DNA of 64,000 nt from an uncultured Candidatus Bathyarchaeia archaeon (lineage in GTDB: Archaea; Thermoproteota; Bathyarchaeia; Bathyarchaeales; Bathycorpusculaceae). The translations under genes were made by a program, and so were the position numbers. Shown piece after piece: positions 1-64,000 of this stretch. The DNA is taken from NCBI GenBank assembly GCA_964535965.1, contig CAZHWZ010000005.1, positions 37 to 64,036 on the forward strand. Direction: 5' to 3'. Numbering within the stretch: position 1 is the first letter of the stretch; each line of letters opens with the position of its first letter. Below the pieces are notes generated by a model, which worked only from the letters and a program-made list of their open reading frames with translations, was not told the DNA's origin and ran no database searches.

Positions 1-371
1 TCGTAGATTTCCCTCGGCTTTAACGCTAAAGCTCTTGCTGGTCCAGAGCCTATTGCAAAATATTCGCCTTTCTTTATCTGCCAGCCTGCAAACTGTGAAC
101 CGAGCGTGGCAATGGCTGGGTGGTCTGTGTAGACAAAAATTGAAGGAAGTTCCAGTTCCCCGTATTTCCTGCTGGTTATTTCTGCTTTTCCGCATCCGCC
201 CATACAGATTTCGGTTATGATTTTTCCAGCTTGAAATCCACCTTTAGCACTTATCCCAGCATCCACAACTGTTGCTCCAGAGCTGGCTTTTTCAACCCCC
301 ACTCCATAAAAATTCGGGTTTTCGCACAACTCCTCTAGGAGCTTCCATGCCAAACGATTTACACTTAACAC
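1..371 (-). CDS. mch: methenyl-tetrahydromethanopterin cyclohydrolase (Mch), N-terminal part; the gene runs off the window start
   Basis: Own minus-strand translation from GTG 371..369: (M)LSVNRLAWKLLEELCENPNFYGVGVEKASSGATVVDAGISAKGGFQAGKIITEICMGGCGKAEI..VYTDHPAIATLGSQFAGWQIKKGEYFAIGSGPARALALKPREIY. The TDHPAIA..LG.Q.AGWQI and GSGPARALALKP blocks match the Mch family as I recall it. Absent from the ORF track because it is truncated. An alternative in-frame GTG lies at 398. It sits directly downstream of fwdC. Confidence 0.8.
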   Translation of the reverse strand, partial: MLSVNRLAWKLLEELCENPNFYGVGVEKASSGATVVDAGISAKGGFQAGKIITEICMGGCGKAEITSRKYGELELPSIFVYTDHPAIATLGSQFAGWQIKKGEYFAIGSGPARALALKPREIY

Positions 372-405
372 ATTTTTCAATGAAGCTTTCTCCTTCACGT
401 TAATT

Positions 406-1230
406 TTAGAGAAATTTCTCATAATAGCTCAGGTGGGGATTTCTCTCTTTTGCAACATAAAGTTTGCCTTTACCGCTTTCGGTAAGGTCTCCCAAGAAAA
501 GGTAAAAGGGTGTCTCAACCACCTCGCCTTCTTCGATCTTAACCTTTTTCTTGATGCCATCTATTGTGAAAGTTGGCAGAACAGACTCTAGAAATCCGCC
601 AATGACTATGGTGCCCTCTGTCATGCATGCGCCGGCCCTTCCTTCACAATCTTTTTGAACATAAATTGTCCCATTATGCATTCGTAAACCTACAAATTGG
701 CCTGCATTTCCATAAATTTTGATTACGCTCTTTCGCATGTAGGCTCCTGCTTCGTTCCCAACGTTTCCATAAACAGTTATCTTTCCTCCACGCATTCCTT
801 CGCTGCTTCCACGATATGGGGCACCTAAATAGTCACCGACGTTTCCATGAATTTCGATTGTCCCGCCCTTCATCATCGAGCCAGCCCATCCAACAACATT
901 TCCATGCACGGTTATTTTGCCGCCTTTCATTTCTTCCCCCAAGTGCATGCCAACATCCCCATAAATCGTTATTTCTCCGCTTTTCATACACGCCCCTATT
1001 CTCCGAACCCTACCTACATCACCGTGAATCACTATTGCTGTTTTTTCAGGCTGACTCTCTGTCTTGATTTCCTCAACCTTGAACAGTTCACTAAGTTTCT
1101 TCTGCTTATTTCCTTCCCAGACATTCAGCTCTCCTATTTCTTCGCATTTTTTGCCCTGGAAAATGTCTGGGGTTATGCATTCAGCTATCGCTGGGAATCT
1201 AAATTCCTTTTTGGGATAGAGGTTTATCAT
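406..1230 (-). CDS. fwdC: formylmethanofuran dehydrogenase subunit C (Fwd/Fmd type not distinguishable)
   Basis: 274 aa with repeated G-x-x-G-x-x-M-x-G-G-x-I-x-(I/V)-x-G-(N/D) beta-helix units (KSGEITIYGDVG, KGGKITVHGNV, KGGTIEIHGNVG, RGGKITVYGNVG), typical of FwdC/GltB-C. Lies in the fwdDBAC gene order. Confidence 0.9.
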   Translation of the reverse strand: MINLYPKKEFRFPAIAECITPDIFQGKKCEEIGELNVWEGNKQKKLSELFKVEEIKTESQPEKTAIVIHGDVGRVRRIGACMKSGEITIYGDVGMHLGEEMKGGKITVHGNVVGWAGSMMKGGTIEIHGNVGDYLGAPYRGSSEGMRGGKITVYGNVGNEAGAYMRKSVIKIYGNAGQFVGLRMHNGTIYVQKDCEGRAGACMTEGTIVIGGFLESVLPTFTIDGIKKKVKIEEGEVVETPFYLFLGDLTESGKGKLYVAKERNPHLSYYEKFL

Positions 1231-2922
1231 TTAGACATCAGCCTTCACAGCTATGGGACGCGAAACTTCAAGATAGTTTTCTGTTACGGGATAGTTTTCG
1301 TATTCAACCGTCCAGTATTCGCTGAACCTTCTCTTCATCTCATCAGTTATTTTAACAGATTCAGAGGCCTGCACATCAAGCCACATGGTGGCGCCCTCAA
1401 CATGCCTTAAAATTTCGCCGTTTTTTACAACTATCTTCCCGTCTTTAATGGTGTAAGCAGCCCTTTTGAACGCTCTTCTTACAGCCTTATACTTCTTAGA
1501 AGGGTCTGTTTTCTCAGGATTAACGTTGTATACGGCTATGTCCGCGTCTGCCCCTATGCCTAAATGCCCCTTACCTTTAAGTCCAAGGGCTTTCGCTTGC
1601 CCGGCCCTGGTCATAATGGCGATTTCGTAAAAGCTCAGTTCACGGTCTATTGAAGGAAGAAGACTTCTGCTTCTCGCTCGTGGATTAATCTTTTTTAGAG
1701 TTGCTTCTCTGGCTTTTCTGCTCATGAACCAAGCAATGATCCTCGGATAAGAGGTAAAGGGGCCGCCGTTAGGATGGTCTGTTGTCATAAAAATTTTCCA
1801 CGGGTCCCTGATTAGTAGGGCTAATTCGAGGCCTATGGACCATTGGATTGCGTGAACGTAGCTTTTACGGCGATAGCGGAAGGGCACTATTCCAGCGCTT
1901 GTTTCTGTTTCTACATCGTGATTAACCCACTTATTTCCGCTTAGCTCGTAAAGCGTGTATTGGAATGGTCCGTCAGCGGTCATGGTTGTTGTGTCTGTGA
2001 ATATTACTTGACCCATGTCCAGGGTTGCATGGGAGTGGTTGTTGACGTATTTTGCGATTTCCTCCGCTCCAGACTCCAGAGTTCTCCAGTCATCGCCCTT
2101 GAAGGCACAGAATTGACAGTGAGTTATGTGAATTACGGGTTTTTCTTCGTTGGCTAAGTCTTCAACGCATTTCATCGTTTCTATGGCTGTGAGATAGTTT
2201 CCCGGTTTTCCAAGATTATTCGTGTGAACGTGGATTGTGTGGGGCAAGTTTAGGAGCTTGTTCACTTTGCATAGTCCACGGATAATTTCCCGTGGTGTAA
2301 TGCCAAAATACGGAACCTGGTCGTCTAAGCTGCTGACATTGTGTCCGAACCCCCAAGCCTCTAACCCTCCAGGATTAACGATTTTTATGGCATATCCCTT
2401 TGTTGAAGTCATCATCCAAGCCACGTATTTTGCGCACTCCTCAATTTTGCCTTCCTTCAAATATTCGAGCACAAACCACCAGTCGCCAAGAAGCGGGTAG
2501 CTAGCCTTATCAACCATTGGAGTGTCGCTCAACTCCTCATGTGTGTGCTTAGCCTCTAAAGGAGGCATTGAAGGATTCATTATCGTGGTATAGCCCATCC
2601 TCGCGTAACGGTAGCCAGTTGTAAATGTTGATGGGATTGAGTAGCCAACCCCAGACCTTGTTGTGGATGTTCTGCGCTCAAAATCCCTAAAGTGGTCTTC
2701 AGGTCTTAGGAGTCTTCCAGTGTTTACTTCTGAACCAGCAATGTGACAGTGGATGTCCACCCCACCGGGCATGACTATCATTCCAGAAGCATCAATTTTT
2801 CTCGCTTTACGTTCATTGACTTTTTCAACGATTTTTCCATCTTTGACCGCAATGTCCATTTTTTCGCCTTTAACATCGTTAATGGGGTCGTAAACGAAAC
2901 CATTTTTTATTAGAAGTTCCAT
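1231..2922 (-). CDS. fwdA: formylmethanofuran dehydrogenase subunit A (amidohydrolase fold)
   Basis: 563 aa. The N-terminus MELLIKNGFVYDP..GMIVMPGGVDIHCHIAG carries the metal-binding HxH of the amidohydrolase superfamily. Size and operon context fit FwdA. Confidence 0.9.
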   Translation of the reverse strand: MELLIKNGFVYDPINDVKGEKMDIAVKDGKIVEKVNERKARKIDASGMIVMPGGVDIHCHIAGSEVNTGRLLRPEDHFRDFERRTSTTRSGVGYSIPSTFTTGYRYARMGYTTIMNPSMPPLEAKHTHEELSDTPMVDKASYPLLGDWWFVLEYLKEGKIEECAKYVAWMMTSTKGYAIKIVNPGGLEAWGFGHNVSSLDDQVPYFGITPREIIRGLCKVNKLLNLPHTIHVHTNNLGKPGNYLTAIETMKCVEDLANEEKPVIHITHCQFCAFKGDDWRTLESGAEEIAKYVNNHSHATLDMGQVIFTDTTTMTADGPFQYTLYELSGNKWVNHDVETETSAGIVPFRYRRKSYVHAIQWSIGLELALLIRDPWKIFMTTDHPNGGPFTSYPRIIAWFMSRKAREATLKKINPRARSRSLLPSIDRELSFYEIAIMTRAGQAKALGLKGKGHLGIGADADIAVYNVNPEKTDPSKKYKAVRRAFKRAAYTIKDGKIVVKNGEILRHVEGATMWLDVQASESVKITDEMKRRFSEYWTVEYENYPVTENYLEVSRPIAVKADV

Positions 2923-4395
2923 TTAGGATGCCTCCGCCTCTTTTCCTCTCTTTATTTTTCTAACTTCAGAGAGGATTCTTCTCAAAATCTCCTCATCTGG
3001 AAGAACTCCCCGAGGCGGTTCAACAACCTTTTTGAGCGGAAGCGGCACATGGTCCATGCGGTAGGCTGTTCCGCTCGCTTCTATTCCAACGAATGCTGAG
3101 GGAAAAGCAACGTCAGCCATCTGGGCTGTGGCATTCATATGAGGGTCTATAACTATCAGTGGATTCTCAACTAGATGTTCAACTGCTTTTCTCGGGAAGT
3201 TTGCCACAGGGTCCGAAGCCACTACTAGGGCTGCATCCGACTCTTTGCGCAAAAGAATATCAACAACAGATGTTTCCCCAGGATTATATCGTGGATAGTC
3301 AAGCGAAAAGTCGACAGCATAAGGATAACCTGTCTGCCATGTAAAAACAGTGTTTGCGCCAGTGACATTAAAGTGTCCTCTCATGGGCATTATCACAAAC
3401 TTCGTTCGCATGTTCAAATCGCGAATCAAAGAAAGCGCCGCGTCTATGTTTCTGAGTTTACCTTTACTCATTGTCAGCCCAAGCCCGAAGAATAGCGCTC
3501 CGAAGTTGCAACTAATCATTGCGTCAACAACCTCTTCCAGATATTCCATAGGCACTCCAGCGACCTCGTCACTATCAATTTCTTGGTTGCGAACCAGAGC
3601 CCTAAAGGCCTGGAGAAGCTCATAATCCTTGTTCGGCTCAACTTGAATGAAATAATCAGCTATTTCTGCAGATCTTGTCTTTCTAACGTCGATAACTATT
3701 AGTTTTCTCCCCTCCTTGAAAATCGCTGGGGAAGGCTTTTTTTCAAGATGGGAGGGAATGGGAGGCTTTTTCTTAAGGAATATCCTTCTAAGGGCGCTTT
3801 CAATTTTCTTCCTACCTATTGAGGCTTTAATTTTGGCTAGGTATCCTCTCCATGCGCTCCTCTCGAACCTCCCCTCCGAAAAGGCTGTGTACCTTTCAAT
3901 ATGTCTTGGATGTGCGCTCCATGGGTTGCTTCCCCAGTAGATCACGAGGTCTGCTCTATGCCTAATCTGTCCAAGAGTGCACGACGGAATGCCAACATCT
4001 TGAATGCTTAAAATTGACGGGCCATGACAAACAGTTGATGTGTTATCAATTACTCCTCCAACCTCTTCTGCTAATTCTAGGCCTACTCGCATGGCTTCGC
4101 AGCTTGTTGAACTCCAGCCGTACAATATTGGATAGTTTGCTTCAGCAAGGATTTCAGCAGCCTTTCTTGTGGCCTCTCTAAGCGAGGCTTTGACGAGTTT
4201 TCCATTCTTCCTTATTAGCGGCTTCAAAACTCTGTGTTCGCCGTTATAGCCCAAAAACTTTGATTCGCACATTGCACAGCCTTTTTTAACCTTGACTATC
4301 TTTCCATCCTCAACGGTCAATTCTATATCGTCACATAGGCTACCGCAAACCGGACATGTCACAGCTTTAACAACCGGCATGCTACTCCTTCCCAA
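2923..4395 (-). CDS. fwdB: formylmethanofuran dehydrogenase subunit B (molybdopterin oxidoreductase), Cys-type, with a Lys-rich insertion
   Basis: N-terminal Cys cluster CPVCGSLCDD..GCAMC, a TSTVCHGPS segment (Cys, not TGA, at the predicted Mo/W ligand position) and the molybdopterin-oxidoreductase layout. About 490 aa, longer than I expect for FwdB (see finding). Confidence 0.9.
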   Translation of the reverse strand: MGRSSMPVVKAVTCPVCGSLCDDIELTVEDGKIVKVKKGCAMCESKFLGYNGEHRVLKPLIRKNGKLVKASLREATRKAAEILAEANYPILYGWSSTSCEAMRVGLELAEEVGGVIDNTSTVCHGPSILSIQDVGIPSCTLGQIRHRADLVIYWGSNPWSAHPRHIERYTAFSEGRFERSAWRGYLAKIKASIGRKKIESALRRIFLKKKPPIPSHLEKKPSPAIFKEGRKLIVIDVRKTRSAEIADYFIQVEPNKDYELLQAFRALVRNQEIDSDEVAGVPMEYLEEVVDAMISCNFGALFFGLGLTMSKGKLRNIDAALSLIRDLNMRTKFVIMPMRGHFNVTGANTVFTWQTGYPYAVDFSLDYPRYNPGETSVVDILLRKESDAALVVASDPVANFPRKAVEHLVENPLIVIDPHMNATAQMADVAFPSAFVGIEASGTAYRMDHVPLPLKKVVEPPRGVLPDEEILRRILSEVRKIKRGKEAEAS

Positions 4396-4789
4396 ACTGT
4401 TCCTTGAGAAGCTCTTCCAGGCTTAGAAGAGGCTTATCTGGAGCAGGCTCAACTTCCGCCGGAATCCCTTTCAAAGAGGGCATACCAATGCCATGAGTTT
4501 CAGGGTCCACCACGGCATTTGCCCATGGACCATAAGGAATAAAAATTATTCCCGGGTGTGGGGTTCTTAGGGATTTTAGAGCTTTGACGACTACTGAGCC
4601 ATAATCCGTTGACACCAGAACGTTGGTTTTCTCTTTTATTCCAAGCTTCTTTAGGTCTTCAGGGTCCATGTAGCAAACTGAAACGCTTTCCATATATTCC
4701 CTTGAGGCTTTTCCACGCTCCTTTCCTACACCTTGCTCTATTGTCCGACCAGTAAGCAATGTTACCCGCAGTTTTAGATTCTGTCTCAT
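4382..4789 (-). CDS. fwdD: formylmethanofuran dehydrogenase subunit D (molybdopterin dinucleotide-binding beta-barrel)
   Basis: 135 aa. LTGRTIEQG..VCYMDPEDLKKLGI..G..V.V resembles the Molydop_binding domain. Overlaps fwdB by 14 nt. GAGGT lies 6 nt upstream of the ATG. Confidence 0.85.
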   Translation of the reverse strand: MRQNLKLRVTLLTGRTIEQGVGKERGKASREYMESVSVCYMDPEDLKKLGIKEKTNVLVSTDYGSVVVKALKSLRTPHPGIIFIPYGPWANAVVDPETHGIGMPSLKGIPAEVEPAPDKPLLSLEELLKEQFGKE

Positions 4790-4903
4790 TCGTTAACCTC
4801 TGCTTAGTTAGAAATGCTTCTTCGTCTAAATCTGTCACATTTTGAAGGTTAACTACTTGATTTAACCTAATTAACTTTTATCTCTAAATAACCATGTTAC
4901 AGA

Positions 4904-5860
4904 TTATGGTCTGTATCCGTTCAGAATGCCTAAAGCCAGAGCAGCCGCAATTATGTCAGCGGTTGTTCCAGGATTCAAAGTATTACCGGATTTTCTAAGC
5001 GCTAAGTCAAATTCACGAAGCCTCTCTCTACCCATTGAAGTTTTAAGTCCACCAAGCTTCAGAACTTTCGCCGCTGCAGAAGAGACTTCTTTGGCTTTTT
5101 CAATGCCAGTCTTCCTAGCTATAAAAGTGTCTGGATACTCGGCTAGAACCTTTAAGAACGTGTGAACTATGGCCATGTTTAAGTCTTTAGTTTCCCTGAT
5201 TTGTTCCATTAAAAATGGGTATGCAACGTCGAAAGTTATTGGATAATTGCTGACCCATTCGGAACAAACCATGTCATATTTTGAGGCTATTTTGAAGACA
5301 TCGTAAAGCGGAATTTTTTCTTCGCGTATCTTATTTATGGAGTTTGGATCATTAACGTCAAGTTCTGGAGCCGAGCCGAGCCCACTTGGGTTGGCGATTT
5401 TTATCGCTTCATAAACACCCACCGCGTCCTCTGGCGTTGTCGATTCCACAACACACTTCACATTTTTCCTCAGCTCTGAAATCTCAAAGATATGCTCTTC
5501 TTTGGTTGGAGTCATCCCAGCGGCGACCGCGATAGGCGAGAGCAAGATCACCGTGCCGAGCAGTGTGTTACCGCCCCGCTGCCAAGCATTAATATTCGCT
5601 ACGCAATCCCTTATGATCCGCCCCAGCCGAACACCCCTAACGTGAATTTCTCCTCGAGAAACTGCAACTCCCCGTTCTGCCGCCAACTCGAAATAGGGCG
5701 CTGCAGCAACCGCGGAAGCAAGAAAATGCTCATAACGTGTGCCTTCAAAGCCAACTATTAAATTTACGTTTCCAGGTTTATCGGCACTTACTTCAAAAAG
5801 GATAGCCAACTGCAAGCACTTTGAAATATGCTTAGGTTTCTTACATGAATGTATTTGCAA
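4904..5860 (-). CDS. CitG/MdcB-family protein (triphosphoribosyl-dephospho-CoA synthase-like)
   Basis: Motifs ADKPGNVN, GGNTLLG and NPGTTADIIAAALAL resemble the CitG family. The listed ORF extends to 5968 but would overlap the divergent gene starting at 5954. I place the start at the in-frame TTG at 5860 (LQIHSCKKPK..), which is uncertain. Confidence 0.6.
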   Translation of the reverse strand: MQIHSCKKPKHISKCLQLAILFEVSADKPGNVNLIVGFEGTRYEHFLASAVAAAPYFELAAERGVAVSRGEIHVRGVRLGRIIRDCVANINAWQRGGNTLLGTVILLSPIAVAAGMTPTKEEHIFEISELRKNVKCVVESTTPEDAVGVYEAIKIANPSGLGSAPELDVNDPNSINKIREEKIPLYDVFKIASKYDMVCSEWVSNYPITFDVAYPFLMEQIRETKDLNMAIVHTFLKVLAEYPDTFIARKTGIEKAKEVSSAAAKVLKLGGLKTSMGRERLREFDLALRKSGNTLNPGTTADIIAAALALGILNGYRP

Positions 5861-5953
5861 TTGTACTCCCTTGAGTATATCAGTAACGCAGAAAGTTTTA
5901 TTAAAGTTGTGTAAAAAATTACACAGCAATGAAGAATTCAACATTGGATTGGG

Positions 5954-6724
5954 ATGACCATGACTCAAAAATACGTTACTAATTCAGTATTCCTGGCTTT
6001 GACTGGCGTATGGACAGCGTTAATGCTGGCACTCGCCTTGATACCAACTTATCCAGTTTTGGGAACCCCTGCCGTGATAACATTGTCGGGCATTATATTC
6101 TCAGCTTTGACTGCTCCTTTACTAGGTCCGTTGTGGGGTACGCTTTCAGGTTTTGTTTTTGGATGGCTTGTTTCATATGTAAATCCAACGACAAACATGG
6201 GCTTACTTACATTTCTAGGTCCAACAATGTCCGCTGTGATGGGCGGACTCGTGTTGTTTAACAGATGGAAAGAAGCAATATTGATTTTTGTGGTGCAAAT
6301 GGTTGTATGGTTTGCACATCCATTTGCATGGTATCAAGCCATGCCTATCATAACATGGCAATATCTACCAGTCGTCGTGTTTATCGTCGTTCCTCTCGTC
6401 AGAAAGTGGATTGTAAACTCTATAACCGCCAGAAACAATCCAACAAAGCTAGCAATAGCCTTGTGGTGTCTCGCATGGACCGCACGAATAGGCGGAGAGG
6501 TTGCCGCCAGCAACAACAATGCTGTATGGGTTTTAGGCTGGGGTACTTCAGAAATGTATCTGTATTGGGCTCCAGCAACGGTCTATTATGCAATCGCTGA
6601 CTCTCTAAACTGTCTAGCGGGAGCAATCATTGGCACAGCAGTGATTTTAGCCCTGAAGAGAGCTAACATAAAAATACTCGCAATAGATTCCATAGAGTCC
6701 AAAGCAAAAGAAGGCAATCAATGA
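5954..6724 (+). CDS. polytopic membrane protein of unknown function (about 6-7 TM; ECF S-component-like is only a guess)
   Basis: 256 aa, hydrophobic throughout, with several predicted helices. Its stop overlaps the start of the next gene (ATGA at 6721-6724). Confidence 0.5.
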   Translation: MTMTQKYVTNSVFLALTGVWTALMLALALIPTYPVLGTPAVITLSGIIFSALTAPLLGPLWGTLSGFVFGWLVSYVNPTTNMGLLTFLGPTMSAVMGGLVLFNRWKEAILIFVVQMVVWFAHPFAWYQAMPIITWQYLPVVVFIVVPLVRKWIVNSITARNNPTKLAIALWCLAWTARIGGEVAASNNNAVWVLGWGTSEMYLYWAPATVYYAIADSLNCLAGAIIGTAVILALKRANIKILAIDSIESKAKEGNQ

Positions 6725-7731
6725 AAACAAGAGAAGGAGACATTCTCAGAGACTTAAATGGAATAATGTTTGACGTCAAAGGTTCAGTTCATCCTCTAAG
6801 CAGGGTTATCGCCTTTCCCCGTTTCATCCCAAATTCTTGCGGTAATCGCACCCAAGGAGAAGTCACTTACAGGAAGATCTATAGCATCTCGGAGCGTTTT
6901 AAGTTCCTTGAGGAAAAATTTCCTCAATACGTAATTTATGACACTATCTTTGACGAAGTGCTTTGCGAAGTGCCAACAGAAAATGTAAAGCATCTCTATA
7001 GGCCAGTTGGCCGTTTGAAGGAACTTCGGCGCGCAAGAGAATCGGATGAGTTGGAAAAAGACGCGTTAGAGTTTCTCGACCTTCTAAAAAGCTACGTGAA
7101 CGTGCCGTGGAGTAAAATGGGGATTTCAGGCTCGCTTCTTGTCAAATTGCACACTCCAAGTTCTGACATTGACCCAATAATTTATGGAAGCGAAAACTGT
7201 CGCAGAGTCTACGAAGCGTTGAAGATTTTGATGCAGGATCCGGAAAGCCCCGTGAAACCATACTCCATGGAAGAGTTGCAAGGGCTTTTTCGCTTTCGCT
7301 TCGAAGACACAAAAATACCCTTCGAAGATTTTGTTCGGACAGAATCGCGAAAGGTTTTGCAGGGTAGATTCAAAAATAGAGACTACTTTATACGATTTGT
7401 TAAGGATTGGGGCGAGATTCACTCGGAGTATGGTGCAATACGTTATGAAAATGTTGGTTATGCCAAGATTAAAGCGGAAATTGAGGATGATTCAGAGGCC
7501 ATTTTCACACCGTGCAGTTATAAAATCAAAAATGTAGAATTCCTCAAAGGAACCCATTTTCCAATAGAGGAAATAGCTTCTTTTCGCGGCAGATTTTGTG
7601 AGCAAGCCAGAACCAGCGAAGTTGTTGTTGCGCAAGGAAAAGTTGAACGCGTCATAGACAAGGGGCAAAATCATGAGTATTTTAGGCTTCTGCTTGGAAA
7701 TAAGCCCTCAGATTATATGGTGCTTGCATAG
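6721..7731 (+). CDS. Pol-beta-superfamily nucleotidyltransferase with N-terminal beta-rich domain and C-terminal OB-like barrel (paralogue 1)
   Basis: GISGSLLVKLHTPSSDIDPIIYG is the G-S..D-x-D minimal NTase signature. N-terminal EGDIL..GIMFDVKGSVHP..RVIAFPR. C-terminal IEDDSEAIFTPCSYKIKNV. Resembles the archaeal 'predicted nucleotidyltransferase' family (COG1665-like, from memory). Confidence 0.6.
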   Translation: MKTREGDILRDLNGIMFDVKGSVHPLSRVIAFPRFIPNSCGNRTQGEVTYRKIYSISERFKFLEEKFPQYVIYDTIFDEVLCEVPTENVKHLYRPVGRLKELRRARESDELEKDALEFLDLLKSYVNVPWSKMGISGSLLVKLHTPSSDIDPIIYGSENCRRVYEALKILMQDPESPVKPYSMEELQGLFRFRFEDTKIPFEDFVRTESRKVLQGRFKNRDYFIRFVKDWGEIHSEYGAIRYENVGYAKIKAEIEDDSEAIFTPCSYKIKNVEFLKGTHFPIEEIASFRGRFCEQARTSEVVVAQGKVERVIDKGQNHEYFRLLLGNKPSDYMVLA

Positions 7732-7734
7732 CGG

Positions 7735-8808
7735 TTAAGCTGGTGCAACCTTCAGAACTTGCTCGTAGTATCTTGGGCAATATGTCAATGTTACCTGGTG
7801 AAAGCTACCTCCAGGGGTTGTAACCTCTTCCAGATTTCCTTCAACACAGACCTTTTCGTCCTTATGGGCTTGCATTCGAAACTCCTCCACAAAAGAAACT
7901 ATGCGCGTAACTTTCTTGGCGCCGCTTGTTCCATGTAAAACTGTTATTGGTTCTATGCCGTAAACTGACGGAATAAAGGGTGCGTCTTGGTCGTCTATTA
8001 CCCGTGCGAACATTTTGGTCCAGCCTTTCTGCACAATTATTGTTTCAGAAGAGTAAATGTTGCCAATTTCTTCCCAGTCTTTTACGGGCTCAAACTCTGT
8101 CTTGATTATTCTCTCACCTTTTTCATCTTTGAACAACGCGTAAAACATTTTCCTTTGCTGATGCCAAACAAACTCTTTAGGACTGTAATTTTGGAATCTC
8201 CAATTCTTTCCTCTAATCGATTCTTCGCTTTCGAACTCGTTTCTAAGCAGAGAATGCCTATCCTTATACGATTCCTGTAAAGTTTTACACAATTTGACCG
8301 TGTTTTCTCTGCCGTAGATGATTAAGTCTATGTCAGAAAATTTTGGATGGTAAAATCCATGAAGCAAGGAGCCGAACACGCCAAAATTCTTAATTGACAA
8401 ACCAGAGTGTTTGGTTATGAGTTTTAGAACGTTCTGCAAAGCTGCAAGGAGTTCATCCTTCGGCTCTGTTTCAGTTAGCTTTCTAAGCTCCTCATTTGGT
8501 CTTCGCACCTCCACGATATTATGGCACTCAACGCTCACAACCTTCTTGCCGAGCATTTCGTGAAAAATCATGTATTGCAGAAAATTGTTTTTTATAAAAT
8601 TCCAGCCCTCATCCTCATAGAATTTATAGAAAACGTGCTTCTCGTTGGTTCTAAACGCTTTAGGATCGTCGGACTTGAAGATTTCTGCTGGCGCATATTC
8701 AGCATCACAAATGTAAGCGTTTGATGGATGGGAGTAGCCGAAAACACGGAAGATTAATCCCTCCTTTGTTATTATTGCGTCGCGGTCTCTAAGCCTTAAA
8801 GTGGCCAA
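7735..8808 (-). CDS. Pol-beta-superfamily nucleotidyltransferase plus OB-like protein (paralogue 2)
   Basis: GVFGSLLHGFYHPKFSDIDLIIYG. N-terminal KEGLIFRVFGYSHPSN. C-terminal VIDDQDAPFIPSVYGIEPI. Same three-part layout as 6721..7731. Confidence 0.6.
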   Translation of the reverse strand: MATLRLRDRDAIITKEGLIFRVFGYSHPSNAYICDAEYAPAEIFKSDDPKAFRTNEKHVFYKFYEDEGWNFIKNNFLQYMIFHEMLGKKVVSVECHNIVEVRRPNEELRKLTETEPKDELLAALQNVLKLITKHSGLSIKNFGVFGSLLHGFYHPKFSDIDLIIYGRENTVKLCKTLQESYKDRHSLLRNEFESEESIRGKNWRFQNYSPKEFVWHQQRKMFYALFKDEKGERIIKTEFEPVKDWEEIGNIYSSETIIVQKGWTKMFARVIDDQDAPFIPSVYGIEPITVLHGTSGAKKVTRIVSFVEEFRMQAHKDEKVCVEGNLEEVTTPGGSFHQVTLTYCPRYYEQVLKVAPA

Positions 8809-9833
8809 ATGTGCTCTTCCTCGCTGATGCCTGTTCCGACAACGACCTGATGAAAGACTTTGCTTGTTTCAAGATTTTCAACTTGCTCCAGCATCCCGGC
8901 GACCCTAATTTTATTGCCTTGTCTGGCTATGTTTCTGTAACATCCAATCATAGAAACGACAAGCTCTGGAATCTTTTCTTTGGGAAGAACTGAAATCGAA
9001 TTAGCTGGTTCGTAATCTTCAACTTTGTAGATTGCTGGACGGAACATGGCTTCGCTATCGTCCTTGACTGTGCAGCTAAACTTTACTAAGGTGAGCGGCG
9101 TAAACTTGTACATTCCATACTTTGAATTGACTTCTTCCGGTTTGCGAACCGCGTTGTACATGAAAATCTTGCTTAGATAGCGACCTTTACACCGCCTTGC
9201 AGCATCTAAACGATTATTAAAAACGTAGCTCAATGTTCCGGTCTCAACAAGTTTTTCTATGGTTTTCTCTAATTTGCGAAAGCTCTGTGCCCCATAAACG
9301 ACAATGTCTATGTCTGACTTCGACGTGTGCATGTTCAAAGCGATAGAGCCGTGAACGCCAAAATTCTCCAAGGTAATTCCTGATTCACCAGACAGCAAAT
9401 TGACGAAATCTAACGTCATCTTCTGCAAGTTATCCTTTCTTTTAATCTTTGTTAGAGAATGCAAGCATTCTTTTGGAACATAAACTTTTTTAATAGAGTT
9501 CAGCGGTGTGCTGATGACCTCTTTTTTTCTGAATGGACAAAAGTAAACATAGTTTGGGAAATTTTTTCGAAAAGCCTCAAGAAATGTTTGATAATTTTTC
9601 GCTGTGTAGAGTTTTTCAGCTCGAAAAAGTCTCAGCCTTCCGTGTCTCCAAGTTCTTTCTAGAAGGCGAACATGAAAAAGCCTCCTAAATTTGGAGGGTG
9701 TATATTTTAGAAAGGAGAAAACGCGGTCGCTTGGATGCTCATATCCAAAAACATTGAGTATAAAACCCTCTTCAGTTACAAACGTATCTCCATCTATTGG
9801 AACCCAATTTTCGAGCATAGTTGTTTGAAACAC
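8796..9833 (-). CDS. Pol-beta-superfamily nucleotidyltransferase plus OB-like protein (paralogue 3)
   Basis: GVHGSIALNMHTSKSDIDIVVYG. N-terminal EEGFILNVFGYEHPSDRVFSF. C-terminal VKDDSEAMFRPAIYKVEDY. Overlaps paralogue 2 by 13 nt, so the two probably form an operon. Confidence 0.6.
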   Translation of the reverse strand: MFQTTMLENWVPIDGDTFVTEEGFILNVFGYEHPSDRVFSFLKYTPSKFRRLFHVRLLERTWRHGRLRLFRAEKLYTAKNYQTFLEAFRKNFPNYVYFCPFRKKEVISTPLNSIKKVYVPKECLHSLTKIKRKDNLQKMTLDFVNLLSGESGITLENFGVHGSIALNMHTSKSDIDIVVYGAQSFRKLEKTIEKLVETGTLSYVFNNRLDAARRCKGRYLSKIFMYNAVRKPEEVNSKYGMYKFTPLTLVKFSCTVKDDSEAMFRPAIYKVEDYEPANSISVLPKEKIPELVVSMIGCYRNIARQGNKIRVAGMLEQVENLETSKVFHQVVVGTGISEEEHIWPL

Positions 9834-9899
9834 CTTAATAGAATTAGTTGACGCTTTAAAAAAGTCTACTGTTTAAAGATAGTAATATTTAAGATAAGC

Positions 9900-10397
9900 T
9901 TGAATAGACATTTTAGGGTGGACTGTTTGAACGTGGACTTACATCCCTATGTGGTGTTCCTTCCAACTGAACAAAAAAACAGAATGTTAAGCGCAATTTT
10001 TGGTTCAAAAGCAGCCGTTGACATTTTAGAATTTTCACTCAGCCAAGGAATTTCAAACAAAATTTATCAAAAAGACCTTGTAAGAAAACTTGACTACTCA
10101 AATAAGACAATCATTGAAAATTTAAAGTCTTTGACCAGGCTTGGAGTTTTGATAGAGGATATGGAAAGGATTGAGAAAGAAGGCCGGACGATGTGGGTTA
10201 AAGCCTATCAACTTTCAGACATAGGCAGGTGGTTTGCCTTATTGCTTGCTGAAGAAAAGGATTTGTCTGAAGGAGAGAAGGCGGAGATATTGCAAAACAT
10301 TTTCAGAAAATATATAAAGTGGGTGAAAGACCTATCAAAAAAGCTTAATGTAGACAAGAAAATGTTAGAAGAAATCTTCACTGAAGAAATGAAGTAG
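9900..10397 (+). CDS. winged-helix (ArsR/MarR-like) DNA-binding protein
   Basis: AAVDILEFSLSQG...YQKDLVRKLDYSNKTIIENLKSLTRLGVL fits an HTH plus wing. Divergent from NTase paralogue 3. A start further downstream (MLSAIFG, about 9984) is possible. Confidence 0.5.
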   Translation: MNRHFRVDCLNVDLHPYVVFLPTEQKNRMLSAIFGSKAAVDILEFSLSQGISNKIYQKDLVRKLDYSNKTIIENLKSLTRLGVLIEDMERIEKEGRTMWVKAYQLSDIGRWFALLLAEEKDLSEGEKAEILQNIFRKYIKWVKDLSKKLNVDKKMLEEIFTEEMK

Positions 10398-10410
10398 CAG
10401 AGGTGCAAAA

Positions 10411-10944
10411 TTGGAAGCAACTGTCATAGCGGTTGCCGGAAGCAGAGACTCAGGAAAAACAACCACAATAGAAATTCTAACGAGAGAGCTGACGAGAAGA
10501 GGCTACAAAGTCGCAGTGATGAAGCACGTTCCAGAACCAAACTTCACAATAGACACAGAAGGGAAAGACACTCGGAGATTCGCCAAATCAGGAGCAAAAA
10601 CAATCATAAGCGTGGCGTCCAACGAGATAGCCACAATAGAAAAAGTTAATGTAGAAAACCTTTCACTGAAAGAGATTTTGAAAAAATGCGACGGTAACGA
10701 CATAGTTTTTCTCGAAGGATTTAGAAAACTCGTAGGCAAGATGAAGGATGTACCAAAGATTGTTGCTGTAAAATCAAAAGAAGAGGCTTCAGAAGCCCTA
10801 ACGGCTTTTAAACCTATTTTGGCTTTCACCGGACCATATTCAACCAAAAACCTGAATTTAAGAGTTCCATACGTGGATGTGCTCCAAAATCCGGAAAAAA
10901 TTGCTGATATTGCTGAGAAAACAGTCAGAAAAAGTTTTCCATAA
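10411..10944 (+). CDS. mobB: molybdopterin-guanine dinucleotide biosynthesis adapter protein MobB
   Basis: VIAVAGSRDSGKTTTIEILTRELTRRGYKVAVMKH is the MobB P-loop signature. TTG start. Confidence 0.8.
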   Translation: MEATVIAVAGSRDSGKTTTIEILTRELTRRGYKVAVMKHVPEPNFTIDTEGKDTRRFAKSGAKTIISVASNEIATIEKVNVENLSLKEILKKCDGNDIVFLEGFRKLVGKMKDVPKIVAVKSKEEASEALTAFKPILAFTGPYSTKNLNLRVPYVDVLQNPEKIADIAEKTVRKSFP

Positions 10945-10964
10945 CTTGTGTTTTTGGGTTGTGG

Positions 10965-11029
10965 GGTTTGGAGAATTTGCTAATGGGGAGAAAGGAGAGT
11001 TTTTAAAAAGAACAATTATTCTCCAAACC
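10965..11029. terminator. 12-bp perfect inverted repeat between convergent mobB and cdvC
   Basis: GGTTTGGAGAAT (10965-10976) and ATTCTCCAAACC (11018-11029) are separated by 41 nt, with T-rich tracts nearby. Possibly a bidirectional terminator. Confidence 0.35.
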
Positions 11030-11069
11030 TTTCCACCCAAAGTTTTAAAGTTTTTTGCATCTCCTCCTC

Positions 11070-12251
11070 TTAAAGAGCCTTAAAGGCTTCAAACCATCTA
11101 TTGTACAAAGCCAGCATGTCGAGGGAAACACTCGGTTTTCTCTCTTCAAGTATTTGTCTAAAGTCGTCCATTCTTAGAGACCTCGGCTTGGCTAGCTTGT
11201 TGGTTGCTTGACCAGATTCGAAGAATTCACCTACAAGCTTCAGGTGTGCTGACTGGCAAACATCCCTTATGTCGCTTCCTGAAAATCCCTCTGAGAGTCT
11301 AGCTAACTCGTGCAGGTCAACGTCGGGAGCAAGCTGAAGATTGCTTGTATAGAGTTTGAACATCATCAAGCGTGTATGATGGTCCGGGAGCGGCACCAAA
11401 ATTCTCTTCTGAAACCTTCTAATAAAGGGCCAGTCCAAGTCCCACGGCTTATTTGTCGCTCCAATAACGTAGACATGAAGATCTTTACCCTTATCTATAA
11501 TGCCGTCCATCTCCTTCAAGAATTGATTTCGAACACGAACTTCTCCGCCGACCTCGTTTGAATGTTTTCCCATGAGAGAGTCCAACTCATCAATGAAAAC
11601 TATGGCTGGTTTCCCTTCGGTAGCTGACTTTCTGGCTGAACCAAAAAGTTTGGCAACATTCTGTTCAGCTTCACCCAACCATTTAGACATTATCGAGGCT
11701 GCATCAACCGAGATGAAAGTCGCATCTATTTCTGTTGCGACTGCTGCAGCGAGTAGCGTTTTCCCACAGCCTGGCGGTCCGAATAGGAGAATTCCCCTTG
11801 GCCATCCTAAGGGAAATAGATCAGGTCTTTGAACTGGATAGACTATGGCTTCTTTTACTGCTTTTTTGGCAGGTTCGAGTCCCACAACTTCATTCCATTT
11901 TACGTCTGGCTTCTCGGTAACTATTAATTCCTCGTAGCTTGATTTTCCGCCTTCTGTACCTTTTGCACCTTCAATGTCTCTGGCTTCGTATCGTGTTTCA
12001 ACAGGTCCCACTGCCCCTTGTAACACCTTTATTCTTTCTTGATAGGCTATTGCCCTTTGTATGTAAACTTTATTTAGGCTATACTCTGGATATAGTTGGA
12101 CAAGTTTAAGCAGGCTTTCTATTGCCTTTTGATACATCGTTATCGCCATGCCTCTTGCTCCTTGCTTGTCGAGGCGAACAGCTTCTAATGCATAGTTGGT
12201 TGCGGCTTTCTCAAGCTCTTGGGAAGCACTCATAAGCCTTCTCCCTCTCAT
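11070..12251 (-). CDS. cdvC: Vps4-like AAA+ ATPase CdvC with N-terminal MIT domain
   Basis: MIT-like helices (AITMYQKAIESLLKLVQLYPE), Walker A GPPGCGKT, Walker B IVFIDELD and an AAA second region of homology. The likely true start is the second ATG at 12233 (MSASQ..), which has GAGGG/GGGAG upstream. Confidence 0.9.
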   Translation of the reverse strand: MRGRRLMSASQELEKAATNYALEAVRLDKQGARGMAITMYQKAIESLLKLVQLYPEYSLNKVYIQRAIAYQERIKVLQGAVGPVETRYEARDIEGAKGTEGGKSSYEELIVTEKPDVKWNEVVGLEPAKKAVKEAIVYPVQRPDLFPLGWPRGILLFGPPGCGKTLLAAAVATEIDATFISVDAASIMSKWLGEAEQNVAKLFGSARKSATEGKPAIVFIDELDSLMGKHSNEVGGEVRVRNQFLKEMDGIIDKGKDLHVYVIGATNKPWDLDWPFIRRFQKRILVPLPDHHTRLMMFKLYTSNLQLAPDVDLHELARLSEGFSGSDIRDVCQSAHLKLVGEFFESGQATNKLAKPRSLRMDDFRQILEERKPSVSLDMLALYNRWFEAFKAL

Positions 12252-13147
12252 CCCTCAGACTTTAACTCAATCTTTATTTTCCCTTTCGCCCCTAAACTTT
12301 CAAGGGCTTTCTCAATCTCCTCGTACGAGGTTTTCAAATCATCAGAACAACGCGCTATATCGATTTCTCCATTACTTTTCTTAACATACTCGAGAAGAAT
12401 ATCTTCTAACGATGGATTTTCAACCTTTAAGGAGATTTCCTGAATCTCAGCTTTTTTGTAAGAAAAGAGGGTTTGGGAAGAATCTCTATTGGATTCCTCG
12501 ACTGTCTCGCGACCAATTGCATGCGAACAGTTGGCTGTTAAAGCAACCATCTCTTTTAATGCAGTTTGTTCAGCTTCGGGAGTTTTTAAGGTGGCGGGCG
12601 GTTCAGGAAGCCTTTCAGCAAGTTTTTGTTCAAGGAAGCTTGAGACTTCCTTTAATATCTCCTCGCCTCCAGGCGTTTTCCTGTTCACTGGTATTATTGT
12701 CTCATCCGTAGTTATCCTAGTTGAATAGAGTGTTTCGCTTATTGTTTCGTTAACTTTGTTCAGTTCAGAGGAAACATCTGGTAGGACTTCAAATAGCTGT
12801 TGCGAAACGCTTTGAAGAAGCTTTAAAGCGGGTTTGAGGTCGATGACTATGTCACTTAATTCTTTTATTGTTTCAAGTCTAATAATCACGCGTTCGATGG
12901 CTAGTTCTACATTGTAGAGAAATTTTATTAGCCTTCGAACCTCTGCAATTTCATTTGCGCAGATTGCCGCTCTTTCCCTATTCTTATTCTTTAAGGCACC
13001 TATGCATGTTTGAAAAAGGATTCTGTCTCTTTCTTTAAGTCTGAAACTCGCTTGGTCAAGTTTGTTGCGCTGAATTTTTAGCGTTTGTATTGACTTGGCA
13101 ACTATTTCACGAAGTGGTGGAGGGTTTGAACGAATGAAACCCTTGAT
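12248..13147 (-). CDS. cdvB: ESCRT-III (Snf7-family) protein CdvB with C-terminal winged-helix-like domain; proposed non-canonical ATC start
   Basis: The listed ORF (12248..12889, GTG) lacks the N-terminal half of the ESCRT-III core. The same frame is open up to the TAG at 13166-13168. It encodes IKGFIRSNPPPLREIVAKSIQTLKIQRNKLDQASFRLKERDRILFQTCIGALKNKNRERAAICANEIAEVRRLIKFLYNVELAIERV, which is collinear with residues about 23-110 of the paralogue at 13943..14614. GGAGG lies 8 nt upstream of ATC 13147-13145. Confidence 0.65.
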   Translation of the reverse strand: MKGFIRSNPPPLREIVAKSIQTLKIQRNKLDQASFRLKERDRILFQTCIGALKNKNRERAAICANEIAEVRRLIKFLYNVELAIERVIIRLETIKELSDIVIDLKPALKLLQSVSQQLFEVLPDVSSELNKVNETISETLYSTRITTDETIIPVNRKTPGGEEILKEVSSFLEQKLAERLPEPPATLKTPEAEQTALKEMVALTANCSHAIGRETVEESNRDSSQTLFSYKKAEIQEISLKVENPSLEDILLEYVKKSNGEIDIARCSDDLKTSYEEIEKALESLGAKGKIKIELKSEG

Positions 13148-13183
13148 GTTTTTTCCCTCCGCCCGCTACCTTTTTGTCGCAGG

Positions 13184-13924
13184 TTATACACCGGATTTTC
13201 CGACTTCCTTAACATACACGACTACAGGGGGTTCTGGAAGTTCGGGACCTGTGGAAGTTGGAGTAAACTCTTTCGAGGCTTCTTCCTTTACTTTACTTTT
13301 CTCTTGTTCCGCCGTTTTTGGTTTTTCACCTAATAAAATGTTTGAAAGTTTGTTTTTTGTGAGTTCTAAATCGCTTTTCTCCATGTTGACTCGTTTGAGG
13401 TTTTCTTGGATTGCTGCAAAGGCTGTTTTATAAGATTGTTCGTCGATTTTTCCTATCTCATGTTCTATTTCAAGATGCACTAGAGCATAGTTTAGCTCTC
13501 TTGTTTCCTTAAAGCATCTGGCAATTTCCTTATCTATTTCTTCTATGAGAGTTTGAGCCTCGCTTTTGAGTTGAGTTAATACTCCATCAAAATTGTTATG
13601 CAGCTCTTCGTAAAGTTCCTGCGAGATCTTTTTCTTTTCGGCTAACTCCTTAAGGGCTTGGTCTTTGCGCCATATAAGTGGGATTTGATCACAGAAAACG
13701 CTTGTTTCTGATTTTATTCTAGAGACAAATGTTGCATCGGCACCATCGAATTTTAGGTGCTCCGTGGAGTGTTTTAAGAATTTTCCGTCACTTTGTTCGA
13801 TAAAGACGGCGTCAAATTTTCCGCTCGGGGTCAGGGCAAAAGATGCTATCTTGCCCACTACACGTCCATATTCGTCCTTAACTTGCTTTCCAATTGAAAG
13901 AAAAAGGTTGGGGTTTTGCGACAT
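13184..13924 (-). CDS. cdvA: CdvA (PRC-barrel plus coiled coil plus C-terminal ESCRT-III-binding tail)
   Basis: N-terminal IGKQVKDEYGRVVGKIASF (PRC-barrel-like), a central heptad-rich region and a C-terminal PELPEPPVVVYVKE tail like the CdvB-binding peptide. Sits between two ESCRT-III genes. Confidence 0.8.
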   Translation of the reverse strand: MSQNPNLFLSIGKQVKDEYGRVVGKIASFALTPSGKFDAVFIEQSDGKFLKHSTEHLKFDGADATFVSRIKSETSVFCDQIPLIWRKDQALKELAEKKKISQELYEELHNNFDGVLTQLKSEAQTLIEEIDKEIARCFKETRELNYALVHLEIEHEIGKIDEQSYKTAFAAIQENLKRVNMEKSDLELTKNKLSNILLGEKPKTAEQEKSKVKEEASKEFTPTSTGPELPEPPVVVYVKEVGKSGV

Positions 13925-13942
13925 GTGTTTTCTCCCTCACTT

Positions 13943-14614
13943 TTACGAGGTTTCTGTTGATGTTTTCTCGCCTAGCGAAGTTGTTGGGATTCCTGGAATT
14001 CCTGGCGGTAGTTCTGGGAACTTTTCCTTAATTCTCTGTTCCGCAACGGTTGCTGCCTCTGTGAGAATTTTCTGCGCGTCTTCGTTTACCGTGTCAAAGT
14101 TTAGCGTCATTCCTGAGCTTTGTCCGGCTTCAATCATTATACCGCTTAATATGTTGCCTATTTCCCCAAGCTCGCTTTCCGCTTCAGGGAAAACGCTTAC
14201 AAGCCCAGCTCTCACCGATCTTAAAACGCCAACTGCTGGTCCTAATGTAGACACTACATCTCCAAGTTCTGATACGGTTCGTAACCTTAATACGATCTGT
14301 TCAAGGGCAAGTCTTGCGTTTATAATAAGTCTTTCCATTTTGCGTATTTCTGCTAGTTCGCTGGCGAAAACGTTCGCTCGCGCAGTGTCGTGTTTGGTGT
14401 ATGCGTCAACTATCCTTGCAAATATTGTTTTGTCTCTTTGGCTGAACCTTTCCGTTGCCTGGTCCAGTTTTTGAACTTGTAGTTCTATGCGCCTAACGGC
14501 AAAATCTAGACGAGGCTTTAACGGTCCTGGTGGTCTAACAGCCCCCTTTATGCGGCTTGTGAATGGTGGCTCCTCTCTTCTACTTTCCCATTTTCTGCCA
14601 AATCTTTCCGACAA
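13943..14614 (-). CDS. ESCRT-III (Snf7-family) paralogue (CdvB1/2-like, no wH domain)
   Basis: 223 aa, helical, collinear with CdvB over the core (LQVQKLDQATERFSQRDKTIFARIV..ELAEIRKMERLI..). TTG start. Confidence 0.75.
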   Translation of the reverse strand: MSERFGRKWESRREEPPFTSRIKGAVRPPGPLKPRLDFAVRRIELQVQKLDQATERFSQRDKTIFARIVDAYTKHDTARANVFASELAEIRKMERLIINARLALEQIVLRLRTVSELGDVVSTLGPAVGVLRSVRAGLVSVFPEAESELGEIGNILSGIMIEAGQSSGMTLNFDTVNEDAQKILTEAATVAEQRIKEKFPELPPGIPGIPTTSLGEKTSTETS

Positions 14615-14832
14615 ATTAATACCTCCGAAAACAAGAGTCGCATAAAATAATCTTATACATTGTTAATATGTTGAAAATATGTAGGTATATACGTAGAGCT
14701 ATATGTGCTGGCGAAAGCGGTTTTAGGCTTTAATTTTCCAATTAAAAGATAATGTTGCTGGTTTTGAGATAATAGACAAAAATATGTAAGTTAGACTAAA
14801 AAGAGGCTTAGAATTCAAATGCTAAGCAAAAG

Positions 14833-15060
14833 GTGATTGAAATGGGTGAAAGGTTTAAGGTCTTCGGACTAGTAGCGCTATTGGGGTTCATGGCGGGAAT
14901 CATAGCCCAGCTGACAGCTGACTATATAATTCCGGCACTTCTAACAATTCTGCCACAGCTTGTTCAAATAAGATTCCTAGTTTCAGGATTCGCTGGAGCC
15001 TGTCTAACAGTTGTCTTAGTAAGCATTTGGGCCTATGTTACCGGGTCCGCAGAAAGATAG
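14833..15060 (+). CDS. small two-TM membrane protein
   Basis: 75 aa with two hydrophobic helices. No recognisable family. Confidence 0.4.
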   Translation: MIEMGERFKVFGLVALLGFMAGIIAQLTADYIIPALLTILPQLVQIRFLVSGFAGACLTVVLVSIWAYVTGSAER

Positions 15061-15301
15061 CAAATCCTTCTCTCCTTTCTCTATCCACGAAATCTTAGTT
15101 CTGATGCTCTACTTGGACTCGGTAGCGGAAAAAGCAATCATCCTTTCCTGTCATTGTACCTCGATTACCTCATCGTCCAATTATATAGATAGTCGTCCAA
15201 ACTATTTATGTTTACGGAAAACCTTGGCTTATCCACCTAAAGAGTTTTTATGTGAAATCAATAAAAACTTAATTTCAAATAGTAGAAAGGAAACGACACA
15301 A

Positions 15302-16096
15302 ATGTGCGGCATATTCGGTTTTGCATTGAAAAAGCCTATACCCATGGTTAAGGTTTTCAAGGTCCTCGAAAAGCTGGAAGTTCATCAATATCCACAAGAA
15401 CCAAGACCAGTTGGGGGCTATGGTGCAGGCATAGCTGTTCTTGAAGACGGAAGAAGCGTTATGTTAGAAAAGATTGGGAAGGTTGATGCTTCTCCTGCAA
15501 GACGCTTGTCTAAAACTGTTGATATCAGTGAAGCATCCGTTTTAATTGGACATGTGCGGATGCCGAGTCCACAGTTCATGGAAACTGCAAGGTTCAAGGA
15601 GACAGCCCAACCCTATGTTGCGAAATGCTATAGAGGCTTGACAGTGGTTTCAGCTCACAACGGCAGTGTAACAAATTATAAAGAAATTAGAGAGAAGTTG
15701 GATAAATCACACATTTTCGAATCTGAAAGAGTTGAGCTTATTGATTCAGAGGTTATTCCACACAGTTTCGAAGAATTGCTAAAGGAAAAAGCTGAGGCTG
15801 AGGAGGCTTTAGATGTTCTTTTCTCGGCGTTAGGAGGTTCAAACACGGTGAGCCTGCTGCAAATGAGAGAAAAAAACACATTTTTACATTTTATTCATAA
15901 AGGAAAAACTAGGGGATTGACGATTTGGGCGAATAAGCAAAATGAAGTTATTTTTTCTTCGAGAAAAGAACCGCTAATTGAAGAGTTTCGTGATATACTT
16001 GCCCGAGGCAAATTTGAGGAGAAAGCTTCTATTCCATACCATGAAGACGTGAGCTTAAAGCTCTCTTTTCCGTTGAATTTCTGGGTAAAAAGATAA
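15302..16096 (+). CDS. class-II (Ntn-type) glutamine amidotransferase domain protein
   Basis: MCGIFGF at an internal ATG (15302). Ntn amidotransferases need Cys as residue 2, so the 89-codon upstream extension of the listed ORF is rejected. Confidence 0.7.
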   Translation: MCGIFGFALKKPIPMVKVFKVLEKLEVHQYPQEPRPVGGYGAGIAVLEDGRSVMLEKIGKVDASPARRLSKTVDISEASVLIGHVRMPSPQFMETARFKETAQPYVAKCYRGLTVVSAHNGSVTNYKEIREKLDKSHIFESERVELIDSEVIPHSFEELLKEKAEAEEALDVLFSALGGSNTVSLLQMREKNTFLHFIHKGKTRGLTIWANKQNEVIFSSRKEPLIEEFRDILARGKFEEKASIPYHEDVSLKLSFPLNFWVKR

Positions 16097-16104
16097 AACT
16101 TCCT

Positions 16105-19044
16105 TTGACAGTAGTGTTCTTGGCATGCTCAACAATGCGCAGGAAATCTTCAAACTCTGATGCTTTCAATTTACTTGCAAAACCTATTCGTGATGCTTTA
16201 GCCGAATTGGGCTTTTCTGAGCCGACTTTGCCTCAGATATTGGCTATTCCGCCCATTTTAGCTGGAGAAAACGTGCTTTTGATTGCGCCTACTGGAAGTG
16301 GGAAAACAGAGGCTGTTCTTCTTCCAATTTTTTCCAAAATGGTTCAACAAAAGCCGGAAAGAGGCATAGTAATAGTTTACATTACACCATTAAGGGCTTT
16401 GAACCGTGACCTGTTAAAGCGTTTAACTTTTTGGGCTAACCACCTCGGCGTCTCAGTTGAAGTCAGACACGGCGATACTGAGTTAAAACTACGCAGGAAA
16501 CAAGCCATCTCTCCGCCCCATATGCTTGTGACGACGCCGGAAACGCTTCAAGCTATTCTTCCAGGTTCGCGAATGAGACAGCACCTAAGTCATGTTGGAT
16601 ATGTTGTTGTAGATGAGGTGCATGAGTTAGCGTCAAGCAAGCGAGGTGTCCAGCTTTCAATAGCTTTGGAACGCCTTCGCGAGGTTGTTGGAAAGGACTT
16701 TCAAAGAGCAGGCTTGTCGGCTACTGTTGGCAATCCGAAAGAGGTTGCGCAGTTCATCGCTGGAACGGGTAGAGGCATTAGCGTAGTTCAAGCTTCGCTT
16801 TCTAAGGGCTATAGGTACCATGTGGAAAATCCGATTCCAACAGATGTCGATTATGAGTTGGCCGGAAAGCTCGTAACTTCTCCAGAGGCAGCGGCTAGGA
16901 TAAGGCGGTTAACTGAGCTTGTTGACAGCCACAAGTCGACTTTGGTTTTTGTGAATAGCAGAACAGTCGCGGAGATGCTGGGTCACAAGTTTAATCAATT
17001 AGGGCGAAGCGATATAGCGGTTCATCACGGCTCTTTATCTAAGGAAGAGCGGGTTCAGATTGAGGACGAGTTTAAGGCTGGAGTTCTGAAGGCGATAATT
17101 TGCACGAGCACTTTGGAGCTCGGCATAGACATAGGCAATGTGGACCTAGTCATCCAATACCTTTCGCCTAGACAGGTCAGTAGCCTAATCCAGAGAGTTG
17201 GACGCAGCGGACACCGCTTAGACATGCTTTCGGAAGGTGTCATTGTCTCGGCTTTTCCAGACGATACGCTTGAGTCGATTGCTGCTGTGCGAGACGCTTA
17301 TGGAAACAGGGTTGAGCCGGTTTTGATTCATGAAAATGCTTTGGATGTTTTGGCGCATCAGGTTGTCGGAATTCTCATTGATAGGGGAAATGTAAGCGTA
17401 GAAGAGCTTTTAGCTATTGTGCGGAGAGCCTATCCCTATCGGCGTCTTAGGAAGAGCACGCTTTTGGATGTGATAGACTTTTTAGACAGCCTTGATGAAT
17501 TAAGAGTTGATGAAGAAGGAAGAGTTTTGAGGAAGGCGCGGAAAACCAGAGGCTATTACTATGAGAATTTATCAATGATTCCGGACGAGAGGCGCTATCC
17601 AATAATAAATGTGCTTTCCGATAGAAAAATTGGCACTTTAGGCGACGAGTTCATGGCTTTAAGAGCGCGTGTTGGCTTAAACTTCATTGTTAGAGGAAGG
17701 GTTTGGCGCATAGTCCAGATAGAAGAGGAAACTGGAACGGTTTACGTTGTTCCTTCGGAAGACCAGTTTGCAGCGATTCCTGGATGGGACGGAGAAATGC
17801 TTCCAGTGCCATTTGATTTGGCTCAGGAAACTGGTAGGCTACGAGAAGAAATCGGAAAAATGTTGAAGGAAACGGGGAAAGCTGAGGCTGCAGCGGAGAG
17901 GCTTGCAGATAAGCTTTCAATGGATAAGGCTGCCTTTTTTGAAGCTATACGGGAAGTTGAAGAGCATTTGAAGCAAGGTGCGCCTTTGCCAACACATAAC
18001 CATATCCTCATTGAAGCCTTCGACAAATACTTGATAATTCACGCGTGTGTTGGTGAAATAGTTAATCGCACCTTAGGCGGCATCTTCGACTCAATACTTT
18101 CAGACAAGGAAATTATTGTTGGCTGGTGGAATGACGGCTACCGCATACTGATCGAAACGCCGCGAAACCTGACGCAGCAAGAAGTAGAAAAAATGCCCAC
18201 CGTCCTCTTTAATCTGACCGATGAAGCGGTTGACAATGCCTTTAACGATTATTTAGAGGCTAGATTTCCGTTTTCTTACAAAATGAAGTTTGTTGCTGAA
18301 AGATTTGGAGCCTTACCTCGTGGAAAAACGATGGGACCTGAGAGGCAAGGTCAGCTGCCAGCGCAGTTTAGGGGAACGCCGATTTATGATGAGACTTTGC
18401 GTGAGGCGATGCTGGAGAAGGTGGATGTTGAAAAGGTTAAGGAGATTGTGCGCGGTGTTAGAGATGGGAAGGTGAAGGTTAGCACTTTGTATCGTTCTGA
18501 AAAGCCTACTCCCCTAGCTTTTCACATTCTTGCGAAGTATTCTGATGTTTCAGAGCTGATGGCTCCTGAAAGAGTCTTGCTAAGCAACATAGACAAAATG
18601 AAGAAGGCAATAGAAGCGAGAACAGCAACGCTGCTTTGCATGGCGTGCGGCGAATGGACTGATGAGAAGAAAGTTAGAAGTTTGCCAGAGAACCCCTCAT
18701 GCGAGAAATGCGAATCAAAGCTTTTGGCACTCTTATATCCGAGCCAAGATGCAAAGCGTTTAAGCGAAATTTTGAAGAAAAGACGCGAAGACAAAGAAGT
18801 GACGGAAGAAGAGCTTAAGGAGTTAACCAATGCAAGACGCTCAGCCGACTTAATATTGAGTTACGGCAAGAAAGCAATAATAGCGTTAGAAGTTAAAGGT
18901 GTAGGTCCAGAAACCGCCTTCAGAATTCTCGGAAAAATGCACCCTAAAGAAGAGGAGTTTTACATGGACCTTTTGAAGGCAAAGATTCAGTATTTACGAA
19001 CAAGAGAATACTGGGAAAACAAAGAAGACCGCTTACGAGCCTAG
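16105..19044 (+). CDS. lhr: Lhr-type large ATP-dependent helicase (superfamily 2, DEVH)
   Basis: APTGSGKTEA (motif I), DEVHEL (motif II), SAT, and HHGSLSKEER..TSTLELGIDIG..QRVGRSGH. Long C-terminal extension with Cys pairs CMACGEW..CEKCES. The start may be the ATG at 16135. Confidence 0.85.
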   Translation: MTVVFLACSTMRRKSSNSDAFNLLAKPIRDALAELGFSEPTLPQILAIPPILAGENVLLIAPTGSGKTEAVLLPIFSKMVQQKPERGIVIVYITPLRALNRDLLKRLTFWANHLGVSVEVRHGDTELKLRRKQAISPPHMLVTTPETLQAILPGSRMRQHLSHVGYVVVDEVHELASSKRGVQLSIALERLREVVGKDFQRAGLSATVGNPKEVAQFIAGTGRGISVVQASLSKGYRYHVENPIPTDVDYELAGKLVTSPEAAARIRRLTELVDSHKSTLVFVNSRTVAEMLGHKFNQLGRSDIAVHHGSLSKEERVQIEDEFKAGVLKAIICTSTLELGIDIGNVDLVIQYLSPRQVSSLIQRVGRSGHRLDMLSEGVIVSAFPDDTLESIAAVRDAYGNRVEPVLIHENALDVLAHQVVGILIDRGNVSVEELLAIVRRAYPYRRLRKSTLLDVIDFLDSLDELRVDEEGRVLRKARKTRGYYYENLSMIPDERRYPIINVLSDRKIGTLGDEFMALRARVGLNFIVRGRVWRIVQIEEETGTVYVVPSEDQFAAIPGWDGEMLPVPFDLAQETGRLREEIGKMLKETGKAEAAAERLADKLSMDKAAFFEAIREVEEHLKQGAPLPTHNHILIEAFDKYLIIHACVGEIVNRTLGGIFDSILSDKEIIVGWWNDGYRILIETPRNLTQQEVEKMPTVLFNLTDEAVDNAFNDYLEARFPFSYKMKFVAERFGALPRGKTMGPERQGQLPAQFRGTPIYDETLREAMLEKVDVEKVKEIVRGVRDGKVKVSTLYRSEKPTPLAFHILAKYSDVSELMAPERVLLSNIDKMKKAIEARTATLLCMACGEWTDEKKVRSLPENPSCEKCESKLLALLYPSQDAKRLSEILKKRREDKEVTEEELKELTNARRSADLILSYGKKAIIALEVKGVGPETAFRILGKMHPKEEEFYMDLLKAKIQYLRTREYWENKEDRLRA

Positions 19045-19250
19045 AGTTCCGACACGCCCTATAAGCATGGTAATCAACATCACATACGCTATGAGTCAGC
19101 CCTGTCTTTGTTTGTCTACCCTTCTCAGCATCACAGATTTTTGAAATCATTGCCCTCATCGCTATAGCTCAGAGCATTTGGATCTATAATGCCAAGTTTT
19201 AGAACGCATAATTCTAAATTTCAGAACAGATTTACTTAACTGGGATAAGC

Positions 19251-20510
19251 ATGGACAGAGAAGTATCCCAACGATCTGGGCTCAAGCCTGCTTTAGGTTT
19301 GTTTGATGCTACAGCCATTAGCGTTGGTGCAATTATTGGTGCGGGTATATTCGTTGTAACGGGTATTGCTGCTGGTTTGGCTGGTTCCGCCCTAGTAGTT
19401 TCCATGATTATAGCCGCTGTAATCGCTCTATTTACAGCATTAAGCTTCGCCGAGCTAACAGCATGGCAACCCAGAGAAGGAAGCATCTACGAATACACAT
19501 ACCAACTAATCTCTCCCTTCGCAGGCTTCTTAACTGGCTGGATGTGGATACTATCCAACACCTTCGCAGGCGCCGCAGTCTCACTAGGATTCGCTTACTA
19601 TTTTACCGTTTTAATCCCAATTTTACCCGCCAACCTTATTGCAGCTATCCTGTGCATAACCTTCACGGCGCTCAACTTCTTTGGAATCAGGCAATCAGCA
19701 CTCGTTAACAACATCCTCGTCGCTGCAAAATTACTCATTCTGACATTCTTTGTCATCGTCGGTTCAGGACTCATAAAAACGGCAAATTTCGCTCCATTTG
19801 CGCCTTTCGAAGCGGGAGTGTTCTACGGAGCATTTTACATTTTCTTCGCCTACGGAGGCTTCGCAAGAGTAGCCGTAATCGCAGAAGAGGTTAAAGACGC
19901 AAGACGAAATGTCCCGAGAGCAATACTCCTGTCGCTTGTAATATCCACGTTAGTTTATATTCTTGTTGGCGTCGTGGCCGTCGGACTTGTAGGAGCCCCC
20001 AGACTTTCAAGCTCAAAATCGCCACTAACAGACGCAATAAGCATAACAGGAAATGCAGCCGCAGTTTACACAGTCTCAGCAGGAGGACTACTTGCAACAG
20101 CAAGCGTCCTGCTCACATCAATCTTAGGCGTGTCCCGCATGGCATACGCAATGGCAAAAAGAAAAGACCTGCCCCAAGCCATGAGCCAACTGCACACAAG
20201 ATTCAACACGCCATATTATTCTGTCTGGATAATCGGCGTTTCAACGACTTTACTTGCTCTATTCGCAGACCTCAGCAAGGTCGTAGCCATAAGCACCTTC
20301 GCACTACTTTTCTACTATACTTTGGCAAACGTGTCTGCCTTAAAATTGAAAGTGAAGAAAAGACTATATCCACGAAGCGTTCCAGCTTTAGGCACAATCA
20401 CCTGTTTAGCCTTAATGATTTTTATTCCACTCGAAGCATGGAGTATCGGCGCTGCAGGATTAGCAACTGGCATAACGGGTTACTGGACAAAAAAGCACTT
20501 CACCAAATAA
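19251..20510 (+). CDS. APC-superfamily amino acid/polyamine permease
   Basis: 419 aa with about 12 TM helices. The N-terminal GLFDATAISVGAIIGAGIFV motif is typical of the APC family. Confidence 0.8.
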   Translation: MDREVSQRSGLKPALGLFDATAISVGAIIGAGIFVVTGIAAGLAGSALVVSMIIAAVIALFTALSFAELTAWQPREGSIYEYTYQLISPFAGFLTGWMWILSNTFAGAAVSLGFAYYFTVLIPILPANLIAAILCITFTALNFFGIRQSALVNNILVAAKLLILTFFVIVGSGLIKTANFAPFAPFEAGVFYGAFYIFFAYGGFARVAVIAEEVKDARRNVPRAILLSLVISTLVYILVGVVAVGLVGAPRLSSSKSPLTDAISITGNAAAVYTVSAGGLLATASVLLTSILGVSRMAYAMAKRKDLPQAMSQLHTRFNTPYYSVWIIGVSTTLLALFADLSKVVAISTFALLFYYTLANVSALKLKVKKRLYPRSVPALGTITCLALMIFIPLEAWSIGAAGLATGITGYWTKKHFTK

Positions 20511-20545
20511 GAGTATATATAAGGGAGGTATAGTTCTGCGAGAGG

Positions 20546-22999
20546 CTATTTCTTCTCTTTCCTCTTCAACATGTTCTCAAGCACTGGACGTAATTTCTCG
20601 TTTTCCGCCTTAATCTTATCCTTGCCTAAGGCATGCATCTGCTCAGTCATCTCTTTGACTATCTCCGCAAACCTAACGCCTTCAGCAGCAGAAACATACT
20701 CCACACGGAACCTTTCTGGACTTAATCCAAGCTTATTCAGCATCGGCGCCAAAGCATCCATCCTAGCCTTCATCTTCCAGTTTCCGCTTATGTAGTGACA
20801 GTCGTATGGTAGATGGCAAGCGCCAACCAAAACCATGCCTGCACCCAGCCTAAGAGCCTCAAGCACGAAATCGCGGTCAACCCTCCCAGAACACATCACG
20901 CGTACAGCTCTTATAGTCGGCGGATATTCAAACCTGCTAGTGCCAGCCAAATCCGCGCCCGCATAACTGCACCAATTACACAGAAAAGCCATAACCTTGT
21001 CTTCTGGGTTTGTTTCTAGGGCTGCTCTTACTTGGGCCAAGATTTGGGCGTCTGTGAAGTGCATCTGCGTTATGGCGTCTGCAGGACATTCAGCCACGCA
21101 TGTTCCACATCCGTGGCACATGGCAGTTATCACTTGAGCAGGCTTTTTCTCCTCAACTTTTATCGCGCCGTAAGGACATCGTTCAGCACAGATGCCGCAT
21201 TTAACTGTCATATTCCTGCATTTGCTCGGGTCTATAACTGAAACTATTGGCTCAATCTTCCATTTCGGCTTCGAAAGTACTGTTGCCGCTCTTGATGCTG
21301 CTCCGCTGCCCTGTGAAACGCTGTATGGTATGTCCTTCGGTCCTTGACACGCTCCGGCTAGGAAAATTCCGTCAGTAGGCGCGTCAATGGGCTTTAGTTT
21401 CGGATGGCTTTCCATAAGGAAGCCGTCTGCTCCTCGTGTTAAGTTGAGTATGCGTGCCATTTCCTCTGTGCCCTTTTTTGGTATGGCTGCAGTTGCCAAA
21501 ACAACCATATCAGTTTCAATCTCTATTGGCTGGCCGAGTGTCATATCCTCGGCGTGTATTATCAGATTCTTTGTTTCTGGAACCTCGAAAATGCGGCTTA
21601 CTCTTCCGCGGATAAAGTTTGCACCAAGCTCTCTTGCCCTGTCATAAAATTCCTCATATCCTTTGAAATTGCTCCGCATGTCCATGTAGAAAACGTATAC
21701 TTCCACGTCTTCCTTGTATTTCTCTTTAAGTTGAACAATGTGCTTCAAAGTGTACATGCAACAGAAGTTTGAACAGTATTGATACTTGTTTTTGTCACGC
21801 GAACCAACACACTGAATGAAGGCCACGCTGTGGGGTTTCTGCCCATCAGAAGCCCTGACAACTTTTCCGCTGGTTGGACCAGCTGCAAGTATAAGCCTTT
21901 CAAATTCGAGAGAGGTTACAACGTTTGTGAATTTGCCATACCCGTAAAGCTGGCTGTCATAAGGCAGGTATATGTCATAGCCTGTGGCGACGATTATTGC
22001 GCCTACTTCTAGCTCGATTTCTTCTGACTGCTGTTCGAAGTTTATGGCTTGTCTTGCCCCACAAGCGTCGACACACTTGTAGCATTCAATGCAATAATCC
22101 TTGTTTATCGTGTAAACCAGCGGAACAGCCTGATCGAAGGGAACTGATATGGCTTTCCTAATCCCTAAGCTCATGTCCCAATCGTTAGGATACTCAATTG
22201 GGCAAACGTCTTTACATTCACCGCAGCCGGTGCAGTTTTCAGCGATTATATACCTTGGGTTTTTCCGAATCTTAACCTTGAAATTGCCTATGAAACCGCT
22301 AACGTTTAGCAGATCAGCATAGGCTATTATCTCAATATTGGGATGCCTTCCAACATCAACCATCTTCGGACCTTCAATGCATATGGAGCAGTCAAGGGTT
22401 GGAAAAGTCTTGTCTAGTTGCGCCATGTGGCCGCCTATGCTTTCGCCTTTTTCAAGCAAATACACCTTGAAACCCATTTCAGCCAAGTCTAATGCGGCGT
22501 TTATCCCGGCTATGCCGCCGCCAATGACCAATGCCTTGTTGGTTACTGGAACTTCTATTGTTTGAAGTGGCATTAGCAGCCTTGCCTTTGCGACAGCCAT
22601 TTTTATTATTTCCTTAGCTTTTTCCGTCGCCTCCTTGGGAGTGCTTGGATGACACCATGACGAGAATTCGCGGATGTTTGCCATTTCATAAAGGAAGGGG
22701 TTTAAGCCAGCATCTGAAACTGTTCTTCGGAATGTGGGTTCATGCAGCCGCGGTGAACAGGCTGCCACGACTACACGGTTGAGCTTATGCTCCTTTACTG
22801 CCTTCCTAATTTCCTCTTGTCCCGGGTCTGCACATGTGTAGCGGTTATCTTTCACGTAGACTACGTCCGGCAAAGCTTTGGAATATTCAACAAGTTCTTT
22901 TATGTCTAATACTCCTGCTATGTTCAAGCCGCAGTGGCATATGAAAACCCCTATTCGAGGGACCTCAACCTCAACTTTCTCTTCAGCCATGCTATGCAC
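20546..22999 (-). CDS. hdrA: heterodisulfide reductase subunit A fused to an MvhD/FlpD-like C-terminal domain
   Basis: FAD fold VIGGGIAGINAALDLAEMGFKV and several CxxCxxCxxxCP ferredoxin motifs. The C-terminal 140 aa (FLCNWCSYAGADLAG..RVMCSGRV..GACHLPYDCHY) match the MvhD family. Confidence 0.85.
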   Translation of the reverse strand: MHSMAEEKVEVEVPRIGVFICHCGLNIAGVLDIKELVEYSKALPDVVYVKDNRYTCADPGQEEIRKAVKEHKLNRVVVAACSPRLHEPTFRRTVSDAGLNPFLYEMANIREFSSWCHPSTPKEATEKAKEIIKMAVAKARLLMPLQTIEVPVTNKALVIGGGIAGINAALDLAEMGFKVYLLEKGESIGGHMAQLDKTFPTLDCSICIEGPKMVDVGRHPNIEIIAYADLLNVSGFIGNFKVKIRKNPRYIIAENCTGCGECKDVCPIEYPNDWDMSLGIRKAISVPFDQAVPLVYTINKDYCIECYKCVDACGARQAINFEQQSEEIELEVGAIIVATGYDIYLPYDSQLYGYGKFTNVVTSLEFERLILAAGPTSGKVVRASDGQKPHSVAFIQCVGSRDKNKYQYCSNFCCMYTLKHIVQLKEKYKEDVEVYVFYMDMRSNFKGYEEFYDRARELGANFIRGRVSRIFEVPETKNLIIHAEDMTLGQPIEIETDMVVLATAAIPKKGTEEMARILNLTRGADGFLMESHPKLKPIDAPTDGIFLAGACQGPKDIPYSVSQGSGAASRAATVLSKPKWKIEPIVSVIDPSKCRNMTVKCGICAERCPYGAIKVEEKKPAQVITAMCHGCGTCVAECPADAITQMHFTDAQILAQVRAALETNPEDKVMAFLCNWCSYAGADLAGTSRFEYPPTIRAVRVMCSGRVDRDFVLEALRLGAGMVLVGACHLPYDCHYISGNWKMKARMDALAPMLNKLGLSPERFRVEYVSAAEGVRFAEIVKEMTEQMHALGKDKIKAENEKLRPVLENMLKRKEKK

Positions 23000-23930
23000 C
23001 CATCCACCCCAATCTCTTCTCTACGGATTCCATTACCTTCTGAGAGCCTTTAGCCTTCAACTCTTTAGTCATCTCAATTGGTGAAGCTAACCTCTCTAAT
23101 GCTTTGTTCCATGTCCCCGAGCGAACAGGTGTGTGACTTACTTTGGTTCGTTTAAGCTCCAAGGCTTCCTCAACCGGACAAACAACCTTGCAAGCTCCAC
23201 AGTAGACGCAAAACATCTCGTTCACATGAACCTTTTTATCCTCATCAGAAAGGTAAAGTGCGCCAGTTATTGGACAGACATCCAAGCAGTCTGTGCATCC
23301 CTCTGGACATTTTTCAGGTTTAATCGCAATTTTTCCGTAAAAGAATTTTCGCACACGCATGACGCCTTCGGGGCATTTAAATTCGCAGATTCTGCAACAT
23401 GGGCAACGCTCTTTCTTAACATCAATTTTAACTTGAAGTTCCTTTCTCCTCTTTTTTGGAAGCCTTTTGACGTTTTCAACAACTTTTCCATCCTGCGTCA
23501 GTCTTGTTATCTTAATTAAATCTAGGGGGCATGCTTCTTCGCATTTCACACTATCTACAGGATATTTACTAGCGTCCACTTGGATGTCGCGAATTAGTTG
23601 TGGGAAGCTTTCTTTTTCAACTACTGAAAGCACATGTTCACCGTTCACTGTGACTTTTATTGCTCCGTAGGGGCATAATATGTCGCATATTCCACAAAAA
23701 TTACATTTTGACAAATCAATGTCAATTTTGGCTTTTTTAGCCTTTTCTCCTGAAGTTTTAGGCTCCTTTTCAAGCTTAACAGCCTCTTTTGGACAAGCTA
23801 GAGCGCAGATTTGACAGCCCGCGCATAGGTTTTTGTCAAGATTCAGCTTGTAATTTTTCACGTGTAAAGCCCATTCTAACGTTAATGCTTTCGCTGTGTC
23901 CGTCTTTGCTGTTTTTAGCGGCATCGCCAA
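22992..23930 (-). CDS. polyferredoxin (multiple 4Fe-4S dicluster domains, MvhB/FwdF-like)
   Basis: At least five CxxCxxCxxxCP-type motifs (CAGCQICALACP, CNFCGICDILCP, CPCCRICEFKCP, CTDCLDVCP, CVYCGACKVVCP). Overlaps the hdrA start by 8 nt. Confidence 0.8.
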   Translation of the reverse strand: MAMPLKTAKTDTAKALTLEWALHVKNYKLNLDKNLCAGCQICALACPKEAVKLEKEPKTSGEKAKKAKIDIDLSKCNFCGICDILCPYGAIKVTVNGEHVLSVVEKESFPQLIRDIQVDASKYPVDSVKCEEACPLDLIKITRLTQDGKVVENVKRLPKKRRKELQVKIDVKKERCPCCRICEFKCPEGVMRVRKFFYGKIAIKPEKCPEGCTDCLDVCPITGALYLSDEDKKVHVNEMFCVYCGACKVVCPVEEALELKRTKVSHTPVRSGTWNKALERLASPIEMTKELKAKGSQKVMESVEKRLGWMGA

Positions 23931-24027
23931 CCACCAGGTCGCATCTTCACGATGCGTTAGCCCATAGTTGAAGTATAGCCTAATACTCTACTTTCATATA
24001 TATTTTAGTTTTAAATGTCGCGAGATT

Positions 24028-24597
24028 TCAATAATAGAAGAGTTTGGTGCAAACTGCCACATAACATTTTAAATCATCATCCTTCATAGAAACAATCTTT
24101 AAGCCTGCACCCAACAGTAATTCTTCAAAACTTTCTAGGGTGAAAGCCTTCTTCAAACCAGTAACAACAATAACAGCATTATCCTTCGCAACCCGCTTAA
24201 TCTCGTTCAAGGTTTCAGCAGGATTTGGCATGTTTTGGATAAGCGTGAACGCAAAAACAAGGTTAAAGCTATTCTCTTCAAATGGCGTGCTATCAGCATC
24301 AGCCAAAATCAAGTGAACGTTTTGAAAATTTTTTGCACGTTCTTTCGCTTGTAACAGAATTTTCCTAGAAATTTCCAGACCTATGGTTTTTTCTGCTTTG
24401 GATGCGATATGCCTGAATAAAAGTCCTGTTCCACAGCCAACATCCAAAACTAGCCCACACCTGTCTATATCTAAGCTTTTCAGAGCCACCTCAAATTTTG
24501 CATTTTGCTCCTCAGCATATCGCATATCATAAATGTGCGCTGTTAAATCGTAACGCTCCATCACTTCACGTTTTTTGTTCCACTCGCTCAAAAGCAA
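24028..24597 (-). CDS. class I SAM-dependent methyltransferase
   Basis: VLDVGCGTGLL (motif I) and VFAFTLIQNM. 189 aa. Confidence 0.75.
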   Translation of the reverse strand: MLLSEWNKKREVMERYDLTAHIYDMRYAEEQNAKFEVALKSLDIDRCGLVLDVGCGTGLLFRHIASKAEKTIGLEISRKILLQAKERAKNFQNVHLILADADSTPFEENSFNLVFAFTLIQNMPNPAETLNEIKRVAKDNAVIVVTGLKKAFTLESFEELLLGAGLKIVSMKDDDLKCYVAVCTKLFYY

Positions 24598-24653
24598 CCC
24601 TTAAGAAATTTTATGTACGCGAAAAGCCTTCTAAAGCTATTGGCGACCATACA

Positions 24654-25439
24654 TTGTCAAGTTCAAAGCATTTAACAGTCTTAGTAGAACCCGATGTTAC
24701 AGAAGCCGAAGCCGCTGTCAAGGAAGCCGTTTCTCAACACAAGACGCTCCTCGTTATTGGCAAATGCTCGGTGCATTACATTGGAAGAGCAAAATCAAAG
24801 CTTGAACCAGGTGAACGAATACTAATAATCAAAGAGGATGGCTCCCTTCTTGTTCACCGTTCAGTAGGCTATGAACCAGTCAACTGGCAGCCTCCGGGCT
24901 GCATCTTTCATGTCCAAACCAAAGACAACGTTTTAGAAATTCGTGCTCTAAGACAGAAGCCACACGAGTCCGTTAAGGTGTTTTTTGACAACATTCACAT
25001 GGTTTCTGCTTTGAGCCTTGTGGATTCCGGAGAGTTTTCGCTTTATGCGAGTGAGGAGGACATGCAGAAAGCCATTCTTTTGAAGCCCTCGCTCTTAGAG
25101 GAAGGGTTTAAGCCCATAAGTTACGAGAAGAAGGTTAAACCGGGCTTTGTGGATGTCTACGGCGTAGATAAGGATGGAAAGCTTATTGTTGCGGAGATTA
25201 AGCGTAAAACAGCGGGAAAAGATGCAGCACTTCAACTTGCAAAGTATATCGACGCTGTTAAAAGTATGGTAAACCGAGAAGTCCGGGGAATCCTTGTAGC
25301 GCCAAACATTGCAAAAAATGTTCAGAGATTGCTAATAACCCTTGGATTAGAGTTTAAAGCTTTAAATCCCAAAAGGTGTGCAGAGACACTTCGTCGACCG
25401 GAGACAAGGATTCTGGCGGATTTTACCAAGGAATCCTAA
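24654..25439 (+). CDS. nucS: endonuclease NucS/EndoMS
   Basis: GKCSVHYIGRAKSKLEPGERILIIKEDGSLLVHR...EPVNWQPPG (N-terminal domain) and VDVYGVDKDGKLIVAEIKRKTAG..LQLAKY..GILVAP (RecB-like nuclease domain). I place the start at the in-frame TTG at 24654, because the longer listed ORF overlaps the divergent methyltransferase. Confidence 0.8.
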   Translation: MSSSKHLTVLVEPDVTEAEAAVKEAVSQHKTLLVIGKCSVHYIGRAKSKLEPGERILIIKEDGSLLVHRSVGYEPVNWQPPGCIFHVQTKDNVLEIRALRQKPHESVKVFFDNIHMVSALSLVDSGEFSLYASEEDMQKAILLKPSLLEEGFKPISYEKKVKPGFVDVYGVDKDGKLIVAEIKRKTAGKDAALQLAKYIDAVKSMVNREVRGILVAPNIAKNVQRLLITLGLEFKALNPKRCAETLRRPETRILADFTKES

Positions 25440-25660
25440 TTTTGACGACCATATTCCCAATTAACCTTGTAGCTGTTCTATTTCGCATGATTCCTTGTAA
25501 TTCTAAGTCTCATAAAAGAGAAAGAAAAAGGATGTTTGAAGGGATACTGTTAACTTAAGAGACATGAGTTATTAGAGTTTGCTTTGTTTTTTCATGTCTA
25601 GTTTCATTTTATAAGAGGTTGATAGGCAAAACTTTAATTGATTGCAGAACACATTAGTCA

Positions 25661-26110
25661 ATGATTCTTATGAAACAAGGAATAGATAAAATAGATGGCT
25701 ATCGATACATAACGACAACTTTCGAGATTCCAGAAGACAAAGCTTTCTTAGAAACGACAATAAATGAAGCGACTGAAAGATCACGCAAGGTGGATGTCCA
25801 CGCTCCAAGCGGAACTGTGCGTTCTCCAACAGTTCGAAAGAACAAAAATATAGGAGGCTTACTCGCAGAAAAAGCCTTCAGAATATATGTTGAAGATTTG
25901 ATAAAAACCAAAGGGTTGAAGGCGAAGCTCATTCCAGTTGCACTGAGAGAAGAGAGCGTAAAAGAAATTGGGACGCAAATAGACTTTATATTGGAAGTGA
26001 ATGGAAAGAAGAAAACTATCGAGGTACGATCTTCTTTCAGTTACTTGACTGATCTCCCTAGATTGTTTGGACACGCCTTTACAATGGTAAAGGTGCCTTT
26101 TCGATTATAG
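25661..26110 (+). CDS. hypothetical protein, possibly PD-(D/E)xK nuclease-like
   Basis: GTQIDFILEVNGKKKTIEVRSS resembles a D..E-x-K/R core. Weak call. Confidence 0.3.
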   Translation: MILMKQGIDKIDGYRYITTTFEIPEDKAFLETTINEATERSRKVDVHAPSGTVRSPTVRKNKNIGGLLAEKAFRIYVEDLIKTKGLKAKLIPVALREESVKEIGTQIDFILEVNGKKKTIEVRSSFSYLTDLPRLFGHAFTMVKVPFRL

Positions 26111-26111
26111 G

Positions 26112-26924
26112 TTGGTACAAAACCCAAAACAAGCCTCTAGAGGAAAAGAAGGATTATGGTGTCTTAAACATCCAGATAGGCTAACTTTGGATGAGTGTAG
26201 AGACTTTCTAAGAATGATTAAGGAAAAGGGATTTGACACTCATGCAATTCGAATCCCATTGAGAGACTTCCTAACATCTAAAGGGTTCGTAGTCGGTAAA
26301 AAAATAGCGGGGGGCAAATCTAGAGGATTCGGAAAGTATGCAGATTTGAAAGTTGCACCAGAAATGCTAGAGCAAATGTTGAATGAGCTTAAAACCATAA
26401 ACTACGAGGCTTACCTAGTGGATGGAGTCATGTATAGAACGGGAACTAGAATCGATGCAACACTCGGAATTTTAAAAGGAGACATTGAAGAAAAAGAAAC
26501 TCATGCTGAAATCAAAGTTTTTGACAAAGTTAGAAGGTCACTACTCACAGGAGAAGAGGAAATCAAAAGACAAGGCAAAAAATGGATTAAATTCATTGAT
26601 TTACCATTCTACAATGAGCTAATGAGTTTTGCACAAGAAAGAGAAAAACTGTTTGAAATAGATGCTGTTGAAATGGGAAAACTGAATAGGGCGTTGATAG
26701 CGAAATACTGTCCTGAAGTCATTAAGAAATATGGCAAGGTTATGCCTAACCACTTTTGGAGACACATGTTTGCTCAAATCAACTTGGACAGAACACAATG
26801 GAATTATAGCGTTGTAGCGTTCTTAGGGGGTTGGGATGTTAAAAGTCTTCAAGAGAGCTATGGAAAACCCCCAGAGGAAAAGTTGCGAGAATGGGGTATC
26901 CAGCATATTTCAATGGTGATTTAG
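26112..26924 (+). CDS. tyrosine recombinase/integrase (catalytic domain)
   Basis: Box I-like YRTGTRIDATLGI and box II-like NHFWRHMFAQ...FLGGWDVKSLQESYG supply the R...H-x-x-R...Y catalytic residues. TTG start. The N-terminal boundary is uncertain. Confidence 0.65.
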   Translation: MVQNPKQASRGKEGLWCLKHPDRLTLDECRDFLRMIKEKGFDTHAIRIPLRDFLTSKGFVVGKKIAGGKSRGFGKYADLKVAPEMLEQMLNELKTINYEAYLVDGVMYRTGTRIDATLGILKGDIEEKETHAEIKVFDKVRRSLLTGEEEIKRQGKKWIKFIDLPFYNELMSFAQEREKLFEIDAVEMGKLNRALIAKYCPEVIKKYGKVMPNHFWRHMFAQINLDRTQWNYSVVAFLGGWDVKSLQESYGKPPEEKLREWGIQHISMVI

Positions 26925-26925
26925 C

Positions 26926-27171
26926 ATGTCGGAACCAAGTTTTAAAATTCTAACACCACAAGAACGGGAAAAATTGCCATACTGTAGATTTGCATGTTTC
27001 GGTAAATGCGACTTAGAAAAGCAGAGTGATAAGGAGTGTGCTAAATGCATGTGCTTCTTGATTTTTCGAAGTCTTCAGCATGAAGATGTTGCTACGGCTG
27101 TTCATGGGTTGCACGGTTTGATGGAGATTTTGAAGTTGCTTGATGTGTTGTCGAAAGAGGCAAAACTATAA
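26926..27171 (+). CDS. small Cys-rich hypothetical protein
   Basis: 81 aa, CRFACFGKCD...CAKCMC. Tightly packed after the integrase. Confidence 0.35.
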   Translation: MSEPSFKILTPQEREKLPYCRFACFGKCDLEKQSDKECAKCMCFLIFRSLQHEDVATAVHGLHGLMEILKLLDVLSKEAKL

Positions 27172-27192
27172 TGGCGAAAGGTAGAATGTGGT

Positions 27193-27480
27193 TTGAATAA
27201 AATGTCTAAACATAAAAAAGATTTCTTCAGGTCTATTGCACATTTAGTAGTGCTTGGGTTTATTGATGTAGAAGAGGAAATCGTCAGTGTCACCGAAAGG
27301 GATGAAGAGCTTGTGCGTAGAACCTATAGACTTACGCCTAAAGGTAAAGACCTTGCCGAAACTCTGTTAAAAAATATTCCTGAAGATGTCAAGGAAACTA
27401 TTCAAACGTTGAAAAAGTTTAATGAGATGACTCTTCAACAGTTACACGACTATTGTCGTGTGAAATATGGGAAATGTTGA
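27193..27480 (+). CDS. small winged-helix-like protein (weak)
   Basis: 95 aa. IAHLVVLGFI...RRTYRLTPKGKDLAE resembles a wHTH wing of the PadR/MarR style. Confidence 0.35.
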   Translation: MNKMSKHKKDFFRSIAHLVVLGFIDVEEEIVSVTERDEELVRRTYRLTPKGKDLAETLLKNIPEDVKETIQTLKKFNEMTLQQLHDYCRVKYGKC

Positions 27481-27568
27481 GGCTGTCACTCTTTATATAA
27501 ACCTTTCGAAACTTTCGACAGCCTAATATAGTGAGAAAGAACAACAACAAGAGAGGGAGACCTTCAGA

Positions 27569-27886
27569 ATGAAATGGAAAATCATAGAACTTTCCTTTAT
27601 TGTTATGTCTTTCCTTATTATGTTTTCTGGTTTTGCTCTATTTTGGATTAATGCAACAAATCTTAATCAAATAATGCACTTTGTTTGGGTTACTTCAGAC
27701 CTTTACATAATTGAAATGCCTCAAAATAATTACTTTTTCTACATGATTATTGGCATGACCATGTTTTGTTTCGGTGTCATTCTCTTTCTAATTTATGTCG
27801 TAATGAAATATTTTTTGCGTCAACTTCAATTTTATGTAACATGGATTTTGAGACAGATTAAAAAAATTGTTAGTAGGATTTTCTAA
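27569..27886 (+). CDS. small membrane protein (3 TM)
   Basis: 105 aa, very hydrophobic and A+T-rich. Confidence 0.35.
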   Translation: MKWKIIELSFIVMSFLIMFSGFALFWINATNLNQIMHFVWVTSDLYIIEMPQNNYFFYMIIGMTMFCFGVILFLIYVVMKYFLRQLQFYVTWILRQIKKIVSRIF

Positions 27887-27900
27887 CATTTACCATAATA

Positions 27901-28329
27901 ATGTTAGTTTTGTGCTTTCTCGACCGCATAATCCCTTCATCTGTTGTTTTTCCGGTTGAATACGGCTTTGTTCCGCAAACATGGTTTGACGATGACGACC
28001 CCCTTGACATAATGGCGTTAAGTTACGAACCGCTTGAAGTTGGATGCATAGTTAAGGTTAGAGTTATAGGAGCATTGATAATCGAAGATGAGAAGGGAGA
28101 AGACCCAAAAATGTTATCCGTGCTTGTCAATGATGCAAGATTTGAAGGATACAGAGATATTGAGGACGTTCACCCGCACAAGCTTAGAGAAATTCAGGAG
28201 TTCTTTGAGACCTACAAGCGGTTAGAACCTCATAAATGGGTTAGATTCAAAGAATGGAAAAACACTGAAGAAGCAACGAAGATTGTGAATTACGCCATCA
28301 AACGATTTAAGGAGCTTAATGTAACATAA
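27901..28329 (+). pseudogene. ppa: family I inorganic pyrophosphatase, 5'-truncated
   Basis: LDRIIPSSVVFPVEYGFVPQTWFDDDDPLDIMAL...VIGALIIEDEKGEDPKML matches family I PPase from about the conserved Arg onward. The N-terminal 40-45 residues (the E-I-P-K-G-S..K-Y-E block) are missing and no upstream frame encodes them; there is a stop at 27874-27876 in frame. Confidence 0.7.
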
Positions 28330-28459
28330 CTATTTCTTCACCATACTTAAGATACCACTGAAATATTAGTGGCCAGCTATTCCTACCATGCGATATTCTT
28401 AAATCGCCCATCCGACTGTTCTCATTTGTTATAGTTGGGGTTAAGCTGGCGAATGAAAC

Positions 28460-30121
28460 TTGCGAAAGTACATAACCAGTTTCATTGGCGGATTAGTCAT
28501 ACTCTGTGTGATTACTTGGCTAATCATTAATTTCGTGGAATATCCAGAGGTTAAAAATCTTCCCTTGTACACTTTCAGCACAGTTTCTAGAATTGTGATT
28601 ACACTTTTGATTTCGGTTGCTTGGGGAATTTCCTTCGGTATACTGGCTGCTACAAACAGAGTGGCGTCGCTTGTTCTTACACCTTTCATAGACCTTTTGC
28701 AGTCGATTCCCATACTTGGATATTTCCCAATGGTCATTGGTTTTCTATTCGCATTAGGCCCGTTAGGCGTTGAGCTTTCCGTAATTATCTTGCTCTTCAC
28801 ATCTATGGCGTGGGCTATCTTCTTTGGAGTGCTAGGAGCCGTTCGGAGTATCCCAACAAACGTTGTCGAATCGGCGCGAAGCTTTGGTTTAACAGGATGG
28901 CGATACATTAGGCACGTAGTTTTGCCTGCAATTGCCCCTGCAGTGGTTTCGGGAGCAAACCTCGCATGGTGCGATGGCTGGTTCTTTATGATTGCCGCGG
29001 AGTACATCCAATACAAAGGTACTGTCGTGACGCCACCTTCTGGCGGATTGGGTTACCTCCTTGCAAGGTCTGCCTACTTTTATAAGGACATGAATCTTTC
29101 CATAATCCTGCTATTATTCATAACTTTTATTGTCGTATACTTTAACACTCTAACTTGGCACAGGCTCATGGAGAGAGCTAGTACAGGCACTTTTAAACCT
29201 GTCTTTAGAATGGATCTTTCTGGAGTCGGAAAGCTGGGGATTTCAAAGGCGACTAGTTGGCTACGTTTAAGATTCCATTGGCCAAAATCTTTTTCTATCG
29301 CTTCTCAACGCTTGCGAAAATATACCCACATCGAAAGGATTATTGCTACGGCTTTGGCTTTTTCAGCTATTTTCTTTGTTTTGTACTTGGTATTCGGCCA
29401 ATTTCCAACATTAACAACAATTCGTGGAGGATTCAGCGAACCGCCTGCAGAAGAACTCAGCCGTCTGCCAATGTTGATTGCCCTAACTATGGGAAGGCTT
29501 ACAATAGCCTATGGACTTTCTCTTGTAGTGGCCATCGGTATGGGGGTTCTGGCTGCAGAGCACAAGAAATTCGCAGCCGTGTTCTATCCACTTTACGATA
29601 TTGGACAAGGAGTACCGATTCTTGCATTATTTCCAGTTATTTTTCTTGGGCTAAACCAACTCATTGGAATCCCAGGAATTGCCCTTGAACTTACGTGTAT
29701 CATAATGCTGGTTCTCGACATGATATGGTACATGTTCCTAAACATTGTGAGCGCGGTGAAAAACATTCCCACCGAAATAAATGAGGTTGGTCAACTCTTC
29801 GGATTTAAAGGCTTAAAGAGAATAACGCACTTAGTGATTCCATCCATACTGCCATCCATAGTAACAGGAAGCATACTTTCATGGGGGACAGGCTGGAACA
29901 CAATAATATTTGCAGAATACATGCCTTCAACAGAGCCCACAGTACCACCACTTTCAGTTCCAGGTATCGGCTCGCTACTAGATAAAGCAGGATATGAATA
30001 TGGAAACACCGTAATTCTCATTTTTCTACTAGGCATAGTCGCAGCAATCGTGCTTTCCATGGAAGGACTTGTTTGGAGGCGTTTGCTTAGAAAATTTGAA
30101 AAATACCATGTAGAGGTGTAA
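28460..30121 (+). CDS. ABC transporter permease, tandem-fused double permease (NitT/TauT-like)
   Basis: Two EAA-type loops: VVESARSFGLTGWRYIRHVVLPAIAPAVVSG and INEVGQLFGFKGLKRITHLVIPSILPSIVTG. 553 aa with about 12 TM helices. Confidence 0.8.
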   Translation: MRKYITSFIGGLVILCVITWLIINFVEYPEVKNLPLYTFSTVSRIVITLLISVAWGISFGILAATNRVASLVLTPFIDLLQSIPILGYFPMVIGFLFALGPLGVELSVIILLFTSMAWAIFFGVLGAVRSIPTNVVESARSFGLTGWRYIRHVVLPAIAPAVVSGANLAWCDGWFFMIAAEYIQYKGTVVTPPSGGLGYLLARSAYFYKDMNLSIILLLFITFIVVYFNTLTWHRLMERASTGTFKPVFRMDLSGVGKLGISKATSWLRLRFHWPKSFSIASQRLRKYTHIERIIATALAFSAIFFVLYLVFGQFPTLTTIRGGFSEPPAEELSRLPMLIALTMGRLTIAYGLSLVVAIGMGVLAAEHKKFAAVFYPLYDIGQGVPILALFPVIFLGLNQLIGIPGIALELTCIIMLVLDMIWYMFLNIVSAVKNIPTEINEVGQLFGFKGLKRITHLVIPSILPSIVTGSILSWGTGWNTIIFAEYMPSTEPTVPPLSVPGIGSLLDKAGYEYGNTVILIFLLGIVAAIVLSMEGLVWRRLLRKFEKYHVEV

Positions 30122-30124
30122 ACC

Positions 30125-30946
30125 TTGTCGGTGCTTGAAGTAGAAAACGTGACAAAAACATTCGCAATGGAGAAATCCAAAATCTTGGTCTTAGACAACG
30201 TAAGTTTTTCAGTTGGAAACGACGAGTTTTCCTGCTTAGTTGGGCCTTCAGGCTGCGGAAAATCCACCATGCTCAGAATAATTGCAGGCCTAGAAAAAGC
30301 TGATTCGGGCAAAATACTATTCCGAGGACAACCTATTACTAAACCTACACCAAAGATTGCCATGGTCTTTCAACTTTTCGGCCTATTGCCATGGAAAACT
30401 GCGTTAGAAAATGTTGAAGTGCCATTGGAAGTGCTTGGCATGGAAAAGGAAAAGCGAAAACACATTGCTGAGGAGTACTTGAAAATGGTTGGGCTTGAAG
30501 GTTTCGAAAACACTTATCCCCACGACCTTTCAGGCGGAATGAAGCAACGCGTCGGGATTGCAAGAGCGCTAGCCTTGAAACCAGAAGTCTTGCTGATGGA
30601 TGAGCCTTTCTCTTCGCTTGATGAACTCACCGCCAAAACCCTCCGTGAGTTAGTGCTTGACATTTGGCGAAATCCCGCTTTGCCGACAAACACCTTCATA
30701 ATGGTGAGCCACAATGTCGAAGAAGCGGTGTTTATGGCAGACAGAGTTATAGTGATGTCGCCTAGGCCAGGAAAAGTTGTAGGAGAAGTGAAAATTGACA
30801 TTCCAAGACCCCGCACCAAATATTTGAGGAATCATGCATATTTTAGATTGGTAGATGAGGTTGTAGAACTGCTGGAAAAAGGCAAAACCAAAGCAAAAGA
30901 TGAAAGTCCTTTATCGTTAACAGTAGACCGAACAAACATTTTTTAA
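30125..30946 (+). CDS. ABC transporter ATP-binding protein (NitT/TauT-like)
   Basis: Walker A GPSGCGKST, signature LSGGMKQRVGIARAL, Walker B LLMDEPFSSLD. Confidence 0.9.
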   Translation: MSVLEVENVTKTFAMEKSKILVLDNVSFSVGNDEFSCLVGPSGCGKSTMLRIIAGLEKADSGKILFRGQPITKPTPKIAMVFQLFGLLPWKTALENVEVPLEVLGMEKEKRKHIAEEYLKMVGLEGFENTYPHDLSGGMKQRVGIARALALKPEVLLMDEPFSSLDELTAKTLRELVLDIWRNPALPTNTFIMVSHNVEEAVFMADRVIVMSPRPGKVVGEVKIDIPRPRTKYLRNHAYFRLVDEVVELLEKGKTKAKDESPLSLTVDRTNIF

Positions 30947-30967
30947 GAAACATTCCCGCATGAGGCG

Positions 30968-32605
30968 CTAAGCATAAGTTTTGGAGTATGCTACTGCGAA
31001 GGCTTCATATTCCTTTTCTGAAAACCAACCTTCCTCTTTGAGTTTTTTCAGCCCATTTCTGATTGATTCCAACATGGAACTAGCCTTTAACATGTTAGCT
31101 TTATCGCCCGTCTCATGTATCTCTCTCTCAAAAACCGCGTTTTGCTCAATTAATATAGGAACCCTGTTTAGGAGTGGGGTTATGGCTTTGAAGCGAGGGA
31201 CAAGGAGTTGCTTAACCTTCGCTTTGCCCAATGCGCCCTTTAGCTTTGCCGAAAAACCTATGCTGTTTACCAGAGATGGTGGAAAAAGCACATAACGCTT
31301 TTTCATTTTGGCTTGATAACACGCCAGATGGAAGGGTATGTAAATTAAGCCGTAATTTTTTTGTTTCTGCTGGATGCCCAACTTCTCAAAATCTGCAAGG
31401 TTTGCTTCTCTTAATTTCGCCATGTTGTCAATCTGTTGAATTATTGCTGAGGTCAGACTCTCCAGTTTCTCTATTTCTTGCCTATGAATCTGAATCTTCG
31501 CGTCACGGGAAGCCTCAAGTTCCAGCAAATCCTTCCTCGCTTCCTTAATTTTAGCTTCCCATTCCGACCTCAGTCTAAAAGTTTCAAGTGATTTACTTTC
31601 TTCTATTCCCTTTATCTTCCCTTCAGTTTCCCTTAATTTGGCTTCAGTGTCAGAGAGCTCCTTTTTGCTTTCATCGGCTTTTTCTTTCCATTTCCGTTCG
31701 CCAACAAGGTCTTTATTGGTTGCGCACGTTTTTGCTTCCAGCTTGCAGCGTTCAATCTTGTTGAGTGTTTGTTCCTTGGTTTTTTCAAGTTTGACTTTCT
31801 CTTTTTGCAAGGGAAGAAGCTGTTCTTCAAAATTTTTTGTCAGTTTTGTTATTTGCTCGTCGTATTCCTCGTTTATGCGGTTAACCTTCGGTGTTATGAT
31901 GCTTTCTTTTTCCTTGATTTCATTGTCGAATTCCTCTTTAATTGCCTTTATCTTGCCGCGAACTGTTTTAACGAAGTTGCGGGTTGTTTTGTTGAGGAGT
32001 TTCATGCTGTCGTAGAGGGTTTTAACGTCTTCTTTGAACTCTAATTTTAGGTTTTCAAGCTCTTGTGTTATGGATGAAATTGTGGATTCGTCTATTGTTG
32101 GCGGCAAGAACGTTATTTCGGGTAATGGCGTCTCAACCTGTTTGGCCTCGGAAAGGTATAGGTTAAACTCGTTAAGAAAATCTGGTTCTGTAATGAGAGC
32201 ATCTATCACCATTGCCTTTTCGCCACTTGATGCCTTGAAATAGTTAACGTTGTCGGATAGAAAAGCCGCAAAGGTTTCCATTGTTTTTGAACTTCTCTGC
32301 ACATTTTCCATGAAAATTTTAACGTCTGGAATAGTTCTATAAGTTAAAGTGTGGACTGTTGTTTTTAGCCCGTCGAAGATTAGACTTAATTCGCTCCAAG
32401 GAAGAAGCCACAAGGGATAACAAAACGCAGCTAAGAAAACCAGCTTTTCTGCAGGCTTTTTTAATATTAAACCTCCACCCTTTTCCCGCTCCAACTCAGC
32501 GAAACAATAAATTGCAGCCCTTTCCATTTCCTCTGAGAATGGCTCGGTGCGATTTTCGGATAGAACCGAAAAAGGGAGAATGAATCTTGAAATTTTTTGA
32601 GACAA
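30968..32605 (-). CDS. large coiled-coil protein of unknown function
   Basis: 545 aa. Globular ends flank a central heptad region of about 230 aa that is rich in Lys and Glu. TTG start. Confidence 0.5.
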   Translation of the reverse strand: MSQKISRFILPFSVLSENRTEPFSEEMERAAIYCFAELEREKGGGLILKKPAEKLVFLAAFCYPLWLLPWSELSLIFDGLKTTVHTLTYRTIPDVKIFMENVQRSSKTMETFAAFLSDNVNYFKASSGEKAMVIDALITEPDFLNEFNLYLSEAKQVETPLPEITFLPPTIDESTISSITQELENLKLEFKEDVKTLYDSMKLLNKTTRNFVKTVRGKIKAIKEEFDNEIKEKESIITPKVNRINEEYDEQITKLTKNFEEQLLPLQKEKVKLEKTKEQTLNKIERCKLEAKTCATNKDLVGERKWKEKADESKKELSDTEAKLRETEGKIKGIEESKSLETFRLRSEWEAKIKEARKDLLELEASRDAKIQIHRQEIEKLESLTSAIIQQIDNMAKLREANLADFEKLGIQQKQKNYGLIYIPFHLACYQAKMKKRYVLFPPSLVNSIGFSAKLKGALGKAKVKQLLVPRFKAITPLLNRVPILIEQNAVFEREIHETGDKANMLKASSMLESIRNGLKKLKEEGWFSEKEYEAFAVAYSKTYA

Positions 32606-33085
32606 ATTTTCACCATTTTAAATGTTAATGACGGGTTAGTTTAAATCTTTTATGAATATTTCCAGTTTTATGTTGTAGCTTTTTGATTCCGTGACTAAGG
32701 CAATCGTGTCGAAACGTTTCAAATCAAAAGCACCGCATCATTTAATGAAAGCTTATGTTAAAAAATGGGGATATTTGGTCTAGCGCGGTTGATTATTTAC
32801 TTCGTTTTCTTTGTCTTCCCCTTTTTCTTCTTTGTTTTACATCCAGCCACGATTGCGACCTCAAACCTATAATTGCTCGTGATTTCTATAAAAAATTTTC
32901 TATCCGCTTGTAACATTGACTTATTTTTCAAAAATCTGTCAAAACGTAATTATTAATCAGAAAAATGGAATGTAGCGTCCCTCAACCGCTGTTTGGCTAT
33001 TTTTCTGCCTTTCGCTTAATGGAATGCTCACAGTGGCGATAATTGCTACAGCTAAATTCTTATATAGTGTGATTTTAAATGAAAT

Positions 33086-33328
33086 ATGTCCCAGAGTGAA
33101 TGCTTCTTGCGTCGTAAATGGCAAGGCTTACCAAAGCTTGTAGCTATGGTCGGCGGCTTTCTGATAATGATAGGGATAATTCTACTGGGTGTAGCCGTTC
33201 TAGCTCTTATTGGCTATTTGAATGCCGGCGTGCTGCTTGAAAATAAATACCTATTAACATTTGCTCTTGTAATGGCTGCGGTTGGTTTGCTCGATACTTT
33301 TTCCGCGATTATTATCGCTCGCTGGTGA
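33086..33328 (+). CDS. small two-TM membrane protein
   Basis: 80 aa with two hydrophobic helices. First of three similar small ORFs around the permease. Confidence 0.45.
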   Translation: MSQSECFLRRKWQGLPKLVAMVGGFLIMIGIILLGVAVLALIGYLNAGVLLENKYLLTFALVMAAVGLLDTFSAIIIARW

Positions 33329-33335
33329 TAATTGA

Positions 33336-33557
33336 ATGGGAAAGGCTAGAAGAGTAGTTTCACAGCTTGTTGGAGGAATTCAATGCGGGTTAGGCGCACT
33401 GGCCTCAGTCTCCGCCTTTCTAGTTTATGCAAGCCCGTCAATGCGAGAAGCCCTAGCCATGACTTCTGAAGAGGTTTACCTATACATGTTTCTATTCTTA
33501 GTTTTCGGCATACTGTCGATATTGAGTGGATTACTTCTTTTTCGTGAAGAAAAATAG
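33336..33557 (+). CDS. small two-TM membrane protein
   Basis: 73 aa with two helices, ending LSGLLLFREEK. Confidence 0.45.
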   Translation: MGKARRVVSQLVGGIQCGLGALASVSAFLVYASPSMREALAMTSEEVYLYMFLFLVFGILSILSGLLLFREEK

Positions 33558-33563
33558 CAGGAA

Positions 33564-35042
33564 TTGACAATGGGAGAAATACGCCTCAAAAGGGAACTTG
33601 GGCTCCTTCAGGCAACAATGATGGGAATAGGAGGTGCCATTTGCGCAGGGGTTTTTGTAACCTTAGGCTATGCTGCAACTCTTGCAGGCACAGCCCTTAT
33701 AATCGCCATGATTTTATGCGGAATTATAAACTTGTTCACAATGCTCAGCTACGCTGAACTCGGCGCAGCTATCCCCAGTGCAGGAGGCGAATACACCTTC
33801 GCTAAGGCGTCATTCGGCGGCTTCGTCTCTTTCGCAACAGGCTGGTTTGAATGGATAAGTAACATGTTCTACGCAGCCTTCTCTGCCGTTGGCTTTGCAT
33901 ATCTAGTATCCTACGTCATTCCAACAATTAATATACCATTAACTGCTGCAATAACGGTTGCAATATTCACTTTGATCAACATCAAGGGCGTGAAAGAGAC
34001 GGGACTAACTCAAACAGCGTTAGTAATGATTTTGCTGGCTATTTTAGGCATATTCGTTTTCTGGGGCATCTTAACCAGCCAAGGCACTAATAGCTTAGAG
34101 TTTAAAGCACCAGAAGGCTTTTTTGGGGTGCTTAGAGCATCAGCCTTTATATTTGTAGTATATTTAGGAGGGGAAGCCATAGCGGTGGCACAAGCAGAAA
34201 TTAAGAATCCTGGCAAAACGATTCCAAGAGCTATAATGGTGTCAAGCTTAGCCTTAATTTTTATCTATACTACGATAGCCTACGTCGTGTTTAAGATTGT
34301 TCCTCCAGAAAGCTTGGCTGGTCAAGCATCACCTCTCGCTTATGTGGCAGAGCAGTTTATGGGACCTCTTGGTGTCGGCATAATTACGATTGCTGGAATT
34401 ATTGCTGCATTGTCTTCGGTCAACACTTCAATTATGGCTCATTCAAGAGTTGCCTATGCGCTGGCTAGAGACGGCTATTTTCCCAAAGCTTTTTTCAATC
34501 TTCATGAACGTTTCCGTACCCCCCTTATAGCGATTTTGATAGGTTCAGTCTTTGTCGCAATGTTTGCGGCAACGGGAATTGTGAACTTTGTTACTTATGC
34601 CACTGATTTTGGCTTCATAATCGGCTTCATTTTTGTCAATCTTTCCCTGATTAAGCTGCGTAGAGACAAACCAAACTTAGTGAGACCTTTCAAAGTTCCG
34701 CTTTATCCTTTAACGCCCATCTTAGGAATAGTTACTTCGCTGTTGCTAATCTTCTTTTTAGAGCCAAGCACATTATTCATAGGCGCAGAACTGTTCATTT
34801 TCGGCCTTATAGCCTACTACATAAGAATAGTGGGGTATTACCGAATTTGCCTCGCTGTTGGTGGAATGAACCTTGGCATAAGCGCGTTTTCGGCACTCCT
34901 TGCCTATCTGATAATATCAAATTCTCTGCCGATAACATTGTCCCAAAATATGGCATCGCTGCTTTTTGGGGTCGCCGCTTTTATTAGTGTAACTTACCTA
35001 ATCGCAGGTTTCCTTAACATTACTAGAAAGGTGGGTGAATAA
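33564..35042 (+). CDS. APC-superfamily amino acid permease with extra C-terminal helices
   Basis: LGLLQATMMGIGGAICAGVFV at the N-terminus and about 14 TM helices. Confidence 0.8.
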   Translation: MTMGEIRLKRELGLLQATMMGIGGAICAGVFVTLGYAATLAGTALIIAMILCGIINLFTMLSYAELGAAIPSAGGEYTFAKASFGGFVSFATGWFEWISNMFYAAFSAVGFAYLVSYVIPTINIPLTAAITVAIFTLINIKGVKETGLTQTALVMILLAILGIFVFWGILTSQGTNSLEFKAPEGFFGVLRASAFIFVVYLGGEAIAVAQAEIKNPGKTIPRAIMVSSLALIFIYTTIAYVVFKIVPPESLAGQASPLAYVAEQFMGPLGVGIITIAGIIAALSSVNTSIMAHSRVAYALARDGYFPKAFFNLHERFRTPLIAILIGSVFVAMFAATGIVNFVTYATDFGFIIGFIFVNLSLIKLRRDKPNLVRPFKVPLYPLTPILGIVTSLLLIFFLEPSTLFIGAELFIFGLIAYYIRIVGYYRICLAVGGMNLGISAFSALLAYLIISNSLPITLSQNMASLLFGVAAFISVTYLIAGFLNITRKVGE

Positions 35043-35045
35043 ATT

Positions 35046-35318
35046 ATGTCGGAACGAGAGGAGGAACGCCTTTTAAAGAATACGATTGAAGAAGAACGAT
35101 TTCAAATTGGCAACATCGTCCGAAGACTGGGCTCAAAACTAAGTGGGTTAATGATTACCTGTGGCTTTTTGGTTTTTGTTTTCGGCATTTATCTGTTGAT
35201 TGCGCCCCCAGACCCCGTCCTTTCAGCAAGACTACAAATTGTATTTACTGGTGCGTTGGGCTTCGTTGGTGGCTTGAACATTTTATGCGGCTTGTTGCTG
35301 CTGTTAGGAGAAGATTAA
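35046..35318 (+). CDS. small two-TM membrane protein
   Basis: 90 aa, ending LCGLLLLLGED. Starts 4 nt after the permease stop. Confidence 0.45.
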   Translation: MSEREEERLLKNTIEEERFQIGNIVRRLGSKLSGLMITCGFLVFVFGIYLLIAPPDPVLSARLQIVFTGALGFVGGLNILCGLLLLLGED

Positions 35319-36592
35319 TCGCTTCGCCGCTTTGCTAAAAAGTCTGTTATCTTCTTTTGGAATAACGCATTCTTCAAGAGCTCGCTTCTCATTATCCATT
35401 TTTGTAATGGAATTTGGAATTGACATGCAATGAATTTTAAGGCTTCATCCATGGTGTTGAAAGATAAAGGCTTTTGTCGCATGGCGTTTCTAACGTTTTC
35501 TCTCACCTGCCAGACGCCAACAGGCATGATATAGCCGGGATGTGCCTCTCTTAAAACGACAACCGTTGCCTGTCGCTTTTCCTTTACTAGTTGTTCGCAG
35601 ACAGCTAGGCGTGCAGCGTAGTAACATCCGCCTATTTCCGCATAAGTTGTCCTCCCATCGTAACCTTCCCACGCTGAATACACGAAAACACTCCTACCAT
35701 GGGGATTCCAGACGGTGCCGGGGTACCATGCTTCTATGATCTCGTAACTCCACGCTCCCGGAATCATAATAACTTCAAAAATGTTGTCTAAATAGCGGGA
35801 TTCATAGATGCGATATTCGCTTATTTCAGGAAAAGCCTTCACTTTTTCCAATAGTTCCTTTGAGATTATGCTGTCCACGGCTGTTATGCTCCAACGTGTT
35901 GGCACGAGCCGTCTGTTCGGCTTTAAGCCGAAGGCGCCGACGCTGAAGGCCCTTTGAATTTTTGTGACCAATACACCTTTGCCGTAAAGCTCCAGAACGG
36001 CTTCTGTGGCTTTCAGGTCCGTGTCGCTGTACGCTCTTTCTATTTTGTGGTCCCAGCGAGCATTTCCCACATACAAGTCTCTGATTGGTGCTGAAGGGCC
36101 GAATGGTTGAACTTCGTCGTCTAGGAGTATGAAGCCGCTTGGCTTCTTCTTCAACAACAGCTCCACATCTACTGGATTCGTTGCCAAGGCTAGTTCCCGA
36201 GTTTTCTCAATTATTTTTCCAGCTTCTTGAAATCTCCGCACGTGCACGCGGTGTTTGCCACGGATAAGCATAGAGCGGAAACCAACAATTTCGTCTATTG
36301 TTTTCCCAAACCAGAACTCTGGCAAATCATATAGGCTTGTATCCTCTCGAACAGGCGGCACAAGAGGCCCAGCGTAAACGTATGGATACCCTATTCTGCC
36401 TACGAAGACGCTGGGCGGTGAGGCTCCGGCGATGTCTTCGCTTTGCATCAGTGGGATGCTTTTCAGAAAATAATTCGCCTTAACAATTATTGGACATCTG
36501 GTTTTGCCGCACAGGAATCTTGAGCCTTTACACGCCACGCATAAGCCGCTTTTTGAAGCTTTGGCAATGATCTGGCTTTCATCATAATTCAT
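35315..36592 (-). CDS. archaeal Nre-family DNA repair protein with C-terminal PIP box
   Basis: N-terminal Cys cluster CVACKGSRFLCGKTRCP and a long conserved body as in the Nre (DUF650/DUF651) family, from memory. C-terminal QKKITDFL fits Q-x-x-(I/L/M)-x-x-(F/Y)-(F/Y/L). Start placed at ATG 36592 (MNYDESQ..). Confidence 0.65.
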   Translation of the reverse strand: MNYDESQIIAKASKSGLCVACKGSRFLCGKTRCPIIVKANYFLKSIPLMQSEDIAGASPPSVFVGRIGYPYVYAGPLVPPVREDTSLYDLPEFWFGKTIDEIVGFRSMLIRGKHRVHVRRFQEAGKIIEKTRELALATNPVDVELLLKKKPSGFILLDDEVQPFGPSAPIRDLYVGNARWDHKIERAYSDTDLKATEAVLELYGKGVLVTKIQRAFSVGAFGLKPNRRLVPTRWSITAVDSIISKELLEKVKAFPEISEYRIYESRYLDNIFEVIMIPGAWSYEIIEAWYPGTVWNPHGRSVFVYSAWEGYDGRTTYAEIGGCYYAARLAVCEQLVKEKRQATVVVLREAHPGYIMPVGVWQVRENVRNAMRQKPLSFNTMDEALKFIACQFQIPLQKWIMRSELLKNALFQKKITDFLAKRRSD

Positions 36593-36746
36593 GTCAGATG
36601 CAAAGCCTGATTCTTTTAGAATGTCAAGTAACCAGACACTTGGGGAACCTTTATCTGAACACCTACGTGAAAAACTCAACTTTTATCATTCAACTAATAA
36701 GAAGCACAGTCTCATATGCTTTCTTATTGGGCAATTCAAAATTAAA

Positions 36747-36853
36747 TGGCGCCCTGGCCGGGATTTGAACCCGGTTCTAGTCACAGAGTAAATTCTCCAT
36801 GATGTCCAGCGGGCGACAGCCGCTTATACTAGACCGGACTATACTACCAGGGC
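36747..36853 (-). tRNA. tRNA-Asp (GTC) with an insert of about 28 nt between the anticodon stem and the T stem; CCA encoded
   Basis: Minus strand GCCCTGG TA GTAT AGTCCGGTCTA GTAT A AGCGG CTGTCGC CCGCT [33 nt] CCGGG TTCAAAT CCCGG CCAGGGC G CCA. All four stems pair. 33 nt sit where 5 are expected. Confidence 0.85.
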
Positions 36854-37186
36854 TGCCAAATGGCCAAGACGCCAAAATCAATCAAGACAAACGTTCCAAA
36901 TAAACTTTATTCGCTCTTTAATGGCGCCGGGAATTAGGTTTACATCTCGGTTTAAATTCTCGGCGAATTTTGTATAGAGAGGAACTTGGGCATCCCTTTT
37001 CTCTTCACCAGAAACCTACTGTAGGTTTAAGGTCAAGAATACCGGTTTAACGAAAGGGCAGAAAACGGGAGTTCGAACTTCCCCCTGGCTACCATCTTGA
37101 AATCTTATTCTAAGGTCTTTTGTAGCACAGTTGTTTTTCGTCATCTAATAGTAGTGTCTGCCGTGCTCTGTGTTTTTTGTGCACGC

Positions 37187-37447
37187 CTACTTCAATGCTT
37201 CTGGGATTGGAATAGCTAGGTTCCTCTCTATCTCGGCGACTGGAGCCACTTCGGCTGTAATGTACTTGGCAGCTGTTTGAGGGTCAGAGGCCTCGTATAG
37301 AATCGCTACATCGTATCTGCCAAAGAGAAGATAGGTGCCATGAACTTTGATGCCCTTGGGAACCTTGAGGCCTTTCTTAAAAGTTTCTAAGAAAGCTTGG
37401 CGGTCTGCCGAGGATGGGAGGGCTTTGATAAGAGCTAGAATGAACAA
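37187..37447 (-). CDS. GYD-domain protein
   Basis: 86 aa. GTYLLFGRYDVAILYEASDPQTAAKY matches the GYD family signature. Confidence 0.65.
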   Translation of the reverse strand: MFILALIKALPSSADRQAFLETFKKGLKVPKGIKVHGTYLLFGRYDVAILYEASDPQTAAKYITAEVAPVAEIERNLAIPIPEALK

Positions 37448-37459
37448 GGTCCCACCATG

Positions 37460-37756
37460 TTATAGCTTCATCGCTTTCTGGACTTGCGACCAGGCTACGA
37501 CGGGTCTAACCTTAACTCCTAGGAAGCTGAAAAACTCTTTGACCTTCTCTATGTTGTCCGCCTCAACCAGAAAATATGCGTAATGCTCAGTTTTTCCAAC
37601 GGTTGTACAGTCTTCGTCAACGTATCTGTCGACTATTTTTATTCCAGCCTTCCTCGCTCTCGCACCTGAAATCATTTCATTAAATTGTTTCAGAGTCTTT
37701 ATGTCTCTCGCCGGACATTTCTCATAGCCATGAGAATGACTCACAACATACAACAT
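37460..37756 (-). CDS. small hypothetical alpha/beta protein
   Basis: About 98 aa from MLYVVSHSHGYEKCP.. (second Met of the listed ORF). No family assigned. Confidence 0.4.
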   Translation of the reverse strand: MLYVVSHSHGYEKCPARDIKTLKQFNEMISGARARKAGIKIVDRYVDEDCTTVGKTEHYAYFLVEADNIEKVKEFFSFLGVKVRPVVAWSQVQKAMKL

Positions 37757-37816
37757 TCTAACCGCACCACAAACAAACAATTCTACGTCTGGTTAAAATA
37801 AGGTTTCAGCCTTCAT

Positions 37817-38602
37817 TTGAAGGCAATAACTAATAAAGCTAGGAATCAGATAAGTTCACTCATGACCATGAATGAGATCGTGTTCAAAATCGACAGAATT
37901 GACAGAGACCAGCCCCTACGAAGAATTCTTAAGGAGTTTCGTGAAGCGGTCGTCTCCCACTGGTGCAACAATGGTGAAAGAGACATTTTCGAGATAAGAG
38001 TGGACCAAGAAACCTCCCTGAGAAAGTTCGAGAAAGAGTTAATGTCAACTGCAAATGTCTTAGCATACCACGTAGATCTCAACGATAAGGTGATGATCCT
38101 CGTTAAGAGATGTGACTGCTATAGTCGCGGCTCAATAGCTAAGCACATATCTGAAAGCAATTGCTTGCTTATGCCTCCTGTCGTTTACAACAGGGGATGG
38201 GAACACTATAAAATCGTATCATTCAGGCCAGAAGATGAAAGAAAGTTCTTCAATGGCCTAAAAAAGCTTGCTGATGTGGAGATCCTTTCAAAGACGAGGA
38301 TATTTAACACTGGAACCGGTGGCGGCATACGCGTCTCTATACTGAGCCTATTCTCCCGAATGACGGATAAGCAGTTGAACGCCCTGCTCGTAGCCTATGA
38401 ACAAGGTTACTACAAATCGCCGCGCAGAATTACTACTGAGAAGTTAGCCAAAACAATGGTCGTCACAAGACCGACATATGAAGAACACCTTAGGAAAGCT
38501 GAAAACAAAATCATATCCGCCATAGCTCCATACCTGAGGCTTCTCTACTTCAGAAAACCATCCAAACCCCCTTTGGGTTCAAAAGTGGAAAAAATCCCTT
38601 AG
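37817..38602 (+). CDS. Bat-type HTH (HTH_10) transcription regulator
   Basis: C-terminal LTDKQLNALLVAYEQGYYKSPRRITTEKLAKTMVVTRPTYEEHLRKAENKII is a typical HTH_10 signature. The start may be the ATG at 37862. Confidence 0.7.
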   Translation: MKAITNKARNQISSLMTMNEIVFKIDRIDRDQPLRRILKEFREAVVSHWCNNGERDIFEIRVDQETSLRKFEKELMSTANVLAYHVDLNDKVMILVKRCDCYSRGSIAKHISESNCLLMPPVVYNRGWEHYKIVSFRPEDERKFFNGLKKLADVEILSKTRIFNTGTGGGIRVSILSLFSRMTDKQLNALLVAYEQGYYKSPRRITTEKLAKTMVVTRPTYEEHLRKAENKIISAIAPYLRLLYFRKPSKPPLGSKVEKIP

Positions 38603-38694
38603 AAGCCCTAGCCAGAATATGGAGACAAGGGTCTGACATTCACTATCCTCAGATACCTCTTCAAACTTCTGCTCTCAAGTTGTTTTAGGAATTT

Positions 38695-38810
38695 TGGCGC
38701 CGGGGGTGGGATTTGAACCCACGCGGCCCCGAGAGGCCACAGGCTGTTAGGCACCCTTAGCCTTTCAAGCGTCTCCAGGCCTGCTCCATACCTAGCTAGG
38801 AGACCCCGGC
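38695..38810 (-). tRNA. tRNA-Ser (GGA), class II, with an intron of about 27 nt at or near position 37/38; CCA encoded
   Basis: Minus strand GCCGGGG TC TCC TAGCTAGGTAT GGA G CAGGC CTGGAG[27 nt]A GCCTG T GGCCTCTCGGGGCCGC GTGGG TTCAAAT CCCAC CCCCGGC G CCA. Long variable arm and G73 fit Ser. Confidence 0.8.
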
Positions 38811-38887
38811 ATTGCCAGGCTTAACCTTATAATGTTGCGCAGATTTAATGTTTATTTTGTTCACCTTCAGTAATTTTACCGTTTGGG

Positions 38888-39127
38888 ATGATGCCTATGG
38901 TGAGAGTGAATAAGAAGTATTCCACGATTTTGTTTGGAGTTTTATTGTCGTTAGGTATGTCCTTTTCGATGTCTCTGGTTCTCACTTTAATAAATTTGGG
39001 TTTTGTTCCTGACTTTTTCGAGAAATGGATTCGCGCATTCGCAATTGGCTTTATTGTAAGTTTTCCAACATCAATGCTGATAATTCCAATTGTAAGAAGA
39101 ATTGTTAGCAAATTGACAATGGATTAA
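38888..39127 (+). CDS. small two-TM membrane protein (DUF2798-like, tentative)
   Basis: 79 aa with two helices and a FEKWIRAF linker. Confidence 0.4.
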   Translation: MMPMVRVNKKYSTILFGVLLSLGMSFSMSLVLTLINLGFVPDFFEKWIRAFAIGFIVSFPTSMLIIPIVRRIVSKLTMD

Positions 39128-39134
39128 GAAAGGC

Positions 39135-39773
39135 TTAGTGTTTTTCTGCAATTAACACGCGGTAACCACTTTTCCTCGCGAGAATAGTAACGTTTCCAAA
39201 GGCTTCCTTGAAAATCGTTTGCAGTCTTTTTCCGCCAACTTTCGATTTTACAACCATCTGAAATAAGGCTTTGCTAGCCATGTATTTTGGGGCTTCAGTT
39301 ATTATGGCTTTTACGGTGTCCATTCCAACACTCACTGGAGGATTCGAAAGGATACATTTGAACATCAAGTCTTTAACTGGCTCGTATAGGTGGCCCCTTC
39401 TAACTTCAGCATTGTCAACATGATTAATTTCGATGTTTTGTTTTGCGAGCCAAACAGCCCTTTCATTAACATCAACCATGATCACACGTAAATTAGGATT
39501 GAAAACTGCAGCAGCTATTCCAACAGCGCCATACCCACAGCCAACGTCCAAAACATATCCCTTTTTAGGAAGAACCATGGACTCTATTAGCAGTCTCGTG
39601 CCCAAGTCCACACGCTTTTTGGAAAACACGCCTGAAGCTGTCAAAAACTCGAAATGTCTATCGCGAAGGCATGTGCGAATCAGGCCAAACTTTGCCTTCG
39701 ATTTTGGATGGGCAGCAAAATAGTGTTCTAGGCTTTCGCTTTTCTTAGGCATTTTTAGCCTCTTCTCCAACAT
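39135..39773 (-). CDS. SAM-dependent methyltransferase, RsmC/RlmG-like 'MTS' small domain
   Basis: VLDVGCGYGAVGIAAA (motif I) and ILSNPP (N-methylase motif IV). Overlaps the cbf5 3' end by 19 nt. Confidence 0.7.
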   Translation of the reverse strand: MLEKRLKMPKKSESLEHYFAAHPKSKAKFGLIRTCLRDRHFEFLTASGVFSKKRVDLGTRLLIESMVLPKKGYVLDVGCGYGAVGIAAAVFNPNLRVIMVDVNERAVWLAKQNIEINHVDNAEVRRGHLYEPVKDLMFKCILSNPPVSVGMDTVKAIITEAPKYMASKALFQMVVKSKVGGKRLQTIFKEAFGNVTILARKSGYRVLIAEKH

Positions 39774-40786
39774 TTGGGATATGTACCCCTAGGCATTAGA
39801 ACCCTTTTAGTCTCGGCAACAACTCCATGTTCCATCTTCAAAATCTCATCCGTAGAAGTGGCAGCCTTACCCAAAGCAACAGCTTCACCTTTCAAGGTGA
39901 GAACAGCAGCCAGCGAACCATCGCTTATTCCAGTTTCAATAGATAAAACACCGGGAGCTGTCAGGTTTGCTCCATGGCAGATGGCATCAACCGCAGAGTC
40001 TCTAACGTAAATCTTCGGAACTAAAGTTAAAGCGTTTTCCATAGGATTTATGAACTGCCTCAAAACATTGTCATCTTTTTTCTCTTGCCACTCCGTAAAC
40101 CAGTAAGCCACATCATGCAAGGTTACAAAGTCTTCGCCATCCTCAACAAAGGGTCCAGCCCTTGTTCTGCGCAGTTCCTGCATGTGCGCCCCACAGCCCA
40201 AAACCTCACCCATATCATAACAGAGCTTGCGCAGGTACGTGCCGCCTTCACATCCAGCCTTAAAAAGAATGTTTCGCCCTTCCATCTCAAGAAAATCTAG
40301 ATAATAGATTCGCCTGGTACGTAGCTGCCGTTTAACCGACGCCCTCAAAGGAGGCCTCTGATAAATAACATCCTCAAACTCTTCCAAGACATTCTTAACT
40401 TGTTCCTCTTTTGCTTCTCCATGAAGCTTCATTACGCAAATGTACTCTTTACCACTGTAAAGTAAGGCCTGAAGAATTTTCCTGGATTCCTCTAGGGTGA
40501 TGGGCAACACTCCGGTCACGTTAGGATTTCTCTGGTTTTAGACCTCTAGAGTCCCGCCGTGACCCACATGCTCAAGCTTAAGTATGCGTTTAACCCAAGC
40601 AGCCACTTCATGGCTCGTTGGACCAGCAGGTTTATCCAGGTTTATGAGACCGTAGCGTATGTACTCTTCAGCTGGTCTTTCTTCGGGTTTATGCCCGTAG
40701 CGGGGATTTGTCTTATCCTCAGCCTTCACTAACAATTTACGCTCAATTTCCCATGGAGCAATACTTCTAGGCATGACAGCTAACAC
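39755..40786 (-). CDS. cbf5: H/ACA RNP pseudouridine synthase Cbf5 (TruB plus PUA), interrupted by an 18-nt BHB intron; exon 1 40786..40546, exon 2 40527..39755
   Basis: ORF 40538..40786 ends ..PTSHEVAAWVKRILKLEHVGHGGTLEV*. ORF 39755..40519 starts (V)TGVLPI.. Joining after intron removal gives GHGGTLDPNVTGVLPI, 337 aa in total. The C-terminus has a PUA-like domain. rpl14e is upstream, as in other archaea. Confidence 0.85.
40528..40545 (-). other. predicted bulge-helix-bulge (endonuclease-spliced) intron within the cbf5 mRNA
   Basis: RNA from 40554 to 40524 reads GGA-CUCU-[AGA]-GGU-CUAAA-ACC-AGAG-[AAA]-UCC. This gives a 3-bp outer helix, a 4-bp central helix, two 3-nt bulges on opposite strands and a 3-bp inner helix. 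Cleavage after nt 2 of each bulge removes AGGUCUAAAACCAGAGAA. Confidence 0.8.
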
Positions 40787-40829
40787 TCCTACAAAGTAGA
40801 AAAAGGCTTGGAAGTATAAGAGCTTAAAT

Positions 40830-41114
40830 CTAAGCCAAAGCTGGCTTAACCATCTGCGCCATTTCTTCCAACTTGCCTGAAGCCTTGAGGGCTTCTGTGA
40901 CTTCTTCGTCGGATGCTCCCCGCTTAATCTTTACTTTATCTTGAATAGGTTCTATATGGTTGACGTTTGTTCTTCGTCTTTTTATGCCTGTCACAGTTTT
41001 TGGACCAGTTATTAACACGAAGCTTTTGTCTATTACATCGACTATGACGCATTTTCTTCCAGCCTCTCGACCAGCCAGTTTCACACAGATTCTACCAACC
41101 TCTATTGCTGGCAT
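40830..41114 (-). CDS. rpl14e: ribosomal protein eL14 (L14e)
   Basis: [29 protein letters not shown] is a KOW motif. 94 aa. Confidence 0.85.
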
Positions 41115-41186
41115 ATCAAAACCCTCTTAGAAAGTAAGAGAACATTCAAATAAGTATTTATAATTTCTATTACGATTGTTTGTTTC

Positions 41187-41244
41187 AAGAGAAAAATGGG
41201 GGAATGTAGGTGTTTTCTTTACGGGTCCATTTCGCCGTAGTGTA
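41187..41244. repeat. repeat copy A: shared 3' coding end plus 3' flank of the two dockerin genes
   Basis: Nearly identical to 46211..46267 (..gaaaaatgggggaatgta(g/c)gtgttttctttacgggtccatttcgccgtagtgta). Confidence 0.85.
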
Positions 41245-44200
41245 GGGCTGTCGTGTATATGTCTTCTATGTCTACTATTTTGTCACTGTTTATGTCCATG
41301 TTGGGGCTGTGGGGACATGCTCCGCATGGGGTTGGATGCATGTACTCGCCGTTGACGGGAACCGAGCCGTACGCCAATGAGATCAAGTATATGTCTTCAA
41401 TGTCAACTATGCCATCGGCGTTTACGTCGCCGATCAAGCCTACATAAACCCAACCATCAGCAAGCATATTATCTGCTGTGTGTGTTTCGCCTGAAACAGG
41501 CCAAGCGTAAGCCCATACGGTGTAGTTGCCCTTAACAAAGCCAGAAGTGTTCCAAGTGAAGGTGACAGCTTTGAAGGCTGCACTCGTCAATGCTACTGTT
41601 TCTGTTTCAATGACGTTTGAGTTGTAGTAGATGGTGATGTCGAGGGTTTCTGTCTGTCTGCCTTGATTTTCAACGATAACGCTGATGGATACGGAGTAGC
41701 CCTGTCCCACTACTGTTTTTGAAGGTTTAACACCAACGATGCTTACGTCATGAACCACCTGTTCTGGGTCGTGACCGAAGATGATTATTTCGGTTGGATC
41801 CAGGGCCTTTGGCTCTGCTGTAGTCGAATTGACTAATATCATGTTGGGATCGCCATAGAAAACGTAGGCGTTGCAGCAGTCGTCAACATATGGGTAAGCA
41901 TACCACGGAAACTCGTTACCTGGAGTGACCGTGTAATTGTAGACCCATACGCGACTGAAGAGGGTCATCTCAAAGTAGGTTTTGGGGTAAACGTATCCTG
42001 TCTTAGTTACCGCTGTCACGAAGGCTTCGCCCAGCGTCATGCCTACCATGACCTCCTGCGTATACTTGACGCAGAACCAGTCCGTATCTATGAGCAAACC
42101 TGTCCTCATGTCTCCGATAGCCGATGCTGCGCCGTGCCTCATCATAGTTAGTGGTAACAATGAACCCCCGACGTAGCAGTCCATGAAGACTATGTTTATT
42201 GAGTGGATGTTGCCGAGCCATCGGTCAAATTCTCCACCATATGCGAAGCTGAAGGGCTCCCCCAATCTTTGGTAGACTGCCCCGTCTGGATATGGATAGC
42301 CGTCGAGGTTGTATTGGTCTGGAATCGACGCATTCTCGGCGTATGTGGTCATGTTATACTCGTATCCGCGTTTCGGCTGCAGGTCTGGTGGATCCTCGTA
42401 CCAGAGACCGACTCCACCTTGCCCAAAGGGCAGGTAGTCCCAGACAAAACCGAGTTCACCATGGTTTGAGTGGTACCAGAAGGCCACGCCGGAGTTTAGT
42501 ACGTTGAAGACTTCGTATTTACCGATGTGTGCCTCTACCGTGAAATTACGACTTTCCATAGCATTCGTCGTGTTGTCCCAGCCGTTAACGCTGTATACAT
42601 AACTTGGCGGAGCCTTATAGTCCGGTGGCTGTATAAGGTTAGGCGGGATGTCGCTGGGTATGTCCGGCATTCCGTAATCGTACGCTACGCATGTGGGCAT
42701 ACTGATGTTGTATCCAGGGTTGGCGTAGATTATGGCTGGGTATAGCAGGGCCCTGCTAACGAAGGCGACATCTTCTTCTGCGTTTTCTCCCGGAATTCTT
42801 CCAGCTTTAGCGATGCCTTCGATTGCCCTCTCAAACACTGGCTTAACATCTACGAGAGGCGCAACCGTCAGCACGCTTTCCATGCCGGGAGCGTCGGCGC
42901 CTAGGCTTCCAATCCACTCGGACCATTCTTTTGACAATTCATGCATCCAGTGGATGGGTGGGGCCTTGAGCAGCCAGTCTAAAGGACTTATTCCGCCCCA
43001 CTCGTGAGCAAAGTATTGATATGCCCAAGTGGAGTCTGCGAGTGTTGGAATCTGCTTTGCGTTGCCTTTGAAAATAAGTATAGGAGCGCCGTGAAATGCT
43101 CCGGCTAGCGCGGCTGGAGCGAAGAAGTTGTCCGTCGGTACAGTTAAGATTATGTCCGTTTCTCCACTGAGACCTCTTATGTAGGATACGACGTCCTCTA
43201 AGCTTAGCAGGTCTTGGGTGATCGTGATGCCCATGTCCGTAATCTGGCTCTTAACACTGCTGGAGATTATTCCGGCAGGGTCAACGATGATCACTTCCTC
43301 AACTCCGAGGATTTGAAGGGTTTCTCTTGTTTCGTGTAGCAGGGCATCGGTTGCGGTGAAGAGAAGTGGGGCATTTAACAGGGATGCAATGACTGCCCCA
43401 TTGGCTGCGGCTTCGACATAGTTAAGCTTTGTTTCGTTGTATAATGGGATTTCGTATTGAACCGTGTATTCGACGGGTTCATTCGGTGGATACTGTCCAA
43501 GGAGTGCTGCTTCCGCGATTAGGGTCCAGTTTCCAGGCGTTGGGTAAAGGGTGTTAAGGTGACCTATGCTGGATACGTATAATGGCGACGGTGGGTACTC
43601 AGTATATTCGGATTCAAAGTAGTTGGGGAAGAGGATGTTGCCTTCTGGGTCTATCAGCCACATGGACACCCAACTCATTCTCTTTTGAGTGCTGTTGCAT
43701 GAAAGCCAAGCGTCGAGTTCCTGAGCGTTTTCAGGCACGGTTATTGTATACGCATCGAGGTTCCCTGGCTTGCGTGAGAAGCCATACGCGAGTCCTCCTA
43801 TAACCAAGCCATAGTCAACTCCACCCTCGAATCCCATGCAGTAAATCGCCACCGTATAGCTTTCTGGGGTGGTTCTTGGGCGCTCGTTGACGCCCCACAT
43901 CATCCATGTATAACCGCCTGTAGCGGGTGTGAAGTCGTAGTCGACAACGTTTCCATCTGGGTCTATGAGGAAGCACGCTAGCCACGTTTCTCCGACGGCT
44001 GTGGTCCAGTTGAGCAGCTGAACTTGTGTTATCATGATGCCTGTGATGTTGGCTGGTATGGTAAAGTTCAGCCACTCTCCTCTATGAATCACGGGTTCTG
44101 GTAGAGTTGCGTTCCATATGTAGGCATCGGCGATGAAGCCCCAGTAGGTTCCTATGCGGTCGGTTGTTAGACGAATGTGGACTACGTCGCCGGGAACAAT

Positions 44201-45685
44201 GGGTGTCCATACATCCTCGTAGTATCCATTGTAAGATGTTATCAGCTTCCAGTCCCTGTCATAGATGTACAAGTAGTCGTATCCAGGTTCTAGATCAATT
44301 TTTGGGAAGTGGACACTGATGCTTACTGCTCCTAAATGAGCCACATCGTACGTCACGTTCATATTGTTTTCATATGGGTGTGGCGACTCGATAGGGGGTT
44401 CGATGGTCGCATACTGTCCAGATGGAGGGCCGCTAATGCGGAACGGGTAACTGATGTAGTACTCTTGCGTTACGTTGAAGAATTCGCCGCGAAATTCGCC
44501 GTACGTGACTGCTGGTGTTGGGAAGTACGTCTTCGCTGGCGTTATTACCGCGGAACTTGAGTTTATCCATTCCCGGAGGGCGATCTCTTTCCCGTACTTG
44601 TATGGGTCGTTAACCATGATGGACGTGTAGTTGTCGGTTCCGAGGTAGCCTTTCATGTATGACATGTAATCGTTGCTGTATGGACCTATGAAGTCTGTGT
44701 AGCTGACTCCTCCCCAGTGGTCGCAGTAGGTCTTCCAGTCTTCGAGGAGGTAGTTGCCAGCCATGGACTCGCCGTATATGATTGGTGCCATGTAGAGGTT
44801 TCCAATCTCGTCTCTGAATACGTTTGCTGGCACGGACGCAAGGAAAGCATATTCGTCAAGGTAGGATGTGGGGTCGGAGTAGACGAATGTGCATCGCCTA
44901 AAAGGAACACGTTTCGGCACTAGCGCGCTAACACTGCCATGTTGCAGATTTGCCGAAATTTCATTTTTGGTGTTCGTTACCCCCCAATCTGGATCGCCGA
45001 TTATTTTGCGAAAATCGTTTGTGACGATGGCTATGTCAGTGATATTCACTGTGCTGTCGCTATTGACGTCTGTCGATGAATTGTAGGTGCCCCTAGCCCA
45101 ATCACGAAGGGTGAGGAAAACATCCAACATGTCTACTCTTAGATCATTGTCCACGTCAGACCATGGTCTGTACGGCGTAGTAGAGTACGGATCGTGACCT
45201 ATTAATGATACATTGACGAGCGTCAGCGGGCTGGTTCCATCACTGATGGGATTGAAGTTGACTGTTAATAACTTTACTACAGTGGCCGTCGCTGGCTGAC
45301 CGGGGCGTAACGCAGCCTCAAGGGCAGGTAGAGAAGTATTGGGCATATAGAAAAATCCTGCTTCACTAACGCTATCTAATACCGGAGGATTTCTTATAGT
45401 GGTAAGCCCTGTAAGGTTTGCGAAATCCCCCCACTCAAAGGATACATAATCTAAAACCAGGGGATTCCACTCTAAGCCCACTTGCCAAGCCCAGAGGTTT
45501 TGAACATTAGACACCATGATACTAACTGAGAATTGTGTATTCACCGATACTCTGATTGACGATGGGTAAATGTAAACTGCAGGATCATCCTGTGCTTTTA
45601 ATGGTTGAACGTTAAGTATCAACGTTAATATGCCTGTTAATAGCAGTGTTAGCATTATTCCCGTAACCGCTTTCCTATTTTCCAT
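41219..45685 (-). CDS. giant secreted multidomain protein: signal/TM, cohesin-like domain, internal dockerin, possible C25/clostripain-like Cys peptidase, CARDB-like domain, C-terminal dockerin
   Basis: Start placed at MENRKAVTGIMLTLLLTGILTL (ATG 45685). Cohesin-like SVNTQFSVSIMVSNVQNLWAWQVGLEWNPLVLDYV. Dockerin loops DVDNDLRVDMLDV, DVNSDSTVNITDI, DVNADGIVDIEDI and DINSDKIVDIEDI. WYHSNHGELG and FMDCYVGGS may form a His/Cys dyad. CARDB-like VSISVIVENQGRQTETLDITIYYN. Confidence 0.6.
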   Translation of the reverse strand: MENRKAVTGIMLTLLLTGILTLILNVQPLKAQDDPAVYIYPSSIRVSVNTQFSVSIMVSNVQNLWAWQVGLEWNPLVLDYVSFEWGDFANLTGLTTIRNPPVLDSVSEAGFFYMPNTSLPALEAALRPGQPATATVVKLLTVNFNPISDGTSPLTLVNVSLIGHDPYSTTPYRPWSDVDNDLRVDMLDVFLTLRDWARGTYNSSTDVNSDSTVNITDIAIVTNDFRKIIGDPDWGVTNTKNEISANLQHGSVSALVPKRVPFRRCTFVYSDPTSYLDEYAFLASVPANVFRDEIGNLYMAPIIYGESMAGNYLLEDWKTYCDHWGGVSYTDFIGPYSNDYMSYMKGYLGTDNYTSIMVNDPYKYGKEIALREWINSSSAVITPAKTYFPTPAVTYGEFRGEFFNVTQEYYISYPFRISGPPSGQYATIEPPIESPHPYENNMNVTYDVAHLGAVSISVHFPKIDLEPGYDYLYIYDRDWKLITSYNGYYEDVWTPIVPGDVVHIRLTTDRIGTYWGFIADAYIWNATLPEPVIHRGEWLNFTIPANITGIMITQVQLLNWTTAVGETWLACFLIDPDGNVVDYDFTPATGGYTWMMWGVNERPRTTPESYTVAIYCMGFEGGVDYGLVIGGLAYGFSRKPGNLDAYTITVPENAQELDAWLSCNSTQKRMSWVSMWLIDPEGNILFPNYFESEYTEYPPSPLYVSSIGHLNTLYPTPGNWTLIAEAALLGQYPPNEPVEYTVQYEIPLYNETKLNYVEAAANGAVIASLLNAPLLFTATDALLHETRETLQILGVEEVIIVDPAGIISSSVKSQITDMGITITQDLLSLEDVVSYIRGLSGETDIILTVPTDNFFAPAALAGAFHGAPILIFKGNAKQIPTLADSTWAYQYFAHEWGGISPLDWLLKAPPIHWMHELSKEWSEWIGSLGADAPGMESVLTVAPLVDVKPVFERAIEGIAKAGRIPGENAEEDVAFVSRALLYPAIIYANPGYNISMPTCVAYDYGMPDIPSDIPPNLIQPPDYKAPPSYVYSVNGWDNTTNAMESRNFTVEAHIGKYEVFNVLNSGVAFWYHSNHGELGFVWDYLPFGQGGVGLWYEDPPDLQPKRGYEYNMTTYAENASIPDQYNLDGYPYPDGAVYQRLGEPFSFAYGGEFDRWLGNIHSINIVFMDCYVGGSLLPLTMMRHGAASAIGDMRTGLLIDTDWFCVKYTQEVMVGMTLGEAFVTAVTKTGYVYPKTYFEMTLFSRVWVYNYTVTPGNEFPWYAYPYVDDCCNAYVFYGDPNMILVNSTTAEPKALDPTEIIIFGHDPEQVVHDVSIVGVKPSKTVVGQGYSVSISVIVENQGRQTETLDITIYYNSNVIETETVALTSAAFKAVTFTWNTSGFVKGNYTVWAYAWPVSGETHTADNMLADGWVYVGLIGDVNADGIVDIEDIYLISLAYGSVPVNGEYMHPTPCGACPHSPNMDINSDKIVDIEDIYTTALHYGEMDP

Positions 45686-45845
45686 CCTCTTTTCCTTCTT
45701 TCCCCTCTTTCCCCTCTTTACATTTAATGAAAGAGGTCGTAAGCCATCAGACAATACAGCTCATTGGCTTCTCAGACGCTCTCAGCAGAAGCCATTTAGG
45801 CTACAATGAAACAAGCCTCTCCCTTGCTAAAACATCCAAATAGTT

Positions 45846-45855
45846 CTATTTAAAA
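45846..45855 (-). promoter_or_regulatory. candidate TATA box (TTTTAAATAG on the minus strand) for the giant dockerin gene
   Basis: A/T box preceded by purine-rich AGAAA (BRE-like). An identical copy lies at 49319..49328. About 160 nt upstream of the ATG. Confidence 0.4.
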
Positions 45856-45956
45856 TTTCTGAAACTTTGTTCCAGCCACAACAAGCCTTCAATTCTTCAA
45901 TGTTGCATATGTTTTTATCTGGATCCTAGGCCACCTCAGCAGGCATGTGTTTCGCT

Positions 45957-46040
45957 CTACGTCATGAATCTTTCAACAACTTCATATAGAACGCTTGTTC
46001 CGAACACTAGGTTTTCTTATTGATATGCGCTCGTCTATGC
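45957..46040 (-). pseudogene. relic of the C-terminal end of an M20 peptidase gene
   Basis: Nucleotide similarity to 49430..49512. Translation is degraded (..IDERISIRKPSVRNKRSI*) compared with the intact ..IDERISIDNLVFGISILYEVVERFMT*. Confidence 0.7.
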
Positions 46041-46210
46041 TGTAGACCGTTCTCAGCATTGTCCCTAAGGCGTGCGAAATAACACGATGATGAGAAGTTG
46101 TAAGAGTTCCTTGAAACGAAAGATTAAGCCTAGCGAAAACTTTAGGAATGAGATTTTGTCTTCACAAAACGCTCGAGATGATAATTGTCATTGCCTATGA
46201 TTTGTTTGAA

Positions 46211-46267
46211 AAGAAAAAATGGGGGAATGTACGTGTTTTCTTTACGGGTCCATTTCGCCGTAGTGTA
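46211..46267. repeat. repeat copy B of the shared 3' end and flank
   Basis: See 41187..41244. Confidence 0.85.
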
Positions 46268-49178
46268 TGGACCTTAAGTACAGGTCTTCTATATCGAGTA
46301 TGCCATCGACACCGCCGATTATGCCATTGCAGTTTACGTCTAGGTTAGGGTTGTGGGGACATGTTTCGCATGGGATTGGATGCCAGTACTGGCAATACCT
46401 TGGATCCATTTTGTTTGTGATGTGGACTGAACCATAGGCCAATCCGACAAGATATATGTCTTCTATGTCTATTATGCCGTCATCGTTTGCGTCCAAGACG
46501 ACGAAAGATTCTTTCCCACCTGGTTTTGGCCATCCAAACTTAAGAGCAATATCATAAATGTCCTCCAAGCCAACGAAGTAGTCACCGGTGATGTCAGCGA
46601 TAGAGTTCCATTTTGGGTGGCCTGGATAGGAAGAAAATGCCGTTACTGCAATTATTATATCAATCGGCTTGACTTTGCAATCAGGGGCATGTATCTGTCG
46701 AGGATCGTGCCATATGTCATAATAAGCACCAGCAATGTCTTCTCTAATGGTTATCCAAAAGTCGAAAGTGTAATTTATCCATTGACATACCCACGGGTTG
46801 GGCAGGATTGTCGTGCCGCCTTCTTTGGTGACTTCGACTGTTTCTGGGCCTATTATGTGGACGGCTACTTTAATCTGATGATGGCACGTAGGCGGATGTA
46901 ACCAGAAGTATTCTTCGTATGGCACACAATACGGCAAGTCTACTATTGTGTCAGCAAGTAGTTCTTCTGTCCCATCTGGATGTATGAGCCAGACGTATTT
47001 ATGCGCCGTTAGGAGACCTGTTGCAGGGGCGTCTGCACTGTTGGGTATCGGATTAACCCATTCATTATGCAATGTTACCTTTACCGAAAATTCAGTGCAA
47101 GGCGGAACTTTCTGTGCGAATTGGTATTCTGGCGGGTCTGAGATGTGCACATTCACGTGGATTGGGCACCACCGGAAGTATCCATAGGGTGAGTGGATAA
47201 GAACGCTGCCCGGCAGGTTTGTTTGTACTGTGCTGCATGGTTTGTTGGCCACTAATAGAATGTAACCAATTACGTCATCGTAGACGGCTAACCTCCATGG
47301 ACCGCAACCAACTAGATTTGGATCGGGAGCAAAACCTGTTGGGTCTCCAGTTTCAACTATGGGCTTCCAAATATGCTTCGGCAGTATCTTTAACTCGCCT
47401 ATCCAGTGTAAACCCCACATTGTTGCATTTACGTCAAAGAGAACTTCTATGTTGCATGGATCTCTAATGTCGCAACTCTTGACAAATTTTACCTTCTGAT
47501 GCCACCAAGGTGGCGGGAGGCCCCTTGCAGCCAGTATCCTTGGGAGCTCTTCGATTGTGAATTTCACGTCTGCGGCTGAGAACGGAGTGCCGTCTTGCCA
47601 TGTTACATCTGTACGCAGAGTTAACCTTACTTTTGTTTTCTCTACGCCGTCTTCTGGGTCAGTCCAAGTTCCAACCGTCCAATTTTTCGCTATCCATGGT
47701 GTTTCTTCCAGCGTGTATGGGTCTTCTTTGAGTAGGGTGTCGTAGATTTTGTTCAGGACTTCCCATTCCCAGTAGTCATGGGCGTAAATTGGGTTCAGTG
47801 ACCATAATGAGGGAGTAGAGAACCCGTATCGGATAGTCATGTGCTGGCAGTCTCCCATAAGGTGGCCTTCTGGATAGGCGTTGAGGAACGTCCACCAGCT
47901 GTTTATTCCCTTGGCGCCTCCGCAACTACACTTGGCCCAGTATCCGTTCACGAAGCCCTTCCAATCTTGACCATAATACTGCATTTCTTCTGGGGTGTGT
48001 CCAGAGTAGTATCTCTTCATGGCCTTGATCCCAACTCTGCATTCTATTGGTATCGATCCGATTTTGCACGGGGTTGCGTAAATCTGTTGGCACATGTGCG
48101 TTGCATTTACTGCGCCGGCAAGATCGGTTGCAAATTTGAGTTGTTCCGCCCAGTAGTCGTATTCTGTATCGTTGAAGAATATGTAGTTGGGGCATATGCC
48201 AGGATGCCAGTACATCTGGCTGTGCTTCATCTCATAGAGGTAGTCGGGATCTTTCCTAAGGTTTCGGTCTCCGGTAAACAGGTGAAAATCTTTGTTAACC
48301 ATCACTGTGTTGATACATGCCATGCGACTCATGAAAATTGCGTTAACACGTATATTGATAGGGTCGCTTTGAAGCTGCATCCAGATCCATTGACCGATAC
48401 GCTCCTTTTTAATATCATCACCGTTGATGATGAACTTGAGTTCGAACTCTTCACCGGATTGATAGTGTCCATCTTTCGGCTGTCCACTTCCCGGCTTACC
48501 GTCCCAGAACCTCCAAGGGTACCCTCCTGGGATGTATAAGAAGCCATCCTCTGTTAGCAATTTGTCTGCCTCTGTTGTGTTAAATGGATGTGACAAGTCT
48601 TCCCAAGGGTATATTCCACCGGGGTATATGCGAGGATGCTTGTATAGGCCCAAGCACGGCGGAACCTCCGTATATATGGGAATGCCAAGTCCTTCATCGA
48701 TAACTTCTATAATATATGTTCTGTTGATGAGATGCGCAATCGCATGCCGGAAGCTGGATATGCTGCATGGGTTAGGATAGACAGGGTTTGGGTAGAGTGG
48801 ATTAGGCGGGTTGCCTAGAAACGGGTTTGGGTTGTTGTTCATCTCAAGCACTATCTCGTCAAAGTCGCAACCATAATCAACCAACTTGATGGATTCGTTG
48901 TAAGGAGGCATACTCCATTTATCAACGTATTGCTTTGTTAATGGCCAATCCATAACGTCTATTTCGCAATTTTCCATACCCATACATTCAGCATCTAGCC
49001 TAGAGTACATATAGATCATTAGTCTGTCACACCTTGGGCCAAACTTTTCATACCTTGTATCCTCTGTACAATCGGGATAAACCCAAGAACTCACGGGAAT
49101 AGCATAGAAAACGCTAAGTATCAATAAAGCCATAGAGCCAAATGCTATAATGCCTTTTTTGCTATACATTTTCCTCAA
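46242..49178 (-). CDS. secreted solute-binding-protein family 5-like (DppA/OppA fold) protein with C-terminal dockerin repeats
   Basis: N-terminal signal/TM GIIAFGSMALLILSVFYAI. SBP_5-like VRLTLRTDVTWQDGTPFSAADVKFTIEE and FRHAIAHLINRTYIIEVI. Dockerin loops DANDDGIIDIEDI and GILDIEDLY. The C-terminus ..HYGEMDP is identical to the neighbouring gene. The start may be the ATG at 49169. Confidence 0.55.
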   Translation of the reverse strand: MRKMYSKKGIIAFGSMALLILSVFYAIPVSSWVYPDCTEDTRYEKFGPRCDRLMIYMYSRLDAECMGMENCEIDVMDWPLTKQYVDKWSMPPYNESIKLVDYGCDFDEIVLEMNNNPNPFLGNPPNPLYPNPVYPNPCSISSFRHAIAHLINRTYIIEVIDEGLGIPIYTEVPPCLGLYKHPRIYPGGIYPWEDLSHPFNTTEADKLLTEDGFLYIPGGYPWRFWDGKPGSGQPKDGHYQSGEEFELKFIINGDDIKKERIGQWIWMQLQSDPINIRVNAIFMSRMACINTVMVNKDFHLFTGDRNLRKDPDYLYEMKHSQMYWHPGICPNYIFFNDTEYDYWAEQLKFATDLAGAVNATHMCQQIYATPCKIGSIPIECRVGIKAMKRYYSGHTPEEMQYYGQDWKGFVNGYWAKCSCGGAKGINSWWTFLNAYPEGHLMGDCQHMTIRYGFSTPSLWSLNPIYAHDYWEWEVLNKIYDTLLKEDPYTLEETPWIAKNWTVGTWTDPEDGVEKTKVRLTLRTDVTWQDGTPFSAADVKFTIEELPRILAARGLPPPWWHQKVKFVKSCDIRDPCNIEVLFDVNATMWGLHWIGELKILPKHIWKPIVETGDPTGFAPDPNLVGCGPWRLAVYDDVIGYILLVANKPCSTVQTNLPGSVLIHSPYGYFRWCPIHVNVHISDPPEYQFAQKVPPCTEFSVKVTLHNEWVNPIPNSADAPATGLLTAHKYVWLIHPDGTEELLADTIVDLPYCVPYEEYFWLHPPTCHHQIKVAVHIIGPETVEVTKEGGTTILPNPWVCQWINYTFDFWITIREDIAGAYYDIWHDPRQIHAPDCKVKPIDIIIAVTAFSSYPGHPKWNSIADITGDYFVGLEDIYDIALKFGWPKPGGKESFVVLDANDDGIIDIEDIYLVGLAYGSVHITNKMDPRYCQYWHPIPCETCPHNPNLDVNCNGIIGGVDGILDIEDLYLRSIHYGEMDP

Positions 49179-49233
49179 TCCTTTCTCCTATTTTGCTTTG
49201 GGAAGAGGCGTTAAGACTTTAGAGAATTCATCT

Positions 49234-49512
49234 TCATCGGCTTCTCAGATGCTCTCAGCAGAAGCCATTTAGGTTACAATGAAACAAGCCTCTCCCTTGC
49301 TAAAACATCCAAATAGTTCTATTTAAAATTTCTGAAACTTTGTTTCAGTCGCAACAAGCCTTCACATCTTCAATATTTCACATACTTTTACTCCAAATGC
49401 ACAGGCTCGGAGAAGGCAAAAGTTCCGCTCTAAGTCATGAATCTTTCAACAACTTCATATAGAATGCTGATTCCGAACACCAAGTTATCAATGGATATGC
49501 GCTCGTCTATGC
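49234..49512. repeat. repeat copy B of the promoter/leader segment (its 3' part is the genuine M20 gene end)
   Basis: See 45761..46040. Confidence 0.85.
49319..49328 (-). promoter_or_regulatory. candidate TATA box for the SBP-dockerin gene
   Basis: Identical to 45846..45855, within the duplicated segment. Confidence 0.4.
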
Positions 49513-50800
49513 CGTGAATAGTTTTCAAAATTTCGCCGTAGGGCATGTCCGCACGCACTGGCTGAAAACCGTAGCACGTGCTGCCTATTTTTCTGAAGAA
49601 GCGAGAGTCGGTTCCTCCAGTAAGCAGTATTGGCGCCACAGCGCAGTTGGGTTCAAACTCTTTCAAAACCGTGACAATGTGCTCATAAAGCGGCGTGTTT
49701 GCTGGAGATTCAGACGGCTCATTGGCTTGAACCATCTCAAAATCTAACTTTTCCAAGTTAACATCCTTTAGCAAGGCTTTAACTTCATCCATGGCTTGCG
49801 CCGGAGTTTGTCCAGGCAGGACTCTGCAGTCGAAAACGGCTTCGCATTCTGATGGAATTATATTTTCCTTTACACCCCCATGAATTATCGTAGGCGTAAT
49901 GGTCATTCTGAGCATTGCCCGAAATTCCTCAGCCATGGCCCTGTCTTTCTGGGCTAACATGTCTAATATTTGGTCGCCCATTGCCGGATTTTGAAGCAAC
50001 ATCGACAAGGCTTGTTTTATAGTTTCGTTTCCCTTTGCAACTTCGCTAAACAACTGTTTTACAGTCGGCACAAGCAAAATTTTCGAACGGTAATTTCCGA
50101 GTTTTTCAACAACCTTGTTCATGCGCAGTATGGCGTTGTCTGCTAAGCCAGGCACGGACCCATGTCCAGGCGTGCCTTTCGCTTTAACTTTAAACCATAG
50201 AATTCCTTTCTCTGTAGTCTGAATTGTGAAAATGTTTTTCCCGTTAACCGGAATTGCTAAGCCTCCGCCCTCGTTTATCACGTAGTCTGCTTGGATTTTT
50301 TCTGGATAATTGCGAACAAGGTAGCCTGCTCCTGCTTCTCCACCCTTCTCTTCGTCGGCTGTCGCAGCCAATATTACGTCGCCTTTAAGCTTTACATTGT
50401 TTCTTTTCAGAAGTTTCATAACCATAACTTCCATAGCAGTCATCGACTTCATGTCTAATGCGCCTCTTCCCCAAACAAAACCATCCTTAATTATGCCTTT
50501 GAAAGGATCTACGCCCCACTCTCCAGGGTTTGCAGCAACAACATCTAAATGGGATAGTAAAAGCATACTTGACTTTTCACCCGTTCCTTTAAGGCGTGTG
50601 ATGACACTGCCTCTTCCATGTGCGGACTCGAAAAGTTCGCATCTAAAGCCTTCTTTTTCCAAAATTTTAGCCAAGTATTTTGCTGCTTCTGTTTCGTTTC
50701 CGGGCGGGTTGGTTGTATTTATGCATATTAAATCTTTTAGAAGAGTTGTAATCTCTTCTTGGATTTCTTTTAATAATTGGGCACACATTCCATAGCTCAC
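49430..50800 (-). CDS. M20-family metallopeptidase (ArgE/DapE/CPG2-like)
   Basis: LLLSHLDVV, ADEEKGG and the dimerisation-domain layout fit the family. 456 aa. Confidence 0.8.
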   Translation of the reverse strand: MSYGMCAQLLKEIQEEITTLLKDLICINTTNPPGNETEAAKYLAKILEKEGFRCELFESAHGRGSVITRLKGTGEKSSMLLLSHLDVVAANPGEWGVDPFKGIIKDGFVWGRGALDMKSMTAMEVMVMKLLKRNNVKLKGDVILAATADEEKGGEAGAGYLVRNYPEKIQADYVINEGGGLAIPVNGKNIFTIQTTEKGILWFKVKAKGTPGHGSVPGLADNAILRMNKVVEKLGNYRSKILLVPTVKQLFSEVAKGNETIKQALSMLLQNPAMGDQILDMLAQKDRAMAEEFRAMLRMTITPTIIHGGVKENIIPSECEAVFDCRVLPGQTPAQAMDEVKALLKDVNLEKLDFEMVQANEPSESPANTPLYEHIVTVLKEFEPNCAVAPILLTGGTDSRFFRKIGSTCYGFQPVRADMPYGEILKTIHGIDERISIDNLVFGISILYEVVERFMT

Positions 50801-50847
50801 CTATTGCCTAACTGTATAATGTTCAATTCAATTAAGATTTTGTTCCC

Positions 50848-51195
50848 CTAGCATGTGAGGTGAAAAGCCCCGGCAACCCGCTTATTAGACTTTAAAAGTT
50901 TGTTAAAGGTTTGACATGCTTCTCTCGTCGGTTGAGCCATCAACCCTATTCCGTGGGATTTAAAAGCGTTTTCCACTTCAGGCGAAACCTTTACAAGTCC
51001 ATAGCAGCCCGTGCCTACAACGAGCACCTCAGGCTTTGGTTCATGCGTTAGGATTTCCACTAAATCTTCGACGTAAAGCCTATGGCCTTCCTTCCTCCAC
51101 CAGTCATCAATAACCCTTTCTGGAAAAACTATTACGTCACTCGTGTATCTTTTACCCTTTATGACTATAACACCAAACTCGTAGGAGCCAATCAC
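50848..51195 (-). CDS. Mth938-like (DUF498) domain protein
   Basis: 115 aa. GVIVIKGKRYTSDVIVFPERV...VLVVGTGCYG is typical of the family. Confidence 0.65.
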   Translation of the reverse strand: MIGSYEFGVIVIKGKRYTSDVIVFPERVIDDWWRKEGHRLYVEDLVEILTHEPKPEVLVVGTGCYGLVKVSPEVENAFKSHGIGLMAQPTREACQTFNKLLKSNKRVAGAFHLTC

Positions 51196-51319
51196 TTAGG
51201 AGACACCAAACTTTTTATACGCTTTTCAAAGATTTAAAACTCATCAATTTGCAGAACGTTCAAAACCTTTACTTATCACTCATATAAAATCTCAGATTTG
51301 ATAAGAGAGCGTGTAAAAG

Positions 51320-51901
51320 GTGAAGATGCTTTCAAGAGGATTCTACGAAAGAGACCCGGCGCTTGTTGCAAAAGATTTGCTTGGAAAAACCTTAGTGAGG
51401 AGGCTGGATTCTGAAATTTTATCTGGGAGAATCGTTGAAACTGAGGCTTATTATGGGGAAAAAGACCCAGCCTCCAAAGCCTATAAAGGGAGGAAAATGT
51501 TTAACGAGCTGATGTTCATGAATGTTGGAAAGACTTTCATTTATATGGTTCATGGAAACTGGCTTCTAAACATAGTTGCCCATTTGAAAGGTGGTGTTGG
51601 AGCCGTTTTGATAAGGTCTGTAGAACCCCTTCGAGGGATAGAGATCATGCGGAGGAACAGGAATGTGAAGGACACGCGTGGTTTGGCAAGTGGTCCCGGG
51701 AAGTTGACGAGAGCACTACTCATAACGAAGGAGTTAAATGGAGTTGACGTCACGAAAAGGAGCAGTCAGTTAGTGGTGGTTGAGGGGAAAAGAGAAAGCA
51801 TCCAGATTTGTTCCTCTCATAGAATCGGTGTGAAGACGGATTTACCGCAGAAACTGAGGTTTTTTGTTAAGGGAAACAAGTTTGTCCCAAAACTTTCCTA
51901 G
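51320..51901 (+). CDS. mpg: DNA-3-methyladenine glycosylase (MPG/AAG family)
   Basis: FYERDPALVAKDLLGKTLVRR...GRIVETEAYYGEKDPAS...FIYMVHGNWLLNIV...AVLIRSVEP. Confidence 0.85.
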   Translation: MKMLSRGFYERDPALVAKDLLGKTLVRRLDSEILSGRIVETEAYYGEKDPASKAYKGRKMFNELMFMNVGKTFIYMVHGNWLLNIVAHLKGGVGAVLIRSVEPLRGIEIMRRNRNVKDTRGLASGPGKLTRALLITKELNGVDVTKRSSQLVVVEGKRESIQICSSHRIGVKTDLPQKLRFFVKGNKFVPKLS

Positions 51902-51938
51902 CAAATTTTATCCACAGAAACATCCTTTTTACATTAAT

Positions 51939-52454
51939 ATGGAAGTTGTTCTGACCTCTCACCGTTACGGAGAAAGGGAGCTGTTAGAGCAGTTAACGGA
52001 GCTTGGAGACTTCTACCGGACGGAATTCAGGGATGTTATCAGAGGCAAAGTTGAAAACCTTGAGGCTTTTCTACAGGAGGTTAAAAAAAGAAACATCTTC
52101 GCTCTATCTAGGGTTGTTCCCATCGAAAAATCCCTCATCTTCTCCCCTAAAAGGGTTGCTGAGGAATTTTGCGAGGCCGTGAAGCCTCTCCTCAAGAAAA
52201 TTCGGAAAGGCGAGTCTTTCTGTGTCATAATTGAAAGACGTGGCCTTAAGGGAGCTTTTTCCTCGCAAGAAGTCGCCAAGGATGTTGGAACCTTCATCTC
52301 CAAGGCTTTAGAGGAAAGAGACGGAGAAAAGCCAAAAGTTAACCTCAGAGACCCGGATAAGGCTATTGTTTTTGAAACTCTTGGAAAGTGGTGCGGGGTT
52401 GGAATAATCTCAAAGGAGATGAGGGAGAGATACCTTTATCTGAAGCTTTCGTAA
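51939..52454 (+). CDS. THUMP-domain protein
   Basis: Start at MEVVLTSHRYGERE. FCVIIERRGLKGAFSSQEVAKDVG is THUMP-like. The upstream part of the listed ORF overlaps mpg. Confidence 0.6.
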   Translation: MEVVLTSHRYGERELLEQLTELGDFYRTEFRDVIRGKVENLEAFLQEVKKRNIFALSRVVPIEKSLIFSPKRVAEEFCEAVKPLLKKIRKGESFCVIIERRGLKGAFSSQEVAKDVGTFISKALEERDGEKPKVNLRDPDKAIVFETLGKWCGVGIISKEMRERYLYLKLS

Positions 52455-52552
52455 AGACTTTACGCTGGCTTTGGCACCTCATTTCAAGACGCCTATTTGC
52501 TATTAAAATTCTTATTCTAGGAAGCCCTAAAAGATGTTATAGAGGACTTTAA

Positions 52553-53098
52553 ATGGCCATTCAGCAACCTCAAGTCCTTTCCCAATTGCGCGAATATTAC
52601 CATACAAAAACCGTTGGCTTAATATCAGATACACATATACCTGTAAGGACTAGAAACATTCCGAAAAGAGTTTTCGAGGTCTTCGAAAAGGTGGATTACA
52701 TAGTGCATGCAGGTGATCTAGTGCAACTATCCGTTATTGATGAGTTGGAGCAGCTTGCACCTGTTTTGGCTGTTTACGGGAACATGGACGGACCAGAAAT
52801 TCGTGGAAAACTGCCCAAGATGAACTCTGTCAAGGTTTTTGATTGGAAAATCGGGGTTATGCATGACCCTGGAACACTTTTCGGAATGGGAAAAATGCGT
52901 GAAATCGCCAAGCAGAACAGCTTTAACGTGCTTGTTTATGGACATACCCATAATTCCAATGTAAAGTGGGAAGGAACCACCTTATTCATAAACCCGGGAA
53001 GTCCAACAAATCCTTTACCGCCTTTCATAACTAAACCGTCGGTTGCCTTACTTAGAGTAACGAAGGAAAAAATAATGCCTGAAATAATCCAAATTTAG
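52553..53098 (+). CDS. YfcE/MJ0936-family metallophosphoesterase
   Basis: GLISDTHIP, HAGDL, GNMD and GHTH motifs in order. Confidence 0.85.
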   Translation: MAIQQPQVLSQLREYYHTKTVGLISDTHIPVRTRNIPKRVFEVFEKVDYIVHAGDLVQLSVIDELEQLAPVLAVYGNMDGPEIRGKLPKMNSVKVFDWKIGVMHDPGTLFGMGKMREIAKQNSFNVLVYGHTHNSNVKWEGTTLFINPGSPTNPLPPFITKPSVALLRVTKEKIMPEIIQI

Positions 53099-53110
53099 GT
53101 AGGTTGCTAA

Positions 53111-53578
53111 ATGGGCAAGGAAATCCCTGGAAAGTTTAGGTTGGATGCACCCACCATTTTGATGCCTTATGGAAGGGAAATTGACGCTGAAGTCTATGTT
53201 CATTTGAAAGGTTATGCGAGGGCTAGGGTCAGCCACATAGACATAGAGAAAATAGGTCTCGGAAAAGTTATTCGCAGAGGAAGGGGCAATTTCCTCGAAG
53301 TGAGGGGTGTTGGAAACGGATTAGAGGTTGTTTTAAGAGAAAATCGCCAAATAACATTGGATGGGGATGAGTTTACAGTTTCAAGCATCCTTGTAGTTAA
53401 TCCATTGTTAAATAGCGTTATTAAAAGGGGAGACTCAACGAGGGCGTGGGTTGGCAGAAAGTACGATGGTCTTTACATAGGTTTTAGAAAAGCAGAACTT
53501 GATAGACTCGAGAAGCTAGCTTCCGAAAAATTTGGAATGAAACCGTTGAAGAAGTTGGAGCCTCAACCACAGACATGA
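53111..53578 (+). CDS. hypothetical protein
   Basis: 155-aa ORF with no recognisable motif. Tightly spaced after the phosphoesterase gene. Confidence 0.4.
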   Translation: MGKEIPGKFRLDAPTILMPYGREIDAEVYVHLKGYARARVSHIDIEKIGLGKVIRRGRGNFLEVRGVGNGLEVVLRENRQITLDGDEFTVSSILVVNPLLNSVIKRGDSTRAWVGRKYDGLYIGFRKAELDRLEKLASEKFGMKPLKKLEPQPQT

Positions 53579-53709
53579 AATTTAGCGTTACTATGCTTTC
53601 ACTTTAACTCATCTCTCTCTACAGTGCGGGAAAGTCGTTTCGGGGAGAATTTTAAAAGCAAAATGTGTAGAGCGTTTTGATTGCAGTTTATTACTGGAGG
53701 TTCGCGTTA

Positions 53710-53847
53710 ATGGAGCGTTGTAAAAATCCGTGGGATAGTAAATGCAAAAGTGACGATATCGGGGTTTACATCCTTTTCAAAGGGGAAAAATTGCCCATTT
53801 GTAGGCGATGTTGGAGCAAAATAGCCGACAAGGATTTGGAGTGGTGA
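53710..53847 (+). CDS. 45-aa Cys4 (zinc-ribbon-like) micro-protein, not in the ORF track
   Basis: Own translation: MERCKNPWDSKCKSDDIGVYILFKGEKLPICRRCWSKIADKDLEW. Has C-x7-C...C-x2-C. Ends 3 nt before the next ORF. Confidence 0.4.
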   Translation: MERCKNPWDSKCKSDDIGVYILFKGEKLPICRRCWSKIADKDLEW

Positions 53848-53850
53848 AAA

Positions 53851-54087
53851 GTGGAAAGGTTCAGCTTAAACACGGCTAAGTCCTTCCTCGGGAAGAACGT
53901 GAATCTCCACCTCAAAGATGGCTCAGTGATAATAAATGTTAAACTATCTGAAATTCAAAAAGACACTTTTGGAAAGGGAAGCCTCATTGAATGCGTTCCG
54001 TATGGAAATCGAAACACGTTAAGGATACCACTGAAAAGCATTGCATGGGCAGAACTACTAAACCTAAACTTGATTCAGGCGAGCTGA
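53851..54087 (+). CDS. small beta-rich protein, possibly Sm-like fold
   Basis: 78 aa. FLGKNVNLHLKDGSVIINVKLSEI resembles an Sm1-type segment. GTG start. Confidence 0.35.
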   Translation: MERFSLNTAKSFLGKNVNLHLKDGSVIINVKLSEIQKDTFGKGSLIECVPYGNRNTLRIPLKSIAWAELLNLNLIQAS

Positions 54088-54157
54088 TAAAAGTTTAGAC
54101 ATAAACATGTCAAATAATCTTAAATAATCTTCAGCAAATTTTATCATTGGTGATAAA

Positions 54158-55156
54158 ATGCCATGCACAGTCATAGCCGGAGCCTTCTGGGGAGACGAAG
54201 GCAAAGGAAAAATAATTTCCTATCTAGCCCTAAAAGACAAACTAGACTTCTGTGTGAGGACAGGCTCTGTTAACGCCGCCCACACAGTTTGGCTTGAAGG
54301 CAAACGCTATGCATTACACATGGTTCCAGCAGCCTTCGTATATGAAAAGTGTCGCTTACTAATTGGTGCTGGCGCAAATCTTCATGTTGCAAAGTTTCTC
54401 GAGGAGGTTGAAGCAACAAAAGTTAAAAACCGCATAGGAGTAGACCGTCAGGCTTCCATAATCGAAGAGAAACACTCAATACAGGACAAGACAAGCGCAC
54501 ATTTGAAAGGTTTAGGTACGACTGGATGGGGAGTAGGCCCAGCGATAGAAGAGCGCGTGCGCAGAACAGCAAAACTCGCTAAGGATATTCCTGAACTCCA
54601 GCCATATCTAACAGACGCAGCAGCAGAAATCAATAACGCAATAGACGCTGGCAAAAAAGTGCTATTAGAAGGAACCCAAGGCTTGATGCTCTCACTTTTC
54701 CACGGAACATACCCATACGTAACAGGCAGAGACACAAGCGCCTCAGCAATATGCGCCGAAGCAGGAGTAGGCCCAACAAGAATCGACGATGTCATAATAG
54801 TGTTTAAATCCTTCATGACACGCGTAGGTGCGGGACCACTACCTGAAGAAATAACAAAGGAAGAAGCTTTAAAACGGGGATGGTTTGAAACAGCAGCTGG
54901 AACTGGTCGCGAAAGACGTTCCGCTCCATTCAACTTTGAACTAGCCAAAAGAGCCGTAAAAGTTAACAGCGCAACACAGGCAGCGGTAACAAAACTTGAC
55001 AGCATGTTCCCACAATGCCAAGGCGCCAAAACCTATGACGAACTTCCAAACGAAGCAAAACAATTCATAAATGAAATTGAAAAACAAATAAGAATCCCTG
55101 TTCTGTTGATAGGCACAGGACCCGAAGCCCTACATATAATCGACAGAAGAAAATAG
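54158..55156 (+). CDS. purA: adenylosuccinate synthetase (short archaeal type)
   Basis: GAFWGDEGKGKI P-loop, GTTGWGVGPA and EGTQG. Confidence 0.9.
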   Translation: MPCTVIAGAFWGDEGKGKIISYLALKDKLDFCVRTGSVNAAHTVWLEGKRYALHMVPAAFVYEKCRLLIGAGANLHVAKFLEEVEATKVKNRIGVDRQASIIEEKHSIQDKTSAHLKGLGTTGWGVGPAIEERVRRTAKLAKDIPELQPYLTDAAAEINNAIDAGKKVLLEGTQGLMLSLFHGTYPYVTGRDTSASAICAEAGVGPTRIDDVIIVFKSFMTRVGAGPLPEEITKEEALKRGWFETAAGTGRERRSAPFNFELAKRAVKVNSATQAAVTKLDSMFPQCQGAKTYDELPNEAKQFINEIEKQIRIPVLLIGTGPEALHIIDRRK

Positions 55157-55299
55157 CTCCAATCATATACCAGACAAGCCTCTTGAAGAAGTGGAAAAGG
55201 CTGCAGAAAAATCATAAAATTCCAAAAGCAGCCAATATTTTTGTTTTACTCACTAGTTTTTTAAGGATAAAACACTGATTATGCGAATGCCAAGTTAAA

Positions 55300-55974
55300 A
55301 TGGAATGTGAAATGTTGGGTAAGACTGTTAGAAAGGTATACTACTTCGATGAGCCGGGCAAACAATGCCCAGAAGAAGTAATTGAAGTTGTTAAAGATGC
55401 AATTGAAAAAACAAAAATAGACTGCTTAATAGTTGCAAGCACATCCGGTGAAACTGCACTAAAATTCGCCAAGGCGTTAAGGAACAAAAAGATTAAGATA
55501 ATATGCGTTTCTGAACCTCCTTCAAGGCAGATATGGGACGGCAAATGGCCATGCATCAACCACAAAACGAGAGAAGAGTTGGAAAAACGTGGTGTGATTA
55601 TAGTTGACCGTGTTCCATACAAATTTCACGACTCAGTGCTGGAAATGGCGAAGTGGTACACGCCAATACCTGAACACATAGTTGGCGATACACTTGCATT
55701 TGTCGGAGGACAGGGGTTAAAGGTTGCTGTAGAGGTCATGTTCATGGCGGTGCAAGGAGGCTGTGTTGAGCCAAACAGAGAAGTCATCTCCGTAGGTGGA
55801 TATGGAGGCGGAGCCGATACTGCTGTAATTGTGAAAACTTGCTTCCCAGAAAATCTGTTCTCCTCAGATGTTGAAAGAAGACTAGAGATTAGGGAAATTA
55901 TTGCCATGCCAAGGAAGAAGAAATACTGGAACTGGGATAGAAGAAACTGCCTTAAAAAATCTTCACAAGCCTAG
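55300..55974 (+). CDS. pyruvate kinase C-terminal (alpha/beta) domain-like protein
   Basis: KVYYFDEPGKQCPEEVIEVVKDAIEKTKIDCLIVASTSGETALKFAKAL resembles stand-alone archaeal PK_C-like proteins. From memory. Confidence 0.5.
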   Translation: MECEMLGKTVRKVYYFDEPGKQCPEEVIEVVKDAIEKTKIDCLIVASTSGETALKFAKALRNKKIKIICVSEPPSRQIWDGKWPCINHKTREELEKRGVIIVDRVPYKFHDSVLEMAKWYTPIPEHIVGDTLAFVGGQGLKVAVEVMFMAVQGGCVEPNREVISVGGYGGGADTAVIVKTCFPENLFSSDVERRLEIREIIAMPRKKKYWNWDRRNCLKKSSQA

Positions 55975-56004
55975 AAAACGATAAAAACCACCATTTCATT
56001 ACGC

Positions 56005-57238
56005 TTGATAAACTTTAAAGTCGGAAACATGAGAGAGTTCAATTTGACTTCAATAAGGCTTCATAAAATTTTGAAGTTCGGCTTTCCTTTCGAAGTATTG
56101 AACAGAGACCTAAAACTTATTTTTGCCTCAAACCTTATAGGTTCTTTTGGAGACGGCCTATACGCTTATCTTTTACCTAACTACATGGCTGAAACCCTTA
56201 AGGCCAGTTCCGTGGAAATTGGAATGCTTTATGCCATAATGGGCCTAGTTGCGGCTCTAACATTGCTTGTGGCTGGAACGCTTGCAGACAAATATGACCG
56301 TAAAAAAATCATGATTGCCGGGTGGATTGCATGGGTGCCAGCGCCAATAATCTTCTCCCATTGCCGGAAACTGGCTTCAAATGCTGCCTGGAATGGTTTT
56401 ATGGGGTGTCTGGCTTGGTGGACCGACAGGCACAGCCTACATCGTCACAGCCGCACATAAAACCAAGTTGACTTTAACTTTTACAGCGATTTCAGCCGCG
56501 TATTCGTTTGGCTACATTTTTTCTCCAGCTTTAGGCGGTTATTTAGCTGGAACAAACGGGATGCGAACTGTTTTCTATGCGGCCTTCACCCTTTACGCTT
56601 TAGCTGGCTTCATATTGACCTTTATTAGCAGTCAACATGCGATAGGTTATACACAAAACTCTTCAGGGGAGAGTTATTCTTTCTTCACGCTTCTAAGAAC
56701 AAGAAAACTGCTAACACTGTCGATTTTCTTCGCCTCGATGATGTTCATTCTAATGCTTTTCCGACCCTTCGTTCCCAAGTTTCTCGCAGACATATATCAC
56801 TACAACTATTTCGAAAGAGGCATCTTAGGTTCAGTTTCCTTCTTCGGCTCAGCGGTTTTAGGAATTCTCTTAGGCAAGCTAGGAGACAAATGGAAAAAAG
56901 TGTATGCGCTTGCTGCTTCAATGATTCTATGTTGTGTTTCACTGGCGCTTCTTGTGTCATTTGGTAGCTTCCCAATATTAGTAATGACATTTTTCATAAC
57001 TGGAGGCTCATACGTGACATGGTCCTTGATGAGCGCTATCATTGGACCCCAAGCCCCAGAATCCATAAGGGCACGCTGGGTCTCCATACCTCAAACAGTG
57101 AGCATGTTCAGCTCGGTTATAGCACCCTACATTGGTGGAGTTCTCTACGAAGCCTCACCATACTATCCCTTCGTTATTGGAATAGGGATAACGCTCTTTC
57201 TTGCGTTATTAGCATTCACAAGACAATTTGAGGGATAA
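56005..57238 (+). pseudogene. MFS transporter interrupted by a frameshift at a C-run (about 56357-56359)
   Basis: ORF 56005..56460 reads ..GWIAWVPAPIIFS and then nonsense. The +1 frame continues (P)IAGNWLQMLPGMVLWGVWLGGPTG.. into ORF 56381..57238. Together they make a 12-TM MFS protein containing LADKYDRKK. Confidence 0.7.
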
Positions 57239-57281
57239 CGGAACTCTTATTTATGTAGGTGCTCGAATTTTCGTCTAGAAG

Positions 57282-58433
57282 GTGAAGAATATGGGCGAAT
57301 TCCATGAGCGTTATGTAAAATTCTCATCAGCCCTTCTCATACTACTATTTGCAGCTGGATTAATTGCAGGAGGAATAGTCAGCTTCTACATAACTTTTCA
57401 GCAAATTAACAGCTTAAAAAACGAAGTTTCAAACCTTAAAAACCAAGTCTCCAAACTATGGGGCTTCCAAAACATTACTTACCAAAATATAACGATCTAT
57501 CAAAACATCACAGCCCTATCAGAAATATACGAAAATGTAAAGGATTCAGTCGTTTTGATTCGTGGAAAGACGACAAACGGAGGAACTGTTCAAGGTTCCG
57601 GATTCGTATATAGCTTCTCAGGAACAATGGTTGTGATAACGAATTACCACGTTGTTCACGCAACAACGAACATAAGCGTGACATTTTCAAACGGAAATGG
57701 ATACAACGCTACAATAAATGGAACAGACCCCTACGCAGATTTAGCCATACTCTCAATTGACGCCCCTCAAGTTGAATTCAAACCCCTTGAGATTGTAGGT
57801 TCCTCAGCATTAAGGGTAGGCGACCCTGTAATAGCCATTGGAAATCCATATGGCTTAGTTGGCTCAATGACCACTGGTGTAGTAAGCGCACTAGGAAGAA
57901 CAATTACTGAGGAATATACTGGGGGCTTCGCAATAGCTAACATAATACAAACAAGTACGCCTATAAACCCAGGAAATTCTGGCGGTCCATTACTAAATTA
58001 TTGTGGCAAAGTTGTTGGAATAACAACAGCCATAGTTGCCGATTCTCAAGGCTTAGGCTTCGCAATCCCATCAAACACTCTACTTAGGGAAATATGGTCG
58101 TTAATCGAATACGGCACTTATGAAGGTCACTCATACCTCGGTGTGAAGGGAACAGACATGTCTTATGAAACAGCTCAAAAGATGGGTGTAAATGTAACCT
58201 ATGGCTGGATTATTGCTGAAGTTATATCGGGAGGGCCTTCTGATAAGAAATTGAAAGTTAATGATATAATAATTGCAATGAATGGTACTTTCATCAGAAA
58301 TGGCGATGATTTGGCAAGCTATCTTGAAGAAAAAACCCAGCCCGGGGACAGCTTAATTTTGAGCGTTGTAAGGGCAAGCTCAACATCGGAAGTAGCAGTG
58401 ACTTTGGGTAGAAGACCTCCTCCGCCTGTATAG
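57282..58433 (+). CDS. HtrA/DegP-type serine protease with TM anchor and PDZ domain
   Basis: Catalytic His (ITNYHVV), Asp (DLAIL) and GNSGGPLLN, plus a C-terminal PDZ-like segment. Confidence 0.85.
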   Translation: MKNMGEFHERYVKFSSALLILLFAAGLIAGGIVSFYITFQQINSLKNEVSNLKNQVSKLWGFQNITYQNITIYQNITALSEIYENVKDSVVLIRGKTTNGGTVQGSGFVYSFSGTMVVITNYHVVHATTNISVTFSNGNGYNATINGTDPYADLAILSIDAPQVEFKPLEIVGSSALRVGDPVIAIGNPYGLVGSMTTGVVSALGRTITEEYTGGFAIANIIQTSTPINPGNSGGPLLNYCGKVVGITTAIVADSQGLGFAIPSNTLLREIWSLIEYGTYEGHSYLGVKGTDMSYETAQKMGVNVTYGWIIAEVISGGPSDKKLKVNDIIIAMNGTFIRNGDDLASYLEEKTQPGDSLILSVVRASSTSEVAVTLGRRPPPPV

Positions 58434-58445
58434 ACTAGTATGATT

Positions 58446-58523
58446 TGGTGGGGCTGCCCGGATTTGAACCGGGGTCTAGAGAGCCCGAGTCTCCAAGCCT
58501 AGACCAAGCTAGCCGACAGCCCC
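58446..58523 (-). tRNA. tRNA-Pro (CGG), no intron, CCA encoded
   Basis: GGGGCTG TC GGCT AGCTTGGTCTA GGCT T GGAGA CTCGGGC TCTCT AGAC CCCGG TTCAAAT CCGGG CAGCCCC A CCA. Confidence 0.85.
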
Positions 58524-58617
58524 TCTTCTAACCACTCTTAAAGTCACACAGCCTAGAAAATCCTGAAACGTGAATTTAAAACATTCCCTTAAAATGTAAA
58601 CATGCATAACGGTTTTG

Positions 58618-58947
58618 TTATCGTTTTCTGACGCTGCACTGAAGCACTTTTGGGCATATTAGGCATTCATCTGGGATGGGCACATCCTTGGGAATGGAGT
58701 TTAGAAATCCGAAGTAATGGACGCATTTTGCTGGTGAATCAAAAACTTTTGGATACTCGGTTGACTTGACGCCGACGATTTTCATGTTTTCCACTATTAT
58801 GTCTAATTTTGACATGCAATAGGGGCACGCATAATATGTTTGCCTCGGTATTGTGGATGAATCGGTTAAAAGTGTTGGCTTCTCAAAGGATTTTCCGCAG
58901 CCCTTGTATGGGCACTTCAGTTTTTCGTGGATGTGGAATGAAGGCAT
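58618..58947 (-). CDS. Cys-rich zinc-finger-like hypothetical protein
   Basis: CPYKGCGKSF (C2H2-like start), CPYCMSK and CLICP pairs. 109 aa. Confidence 0.4.
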   Translation of the reverse strand: MPSFHIHEKLKCPYKGCGKSFEKPTLLTDSSTIPRQTYYACPYCMSKLDIIVENMKIVGVKSTEYPKVFDSPAKCVHYFGFLNSIPKDVPIPDECLICPKVLQCSVRKR

Positions 58948-59046
58948 AATTTATGCTTCCAATATACATCGTTAATATTAATATTTAATAAACATTTCTG
59001 TTCACACGTTCAACAAGAATACACATGCTCGACAATACTTATAAGA

Positions 59047-59120
59047 AGCCTCGGCTGGGCTTTGAACCCAGGACCTGCGGTTTACGAGACCGCTGCTCTA
59101 CCAAGCTGAGCTACCGAGGC
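59047..59120 (-). tRNA. tRNA-Thr (CGT), no intron, CCA not encoded
   Basis: GCCTCGG TA GCTC AGCTTGGTA GAGC A GCGGT CTCGTAA ACCGC AGGTC CTGGG TTCAAAG CCCAG CCGAGGC T. Confidence 0.9.
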
Positions 59121-59216
59121 ACCATTCCGCCTAATGAGTGAGGGAGAACAGATTTTTAAATCTTCGGAAATTGTGGTTCAATCGCCAATTTTAAAAGAGT
59201 TTGCATGTAATGTACT

Positions 59217-59495
59217 TTGGGAGAACTAATGGATTTGAGTTTACTGTCTCCGTGTAATGTTTACTGCGGTAACTGTGTCGTTTATAAGAAGGGTAAATGT
59301 TTGGGATGCGCAAGAGAGAGTGAAGAAGCTGGAGCTAAAGGAAAGGTGTTCTGTGATATTTACCTTTGTGCCAAAGAAAAGAAATTAACTGCGTGTTCTG
59401 ACTGTGAAAGTTATCCATGCGAAAAATACGATAAAGGAATCTTTTCCGAGGGCTTTATAAAATGGGTAAGAGAAAAACTGAAAGAATCACGATGA
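59217..59495 (+). CDS. DUF3795-like Cys-rich protein
   Basis: CNVYCGNCVVYKKGKCLGC...CDIYLCAKEKKLTACSDCESYPCEKY. Confidence 0.6.
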   Translation: MGELMDLSLLSPCNVYCGNCVVYKKGKCLGCARESEEAGAKGKVFCDIYLCAKEKKLTACSDCESYPCEKYDKGIFSEGFIKWVREKLKESR

Positions 59496-60487
59496 AAAGG
59501 CTGCATGAAGAATTAGGTGAACGAGAAATAATCGAAATCATAGAAAGTAATTTGGAAATGATGCCAAAAATGCCTGTTCCATTTGGAGATGATGTTTCTG
59601 CTGCGAACATAAGCGAAGATCAACTTGCTGTATTAAAGACGGATATGCTTGTCGGGAAGACAGATGTTCCGCCAGGCATGAGTCTTTGGCAAGCAGCCCG
59701 TAAAGCAGTTGTTATGAACGTCAGCGATTTCGCGGCGAAAGGTGTGGAACCCAAGGTAATACTTGCCTCGCTCGGGTTGCCTCGAAAATTAACAAGAAAA
59801 GATATAGAAGAGATTGGGAGAGGCATAAACACTGGAGCACGCGAATACAACGCATACGTTATCGGCGGAGACACAAACGAAGCCTCAGACCTCATAATTA
59901 GCCTTTCACTTCTCGGAATGACAAAAAAGAATAGGGTGATGCTACGGAGTGGAGCAAAACCCGGAGACCTAGTTGCAGTAACAGGATTTTTTGGCAAAAC
60001 TGCTGCTGGCTTAAAGATTTTGCTTGATGGTTTTAAGGCGCCACAAAAGATTCGTAAAGTTCTTGTTGAGTCTGTTTATATGCCTTGTGCACGGTTAGAA
60101 GAGGGTCTTGCCTTAAGCCAGACGAGGGCTGTTACCGCGTCCATTGATTCGAGTGATGGCTTAGCATGGAGCCTTTATGAAATTTCAAGGGCAAGTAGTG
60201 TTGGCTTCCTAATAAATAGGCTCCCAACAGCAAAAGAGGTGGAGAGATTCGCTAAAATCAATAATCTAGACCCACTGGAGTTGACGCTCTATGGAGGGGA
60301 GGAGTATGAACTTGTCTTAACCATAAAGCCTAGGCTTTGGAAGAAAGCCGAAAAGGCTGTTAGAGAGGTTGGTGGAAAACTTATGCCGATAGGAGAAGTG
60401 ACCGTTGAAAGGCATGTTCTTTTGGAAATTGATGATGAAAGGCGTGTCATTGAACCGCGGGGTTGGGAGCACTTTATAAAGCGTTAG
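59492..60487 (+). CDS. thiL: thiamine-monophosphate kinase
   Basis: LGEREIIEII...FGDDVSA, GGDTN and the AIR-synthase-related two-domain layout. Start at the internal ATG (MKRLHEEL). Confidence 0.8.
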   Translation: MKRLHEELGEREIIEIIESNLEMMPKMPVPFGDDVSAANISEDQLAVLKTDMLVGKTDVPPGMSLWQAARKAVVMNVSDFAAKGVEPKVILASLGLPRKLTRKDIEEIGRGINTGAREYNAYVIGGDTNEASDLIISLSLLGMTKKNRVMLRSGAKPGDLVAVTGFFGKTAAGLKILLDGFKAPQKIRKVLVESVYMPCARLEEGLALSQTRAVTASIDSSDGLAWSLYEISRASSVGFLINRLPTAKEVERFAKINNLDPLELTLYGGEEYELVLTIKPRLWKKAEKAVREVGGKLMPIGEVTVERHVLLEIDDERRVIEPRGWEHFIKR

Positions 60488-60523
60488 GATTTAATGGAAG
60501 GGAACTATACCTATAATTGAATA

Positions 60524-61594
60524 TTGATGTTTAACTTGACCGCTTATTCAACGGTTCGAGAAGCGCTATTCTATGAAAAAGTATCAGCTGGCAAGGTTAA
60601 GTGTAGCCTCTGTGAAAGAAGATGTGAAATTTCACAAGGCTCAAAGGGATTCTGCAAAACACGAGTAAATATAGGCGGCAGACTATACACGCTTGTTTAC
60701 GGCTGTATAAGTGCGATTGAGAGCCGCCCTATAGAGATAAAGCCATTCTTCCATTACTGGCCTGGTTCAACAGCCCTCACGTTTTCAACGTGGTCCTGCA
60801 ATTTTGACTGTGTTTGGTGTCAAAACTTTCATCTCTCAAAACGTGAACCAGAACCTGCCGAAGCCGTTTATTATCCGCCGGAGAAAATTGTTGAGCTCGC
60901 TATCTATAACGGTGATGCTGGTTTATGTGCGAGTTTTCAAGAGCCAACACTTCTGTCTGAATGGGCTATTCCGCTCTTCAAGTTAGGTAAAGATAAGGGA
61001 ATAAAGTATTGCTGTTATGTCTCAAATGGCTATATGACTTTGGAGGCTCTTAAGGCTCTTTATGAGGCTGGAATGGATGGACTTAAAATCGACATAAAAG
61101 GCAACAGCGAAGCCTATGAGAAATATTGTGGAGGTGCTGATGTGGAAAAGGTTTGGAGGAATGCCGCCGAGGCTAAGAGGCTTGGGTTGCACATGGAGAT
61201 TGTGAATCTTGTTGTTACTGGCGTTAATGATGACGAAGAAACCTTGAGGTGGGTTGTTGAGAGGCATTTGAAAGCGGTTGGTGCTGAAACTCCGCTGCAT
61301 TTTACGCGTTATTTTCCAGCCTACAAGTTTGACAACCCGCCAACAAGGGTTGAAACTTTGGAGAGAGCTTATGAAATGGCGAAGAAGGCTGGAGTGCTGT
61401 ATCCTTACATTGGGAATGTTTCTGGCCATAAATATGAGAACACTTATTGTTCGAATTGTGGAGAAAAACTCGTTAAAAGGTATGGGTATTACATACTTAA
61501 ATATGCAATTACTGAAAACAAAAAGTGTCCAAAGTGTGGGATACGGATTCCTTTAACGGGAGAATATGTTTCACATACGCGTTGGAAAATGTGA
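60524..61594 (+). CDS. AmmeMemoRadiSam-system radical SAM enzyme (PflA-like)
   Basis: CNFDCVWCQN (CxxxCxxC) and an N-terminal Cys motif CSLCERRCEI..GFCKTR typical of this subfamily. C-terminal CSNCGE..CPKCG. Confidence 0.8.
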   Translation: MMFNLTAYSTVREALFYEKVSAGKVKCSLCERRCEISQGSKGFCKTRVNIGGRLYTLVYGCISAIESRPIEIKPFFHYWPGSTALTFSTWSCNFDCVWCQNFHLSKREPEPAEAVYYPPEKIVELAIYNGDAGLCASFQEPTLLSEWAIPLFKLGKDKGIKYCCYVSNGYMTLEALKALYEAGMDGLKIDIKGNSEAYEKYCGGADVEKVWRNAAEAKRLGLHMEIVNLVVTGVNDDEETLRWVVERHLKAVGAETPLHFTRYFPAYKFDNPPTRVETLERAYEMAKKAGVLYPYIGNVSGHKYENTYCSNCGEKLVKRYGYYILKYAITENKKCPKCGIRIPLTGEYVSHTRWKM

Positions 61595-61930
61595 ACTTCA
61601 TTGGGCTTGTCGCTTCAGAGTTTCTCTAAGTGTTAGGTGAAGTCGCCTATTAGGGCGGTCCATGCTGGTGTTGCCATCGAGCCTAAAAGTGCTTGAGTGG
61701 CAAGCAAAATGAGGCTATTTAAGAGCTAATCGTGCCTATTTTATTGTCAATTTTGGTATTTCAACAATGTTCTAATATGTCAGTATTCTGTCATATTTTG
61801 CCCTTTGTAACTCTTCTTTTGCATGTTGATTTTTGCAGTTTTTGGGAGAAAATTTATATGTGGAAACTGTGGCTTTTATTTCAATCTCGTGTCGGGATGC
61901 AGAATTCTGGGCGAAAATTTTTGTATGGTT

Positions 61931-62233
61931 TTATATGTTTCGTTTTCTTTTGCGCTTTTTTACTATAGTTACTGTCCGTGGTTGGTTTAGTTGTCGGATT
62001 TGGGCGTTCGGAAATATCCGTTTAATCTCCCTTCGCAGCTTTGCGATGTCTACTTCTCCATAAGTTTTCACGTCGACTATAGGCTTTTCACCCTCATCAT
62101 AACTAACGGAAACCGTGTATCCTGAGCCGACTTCAACTTGTGTTGGCTCTAACACGAAACCTAACTCTTCAGAATCTGCCTCTACAAGACTTCCTGATGC
62201 ACGTTTAGTTTTCCTTTCTGACATGGTTGTCAC
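61931..62233 (-). CDS. hypothetical protein with basic C-terminal tail
   Basis: 100-aa ORF ending KKRKRKRNI. Confidence 0.35.
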   Translation of the reverse strand: MTTMSERKTKRASGSLVEADSEELGFVLEPTQVEVGSGYTVSVSYDEGEKPIVDVKTYGEVDIAKLRREIKRIFPNAQIRQLNQPRTVTIVKKRKRKRNI

Positions 62234-62316
62234 AGCTTTAGAAAGGAAAAGGTTGGGATTAAAGGGTTGTTATATTTGAATATGGATTATCAGTCCTTAG
62301 TTAATGATTATCTCTC

Positions 62317-62877
62317 TCAAGACACGTCTTTCCTGTCTAATAAGTAATTTAGGACGGTTATGCATGAAGCCGCTAGGTACGGTTGTTTTCCAAGCGAAAC
62401 CTTTTCGCCATATCGTAAAGCGAAGCCTTCAACCTTTTTAGGAAGCCCAACATGGTCTCCCAAAACGAAAACTGGGTTCTCGCCGATTTTAAATTCGAAA
62501 ATGTCTCTTCCGCCCTCTTCGAGAACATAGATTTGGGCTTCGTTCGCCTTAGCCTTCAATAGGGCTTCGAAGCTTGTTTTGGTTATGCTTATGCCTGGGT
62601 GCGGTTTTCCAGATAGGACTTTCTTTAGGATTTGCGTCCATGTTTGTTGGTCTGTGCGTACGCCGTGGAGGGTTGCGCCCTCGATTTTTAAGTGTAGAGG
62701 TGGCTGGGGTGGACCGTTTAGTATAGTGTGGAAAGTTGTGTGTTTACGGATAGCGTGGGATAGGAATAGGGTGGCGACTGCGCATTCGTATACTATGTCT
62801 AAGCGTCCAGCGTCGTGCAGGTTTGTCCAGTTTGAGTCCGTACGGCCCAAACGAGAGTAGAGGATGAATTCACGCAA
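62317..62877 (-). CDS. trmY: tRNA (pseudouridine54-N1)-methyltransferase TrmY (SPOUT, DUF358)
   Basis: MREFILYS...AGRLDIVYECAVATLFLSHAIR...NPVFVLGDHVGL is collinear with my recollection of the M. jannaschii TrmY sequence. Confidence 0.8.
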   Translation of the reverse strand: MREFILYSRLGRTDSNWTNLHDAGRLDIVYECAVATLFLSHAIRKHTTFHTILNGPPQPPLHLKIEGATLHGVRTDQQTWTQILKKVLSGKPHPGISITKTSFEALLKAKANEAQIYVLEEGGRDIFEFKIGENPVFVLGDHVGLPKKVEGFALRYGEKVSLGKQPYLAASCITVLNYLLDRKDVS

Positions 62878-62999
62878 TGCGCTTCCTCAGCAATAGTAAG
62901 GGAGATGCAGATTTAAATGTGGTTGAAGCATAGATTAACATAGAGTGGTTAACGGATGAGTTTGGGCAAGCCTACCGAGATGACTCTGCGGGACTCTTT

Positions 63000-63266
63000 T
63001 CAACGCTTGTAATCATTCCTTACATTTCTCCATCCTTTCGGAAAAATTTGTTTTAACTGTTCATAACAGTCTCTACACAAGGTTTCATGTTGTAGAACGG
63101 GTATCACATACTTCTTCCATTCTTCGTTTGATACTGTAAACATCTCTGGCCATTGTTCCCCACACGATGCACAAAGGTTGGGAGTAAGTATGTACGGTAT
63201 TCTGAATGGTAATTCAGTGGAGTTTTTGAAGCAACCACATGTTATTTTTAATCCAAGCCTCTCCAC
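63000..63266 (-). CDS. small Cys-rich hypothetical protein
   Basis: 88 aa. CGC..CASCGEQW..CRDCYEQL. Confidence 0.35.
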   Translation of the reverse strand: MERLGLKITCGCFKNSTELPFRIPYILTPNLCASCGEQWPEMFTVSNEEWKKYVIPVLQHETLCRDCYEQLKQIFPKGWRNVRNDYKR

Positions 63267-63320
63267 TGTTCCGAATGATTTAATTTTCAGAATGATAACA
63301 GTAAATTAGCACTAAATGGC

Positions 63321-63397
63321 GCCCCCGTAGCCTAGCTGGTTAGGGCGTTAGCCTTGTAAGCTGAAGGTCCCGGGTTCAAATCCCGGCGGGGGCTCCA
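63321..63397 (+). tRNA. tRNA-Thr (TGT), no intron, CCA encoded
   Basis: GCCCCCG TA GCCT AGCTGGTTA GGGC G TTAGC CTTGTAA GCTGA AGGTC CCGGG TTCAAAT CCCGG CGGGGGC T CCA. Confidence 0.9.
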
Positions 63398-63834
63398 TCA
63401 AACTCAACATTTTAATACACTAGAACACTAACAGTTAAAAAGAGAAACATGGACTCATCAATAATCTCAGAACTTCTAAACCAAGCCCACATATGGCATA
63501 AACAACATGCACCCAGACTTCTAATCAGGCTGAGCTACTGAGGCACACGCATATAGCAATCACAACATCAAAAATAAAAACCTTAGCCACACAAAGTCAT
63601 TATTAAAAACCCTTATAATCTACGACGCAACACTTATATGTGCGAAAGCCGCTTCAAAAATATTTTAGCGACTTAGTCAAAACCATGAAAATAGATGCAA
63701 CTCCCATCGAAAATGATGCAGAGTGAAGGGTAAAATGAGCCATAAAAGCTCATAATGACACCATGCACAAGCCAAACCAAAACACCACGTAAAGGTTTCA
63801 CCAAAACGTCAAACAGACACCGCCAAAAGGCCCG

Positions 63835-64000
63835 ACATGCCACGCCGTCTGGAGAATGGCTCGGCTTGAGAGCCGAAGAAGGGCGCGGCAAGCCGCGAAA
63901 GAGCCCCGGGTAGGCGCATGCAGCCTTAGAACCGGGGATTCCTCAATGGGACTTCCCACCATGGTTCTTCGGAACCGTGGTGCTCCCAAATGGGAGCGGG
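63835..64000 (+). rRNA. 23S (LSU) rRNA, 5' end only (start about +/-20 nt); continues beyond the window
   Basis: ..GGAGAATGGCTCGGCTTGAGAGCCGAAGAAGGGCGCGGCAAGCCGCGAAAGAGCCCCGGGTAGGCGCATGCAGCCTTAGAACCGGGGATTCCTCAATGGGACTTCCC.. matches the conserved 5' domain I of archaeal 23S rRNA (GGUGGAUGGCUCGGC..GAAGGGCG.GGCAAGCUGCGAUAAGCCCCGG..AAUGGG). An 11-bp hairpin with a UUCG loop lies at about 63958-63983. Confidence 0.8.

What the first reader, a model, noticed from the sequence alone, without database searches (positions are those of the whole stretch)
40524..40554. cbf5 is split by an 18-nt bulge-helix-bulge intron that interrupts the catalytic Asp codon
Two adjacent ORFs encode the N- and C-terminal parts of Cbf5, and the first ends in an in-frame TAA (40540-40538).

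The minus-strand RNA across the junction folds as GGA/UCC (outer helix), CUCU/AGAG (4-bp central helix) and GGU/ACC (inner helix, loop CUAAA). Two 3-nt bulges (AGA and AAA) sit on opposite strands. This is the canonical substrate geometry of the archaeal tRNA splicing endonuclease.

Cutting after the second nucleotide of each bulge, as at tRNA position 37/38, removes 40545..40528. It joins CUA G|AU CCU to give GHGGTL-D-PNVTGVLPI. The universally conserved GTLDP motif with the TruB/Cbf5 catalytic aspartate therefore exists only after splicing.

Endonuclease-spliced introns in protein-coding genes are very rare. I recall cbf5 introns being reported for a few Crenarchaeota (Aeropyrum, Sulfolobus). 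Finding one here, at the catalytic codon and in a genome with H4MPT C1 genes, bears on intron gain and loss, and it also corrects an annotation.
Basis: partly seen in the sequence, partly recalled or inferred. Interest (0 to 1): 0.85.

Follow-up and report, generated by a model that had tools for sequence, protein, structure and literature searches.

The report
Mini-intron splitting the cbf5 gene
An 18-base insert that breaks the pseudouridine-synthase gene cbf5 of a Bathyarchaeia archaeon at its catalytic codon has all the sequence marks of a tRNA-type (bulge-helix-bulge) intron; it is the one known from some hot-spring Crenarchaeota, and here it proves common in Bathyarchaeia and present in two further archaeal phyla.

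Summary
On the minus strand, ORF 40786..40538 and ORF 40519..39755 are the two halves of cbf5. Removing 40545..40528 (18 nt) gives a 337-aa Cbf5 that aligns without gaps to Pyrococcus Cbf5 (E 1e-120) and restores GHGGTLDP. The minimum-energy fold of the junction is an exact hBHBh' motif.

The position, between nt 1 and 2 of the catalytic Asp codon, is not new. It is exactly where the known crenarchaeal cbf5 intron sits (Yokobori 2009). The host is new: the window is from Bathyarchaeia.

The same-site intron occurs in 25 of 80 Bathyarchaeia species genomes and in at least 120 metagenome contigs (106 distinct introns, 17-40 nt). It shows compensatory base changes, and the synonymous exon codons that build the helices are locked (Leu CUA 26/26 against 3/55 in intron-less genes). 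An in-frame stop lies inside 121 of 125 distinct introns.

I also found it in Caldarchaeales (Aigarchaeota) and in contigs whose relatives are named Woesearchaeota (DPANN).

Splicing itself is inferred, not shown. Verdict: a new member of a known kind, with a much wider distribution than reported.

The parts
40546..40786 (-). cbf5 exon 1. It encodes 80 codons plus the G of the Asp codon. The start is taken as GTG 40786; an ATG at 40774 is an alternative.
   Evidence: ORF list, splice reconstruction, Pfam DKCLD and start of TruB_N, alignment to Pyrococcus Cbf5.
40528..40545 (-). 18-nt BHB intron AGGUCUAAAACCAGAGAA.
   Evidence: Its removal restores GHGGTLDP and the reading frame. Same-site inserts of 13-40 nt occur in relatives.
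39755..40527 (-). cbf5 exon 2. It begins with AU of the Asp codon and runs through the stop codon at 39757-39755.
   Evidence: TruB_N, TruB_C_2, PUA.
40514..40564 (-). The whole structured splice element:
- distal exonic helix GGUCACG (40564-40558) / CGUGACC (40520-40514)
- outer helix GGGA (40555-40552) / UCCU (40526-40523)
- central 4-bp helix CUCU (40551-40548) / AGAG (40533-40530)
- 5' bulge AGA (40547-40545) and 3' bulge AAA (40529-40527)
- inner helix GGU (40544-40542) / ACC (40536-40534) with loop CUAAA
   Evidence: MFE fold. Pair counts over 26 sequences: 95% of cells paired, central helix 100%. The exon codons that form the helices are locked only in intron-bearing genes.
40538..40540 (-). 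In-frame UAA inside the intron loop. It would terminate translation of unspliced mRNA after 82 aa.
   Evidence: An in-frame stop occurs in 121 of 125 distinct Bathyarchaeia-type introns, against 22 and 24 in the other two frames and 40 +/- 5 in shuffles.

Best explanation
This is the archaeal cbf5 pre-mRNA intron. It is a mini-intron of the tRNA/rRNA (bulge-helix-bulge) type, sitting between nucleotides 1 and 2 of the catalytic Asp codon of the H/ACA pseudouridine synthase Cbf5.

Shown by sequence:
- The transcript can fold into a canonical hBHBh' motif. The exon supplies the outer helices and the 5' strand of the 4-bp central helix. The intron supplies the 3' strand, a small hairpin and parts of both 3-nt bulges.
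- Cutting after the 2nd nucleotide of each bulge and joining the ends recreates G|AU (Asp) and an uninterrupted 337-aa Cbf5.

Inferred:
- The splicing endonuclease EndA makes the two cuts, leaving a 2',3'-cyclic phosphate and a 5'-OH.
- An RtcB-type ligase joins the exons, as demonstrated for the same intron in Aeropyrum and Sulfolobus.
- Unspliced mRNA cannot give an active enzyme, because the Asp codon does not exist.
- The conserved in-frame stop inside the intron is best read as a fail-safe. It limits translation of unspliced RNA to a short N-terminal peptide, rather than a full-length catalytically dead Cbf5 that could compete for H/ACA partners. This last point is the most speculative step.
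For: 1. Anatomy of the window.

2. Same site and same cut rule as the experimentally studied crenarchaeal intron: PMC2738675.

3. Independent recurrence.
- 25 of 80 Bathyarchaeia species-representative genomes carry an insert at exactly this nucleotide.

4. Covariation.
- The central helix is paired in 26/26 sequences, with U-A to C-G double changes in 4.
- All 3 scored inner-helix pairs show compensatory changes.
- Sliding the partner columns drops pairing from 95% to 26-44%.
- In 116 of 125 distinct introns the inner helix is at least 2 bp and abuts the bulge, against about 13% of shuffled interiors.

5. Synonymous exon positions that form the helices are fixed only when the intron is present:
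- Leu CUA 26/26 against 3/55
- Val GUG 26/26 against 4/55
- Gly GGG 21/26 against 6/55
- Asp GAU 24/26 against 15/55

6. In-frame stop.
- It is present in 121 of 125 distinct introns.
- All three stop codons occur at read-through codon 3 (TAA 59, TAG 26, TGA 11).
- Of the 29 introns without a stop there, 25 have a later in-frame stop.

7. The organism needs BHB splicing anyway. Two intron-containing tRNA genes lie within 4 kb of cbf5.

8. Same-site introns in a Sulfolobales MAG, Caldarchaeales and Woesearchaeota-like contigs all restore GH.GTLDP on removal.
Against: - There are no transcript data, so neither cleavage nor ligation has been observed for this organism or for any Bathyarchaeia.
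- No EndA or RtcB gene was found among the window ORFs scanned. This is expected for a 64-kb window, but it leaves the enzymes unverified.
- A loosely defined BHB motif occurs about 100 times per window by chance, so the fold alone proves little.
- Shared ancestry inflates the covariation, codon and stop-codon counts. The 96 stops at the same codon may be largely inherited.
- The metagenome pattern fixed the exon sequences and the RGRG strand, so only the interior of those introns is independent evidence.
Confidence: 0.9

Rival explanations
1. The gene is genuinely split. Two polypeptides (82 aa and 254 aa, the latter from GTG 40519) are made from unspliced mRNA and assemble into an active enzyme.
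For: Two adjacent ORFs exist. The second has a possible GTG start 19 nt downstream of the stop of the first.
Against: - Neither fragment would contain the catalytic Asp. Its codon exists only after removal of the 18 nt.
- The rival gives no reason for a conserved BHB with compensatory changes, or for synonymous codons being locked into helices.
- Intron lengths of 17-40 nt put exon 2 in any frame relative to exon 1.
- The same arrangement is spliced in Aeropyrum and Sulfolobus (PMC2738675).
Confidence: 0.04
2. The insert is an assembly or sequencing artefact, or a decaying pseudogene.
For: Such cases do exist. One look-alike 'split' cbf5 (L210) turned out to be a 1-nt frameshift (AATT for GAT), not an intron.
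Against: - The insert recurs at the same nucleotide in 25 independent species-level MAGs and in at least 120 metagenome contigs from many samples, with varied sequences that keep the structure.
- Both halves are otherwise intact and 72-81% identical to full-length relatives.
Confidence: 0.02
3. Translational recoding: the ribosome bypasses the 18 nt, with no RNA cleavage or ligation.
For: The insert is a multiple of 3, is structured and contains a stop. Superficially this resembles a bypass element.
Against: - A hop would have to start inside a codon (after G) to make Asp.
- Relatives have inserts of every length class, only 41 of 106 being multiples of 3.
- The geometry is exactly the EndA substrate, with 3-nt bulges 4 bp apart.
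- The homologous crenarchaeal element is removed at the RNA level (PMC2738675).
Confidence: 0.02

Closest known systems
Crenarchaeal cbf5 pre-mRNA intron (Watanabe et al. 2002; Yoshinari et al. 2006; Yokobori et al. 2009, PMC2738675)
   Same: - Same host gene.
- Same insertion point, between nt 1 and 2 of the catalytic Asp codon.
- Same size class: 16-44 nt there; 18 nt here and 13-40 nt in the relatives found here.
- Same cut rule, between the 2nd and 3rd bulge residues.
- A Sulfolobales MAG fetched here has near-identical borders to some Bathyarchaeia genes: ACCCUAG|AGCC...GGGGAU|AUCC.
   Different: - Host lineage: Bathyarchaeia, not Desulfurococcales or Sulfolobales.
- The motif here is a canonical hBHBh'. 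The paper describes most crenarchaeal ones as 'unconventional' (relaxed) BHB that need the hetero-oligomeric endonuclease.
- The Bathyarchaeia-type introns almost always carry an in-frame stop. The Sulfolobales and Caldarchaeales examples I fetched do not.
- Splicing has not been shown experimentally here.
Archaeal tRNA and rRNA BHB introns cut by EndA
   Same: Same recognition structure: two 3-nt bulges separated by a 4-bp helix and flanked by helices. The presumed enzymes are also the same. Two intron-containing tRNA genes sit 2-4 kb away in the same window.
   Different: The host is an mRNA coding region, so the exon strands of the helices are built from codons. This produces the synonymous-codon locking seen. 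Translation of the unspliced RNA also becomes an issue.
Haloferax volcanii HVO_1309 BHB intron (PMC7714728)
   Same: It is an mRNA processed by the tRNA splicing endonuclease at a BHB motif.
   Different: It lies in a 5' UTR rather than the coding sequence, in a different gene and lineage. It does not rebuild a codon.
HAC1/XBP1 unconventional mRNA splicing in eukaryotes (from general knowledge, not tested here)
   Same: Both work alike. A non-spliceosomal endonuclease removes a short intron from a coding mRNA, tRNA-ligase chemistry joins the ends, and this changes what protein is made.
   Different: The endonuclease (IRE1) and the RNA motif are different, the process is stress-regulated, and there is no evolutionary relationship.

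Membership tests
Archaeal BHB (EndA-type) intron | Two 3-nt bulges on opposite strands separated by a 4-bp helix | tested here: met
   The MFE fold gives CUCU/AGAG flanked by bulges AGA and AAA. The central helix is paired in 26/26 related sequences.
Archaeal BHB (EndA-type) intron | Flanking helices h (exon side) and h' (intron side) of at least 2 bp, i.e. the canonical hBHBh' form | tested here: met
   h is GGGA/UCCU plus a further 6-7 bp. h' is GGU/ACC. h' of at least 2 bp is present in 116 of 125 distinct introns.
Archaeal BHB (EndA-type) intron | Cleavage after the 2nd nt of each bulge yields a functional joined product | tested here: met
   The join gives G|AU = Asp and a 337-aa Cbf5 with no gap across the junction against solved Cbf5 structures.
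Archaeal BHB (EndA-type) intron | Actual cleavage by EndA and ligation by RtcB | not testable with these tools
   No transcriptome or enzyme assay is available.
Archaeal BHB (EndA-type) intron | The genome encodes EndA and an RNA ligase | tested here: inconclusive
   Neither was found among about 45 window ORFs scanned with Pfam. Two intron-bearing tRNA genes in the window imply that the machinery exists.
cbf5 pre-mRNA intron (Watanabe/Yokobori) | The host gene is cbf5 | tested here: met
   Pfam DKCLD, TruB_N, TruB_C_2 and PUA domains. Alignment to Pyrococcus Cbf5 at E 1e-120.
cbf5 pre-mRNA intron (Watanabe/Yokobori) | Inserted between the 1st and 2nd letters of the catalytic Asp codon | tested here: met
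   The window reads cta G|...|AT cct. The definition is quoted from PMC2738675.
cbf5 pre-mRNA intron (Watanabe/Yokobori) | Short, with no ORF (16-44 nt reported) | tested here: met
   18 nt here.
cbf5 pre-mRNA intron (Watanabe/Yokobori) | Distribution restricted to Desulfurococcales and Sulfolobales, as stated in the literature | tested here: not met
   The window and 25 GTDB genomes are Bathyarchaeia. The intron is also in Caldarchaeales and Woesearchaeota-like contigs. This is a property of sampling, not of the element, so it widens the family rather than excluding the window.
cbf5 pre-mRNA intron (Watanabe/Yokobori) | Common descent with the crenarchaeal intron | tested here: inconclusive
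   The site is the same and the border nucleotides are similar (CUAG|A ... RGRGAW|AUCC). However, nearly all the shared nucleotides are dictated by the BHB or by codons, and the introns are too short for phylogeny.
Group I / group II self-splicing intron, or intein | A ribozyme core of hundreds of nt, or an in-frame protein-splicing domain | tested here: not met
   The insert is 18 nt and contains a stop codon. There is no Rfam hit at this place.

The most novel reading that the evidence does not exclude
The Asp-codon cbf5 intron is not a crenarchaeal peculiarity gained once in the ancestor of Desulfurococcales and Sulfolobales.

Either it is very old, predating the split of the Thermoproteati lineages (Thermoproteota, Bathyarchaeota, Nitrososphaerota/Caldarchaeales) and possibly of DPANN, and has been lost many times. 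Or it is re-acquired repeatedly at this one nucleotide by an unknown targeting mechanism.

In either case it is kept because it does something. It would make synthesis of active Cbf5 depend on the tRNA-splicing machinery, with the selected in-frame stop preventing production of a dead, competing enzyme from unspliced RNA.
Probability: 0.3. Interest if true: 0.8.

Novelty: new member of a known kind. Interest (0 to 1): 0.6.

Why it matters
Coding-region introns removed by the tRNA splicing endonuclease are very rare. [quoted passage not shown]

1. Evolution. The same intron at the same nucleotide is common in Bathyarchaeia, one of the most abundant sediment archaeal groups, and occurs in Caldarchaeales and in DPANN-type archaea. 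This undercuts the published scenario of a single gain in the ancestor of Desulfurococcales and Sulfolobales. It raises the question of why this one codon keeps an intron across archaeal kingdoms.

2. Annotation. Gene callers split these genes into a 'hypothetical' 80-100-aa protein and an N-terminally truncated Cbf5. Cbf5 is used as a phylogenetic and completeness marker, so this matters in hundreds of MAGs.

3. Method. The codon locking and the in-frame-stop signature are simple, testable marks that could be used to search for further mRNA BHB introns.

Tried and rejected
1. 'All Bathyarchaeia cbf5 introns are multiples of 3.' All 26 introns in the window and the GTDB loci were (18, 21, 24, 33, 36 or 39 nt). 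This proved to be an ascertainment artefact of the tblastn-ranked locus list. A frame-agnostic DNA-pattern scan gave 17-40 nt, with only 41 of 106 distinct introns divisible by 3.

2. The BHB motif as evidence on its own. A loose hBHBh' scan finds 106 motifs in the window against 72-106 in shuffles, so the motif alone is rejected as evidence. None of the other hits was examined as a candidate intron.

3. Counting every 'split' N-terminal Cbf5 fragment as an intron. Forty of the 150 best representative clusters break right after GH.GTL. Of the 7 I could check at the DNA level, 6 were same-site introns. One (P0137/L210) was a 1-nt frameshift. The figure of 40 is therefore an upper bound.

4. Looking for EndA, RtcB or H/ACA partners in the window. 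None was found in the ORFs scanned.

5. Direct comparison with Aeropyrum or Sulfolobus type-strain sequences. A Sulfolobales MAG (L204/L205) and an Acidilobus-named fragment cluster (P0173, protein only) served instead.

6. Rfam has no family at the site.

7. A literature search for cbf5 + intron + Bathyarchaeota/Bathyarchaeia/Aigarchaeota/metagenome found no report outside Crenarchaeota. Subscription-only papers are not covered by that search.

Full report
**1. The observation**

The minus strand around 40524-40554 reads ...CAC GGC GGG ACU CUA G|AG GUC UAA AAC CAG AGA A|AU CCU AAC GUG ACC.... ORF 40786..40538 (82 aa) ends GHGGTLEV*. ORF 40519..39755 (254 aa) begins MTGVLPI.

Deleting 40545..40528 (18 nt) gives a 1014-nt ORF. 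Its 337-aa product contains GHGGTLDPNVTGVLPI. It carries the complete Cbf5 architecture DKCLD, TruB_N, TruB_C_2 and PUA. It aligns over residues 7-334 to Pyrococcus abyssi Cbf5 (2aus_C, E 1.4e-120) with no gap across the junction.

- GUCACG/CGUGAC
- an internal loop
- GGGA/UCCU (h)
- CUCU/AGAG (the 4-bp H)
- bulges AGA and AAA
- GGU/ACC (h') with loop CUAAA

The energy is -18.2 kcal/mol and z = -3.2.

**2. How much chance would give**

A loose hBHBh' definition (4 Watson-Crick pairs in H, 3 pairs in each of h and h', loop 3-60 nt) matches 106 places in the window. Shuffled copies give 72-106. The fold by itself is therefore weak evidence. The weight comes from two things. The two cut sites fall on the two nucleotides that the protein alignment independently demands, and relatives conserve the arrangement.

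**3. What the literature already knows**

Watanabe and colleagues found and experimentally characterised a BHB-type intron in cbf5 of Aeropyrum and Sulfolobus. Yokobori et al. 2009 (PMC2738675) make four relevant points:
- The cuts lie between the 2nd and 3rd residues of the bulges.
- Sizes are 16-44 bp.
- The intron is found only in Desulfurococcales and Sulfolobales. It is absent from Thermoproteales, Cenarchaeum, Nitrosopumilus and Korarchaeum.

The window's intron is thus at exactly the known site. [quoted passage not shown] Four further full-text searches found no report for Bathyarchaeota or any other lineage.

**4. Whose genome this is**

The spliced protein's best hits are Bathyarchaeota/Bathyarchaeia Cbf5 at 72-81% identity. 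All 80 loci returned from one-genome-per-species GTDB contigs encode relatives. Of these, 78 come from records titled Bathyarchaeia or Bathyarchaeota, and L057 and L073 are titled 'Candidatus Acidoferrum sp.'.

The window context fits an anaerobic member of Thermoproteati:
- formylmethanofuran-dehydrogenase-like genes
- CdvA and a Vps4-like AAA ATPase
- HdrA/MvhD-like genes
- L14e directly upstream of cbf5

**5. The intron in relatives**

Of the 80 loci, 55 have an intact GH.GTLDP. The other 25 carry an insert after the G of the Asp codon, 18-39 nt long. The borders are conserved (ACYCUAG|A ... RGRGAW|AYCC) and the interior varies in sequence and length.

I scored a trimmed alignment of 26 sequences:
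- 95% of cells are paired, against 26-44% when the partner columns are slid.
- The central helix is paired in all 26, with a U-A to C-G double change in 4 sequences and U-A to U-G in 7.
- All three scored inner-helix pairs show compensatory changes.

A Cbf5 neighbour-joining tree puts 22 intron-bearing genes, including the window, in one clade with a single intron-less member. Two small intron-bearing pockets lie inside the intron-less clade. This pattern suggests old presence with losses, but it comes from one short protein and a simple method.

**6. Codon locking**

The exon strands of the helices are made of codons. In intron-bearing genes their synonymous positions are nearly fixed. In the 55 intron-less genes they are free:

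| Codon | Intron-bearing | Intron-less |
|---|---|---|
| Leu CUA | 26/26 | 3/55 |
| Val GUG | 26/26 | 4/55 |
| Gly GGG | 21/26 | 6/55 |
| Asp GAU | 24/26 | 15/55 |
| His CAC | 25/26 | 23/55 |

This is what selection on the RNA structure predicts. Relatedness inflates the contrast, but the isolated intron-bearing pockets show the same codons.

Two intron-less genes (L015, L020) still read GGT CAC GGC GG[G/C] ACT CTA GAC, which could be a relic of precise intron loss.

**7. A wider, frame-agnostic sample**

All 26 introns in the first set were multiples of three, so I suspected ranking bias. I scanned metagenome contigs with the pattern CACGGNGGNACYCTAG-N(6-36)-RGRGAWAYCCYNANGTGAC.
- The scan stopped at its 120-contig limit.
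- It gave 106 distinct introns of 17-40 nt, 41 of them divisible by three. The 'multiple of three' rule is therefore an artefact.
- Combined with the first set there are 125 distinct introns. In 116 of them the inner helix of at least 2 bp abuts the bulge, against about 13% of shuffled interiors.

**8. An in-frame stop**

Reading on from exon 1, 121 of the 125 distinct introns contain a stop codon in frame. The other two frames give 22 and 24, and composition-preserving shuffles give 40 +/- 5.
- The third read-through codon is TAA in 59, TAG in 26 and TGA in 11.
- Of the 29 introns without a stop there, 25 have one further on, against 7 and 10 in the other frames.

Because all three stop codons are used, and the stop moves when the sequence differs, I read this as selection for termination rather than for a particular loop sequence. 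Inheritance still accounts for part of the count. The window's UAA (40540-40538) is this stop.

**9. Other lineages**

I searched the exon-1 peptide against 1.84 billion representative proteins. Forty of the 150 best clusters are N-terminal fragments that break off immediately after GH.GTL. Source names and fetched DNA give the following.

| Lineage (basis) | Locus | Intron | Junction |
|---|---|---|---|
| Ca. Calditenuaceae HR02 (named) | L201 | 19 nt | GGGACCCUAG\|UCCCCGGUGGGUGGGGGAG\|AUCCC |
| Ca. Caldarchaeum sp., many MAGs (named) | L206/L207 | 14 nt | GGGACCCUAG\|AGUCUUUCGGGGAG\|AUCCC |
| Sulfolobales MAG (named) | L204/L205 | 32 nt | GGUACCCUAG\|AGCCCUCC...GGGCGGGGAU\|AUCCG |
| Marine Tara contig, GC 32%; Cbf5 relatives named Ca. 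Woesearchaeota or Nanoarchaeota | L208/L209 | 16 nt | GGGACUCUAG\|AGUAAAAAUCAGAGAA\|AUCCC |
| Groundwater contig with the same gene order as L208, unnamed | L211 | 13 nt | GGGACCUUAG\|UCAUAUGAAGGAA\|AUCCU |
| GC-54% contig with TACK-like gene order, unnamed | L212 | 13 nt | GGGACCCUAG\|GGAAAACGGGGAU\|AUCCU |

Two further fragment clusters are named Acidilobus and a 'TACK group/Thermoprotei' MAG; no DNA was fetched for them. Every one of these restores GH.GTLDP.V.G.LP on removal of the insert.

One candidate (L210) was a 1-nt frameshift, not an intron.

By NCBI taxonomy the hosts span two archaeal kingdoms: Thermoproteati (Thermoproteota, Bathyarchaeota, Nitrososphaerota/Caldarchaeales) and Nanobdellati. 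Within the Woesearchaeota-like group most relatives are intron-less, so the intron is again patchy.

**10. Mechanism**

Shown:
- the substrate geometry
- the exact restoration of the catalytic codon
- conservation with covariation
- structure-driven codon choice
- the in-frame stop

Inferred from the characterised crenarchaeal homologue and from general knowledge of archaeal RNA splicing:
- EndA cuts in both bulges.
- RtcB joins the exons.
- Only spliced mRNA yields active Cbf5.

The motif here is canonical, so it should be cleavable by any EndA type. This differs from the mostly relaxed crenarchaeal motifs that were linked to the hetero-oligomeric enzyme.

The organism clearly uses this machinery. 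tRNA-Ser(GGA) at 38695-38810 has an anticodon-loop intron. tRNA-Asp(GUC) at 36747-36853 has an insert of about 28 nt after an intact anticodon arm.

The purpose of keeping the intron is unknown. The published suggestion is negative regulation of Cbf5 expression. My addition is that the stop codon looks like a safeguard against translating a full-length but dead enzyme.

**11. Rivals**

- Two separately made polypeptides would lack the catalytic Asp, and would not explain the RNA-level constraints.
- An artefact or pseudogene is excluded by recurrence in more than a hundred independent assemblies.
- Ribosomal bypass does not fit a mid-codon take-off, the variable lengths in all frames, or the homologue's RNA-level splicing.

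**12. Verdict**

The finding is real and correctly interpreted. It is a new member of a known kind (the cbf5 BHB intron) rather than a new kind.

Three things go beyond the literature I could search:
- the host range: Bathyarchaeia commonly, plus Caldarchaeales and DPANN-type archaea
- the canonical form of the motif
- the codon-locking and in-frame-stop signatures

It also corrects an annotation: one 337-aa Cbf5 instead of two ORFs. Splicing in this lineage still needs transcript evidence.

Noticed in passing
window 36747-36853 (-) and 38695-38810 (-): Two intron-containing tRNA genes lie close to cbf5. tRNA-Ser(GGA) has an insert of about 27 nt in the anticodon loop. tRNA-Asp(GUC) has an intact anticodon arm (AGCGG CUGUCGC CCGCU), and its insert of about 28 nt lies after it, in the variable-loop region, which is a non-canonical intron position. 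Both genes encode the 3' CCA. ARAGORN without the intron option missed both.
   Followed up: partly
L001-L080 (cbf5 junctions) and L081-L200: Nearly all Bathyarchaeia-type cbf5 introns (121 of 125 distinct) carry a stop codon in the exon-1 reading frame. It is usually the third read-through codon (TAA, TAG or TGA). The Sulfolobales and Caldarchaeales introns I fetched lack it. The two DPANN-like ones (L208, L211) have it.
   Followed up: yes
L015 and L020, cbf5 around the GHGGTLDP motif: These two genes are intron-less but keep the codon set typical of intron-bearing genes (GGT CAC GGC GG[G/C] ACT CTA). This could be a footprint of recent, precise intron loss.
   Followed up: partly
L210:1740-1744: A cbf5 on a 97-kb ENA contig next to an Arf/Ras-family GTPase gene is broken at the same codon by AATT in place of GAT. 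This is a 1-nt frameshift, most likely an assembly error or a pseudogene, not an intron. It is a warning against counting every split cbf5 as an intron.
   Followed up: partly
window 41219-45754 (-): Next to L14e and cbf5 there is a 1511-aa ORF with an N-terminal hydrophobic segment and only faint Pfam matches (Dockerin_1, CUB). It looks like a large secreted or surface protein of unknown function.
   Followed up: no
window 406-4789 (-), 11070-13924 (-), 20546-23930 (-): Three gene groups noted in context:
- A formylmethanofuran-dehydrogenase-like cluster (GXGXG, Amidohydro_3, molybdopterin oxidoreductase and Molydop_binding subunits).
- A Cdv cell-division cluster (CdvA-like and a Vps4-like AAA ATPase).
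- An HdrA-like flavoprotein fused to an MvhD/FlpD domain, next to a polyferredoxin.
All are consistent with an anaerobic Bathyarchaeia genome.
   Followed up: no
window 63828-64000 (+): The 5' end of a 23S rRNA gene starts at the window edge. It is preceded by tRNA-Thr(UGU) at 63321-63397. No 16S rRNA gene lies upstream within the window, so the rRNA genes may be unlinked.
   Followed up: no
window 40548-40541 (-): The 5' splice junction CUCUAG|AG is an 8-nt palindrome (CTCTAGAG). It is also present in the other intron-bearing Bathyarchaeia genes that have CUCU and an intron starting AG. I could not tell whether this reflects how the intron arose or is a by-product of the BHB constraints.
   Followed up: no

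Follow-up and report, generated by a model that had tools for sequence, protein, structure and literature searches.

Results

Organization of the gene and its product

Within a 64-kb window, by which we mean the whole stretch of DNA analysed, a single minus-strand gene encodes a protein that, as read from its sequence, joins a gingipain-related catalytic domain with cohesin and dockerin modules of the cellulosome type on one chain. The ingredients were each known before; their combination and this subfamily of enzymes were previously unannotated. The analysis supports the assignment of each module and shows a conserved His-Cys dyad, a fold like that of gingipains and a layout that recurs among homologues. 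The gene and the parts of its product, from the N- to the C-terminus, are as follows.

41219..45685, minus strand: whole ORF, with ATG start, 1488 aa plus stop codon; predicted secreted modular C25-like peptidase
45593..45685, minus strand: signal peptide or N-terminal anchor, read from the sequence (residues 1-31, MENRKAVTGIMLTLLLTGILTLILNVQPLKA, followed by Q)
45170..45592, minus strand: cohesin module of the 'VSNVQNLWAWQ' type, assigned by homologues and profile (residues 32-172)
44966..45169, minus strand: internal dockerin, directly abutting the cohesin (residues 173-240)
44411..44914, minus strand: conserved N-terminal body domain, kept in distant relatives (residues 258-425)
44111..44398, minus strand: CUB domain with 'ESPHPY' motif (residues ~430-525)
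43451..44098, minus strand: two beta-rich modules (residues 530-745)
42716..43450, minus strand: N-terminal alpha/beta subdomain of the C25-like unit, ending in a 'GRIP' motif (residues 746-990)
41801..42715, minus strand: catalytic subdomain of the C25-like unit (residues 991-1295)
42461..42463, minus strand: codon for the putative catalytic His, H1075, within 'FWYHSNHG', invariant in 28 sequences
42176..42178, minus strand: codon for the putative catalytic Cys, C1170, within 'IVFMDCYVGG', invariant in 28 sequences
41471..41758, minus strand: CARDB or Ig-like domain (residues ~1310-1405)
41222..41452, minus strand: C-terminal dockerin, with an 11-residue linker insertion carrying HPxPCxxCPH (residues 1412-1488)

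The original prediction had placed a giant protein of about 1490 aa at 41219-45685, and the ORF found there is intact. An upstream TTG at 45754 on the same strand is the start of the longest version of the ORF, and the same protein, 100% identical, was called on four metagenome contigs. The signal or anchor helix proposed for the N-terminus is visible in the sequence as a hydrophobic segment, and the density of sequons, 1.68 per 100 aa in this protein versus 0.38 in the other ORFs (ratio 4.5), supports export. Every module named in the original prediction was upheld; omitted from it were the CUB domain, the conserved N-terminal body domain, the two beta-rich modules and a CWB2-like subdomain.

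Cohesin and dockerin modules

The cohesin segment itself, which had been described as a cohesin-like beta-sandwich, lies below the detection level of Pfam and gave no match with the Cohesin model (PF00963); the assignment is supported by homologues above the Pfam cut-off (24.1 bits) and by profile matches within PDB. Domains homologous to the query cohesin with 37-46% identity pass the Pfam model, that of P0013 (44% identity) scoring 25.2 bits, and so do cohesin relatives from metagenomes, L008 with 25.5 bits and L009, L012, L013 and L016 with 31-36 bits. When a three-sequence cohesin profile (A1) was compared with PDB, cohesins were matched exclusively (3l8q, E = 4.7e-6). A scan of the reference genomes with the cohesin gave no relative.

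The internal dockerin, claimed as a two-loop module, scored 34.0 bits with Pfam Dockerin_1 (PF00404, cut-off 22.9) when scanned as an isolated segment and 21.5 bits on the whole chain. For the C-terminal dockerin, Pfam detected the first loop alone (15.5 bits); the claim for this module is borne out by hhalign against the dockerin profile A9, which spans both repeats with 98.3% probability and E = 1.2e-14, and the same profile matches solved dockerins in PDB at E = 7e-16. All four Ca2+ loops (DVDNDLRVDMLD, DVNSDSTVNITD, DVNADGIVDIED and DINSDKIVDIED) carry the canonical D/N ligands at positions 1, 3, 5, 9 and 12, and each 12-residue loop of both dockerins precedes a helix, as is characteristic of dockerin type I. 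The Asp-rich loops were not taken for generic EF-hand or thrombospondin repeats, since loops and helices occur in pairs and give specific matches to dockerin profiles.

The CARDB-like domain, also part of the original prediction, is borderline in the query (22.4 bits against a Pfam cut-off of 22.7) and above the threshold in the orthologue P0003 (29.4 bits). This region of the query is 32% identical to the CARDB-plus-dockerin end of P0017, and its position on the chain is that of the Ig-like domain after the gingipain catalytic domain.

Together, the cohesin and the internal dockerin form a cassette that recurs in P0013, P0021 and L003-L008, P0021 being hardly more than the cassette alone. One protein was obtained by a word-indexed homologue search with the cassette and nine by a further word-indexed search. 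The two modules of the cassette could bind each other in cis, forming a closed latch without chains and leaving the C-terminal dockerin alone to tether the enzyme. Such a latch agrees with the constant architecture of the cassette, in which the cohesin of the query and of all the proteins just named leads, almost without linker, into a dockerin of one type and a 'DPDWG' tail that is likewise conserved, with the scant remainder of P0021, and with the occurrence of free-standing anchored cohesins that carry no dockerin. The near-zero linker, however, may be too short to let the dockerin fold back and reach the face with which the adjoining cohesin binds, and adaptor scaffoldins bearing both modules, such as those of the ScaB type, are known to extend assemblies. 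We regard the latch as unlikely and favour the reading in which the cohesin of the protease would be a socket for another dockerin-bearing protein.

Gingipain-like peptidase unit

Judged from sequence and structural model, residues ~746-1295 are a divergent gingipain-like domain of clan CD, family C25. An exhaustive profile search yielded 43 relatives of the peptidase unit among 1.84e9 representatives. Pfam Peptidase_C25 was matched by 11 of 41 distant relatives at E <= 0.001 (best E = 1.6e-12), and PF01364 is precomputed on two relatives from Thorarchaeota. The query, whole or as a segment, gave no PF01364 match above the gathering score, and its nearest relative, P0022, reached 19.0 against 23; with the relatives matching in part, the query is thus a divergent relative of C25, not a model-level member. 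One locus was found by a reference-genome scan with the C25-like body.

In an alignment of 28 sequences with a mean column identity of ~25%, W1070, H1075 and C1170 are the sole invariant columns, and G1076 is conserved in at least 90% of the sequences. The peptidase profile matched gingipain R in PDB (1cvr, E = 4.3e-4), and its alignment to RgpB places H1075 on His211, GRIP on 'FIGRF' and GDP on 'FGDPSL'; a profile from the close family alone (A2) matched nothing among PDB sequences. An AF2 model of residues 745-1295, built with 28 divergent relatives, reached a pLDDT of 81.3 and a pTM of 0.87, and was confident in the N-terminal alpha/beta subdomain; an AlphaFold run on residues 740-1488 with 14 mostly close homologues gave a pLDDT of 34.4 and was set aside. 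In the model, strand E325-329 directly precedes H331 (H1075) and strand E420-424 precedes C426 (C1170). Structures of Kgp or RgpB take the first five places among the Foldseek matches of the model in PDB (E = 9e-8 to 9e-7, probability 1.0); gingipains are aligned over about 490-520 columns with modest TM-scores of 0.37-0.47, and other clan CD proteases come next in the ranking.

The original prediction had pointed to a possible His/Cys dyad (NHGELG / FMDCYVGG) reminiscent of C25 or clostripain-type peptidases. Both residues proved invariant and the modelled fold is gingipain-like; the likeness to clostripain was not upheld, and an affinity with C11 was set aside because no C11 structure is present among the top 50 Foldseek fold matches.

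The closest structures to the query unit are RgpB and Kgp, the gingipains of Porphyromonas gingivalis (MEROPS C25, clan CD). Shared by them and the query are the order of the motifs (GR-x-P, His-Gly after a beta-strand, Cys after a beta-strand, GDP), a catalytic unit of two subdomains with an Ig-like domain after it, and secretion, which for the query is predicted. The two differ in that sequence identity is ~10%, and that His and Cys are ~95 aa apart in the query as against 33 in RgpB, with ~60 additional residues that bear a conserved motif of their own. Unlike the gingipains, the query is archaeal, contains a CWB2-like N-subdomain, cohesin, dockerins, CUB and a novel N-terminal domain, and is without the T9SS C-terminal or haemagglutinin domains.

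Accessory modules

As an isolated segment, the CUB domain scored 26.4 bits in Pfam (cut-off 21.4), and it is common to the query and the archaeal S8 peptidases P0014-16 and P0019. The first ~130 aa of residues 746-990 are CWB2-like, profile A6 matching the CWB2 domains of Cwp6 and Cwp8 at E = 1.4e-7. The N-terminal body domain (residues 258-425) gave no Pfam match and no relative among PDB sequences. The beta-rich region (residues 530-745), likewise without significant match in Pfam or PDB, is variable or missing among the distant relatives.

Neighbouring genes

Upstream of the peptidase gene, on the same strand, the following features were identified.

46242..49178, minus strand: adjacent gene for a secreted, circularly permuted SBP_bac_5 protein (OppA-type) of 978 aa with C-terminal dockerin modules
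46245..46511, minus strand: C-terminal dockerin of this neighbour (residues 890-978)
49430..50800, minus strand: M20 peptidase gene immediately upstream of the SBP gene (Pfam Peptidase_M20 and M20_dimer)

The neighbour had been described as carrying dockerins on an SBP-like body, and this description agrees with the SBP_bac_5 match (73 bits in Pfam), the two halves of the profile lying in permuted order. The binding protein is 32% identical to P0013 over 650 aa. Its C-terminal dockerin is 63% identical to that of the peptidase, and the two have in common the DIEDIY helices, the HPxPCxxCPH insertion and the HYGEMDP end. These two adjacent genes are the only dockerin genes of the window. The M20 peptidase may act at a later stage in the use of peptides, its linkage being weak, and the window also encodes two amino-acid permeases. 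No Opp-type permease adjoins the SBP gene, the sole ABC permease of the window being ~16 kb off, and the window contains neither an anchoring cohesin nor a multi-cohesin scaffoldin.

Recurrence of the layout among homologues

In the homologues P0004-P0009 and P0012, Ig repeats, a C-terminal TM helix and a basic tail take the place of CARDB and dockerin, which implies that the dockerin is an alternative route of anchoring. An M50 peptidase gene lies upstream of these membrane-anchored homologues, and the pairing of SBP and peptidase genes is not kept. P0003 joins the C25-like body to part of an SBP that is a homologue of the neighbour (E = 6e-37). L008 is a Peptidase_C39_2 enzyme in which signal peptide, cohesin, dockerin, enzyme and dockerin follow each other in the same order as in the query. 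The small proteins L009, L012-14 and L016 consist of a signal peptide, a single cohesin of the query's type and a C-terminal anchor. These anchored cohesins, 31-38% identical to that of the query, come from other metagenomes, where one protein with two cohesins of this type was also found; NCBIfam gave no significant archaeal sorting-signal match on the anchored cohesins.

Discussion

Proposed function

On balance, we favour the view that the protein is a modular cysteine endopeptidase that is secreted and probably N-glycosylated, with a gingipain-family unit and the dyad H1075/C1170, tethered through dockerins and serving nutrition; the activity and the partners are deduced. The peptidase would be secreted by an uncultured archaeon, most likely one of the Bathyarchaeia (Thermoproteota), and H1075 and C1170 would act as the catalytic dyad. 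Three modules would serve assembly, the cohesin fused directly to a dockerin near the N-terminus and the second dockerin at the C-terminus. The dockerins may plug, with Ca2+, into cohesins of the cell surface or of partner proteins, thereby holding the protease at the envelope. The best candidate for a partner is the OppA-like peptide-binding protein of the adjacent gene, given the similarity of the C-terminal dockerins. Detrital protein would then be cut beside the cell, and the resulting peptides or amino acids would be captured and imported. Which dockerin pairs with which cohesin, and the nutritional role, we infer from these features.

A cellulosome-like assembly of protease and binding protein for the scavenging of protein, as originally suggested, is plausible, since it fits the adjacent genes with related dockerins, the exchange of anchor for dockerin among homologues, the same layout in a C39-like enzyme and the small anchored cohesins. 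As a tentative extension, a surface 'proteolysome' of the Bathyarchaeia type may be imagined, in which anchored cohesins hold dockerin-tagged C25-like and C39-like peptidases together with permuted OppA-like binders, the cassette being a mobile stacking adaptor and the binder capturing substrate in the manner of a CBM, for the harvest of detrital protein in sediments.

The C25-like domain might, instead of feeding the cell, act as a processing enzyme or transpeptidase that matures or attaches envelope proteins. PorU, a C25-family member of the bacterial type IX secretion system, would be the model for such a role; it is found among the weaker structural matches (E ~0.08), the domain contains a subdomain of the cell-wall-binding CWB2 type, and the M50 gene adjoining the membrane-anchored homologues is of the site-2 protease type. 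Gingipains proper, however, match far better than PorU, the SBP, M20 peptidase and permease genes of the window point to the use of peptides and amino acids, and the large modules of substrate-binding type (CUB and beta modules) suit degradation, so that envelope processing appears improbable. Least of all do we expect a non-catalytic surface or adhesion protein, with a caspase-fold pseudo-enzyme and Asp-rich loops as generic calcium sites: in Pfam the query does stay under the cut-offs of both C25 and cohesin, and it is rich in binding-type folds (CUB, CARDB, CWB2-like), but only three residues are invariant across very divergent relatives, the His and the Cys among them, and both dockerins match their profiles specifically, with loops and helices paired.

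For the nutritional reading, the habitat is relevant. Bathyarchaeia and their relatives are among the most abundant organisms of anoxic sediments and are thought to feed in part on detrital protein. Exported C25-type enzymes are the dominant predicted peptidase class in Bathyarchaeota-rich sediments (PMC6752024). To this, the locus adds a branch of the gingipain family that is confined to archaea, lacks annotation and has named putative catalytic residues, and the cassette and the set of dockerins suggest that these enzymes work tethered together with a peptide-binding protein rather than free. The locus also offers specific pairs of modules as candidates for binding. If confirmed, the principle of the cellulosome would be extended to protein degradation by archaea, and new orthogonal cohesin-dockerin pairs would be gained.

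Comparison with known cohesin-dockerin systems

The scaffoldins ScaB and ScaA of Acetivibrio cellulolyticus, like the query, carry cohesin and dockerin on one polypeptide; the query cohesin profile finds its best PDB sequence matches in the cohesins of ScaB, and in ScaA an enzyme module resides on the cohesin-bearing chain. In contrast to the cellulosomal scaffoldins, the query is archaeal, has a single cohesin in place of a tandem array and a peptidase in place of a glycoside hydrolase, and contains no CBM.

For Candidatus Stygibacter (Cloacimonadota), a cellulosome-like complex with dockerin-bearing C25 and S8 peptidases has been proposed (PMC8542988). It has in common with the query a C25 peptidase that resembles gingipains and ends in a dockerin, and a presumed extracellular complex for the degradation of polypeptides. 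That system is bacterial and includes a giant multi-cohesin scaffoldin and an enzyme without cohesin, whereas the query enzyme bears a cohesin of its own and is encoded in a window without scaffoldin.

Among archaea, both a cohesin and a dockerin are present on one chain of a protein of Archaeoglobus fulgidus. The statement in the original prediction that such systems are sparsely described in archaea was overstated, since Archaeoglobus has documented cohesins and dockerins and ANME archaea have been described at length in this respect, with such modules also on binding proteins of the OppA/NikA type (PMC9012536). These systems resemble the query in being archaeal and in having non-cellulosic cohesins and dockerins, and the dockerins on OppA/NikA proteins, which are widespread among ANME, correspond to those of the neighbouring gene. 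The query differs from them in its Bathyarchaeia-like lineage, its peptidase cargo, the permuted binding protein and the Coh-Doc cassette, which is passed as a fixed unit between enzymes and binding proteins.

Modular organization and C25-like unit of the target protein

The target gene is an intact ORF in the window (41219..45685, minus strand; ATG start; 1488 aa), and gene calls on four metagenome contigs from JGI sample 3300022551, up to 414,658 bp in length, gave an identical protein. Residues are numbered from the start MENRKAV. The modules of the target and the adjoining upstream gene are as follows.

Residues 32-172, cohesin-like segment, identified via homologues and profile
Residues 173-240, internal dockerin, Pfam 34.0 bits (cut-off 22.9) when scanned alone
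Residues 258-425, N-terminal body domain
Residues 430-525, CUB domain, Pfam 26.4 bits (cut-off 21.4)
Residues 530-745, beta-rich region without module assignment
Residues 1412-1488, 41222..41452, minus strand, C-terminal dockerin, aligned by hhalign to a dockerin profile
46242..49178, minus strand, neighbour gene, SBP_bac_5, Pfam 73 bits

The CUB domain is also found in archaeal subtilisins. The N-terminal body domain is conserved among distant relatives, and a PDB sequence search gave no known relative of it. At 45-81% identity, the body (residues 258-1300) occurs in no more than about twelve proteins of Bathyarchaeota/Thermoproteota metagenomes, and one relative was detected among 185,579 reference genomes. 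The query did not reach the threshold of Pfam C25, and a profile of residues 985-1300 gave no match among PDB sequences. When 1.84 billion representatives were searched exhaustively with an HMM, 43 proteins were retrieved; of the 41 distant relatives among them, 11 matched Pfam Peptidase_C25 (best E = 1.6e-12). The distant relatives, those named being Thorarchaeota, Odinarchaeia and Thermoplasmata, keep the whole body plan of N-terminal domain, alpha/beta region and catalytic region, with variable beta inserts.

After alignment of 28 sequences over residues 745-1295 (25% mean column identity), only W1070, H1075 and C1170 were invariant, and G1076 was conserved in at least 90%. H1075 and C1170 are the very residues of the possible His/Cys dyad ('NHG' and 'DCYVGG') in the original prediction. 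The profile of this alignment matched gingipain R (1cvr, E = 4.3e-4), with 'GRIP' aligned to 'FIGRF', 'GDP' to 'FGDPSL' and the invariant His to residue 211 of 'YTGHGS', which is reported to be the catalytic His of RgpB (His211; Eichinger et al. 1999). The AlphaFold model from the diverse alignment (pLDDT 81.3, pTM 0.87) places a beta-strand immediately before the His, and likewise before the Cys. In the Foldseek comparison with PDB, the top five matches were the gingipains Kgp and RgpB (E = 9e-8 to 9e-7, probability 1.0, TM 0.36-0.47), followed by separase, CHAT proteases and PorU, all belonging to clan CD. Together with the Peptidase_C25 matches of the distant relatives, this supports the resemblance to C25-type peptidases noted earlier.

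The His-Cys interval of gingipains is shorter by about 60 residues. Unlike gingipains, the first ~130 residues of the target unit match CWB2 cell-wall-binding domains (residues about 766-880, window about 43046..43390, minus strand, against Clostridioides difficile Cwp6, Cwp8 and SlpA; E = 1.4e-7), a hint that in this peptidase family the N-terminal subdomain may be connected with CWB2. We classify the unit as a divergent C25 relative that would work like gingipain, and do not count it among the members as defined by the Pfam model. The insertion between His and Cys (residues about 1100-1135, window about 42281..42388, minus strand) carries in distant relatives the conserved motif 'PWR-x-YE...PD-x-(D/N)-x-DG-x-V-x-P' (for example, NPDVDGDGIVNP), which resembles a calcium loop of the Dx[DN]xDG form; in the subfamily to which the query belongs, the motif has degenerated.

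Cohesin, dockerin and CARDB modules

On the whole chain Pfam gave sub-threshold matches only, and the picture became clear when the modules were also scanned one by one. The predicted cohesin is supported through its homologues, the query segment itself having no Pfam match: residues 27-260 are 44% identical to a stretch of the SBP-like protein P0013 that, scanned alone, passes Pfam Cohesin (25.2 against 24.1), and metagenome relatives retrieved by the cohesin motif 'VSNVQNLWAW' pass it as well (25.5-36 bits). A three-sequence cohesin-domain profile gave eight matches among PDB sequences, all being cohesins (best 3l8q, E = 4.7e-6).

In the C-terminal module Pfam detected the first loop alone (15.5 bits), because an 11-residue insertion is present in the inter-repeat linker. 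Against a profile of related C-terminal dockerins, which matches solved dockerins in PDB (E = 7e-16), hhalign covered both repeats (98.3% probability, E = 1.2e-14). As read from sequence, all four Ca2+ loops carry D/N at positions 1, 3, 5, 9 and 12, in agreement with the two dockerins predicted. The CARDB-like domain, also predicted, falls just short of the Pfam threshold in the query (22.4 against 22.7) and exceeds it in the orthologue P0003 (29.4).

Neighbour gene and locus

Only two genes in the window contain dockerin loops, and these are adjacent on the same strand. The neighbour combines the expected SBP-like body with a C-terminal dockerin (46245..46511, minus strand). Its SBP_bac_5 body is circularly permuted, residues about 100-312 corresponding to profile 194-353 and about 493-645 to profile 3-137; the same order is found in the homologous P0013. 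The C-terminal dockerins of neighbour and target are 63% identical and have in common the 'DIEDIY' helices, the HPxPCxxCPH insertion and the HYGEMDP end, and from this likeness we infer that both proteins should dock to one cohesin type. The insertion, 'HP-x-P-C-x-x-C-P-H-x-P-N' in the inter-repeat linker of both (41222..41452 and 46245..46511, minus strand), could represent either a disulfide or a zinc knuckle; 'WNP' is found at this site in related dockerins. The second Ca2+ loop of the neighbour dockerin contains a 7-residue duplication-like insert (DVNCNGIIGGVDGILDIED).

The next gene upstream encodes an M20 peptidase, and the window also contains two genes for amino-acid permeases; no Opp-type permease gene was found adjacent to the neighbour SBP gene. 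The SBP-peptidase gene pairing is not kept in membrane-anchored homologues, where an M50 peptidase gene lies upstream: Peptidase_M50 (site-2 protease family) genes at loci L017 (6646..7737) and L020 (1844..2971) are immediately upstream of P0008 and P0007, respectively, on the same strand. In P0003 (locus L019, 1560..6158), a 76% identical homologue, an SBP_bac_5 fragment stands in place of the cohesin-dockerin cassette. This fragment, fused to the C25-like body, is homologous to the window neighbour (33% identity, E = 6e-37), a fusion that links the two gene families.

Architecture of homologues and mode of action

The C-terminal end consists of Ig repeats, a TM helix and a basic tail in P0004-P0009 and P0012, and of CARDB plus dockerin in the query, P0002 and P0003. 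The C-terminal dockerin thus occupies the position of the membrane anchor of the other homologues, which argues for a role as the cell tether of the enzyme. Cohesin and dockerin form a fixed cassette, the linker being almost absent, which occurs also in SBP-like proteins (P0013, L003-L006), nearly alone (P0021) and in L008 (180..2027, plus strand; 616 aa). L008 repeats the target layout of signal peptide, cohesin, dockerin, enzyme, beta domain and dockerin, the enzyme being a papain-type Peptidase_C39_2 domain (56 bits).

Five small proteins (L009, L012, L013, L014 and L016; 206-424 aa) have a signal peptide and one target-type cohesin, followed by a linker rich in Thr, Pro and Ser and, at the C-terminus, a hydrophobic helix (anchor) with a basic tail; L015 has two such cohesins and a dockerin. 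Among the 185,579 reference genomes no relative of this cohesin type was found. In several of the five, 'PEF' directly precedes the C-terminal helix; they resemble the PEF-CTERM and Loki-CTERM sorting signals of archaea at sub-threshold level only.

The main alternative is that the cassette is a cis-bound latch rather than an adaptor. Most likely, the target is a gingipain-like endopeptidase that would be held at the cell surface, enter a cohesin-dockerin assembly alongside the peptide-binding protein and, within this assembly, harvest extracellular protein. Of this reading, the data establish what the modules are, the conservation of the dyad, the fold and the recurrence of the layout, and activity, module pairing and nutritional role are inferred. 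Archaeal cohesin-dockerin proteins are documented, including OppA/NikA binding proteins tagged with dockerin (PMC9012536). In Bathyarchaeota-rich sediments, C25 enzymes are the dominant exported peptidases (PMC6752024), and for a bacterium of the Cloacimonadota a cellulosome-like complex with dockerin-bearing C25 and S8 peptidases has been put forward (PMC8542988). Novel features of the present locus are an archaeal C25-like branch, previously unannotated, a protease bearing its own cohesin, a mobile cohesin-dockerin cassette and the connection of the protease with a permuted binding protein.

Export and composition

The target has 1.68 sequons per 100 aa against 0.38 ± 0.40 in the other ORFs of the window, an excess that fits an exported, glycosylated archaeal protein. 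With 8 sites, or 2.09 per 100 aa, the window's densest ORF in N-glycosylation sequons is one of 383 aa (57282..58433, plus strand), which may encode another surface protein. A TTG at 45754, as an alternative start, would make the target longer by 23 residues. The purine-rich repeated stretch 'AAGAGGGGAAAGAGGGGAAAGAAGGAAAAGAGG' (45686..45730, minus strand) reaches the start codon, and would code for a Lys/Arg/Gly-rich extension if this TTG were used. The GC content is 0.515 over the peptidase body (42001..44000) against about 0.40-0.46 elsewhere in the window, a rise that could be caused by the Gly/Pro/Trp/Tyr-rich composition bias of the protein or by foreign origin.
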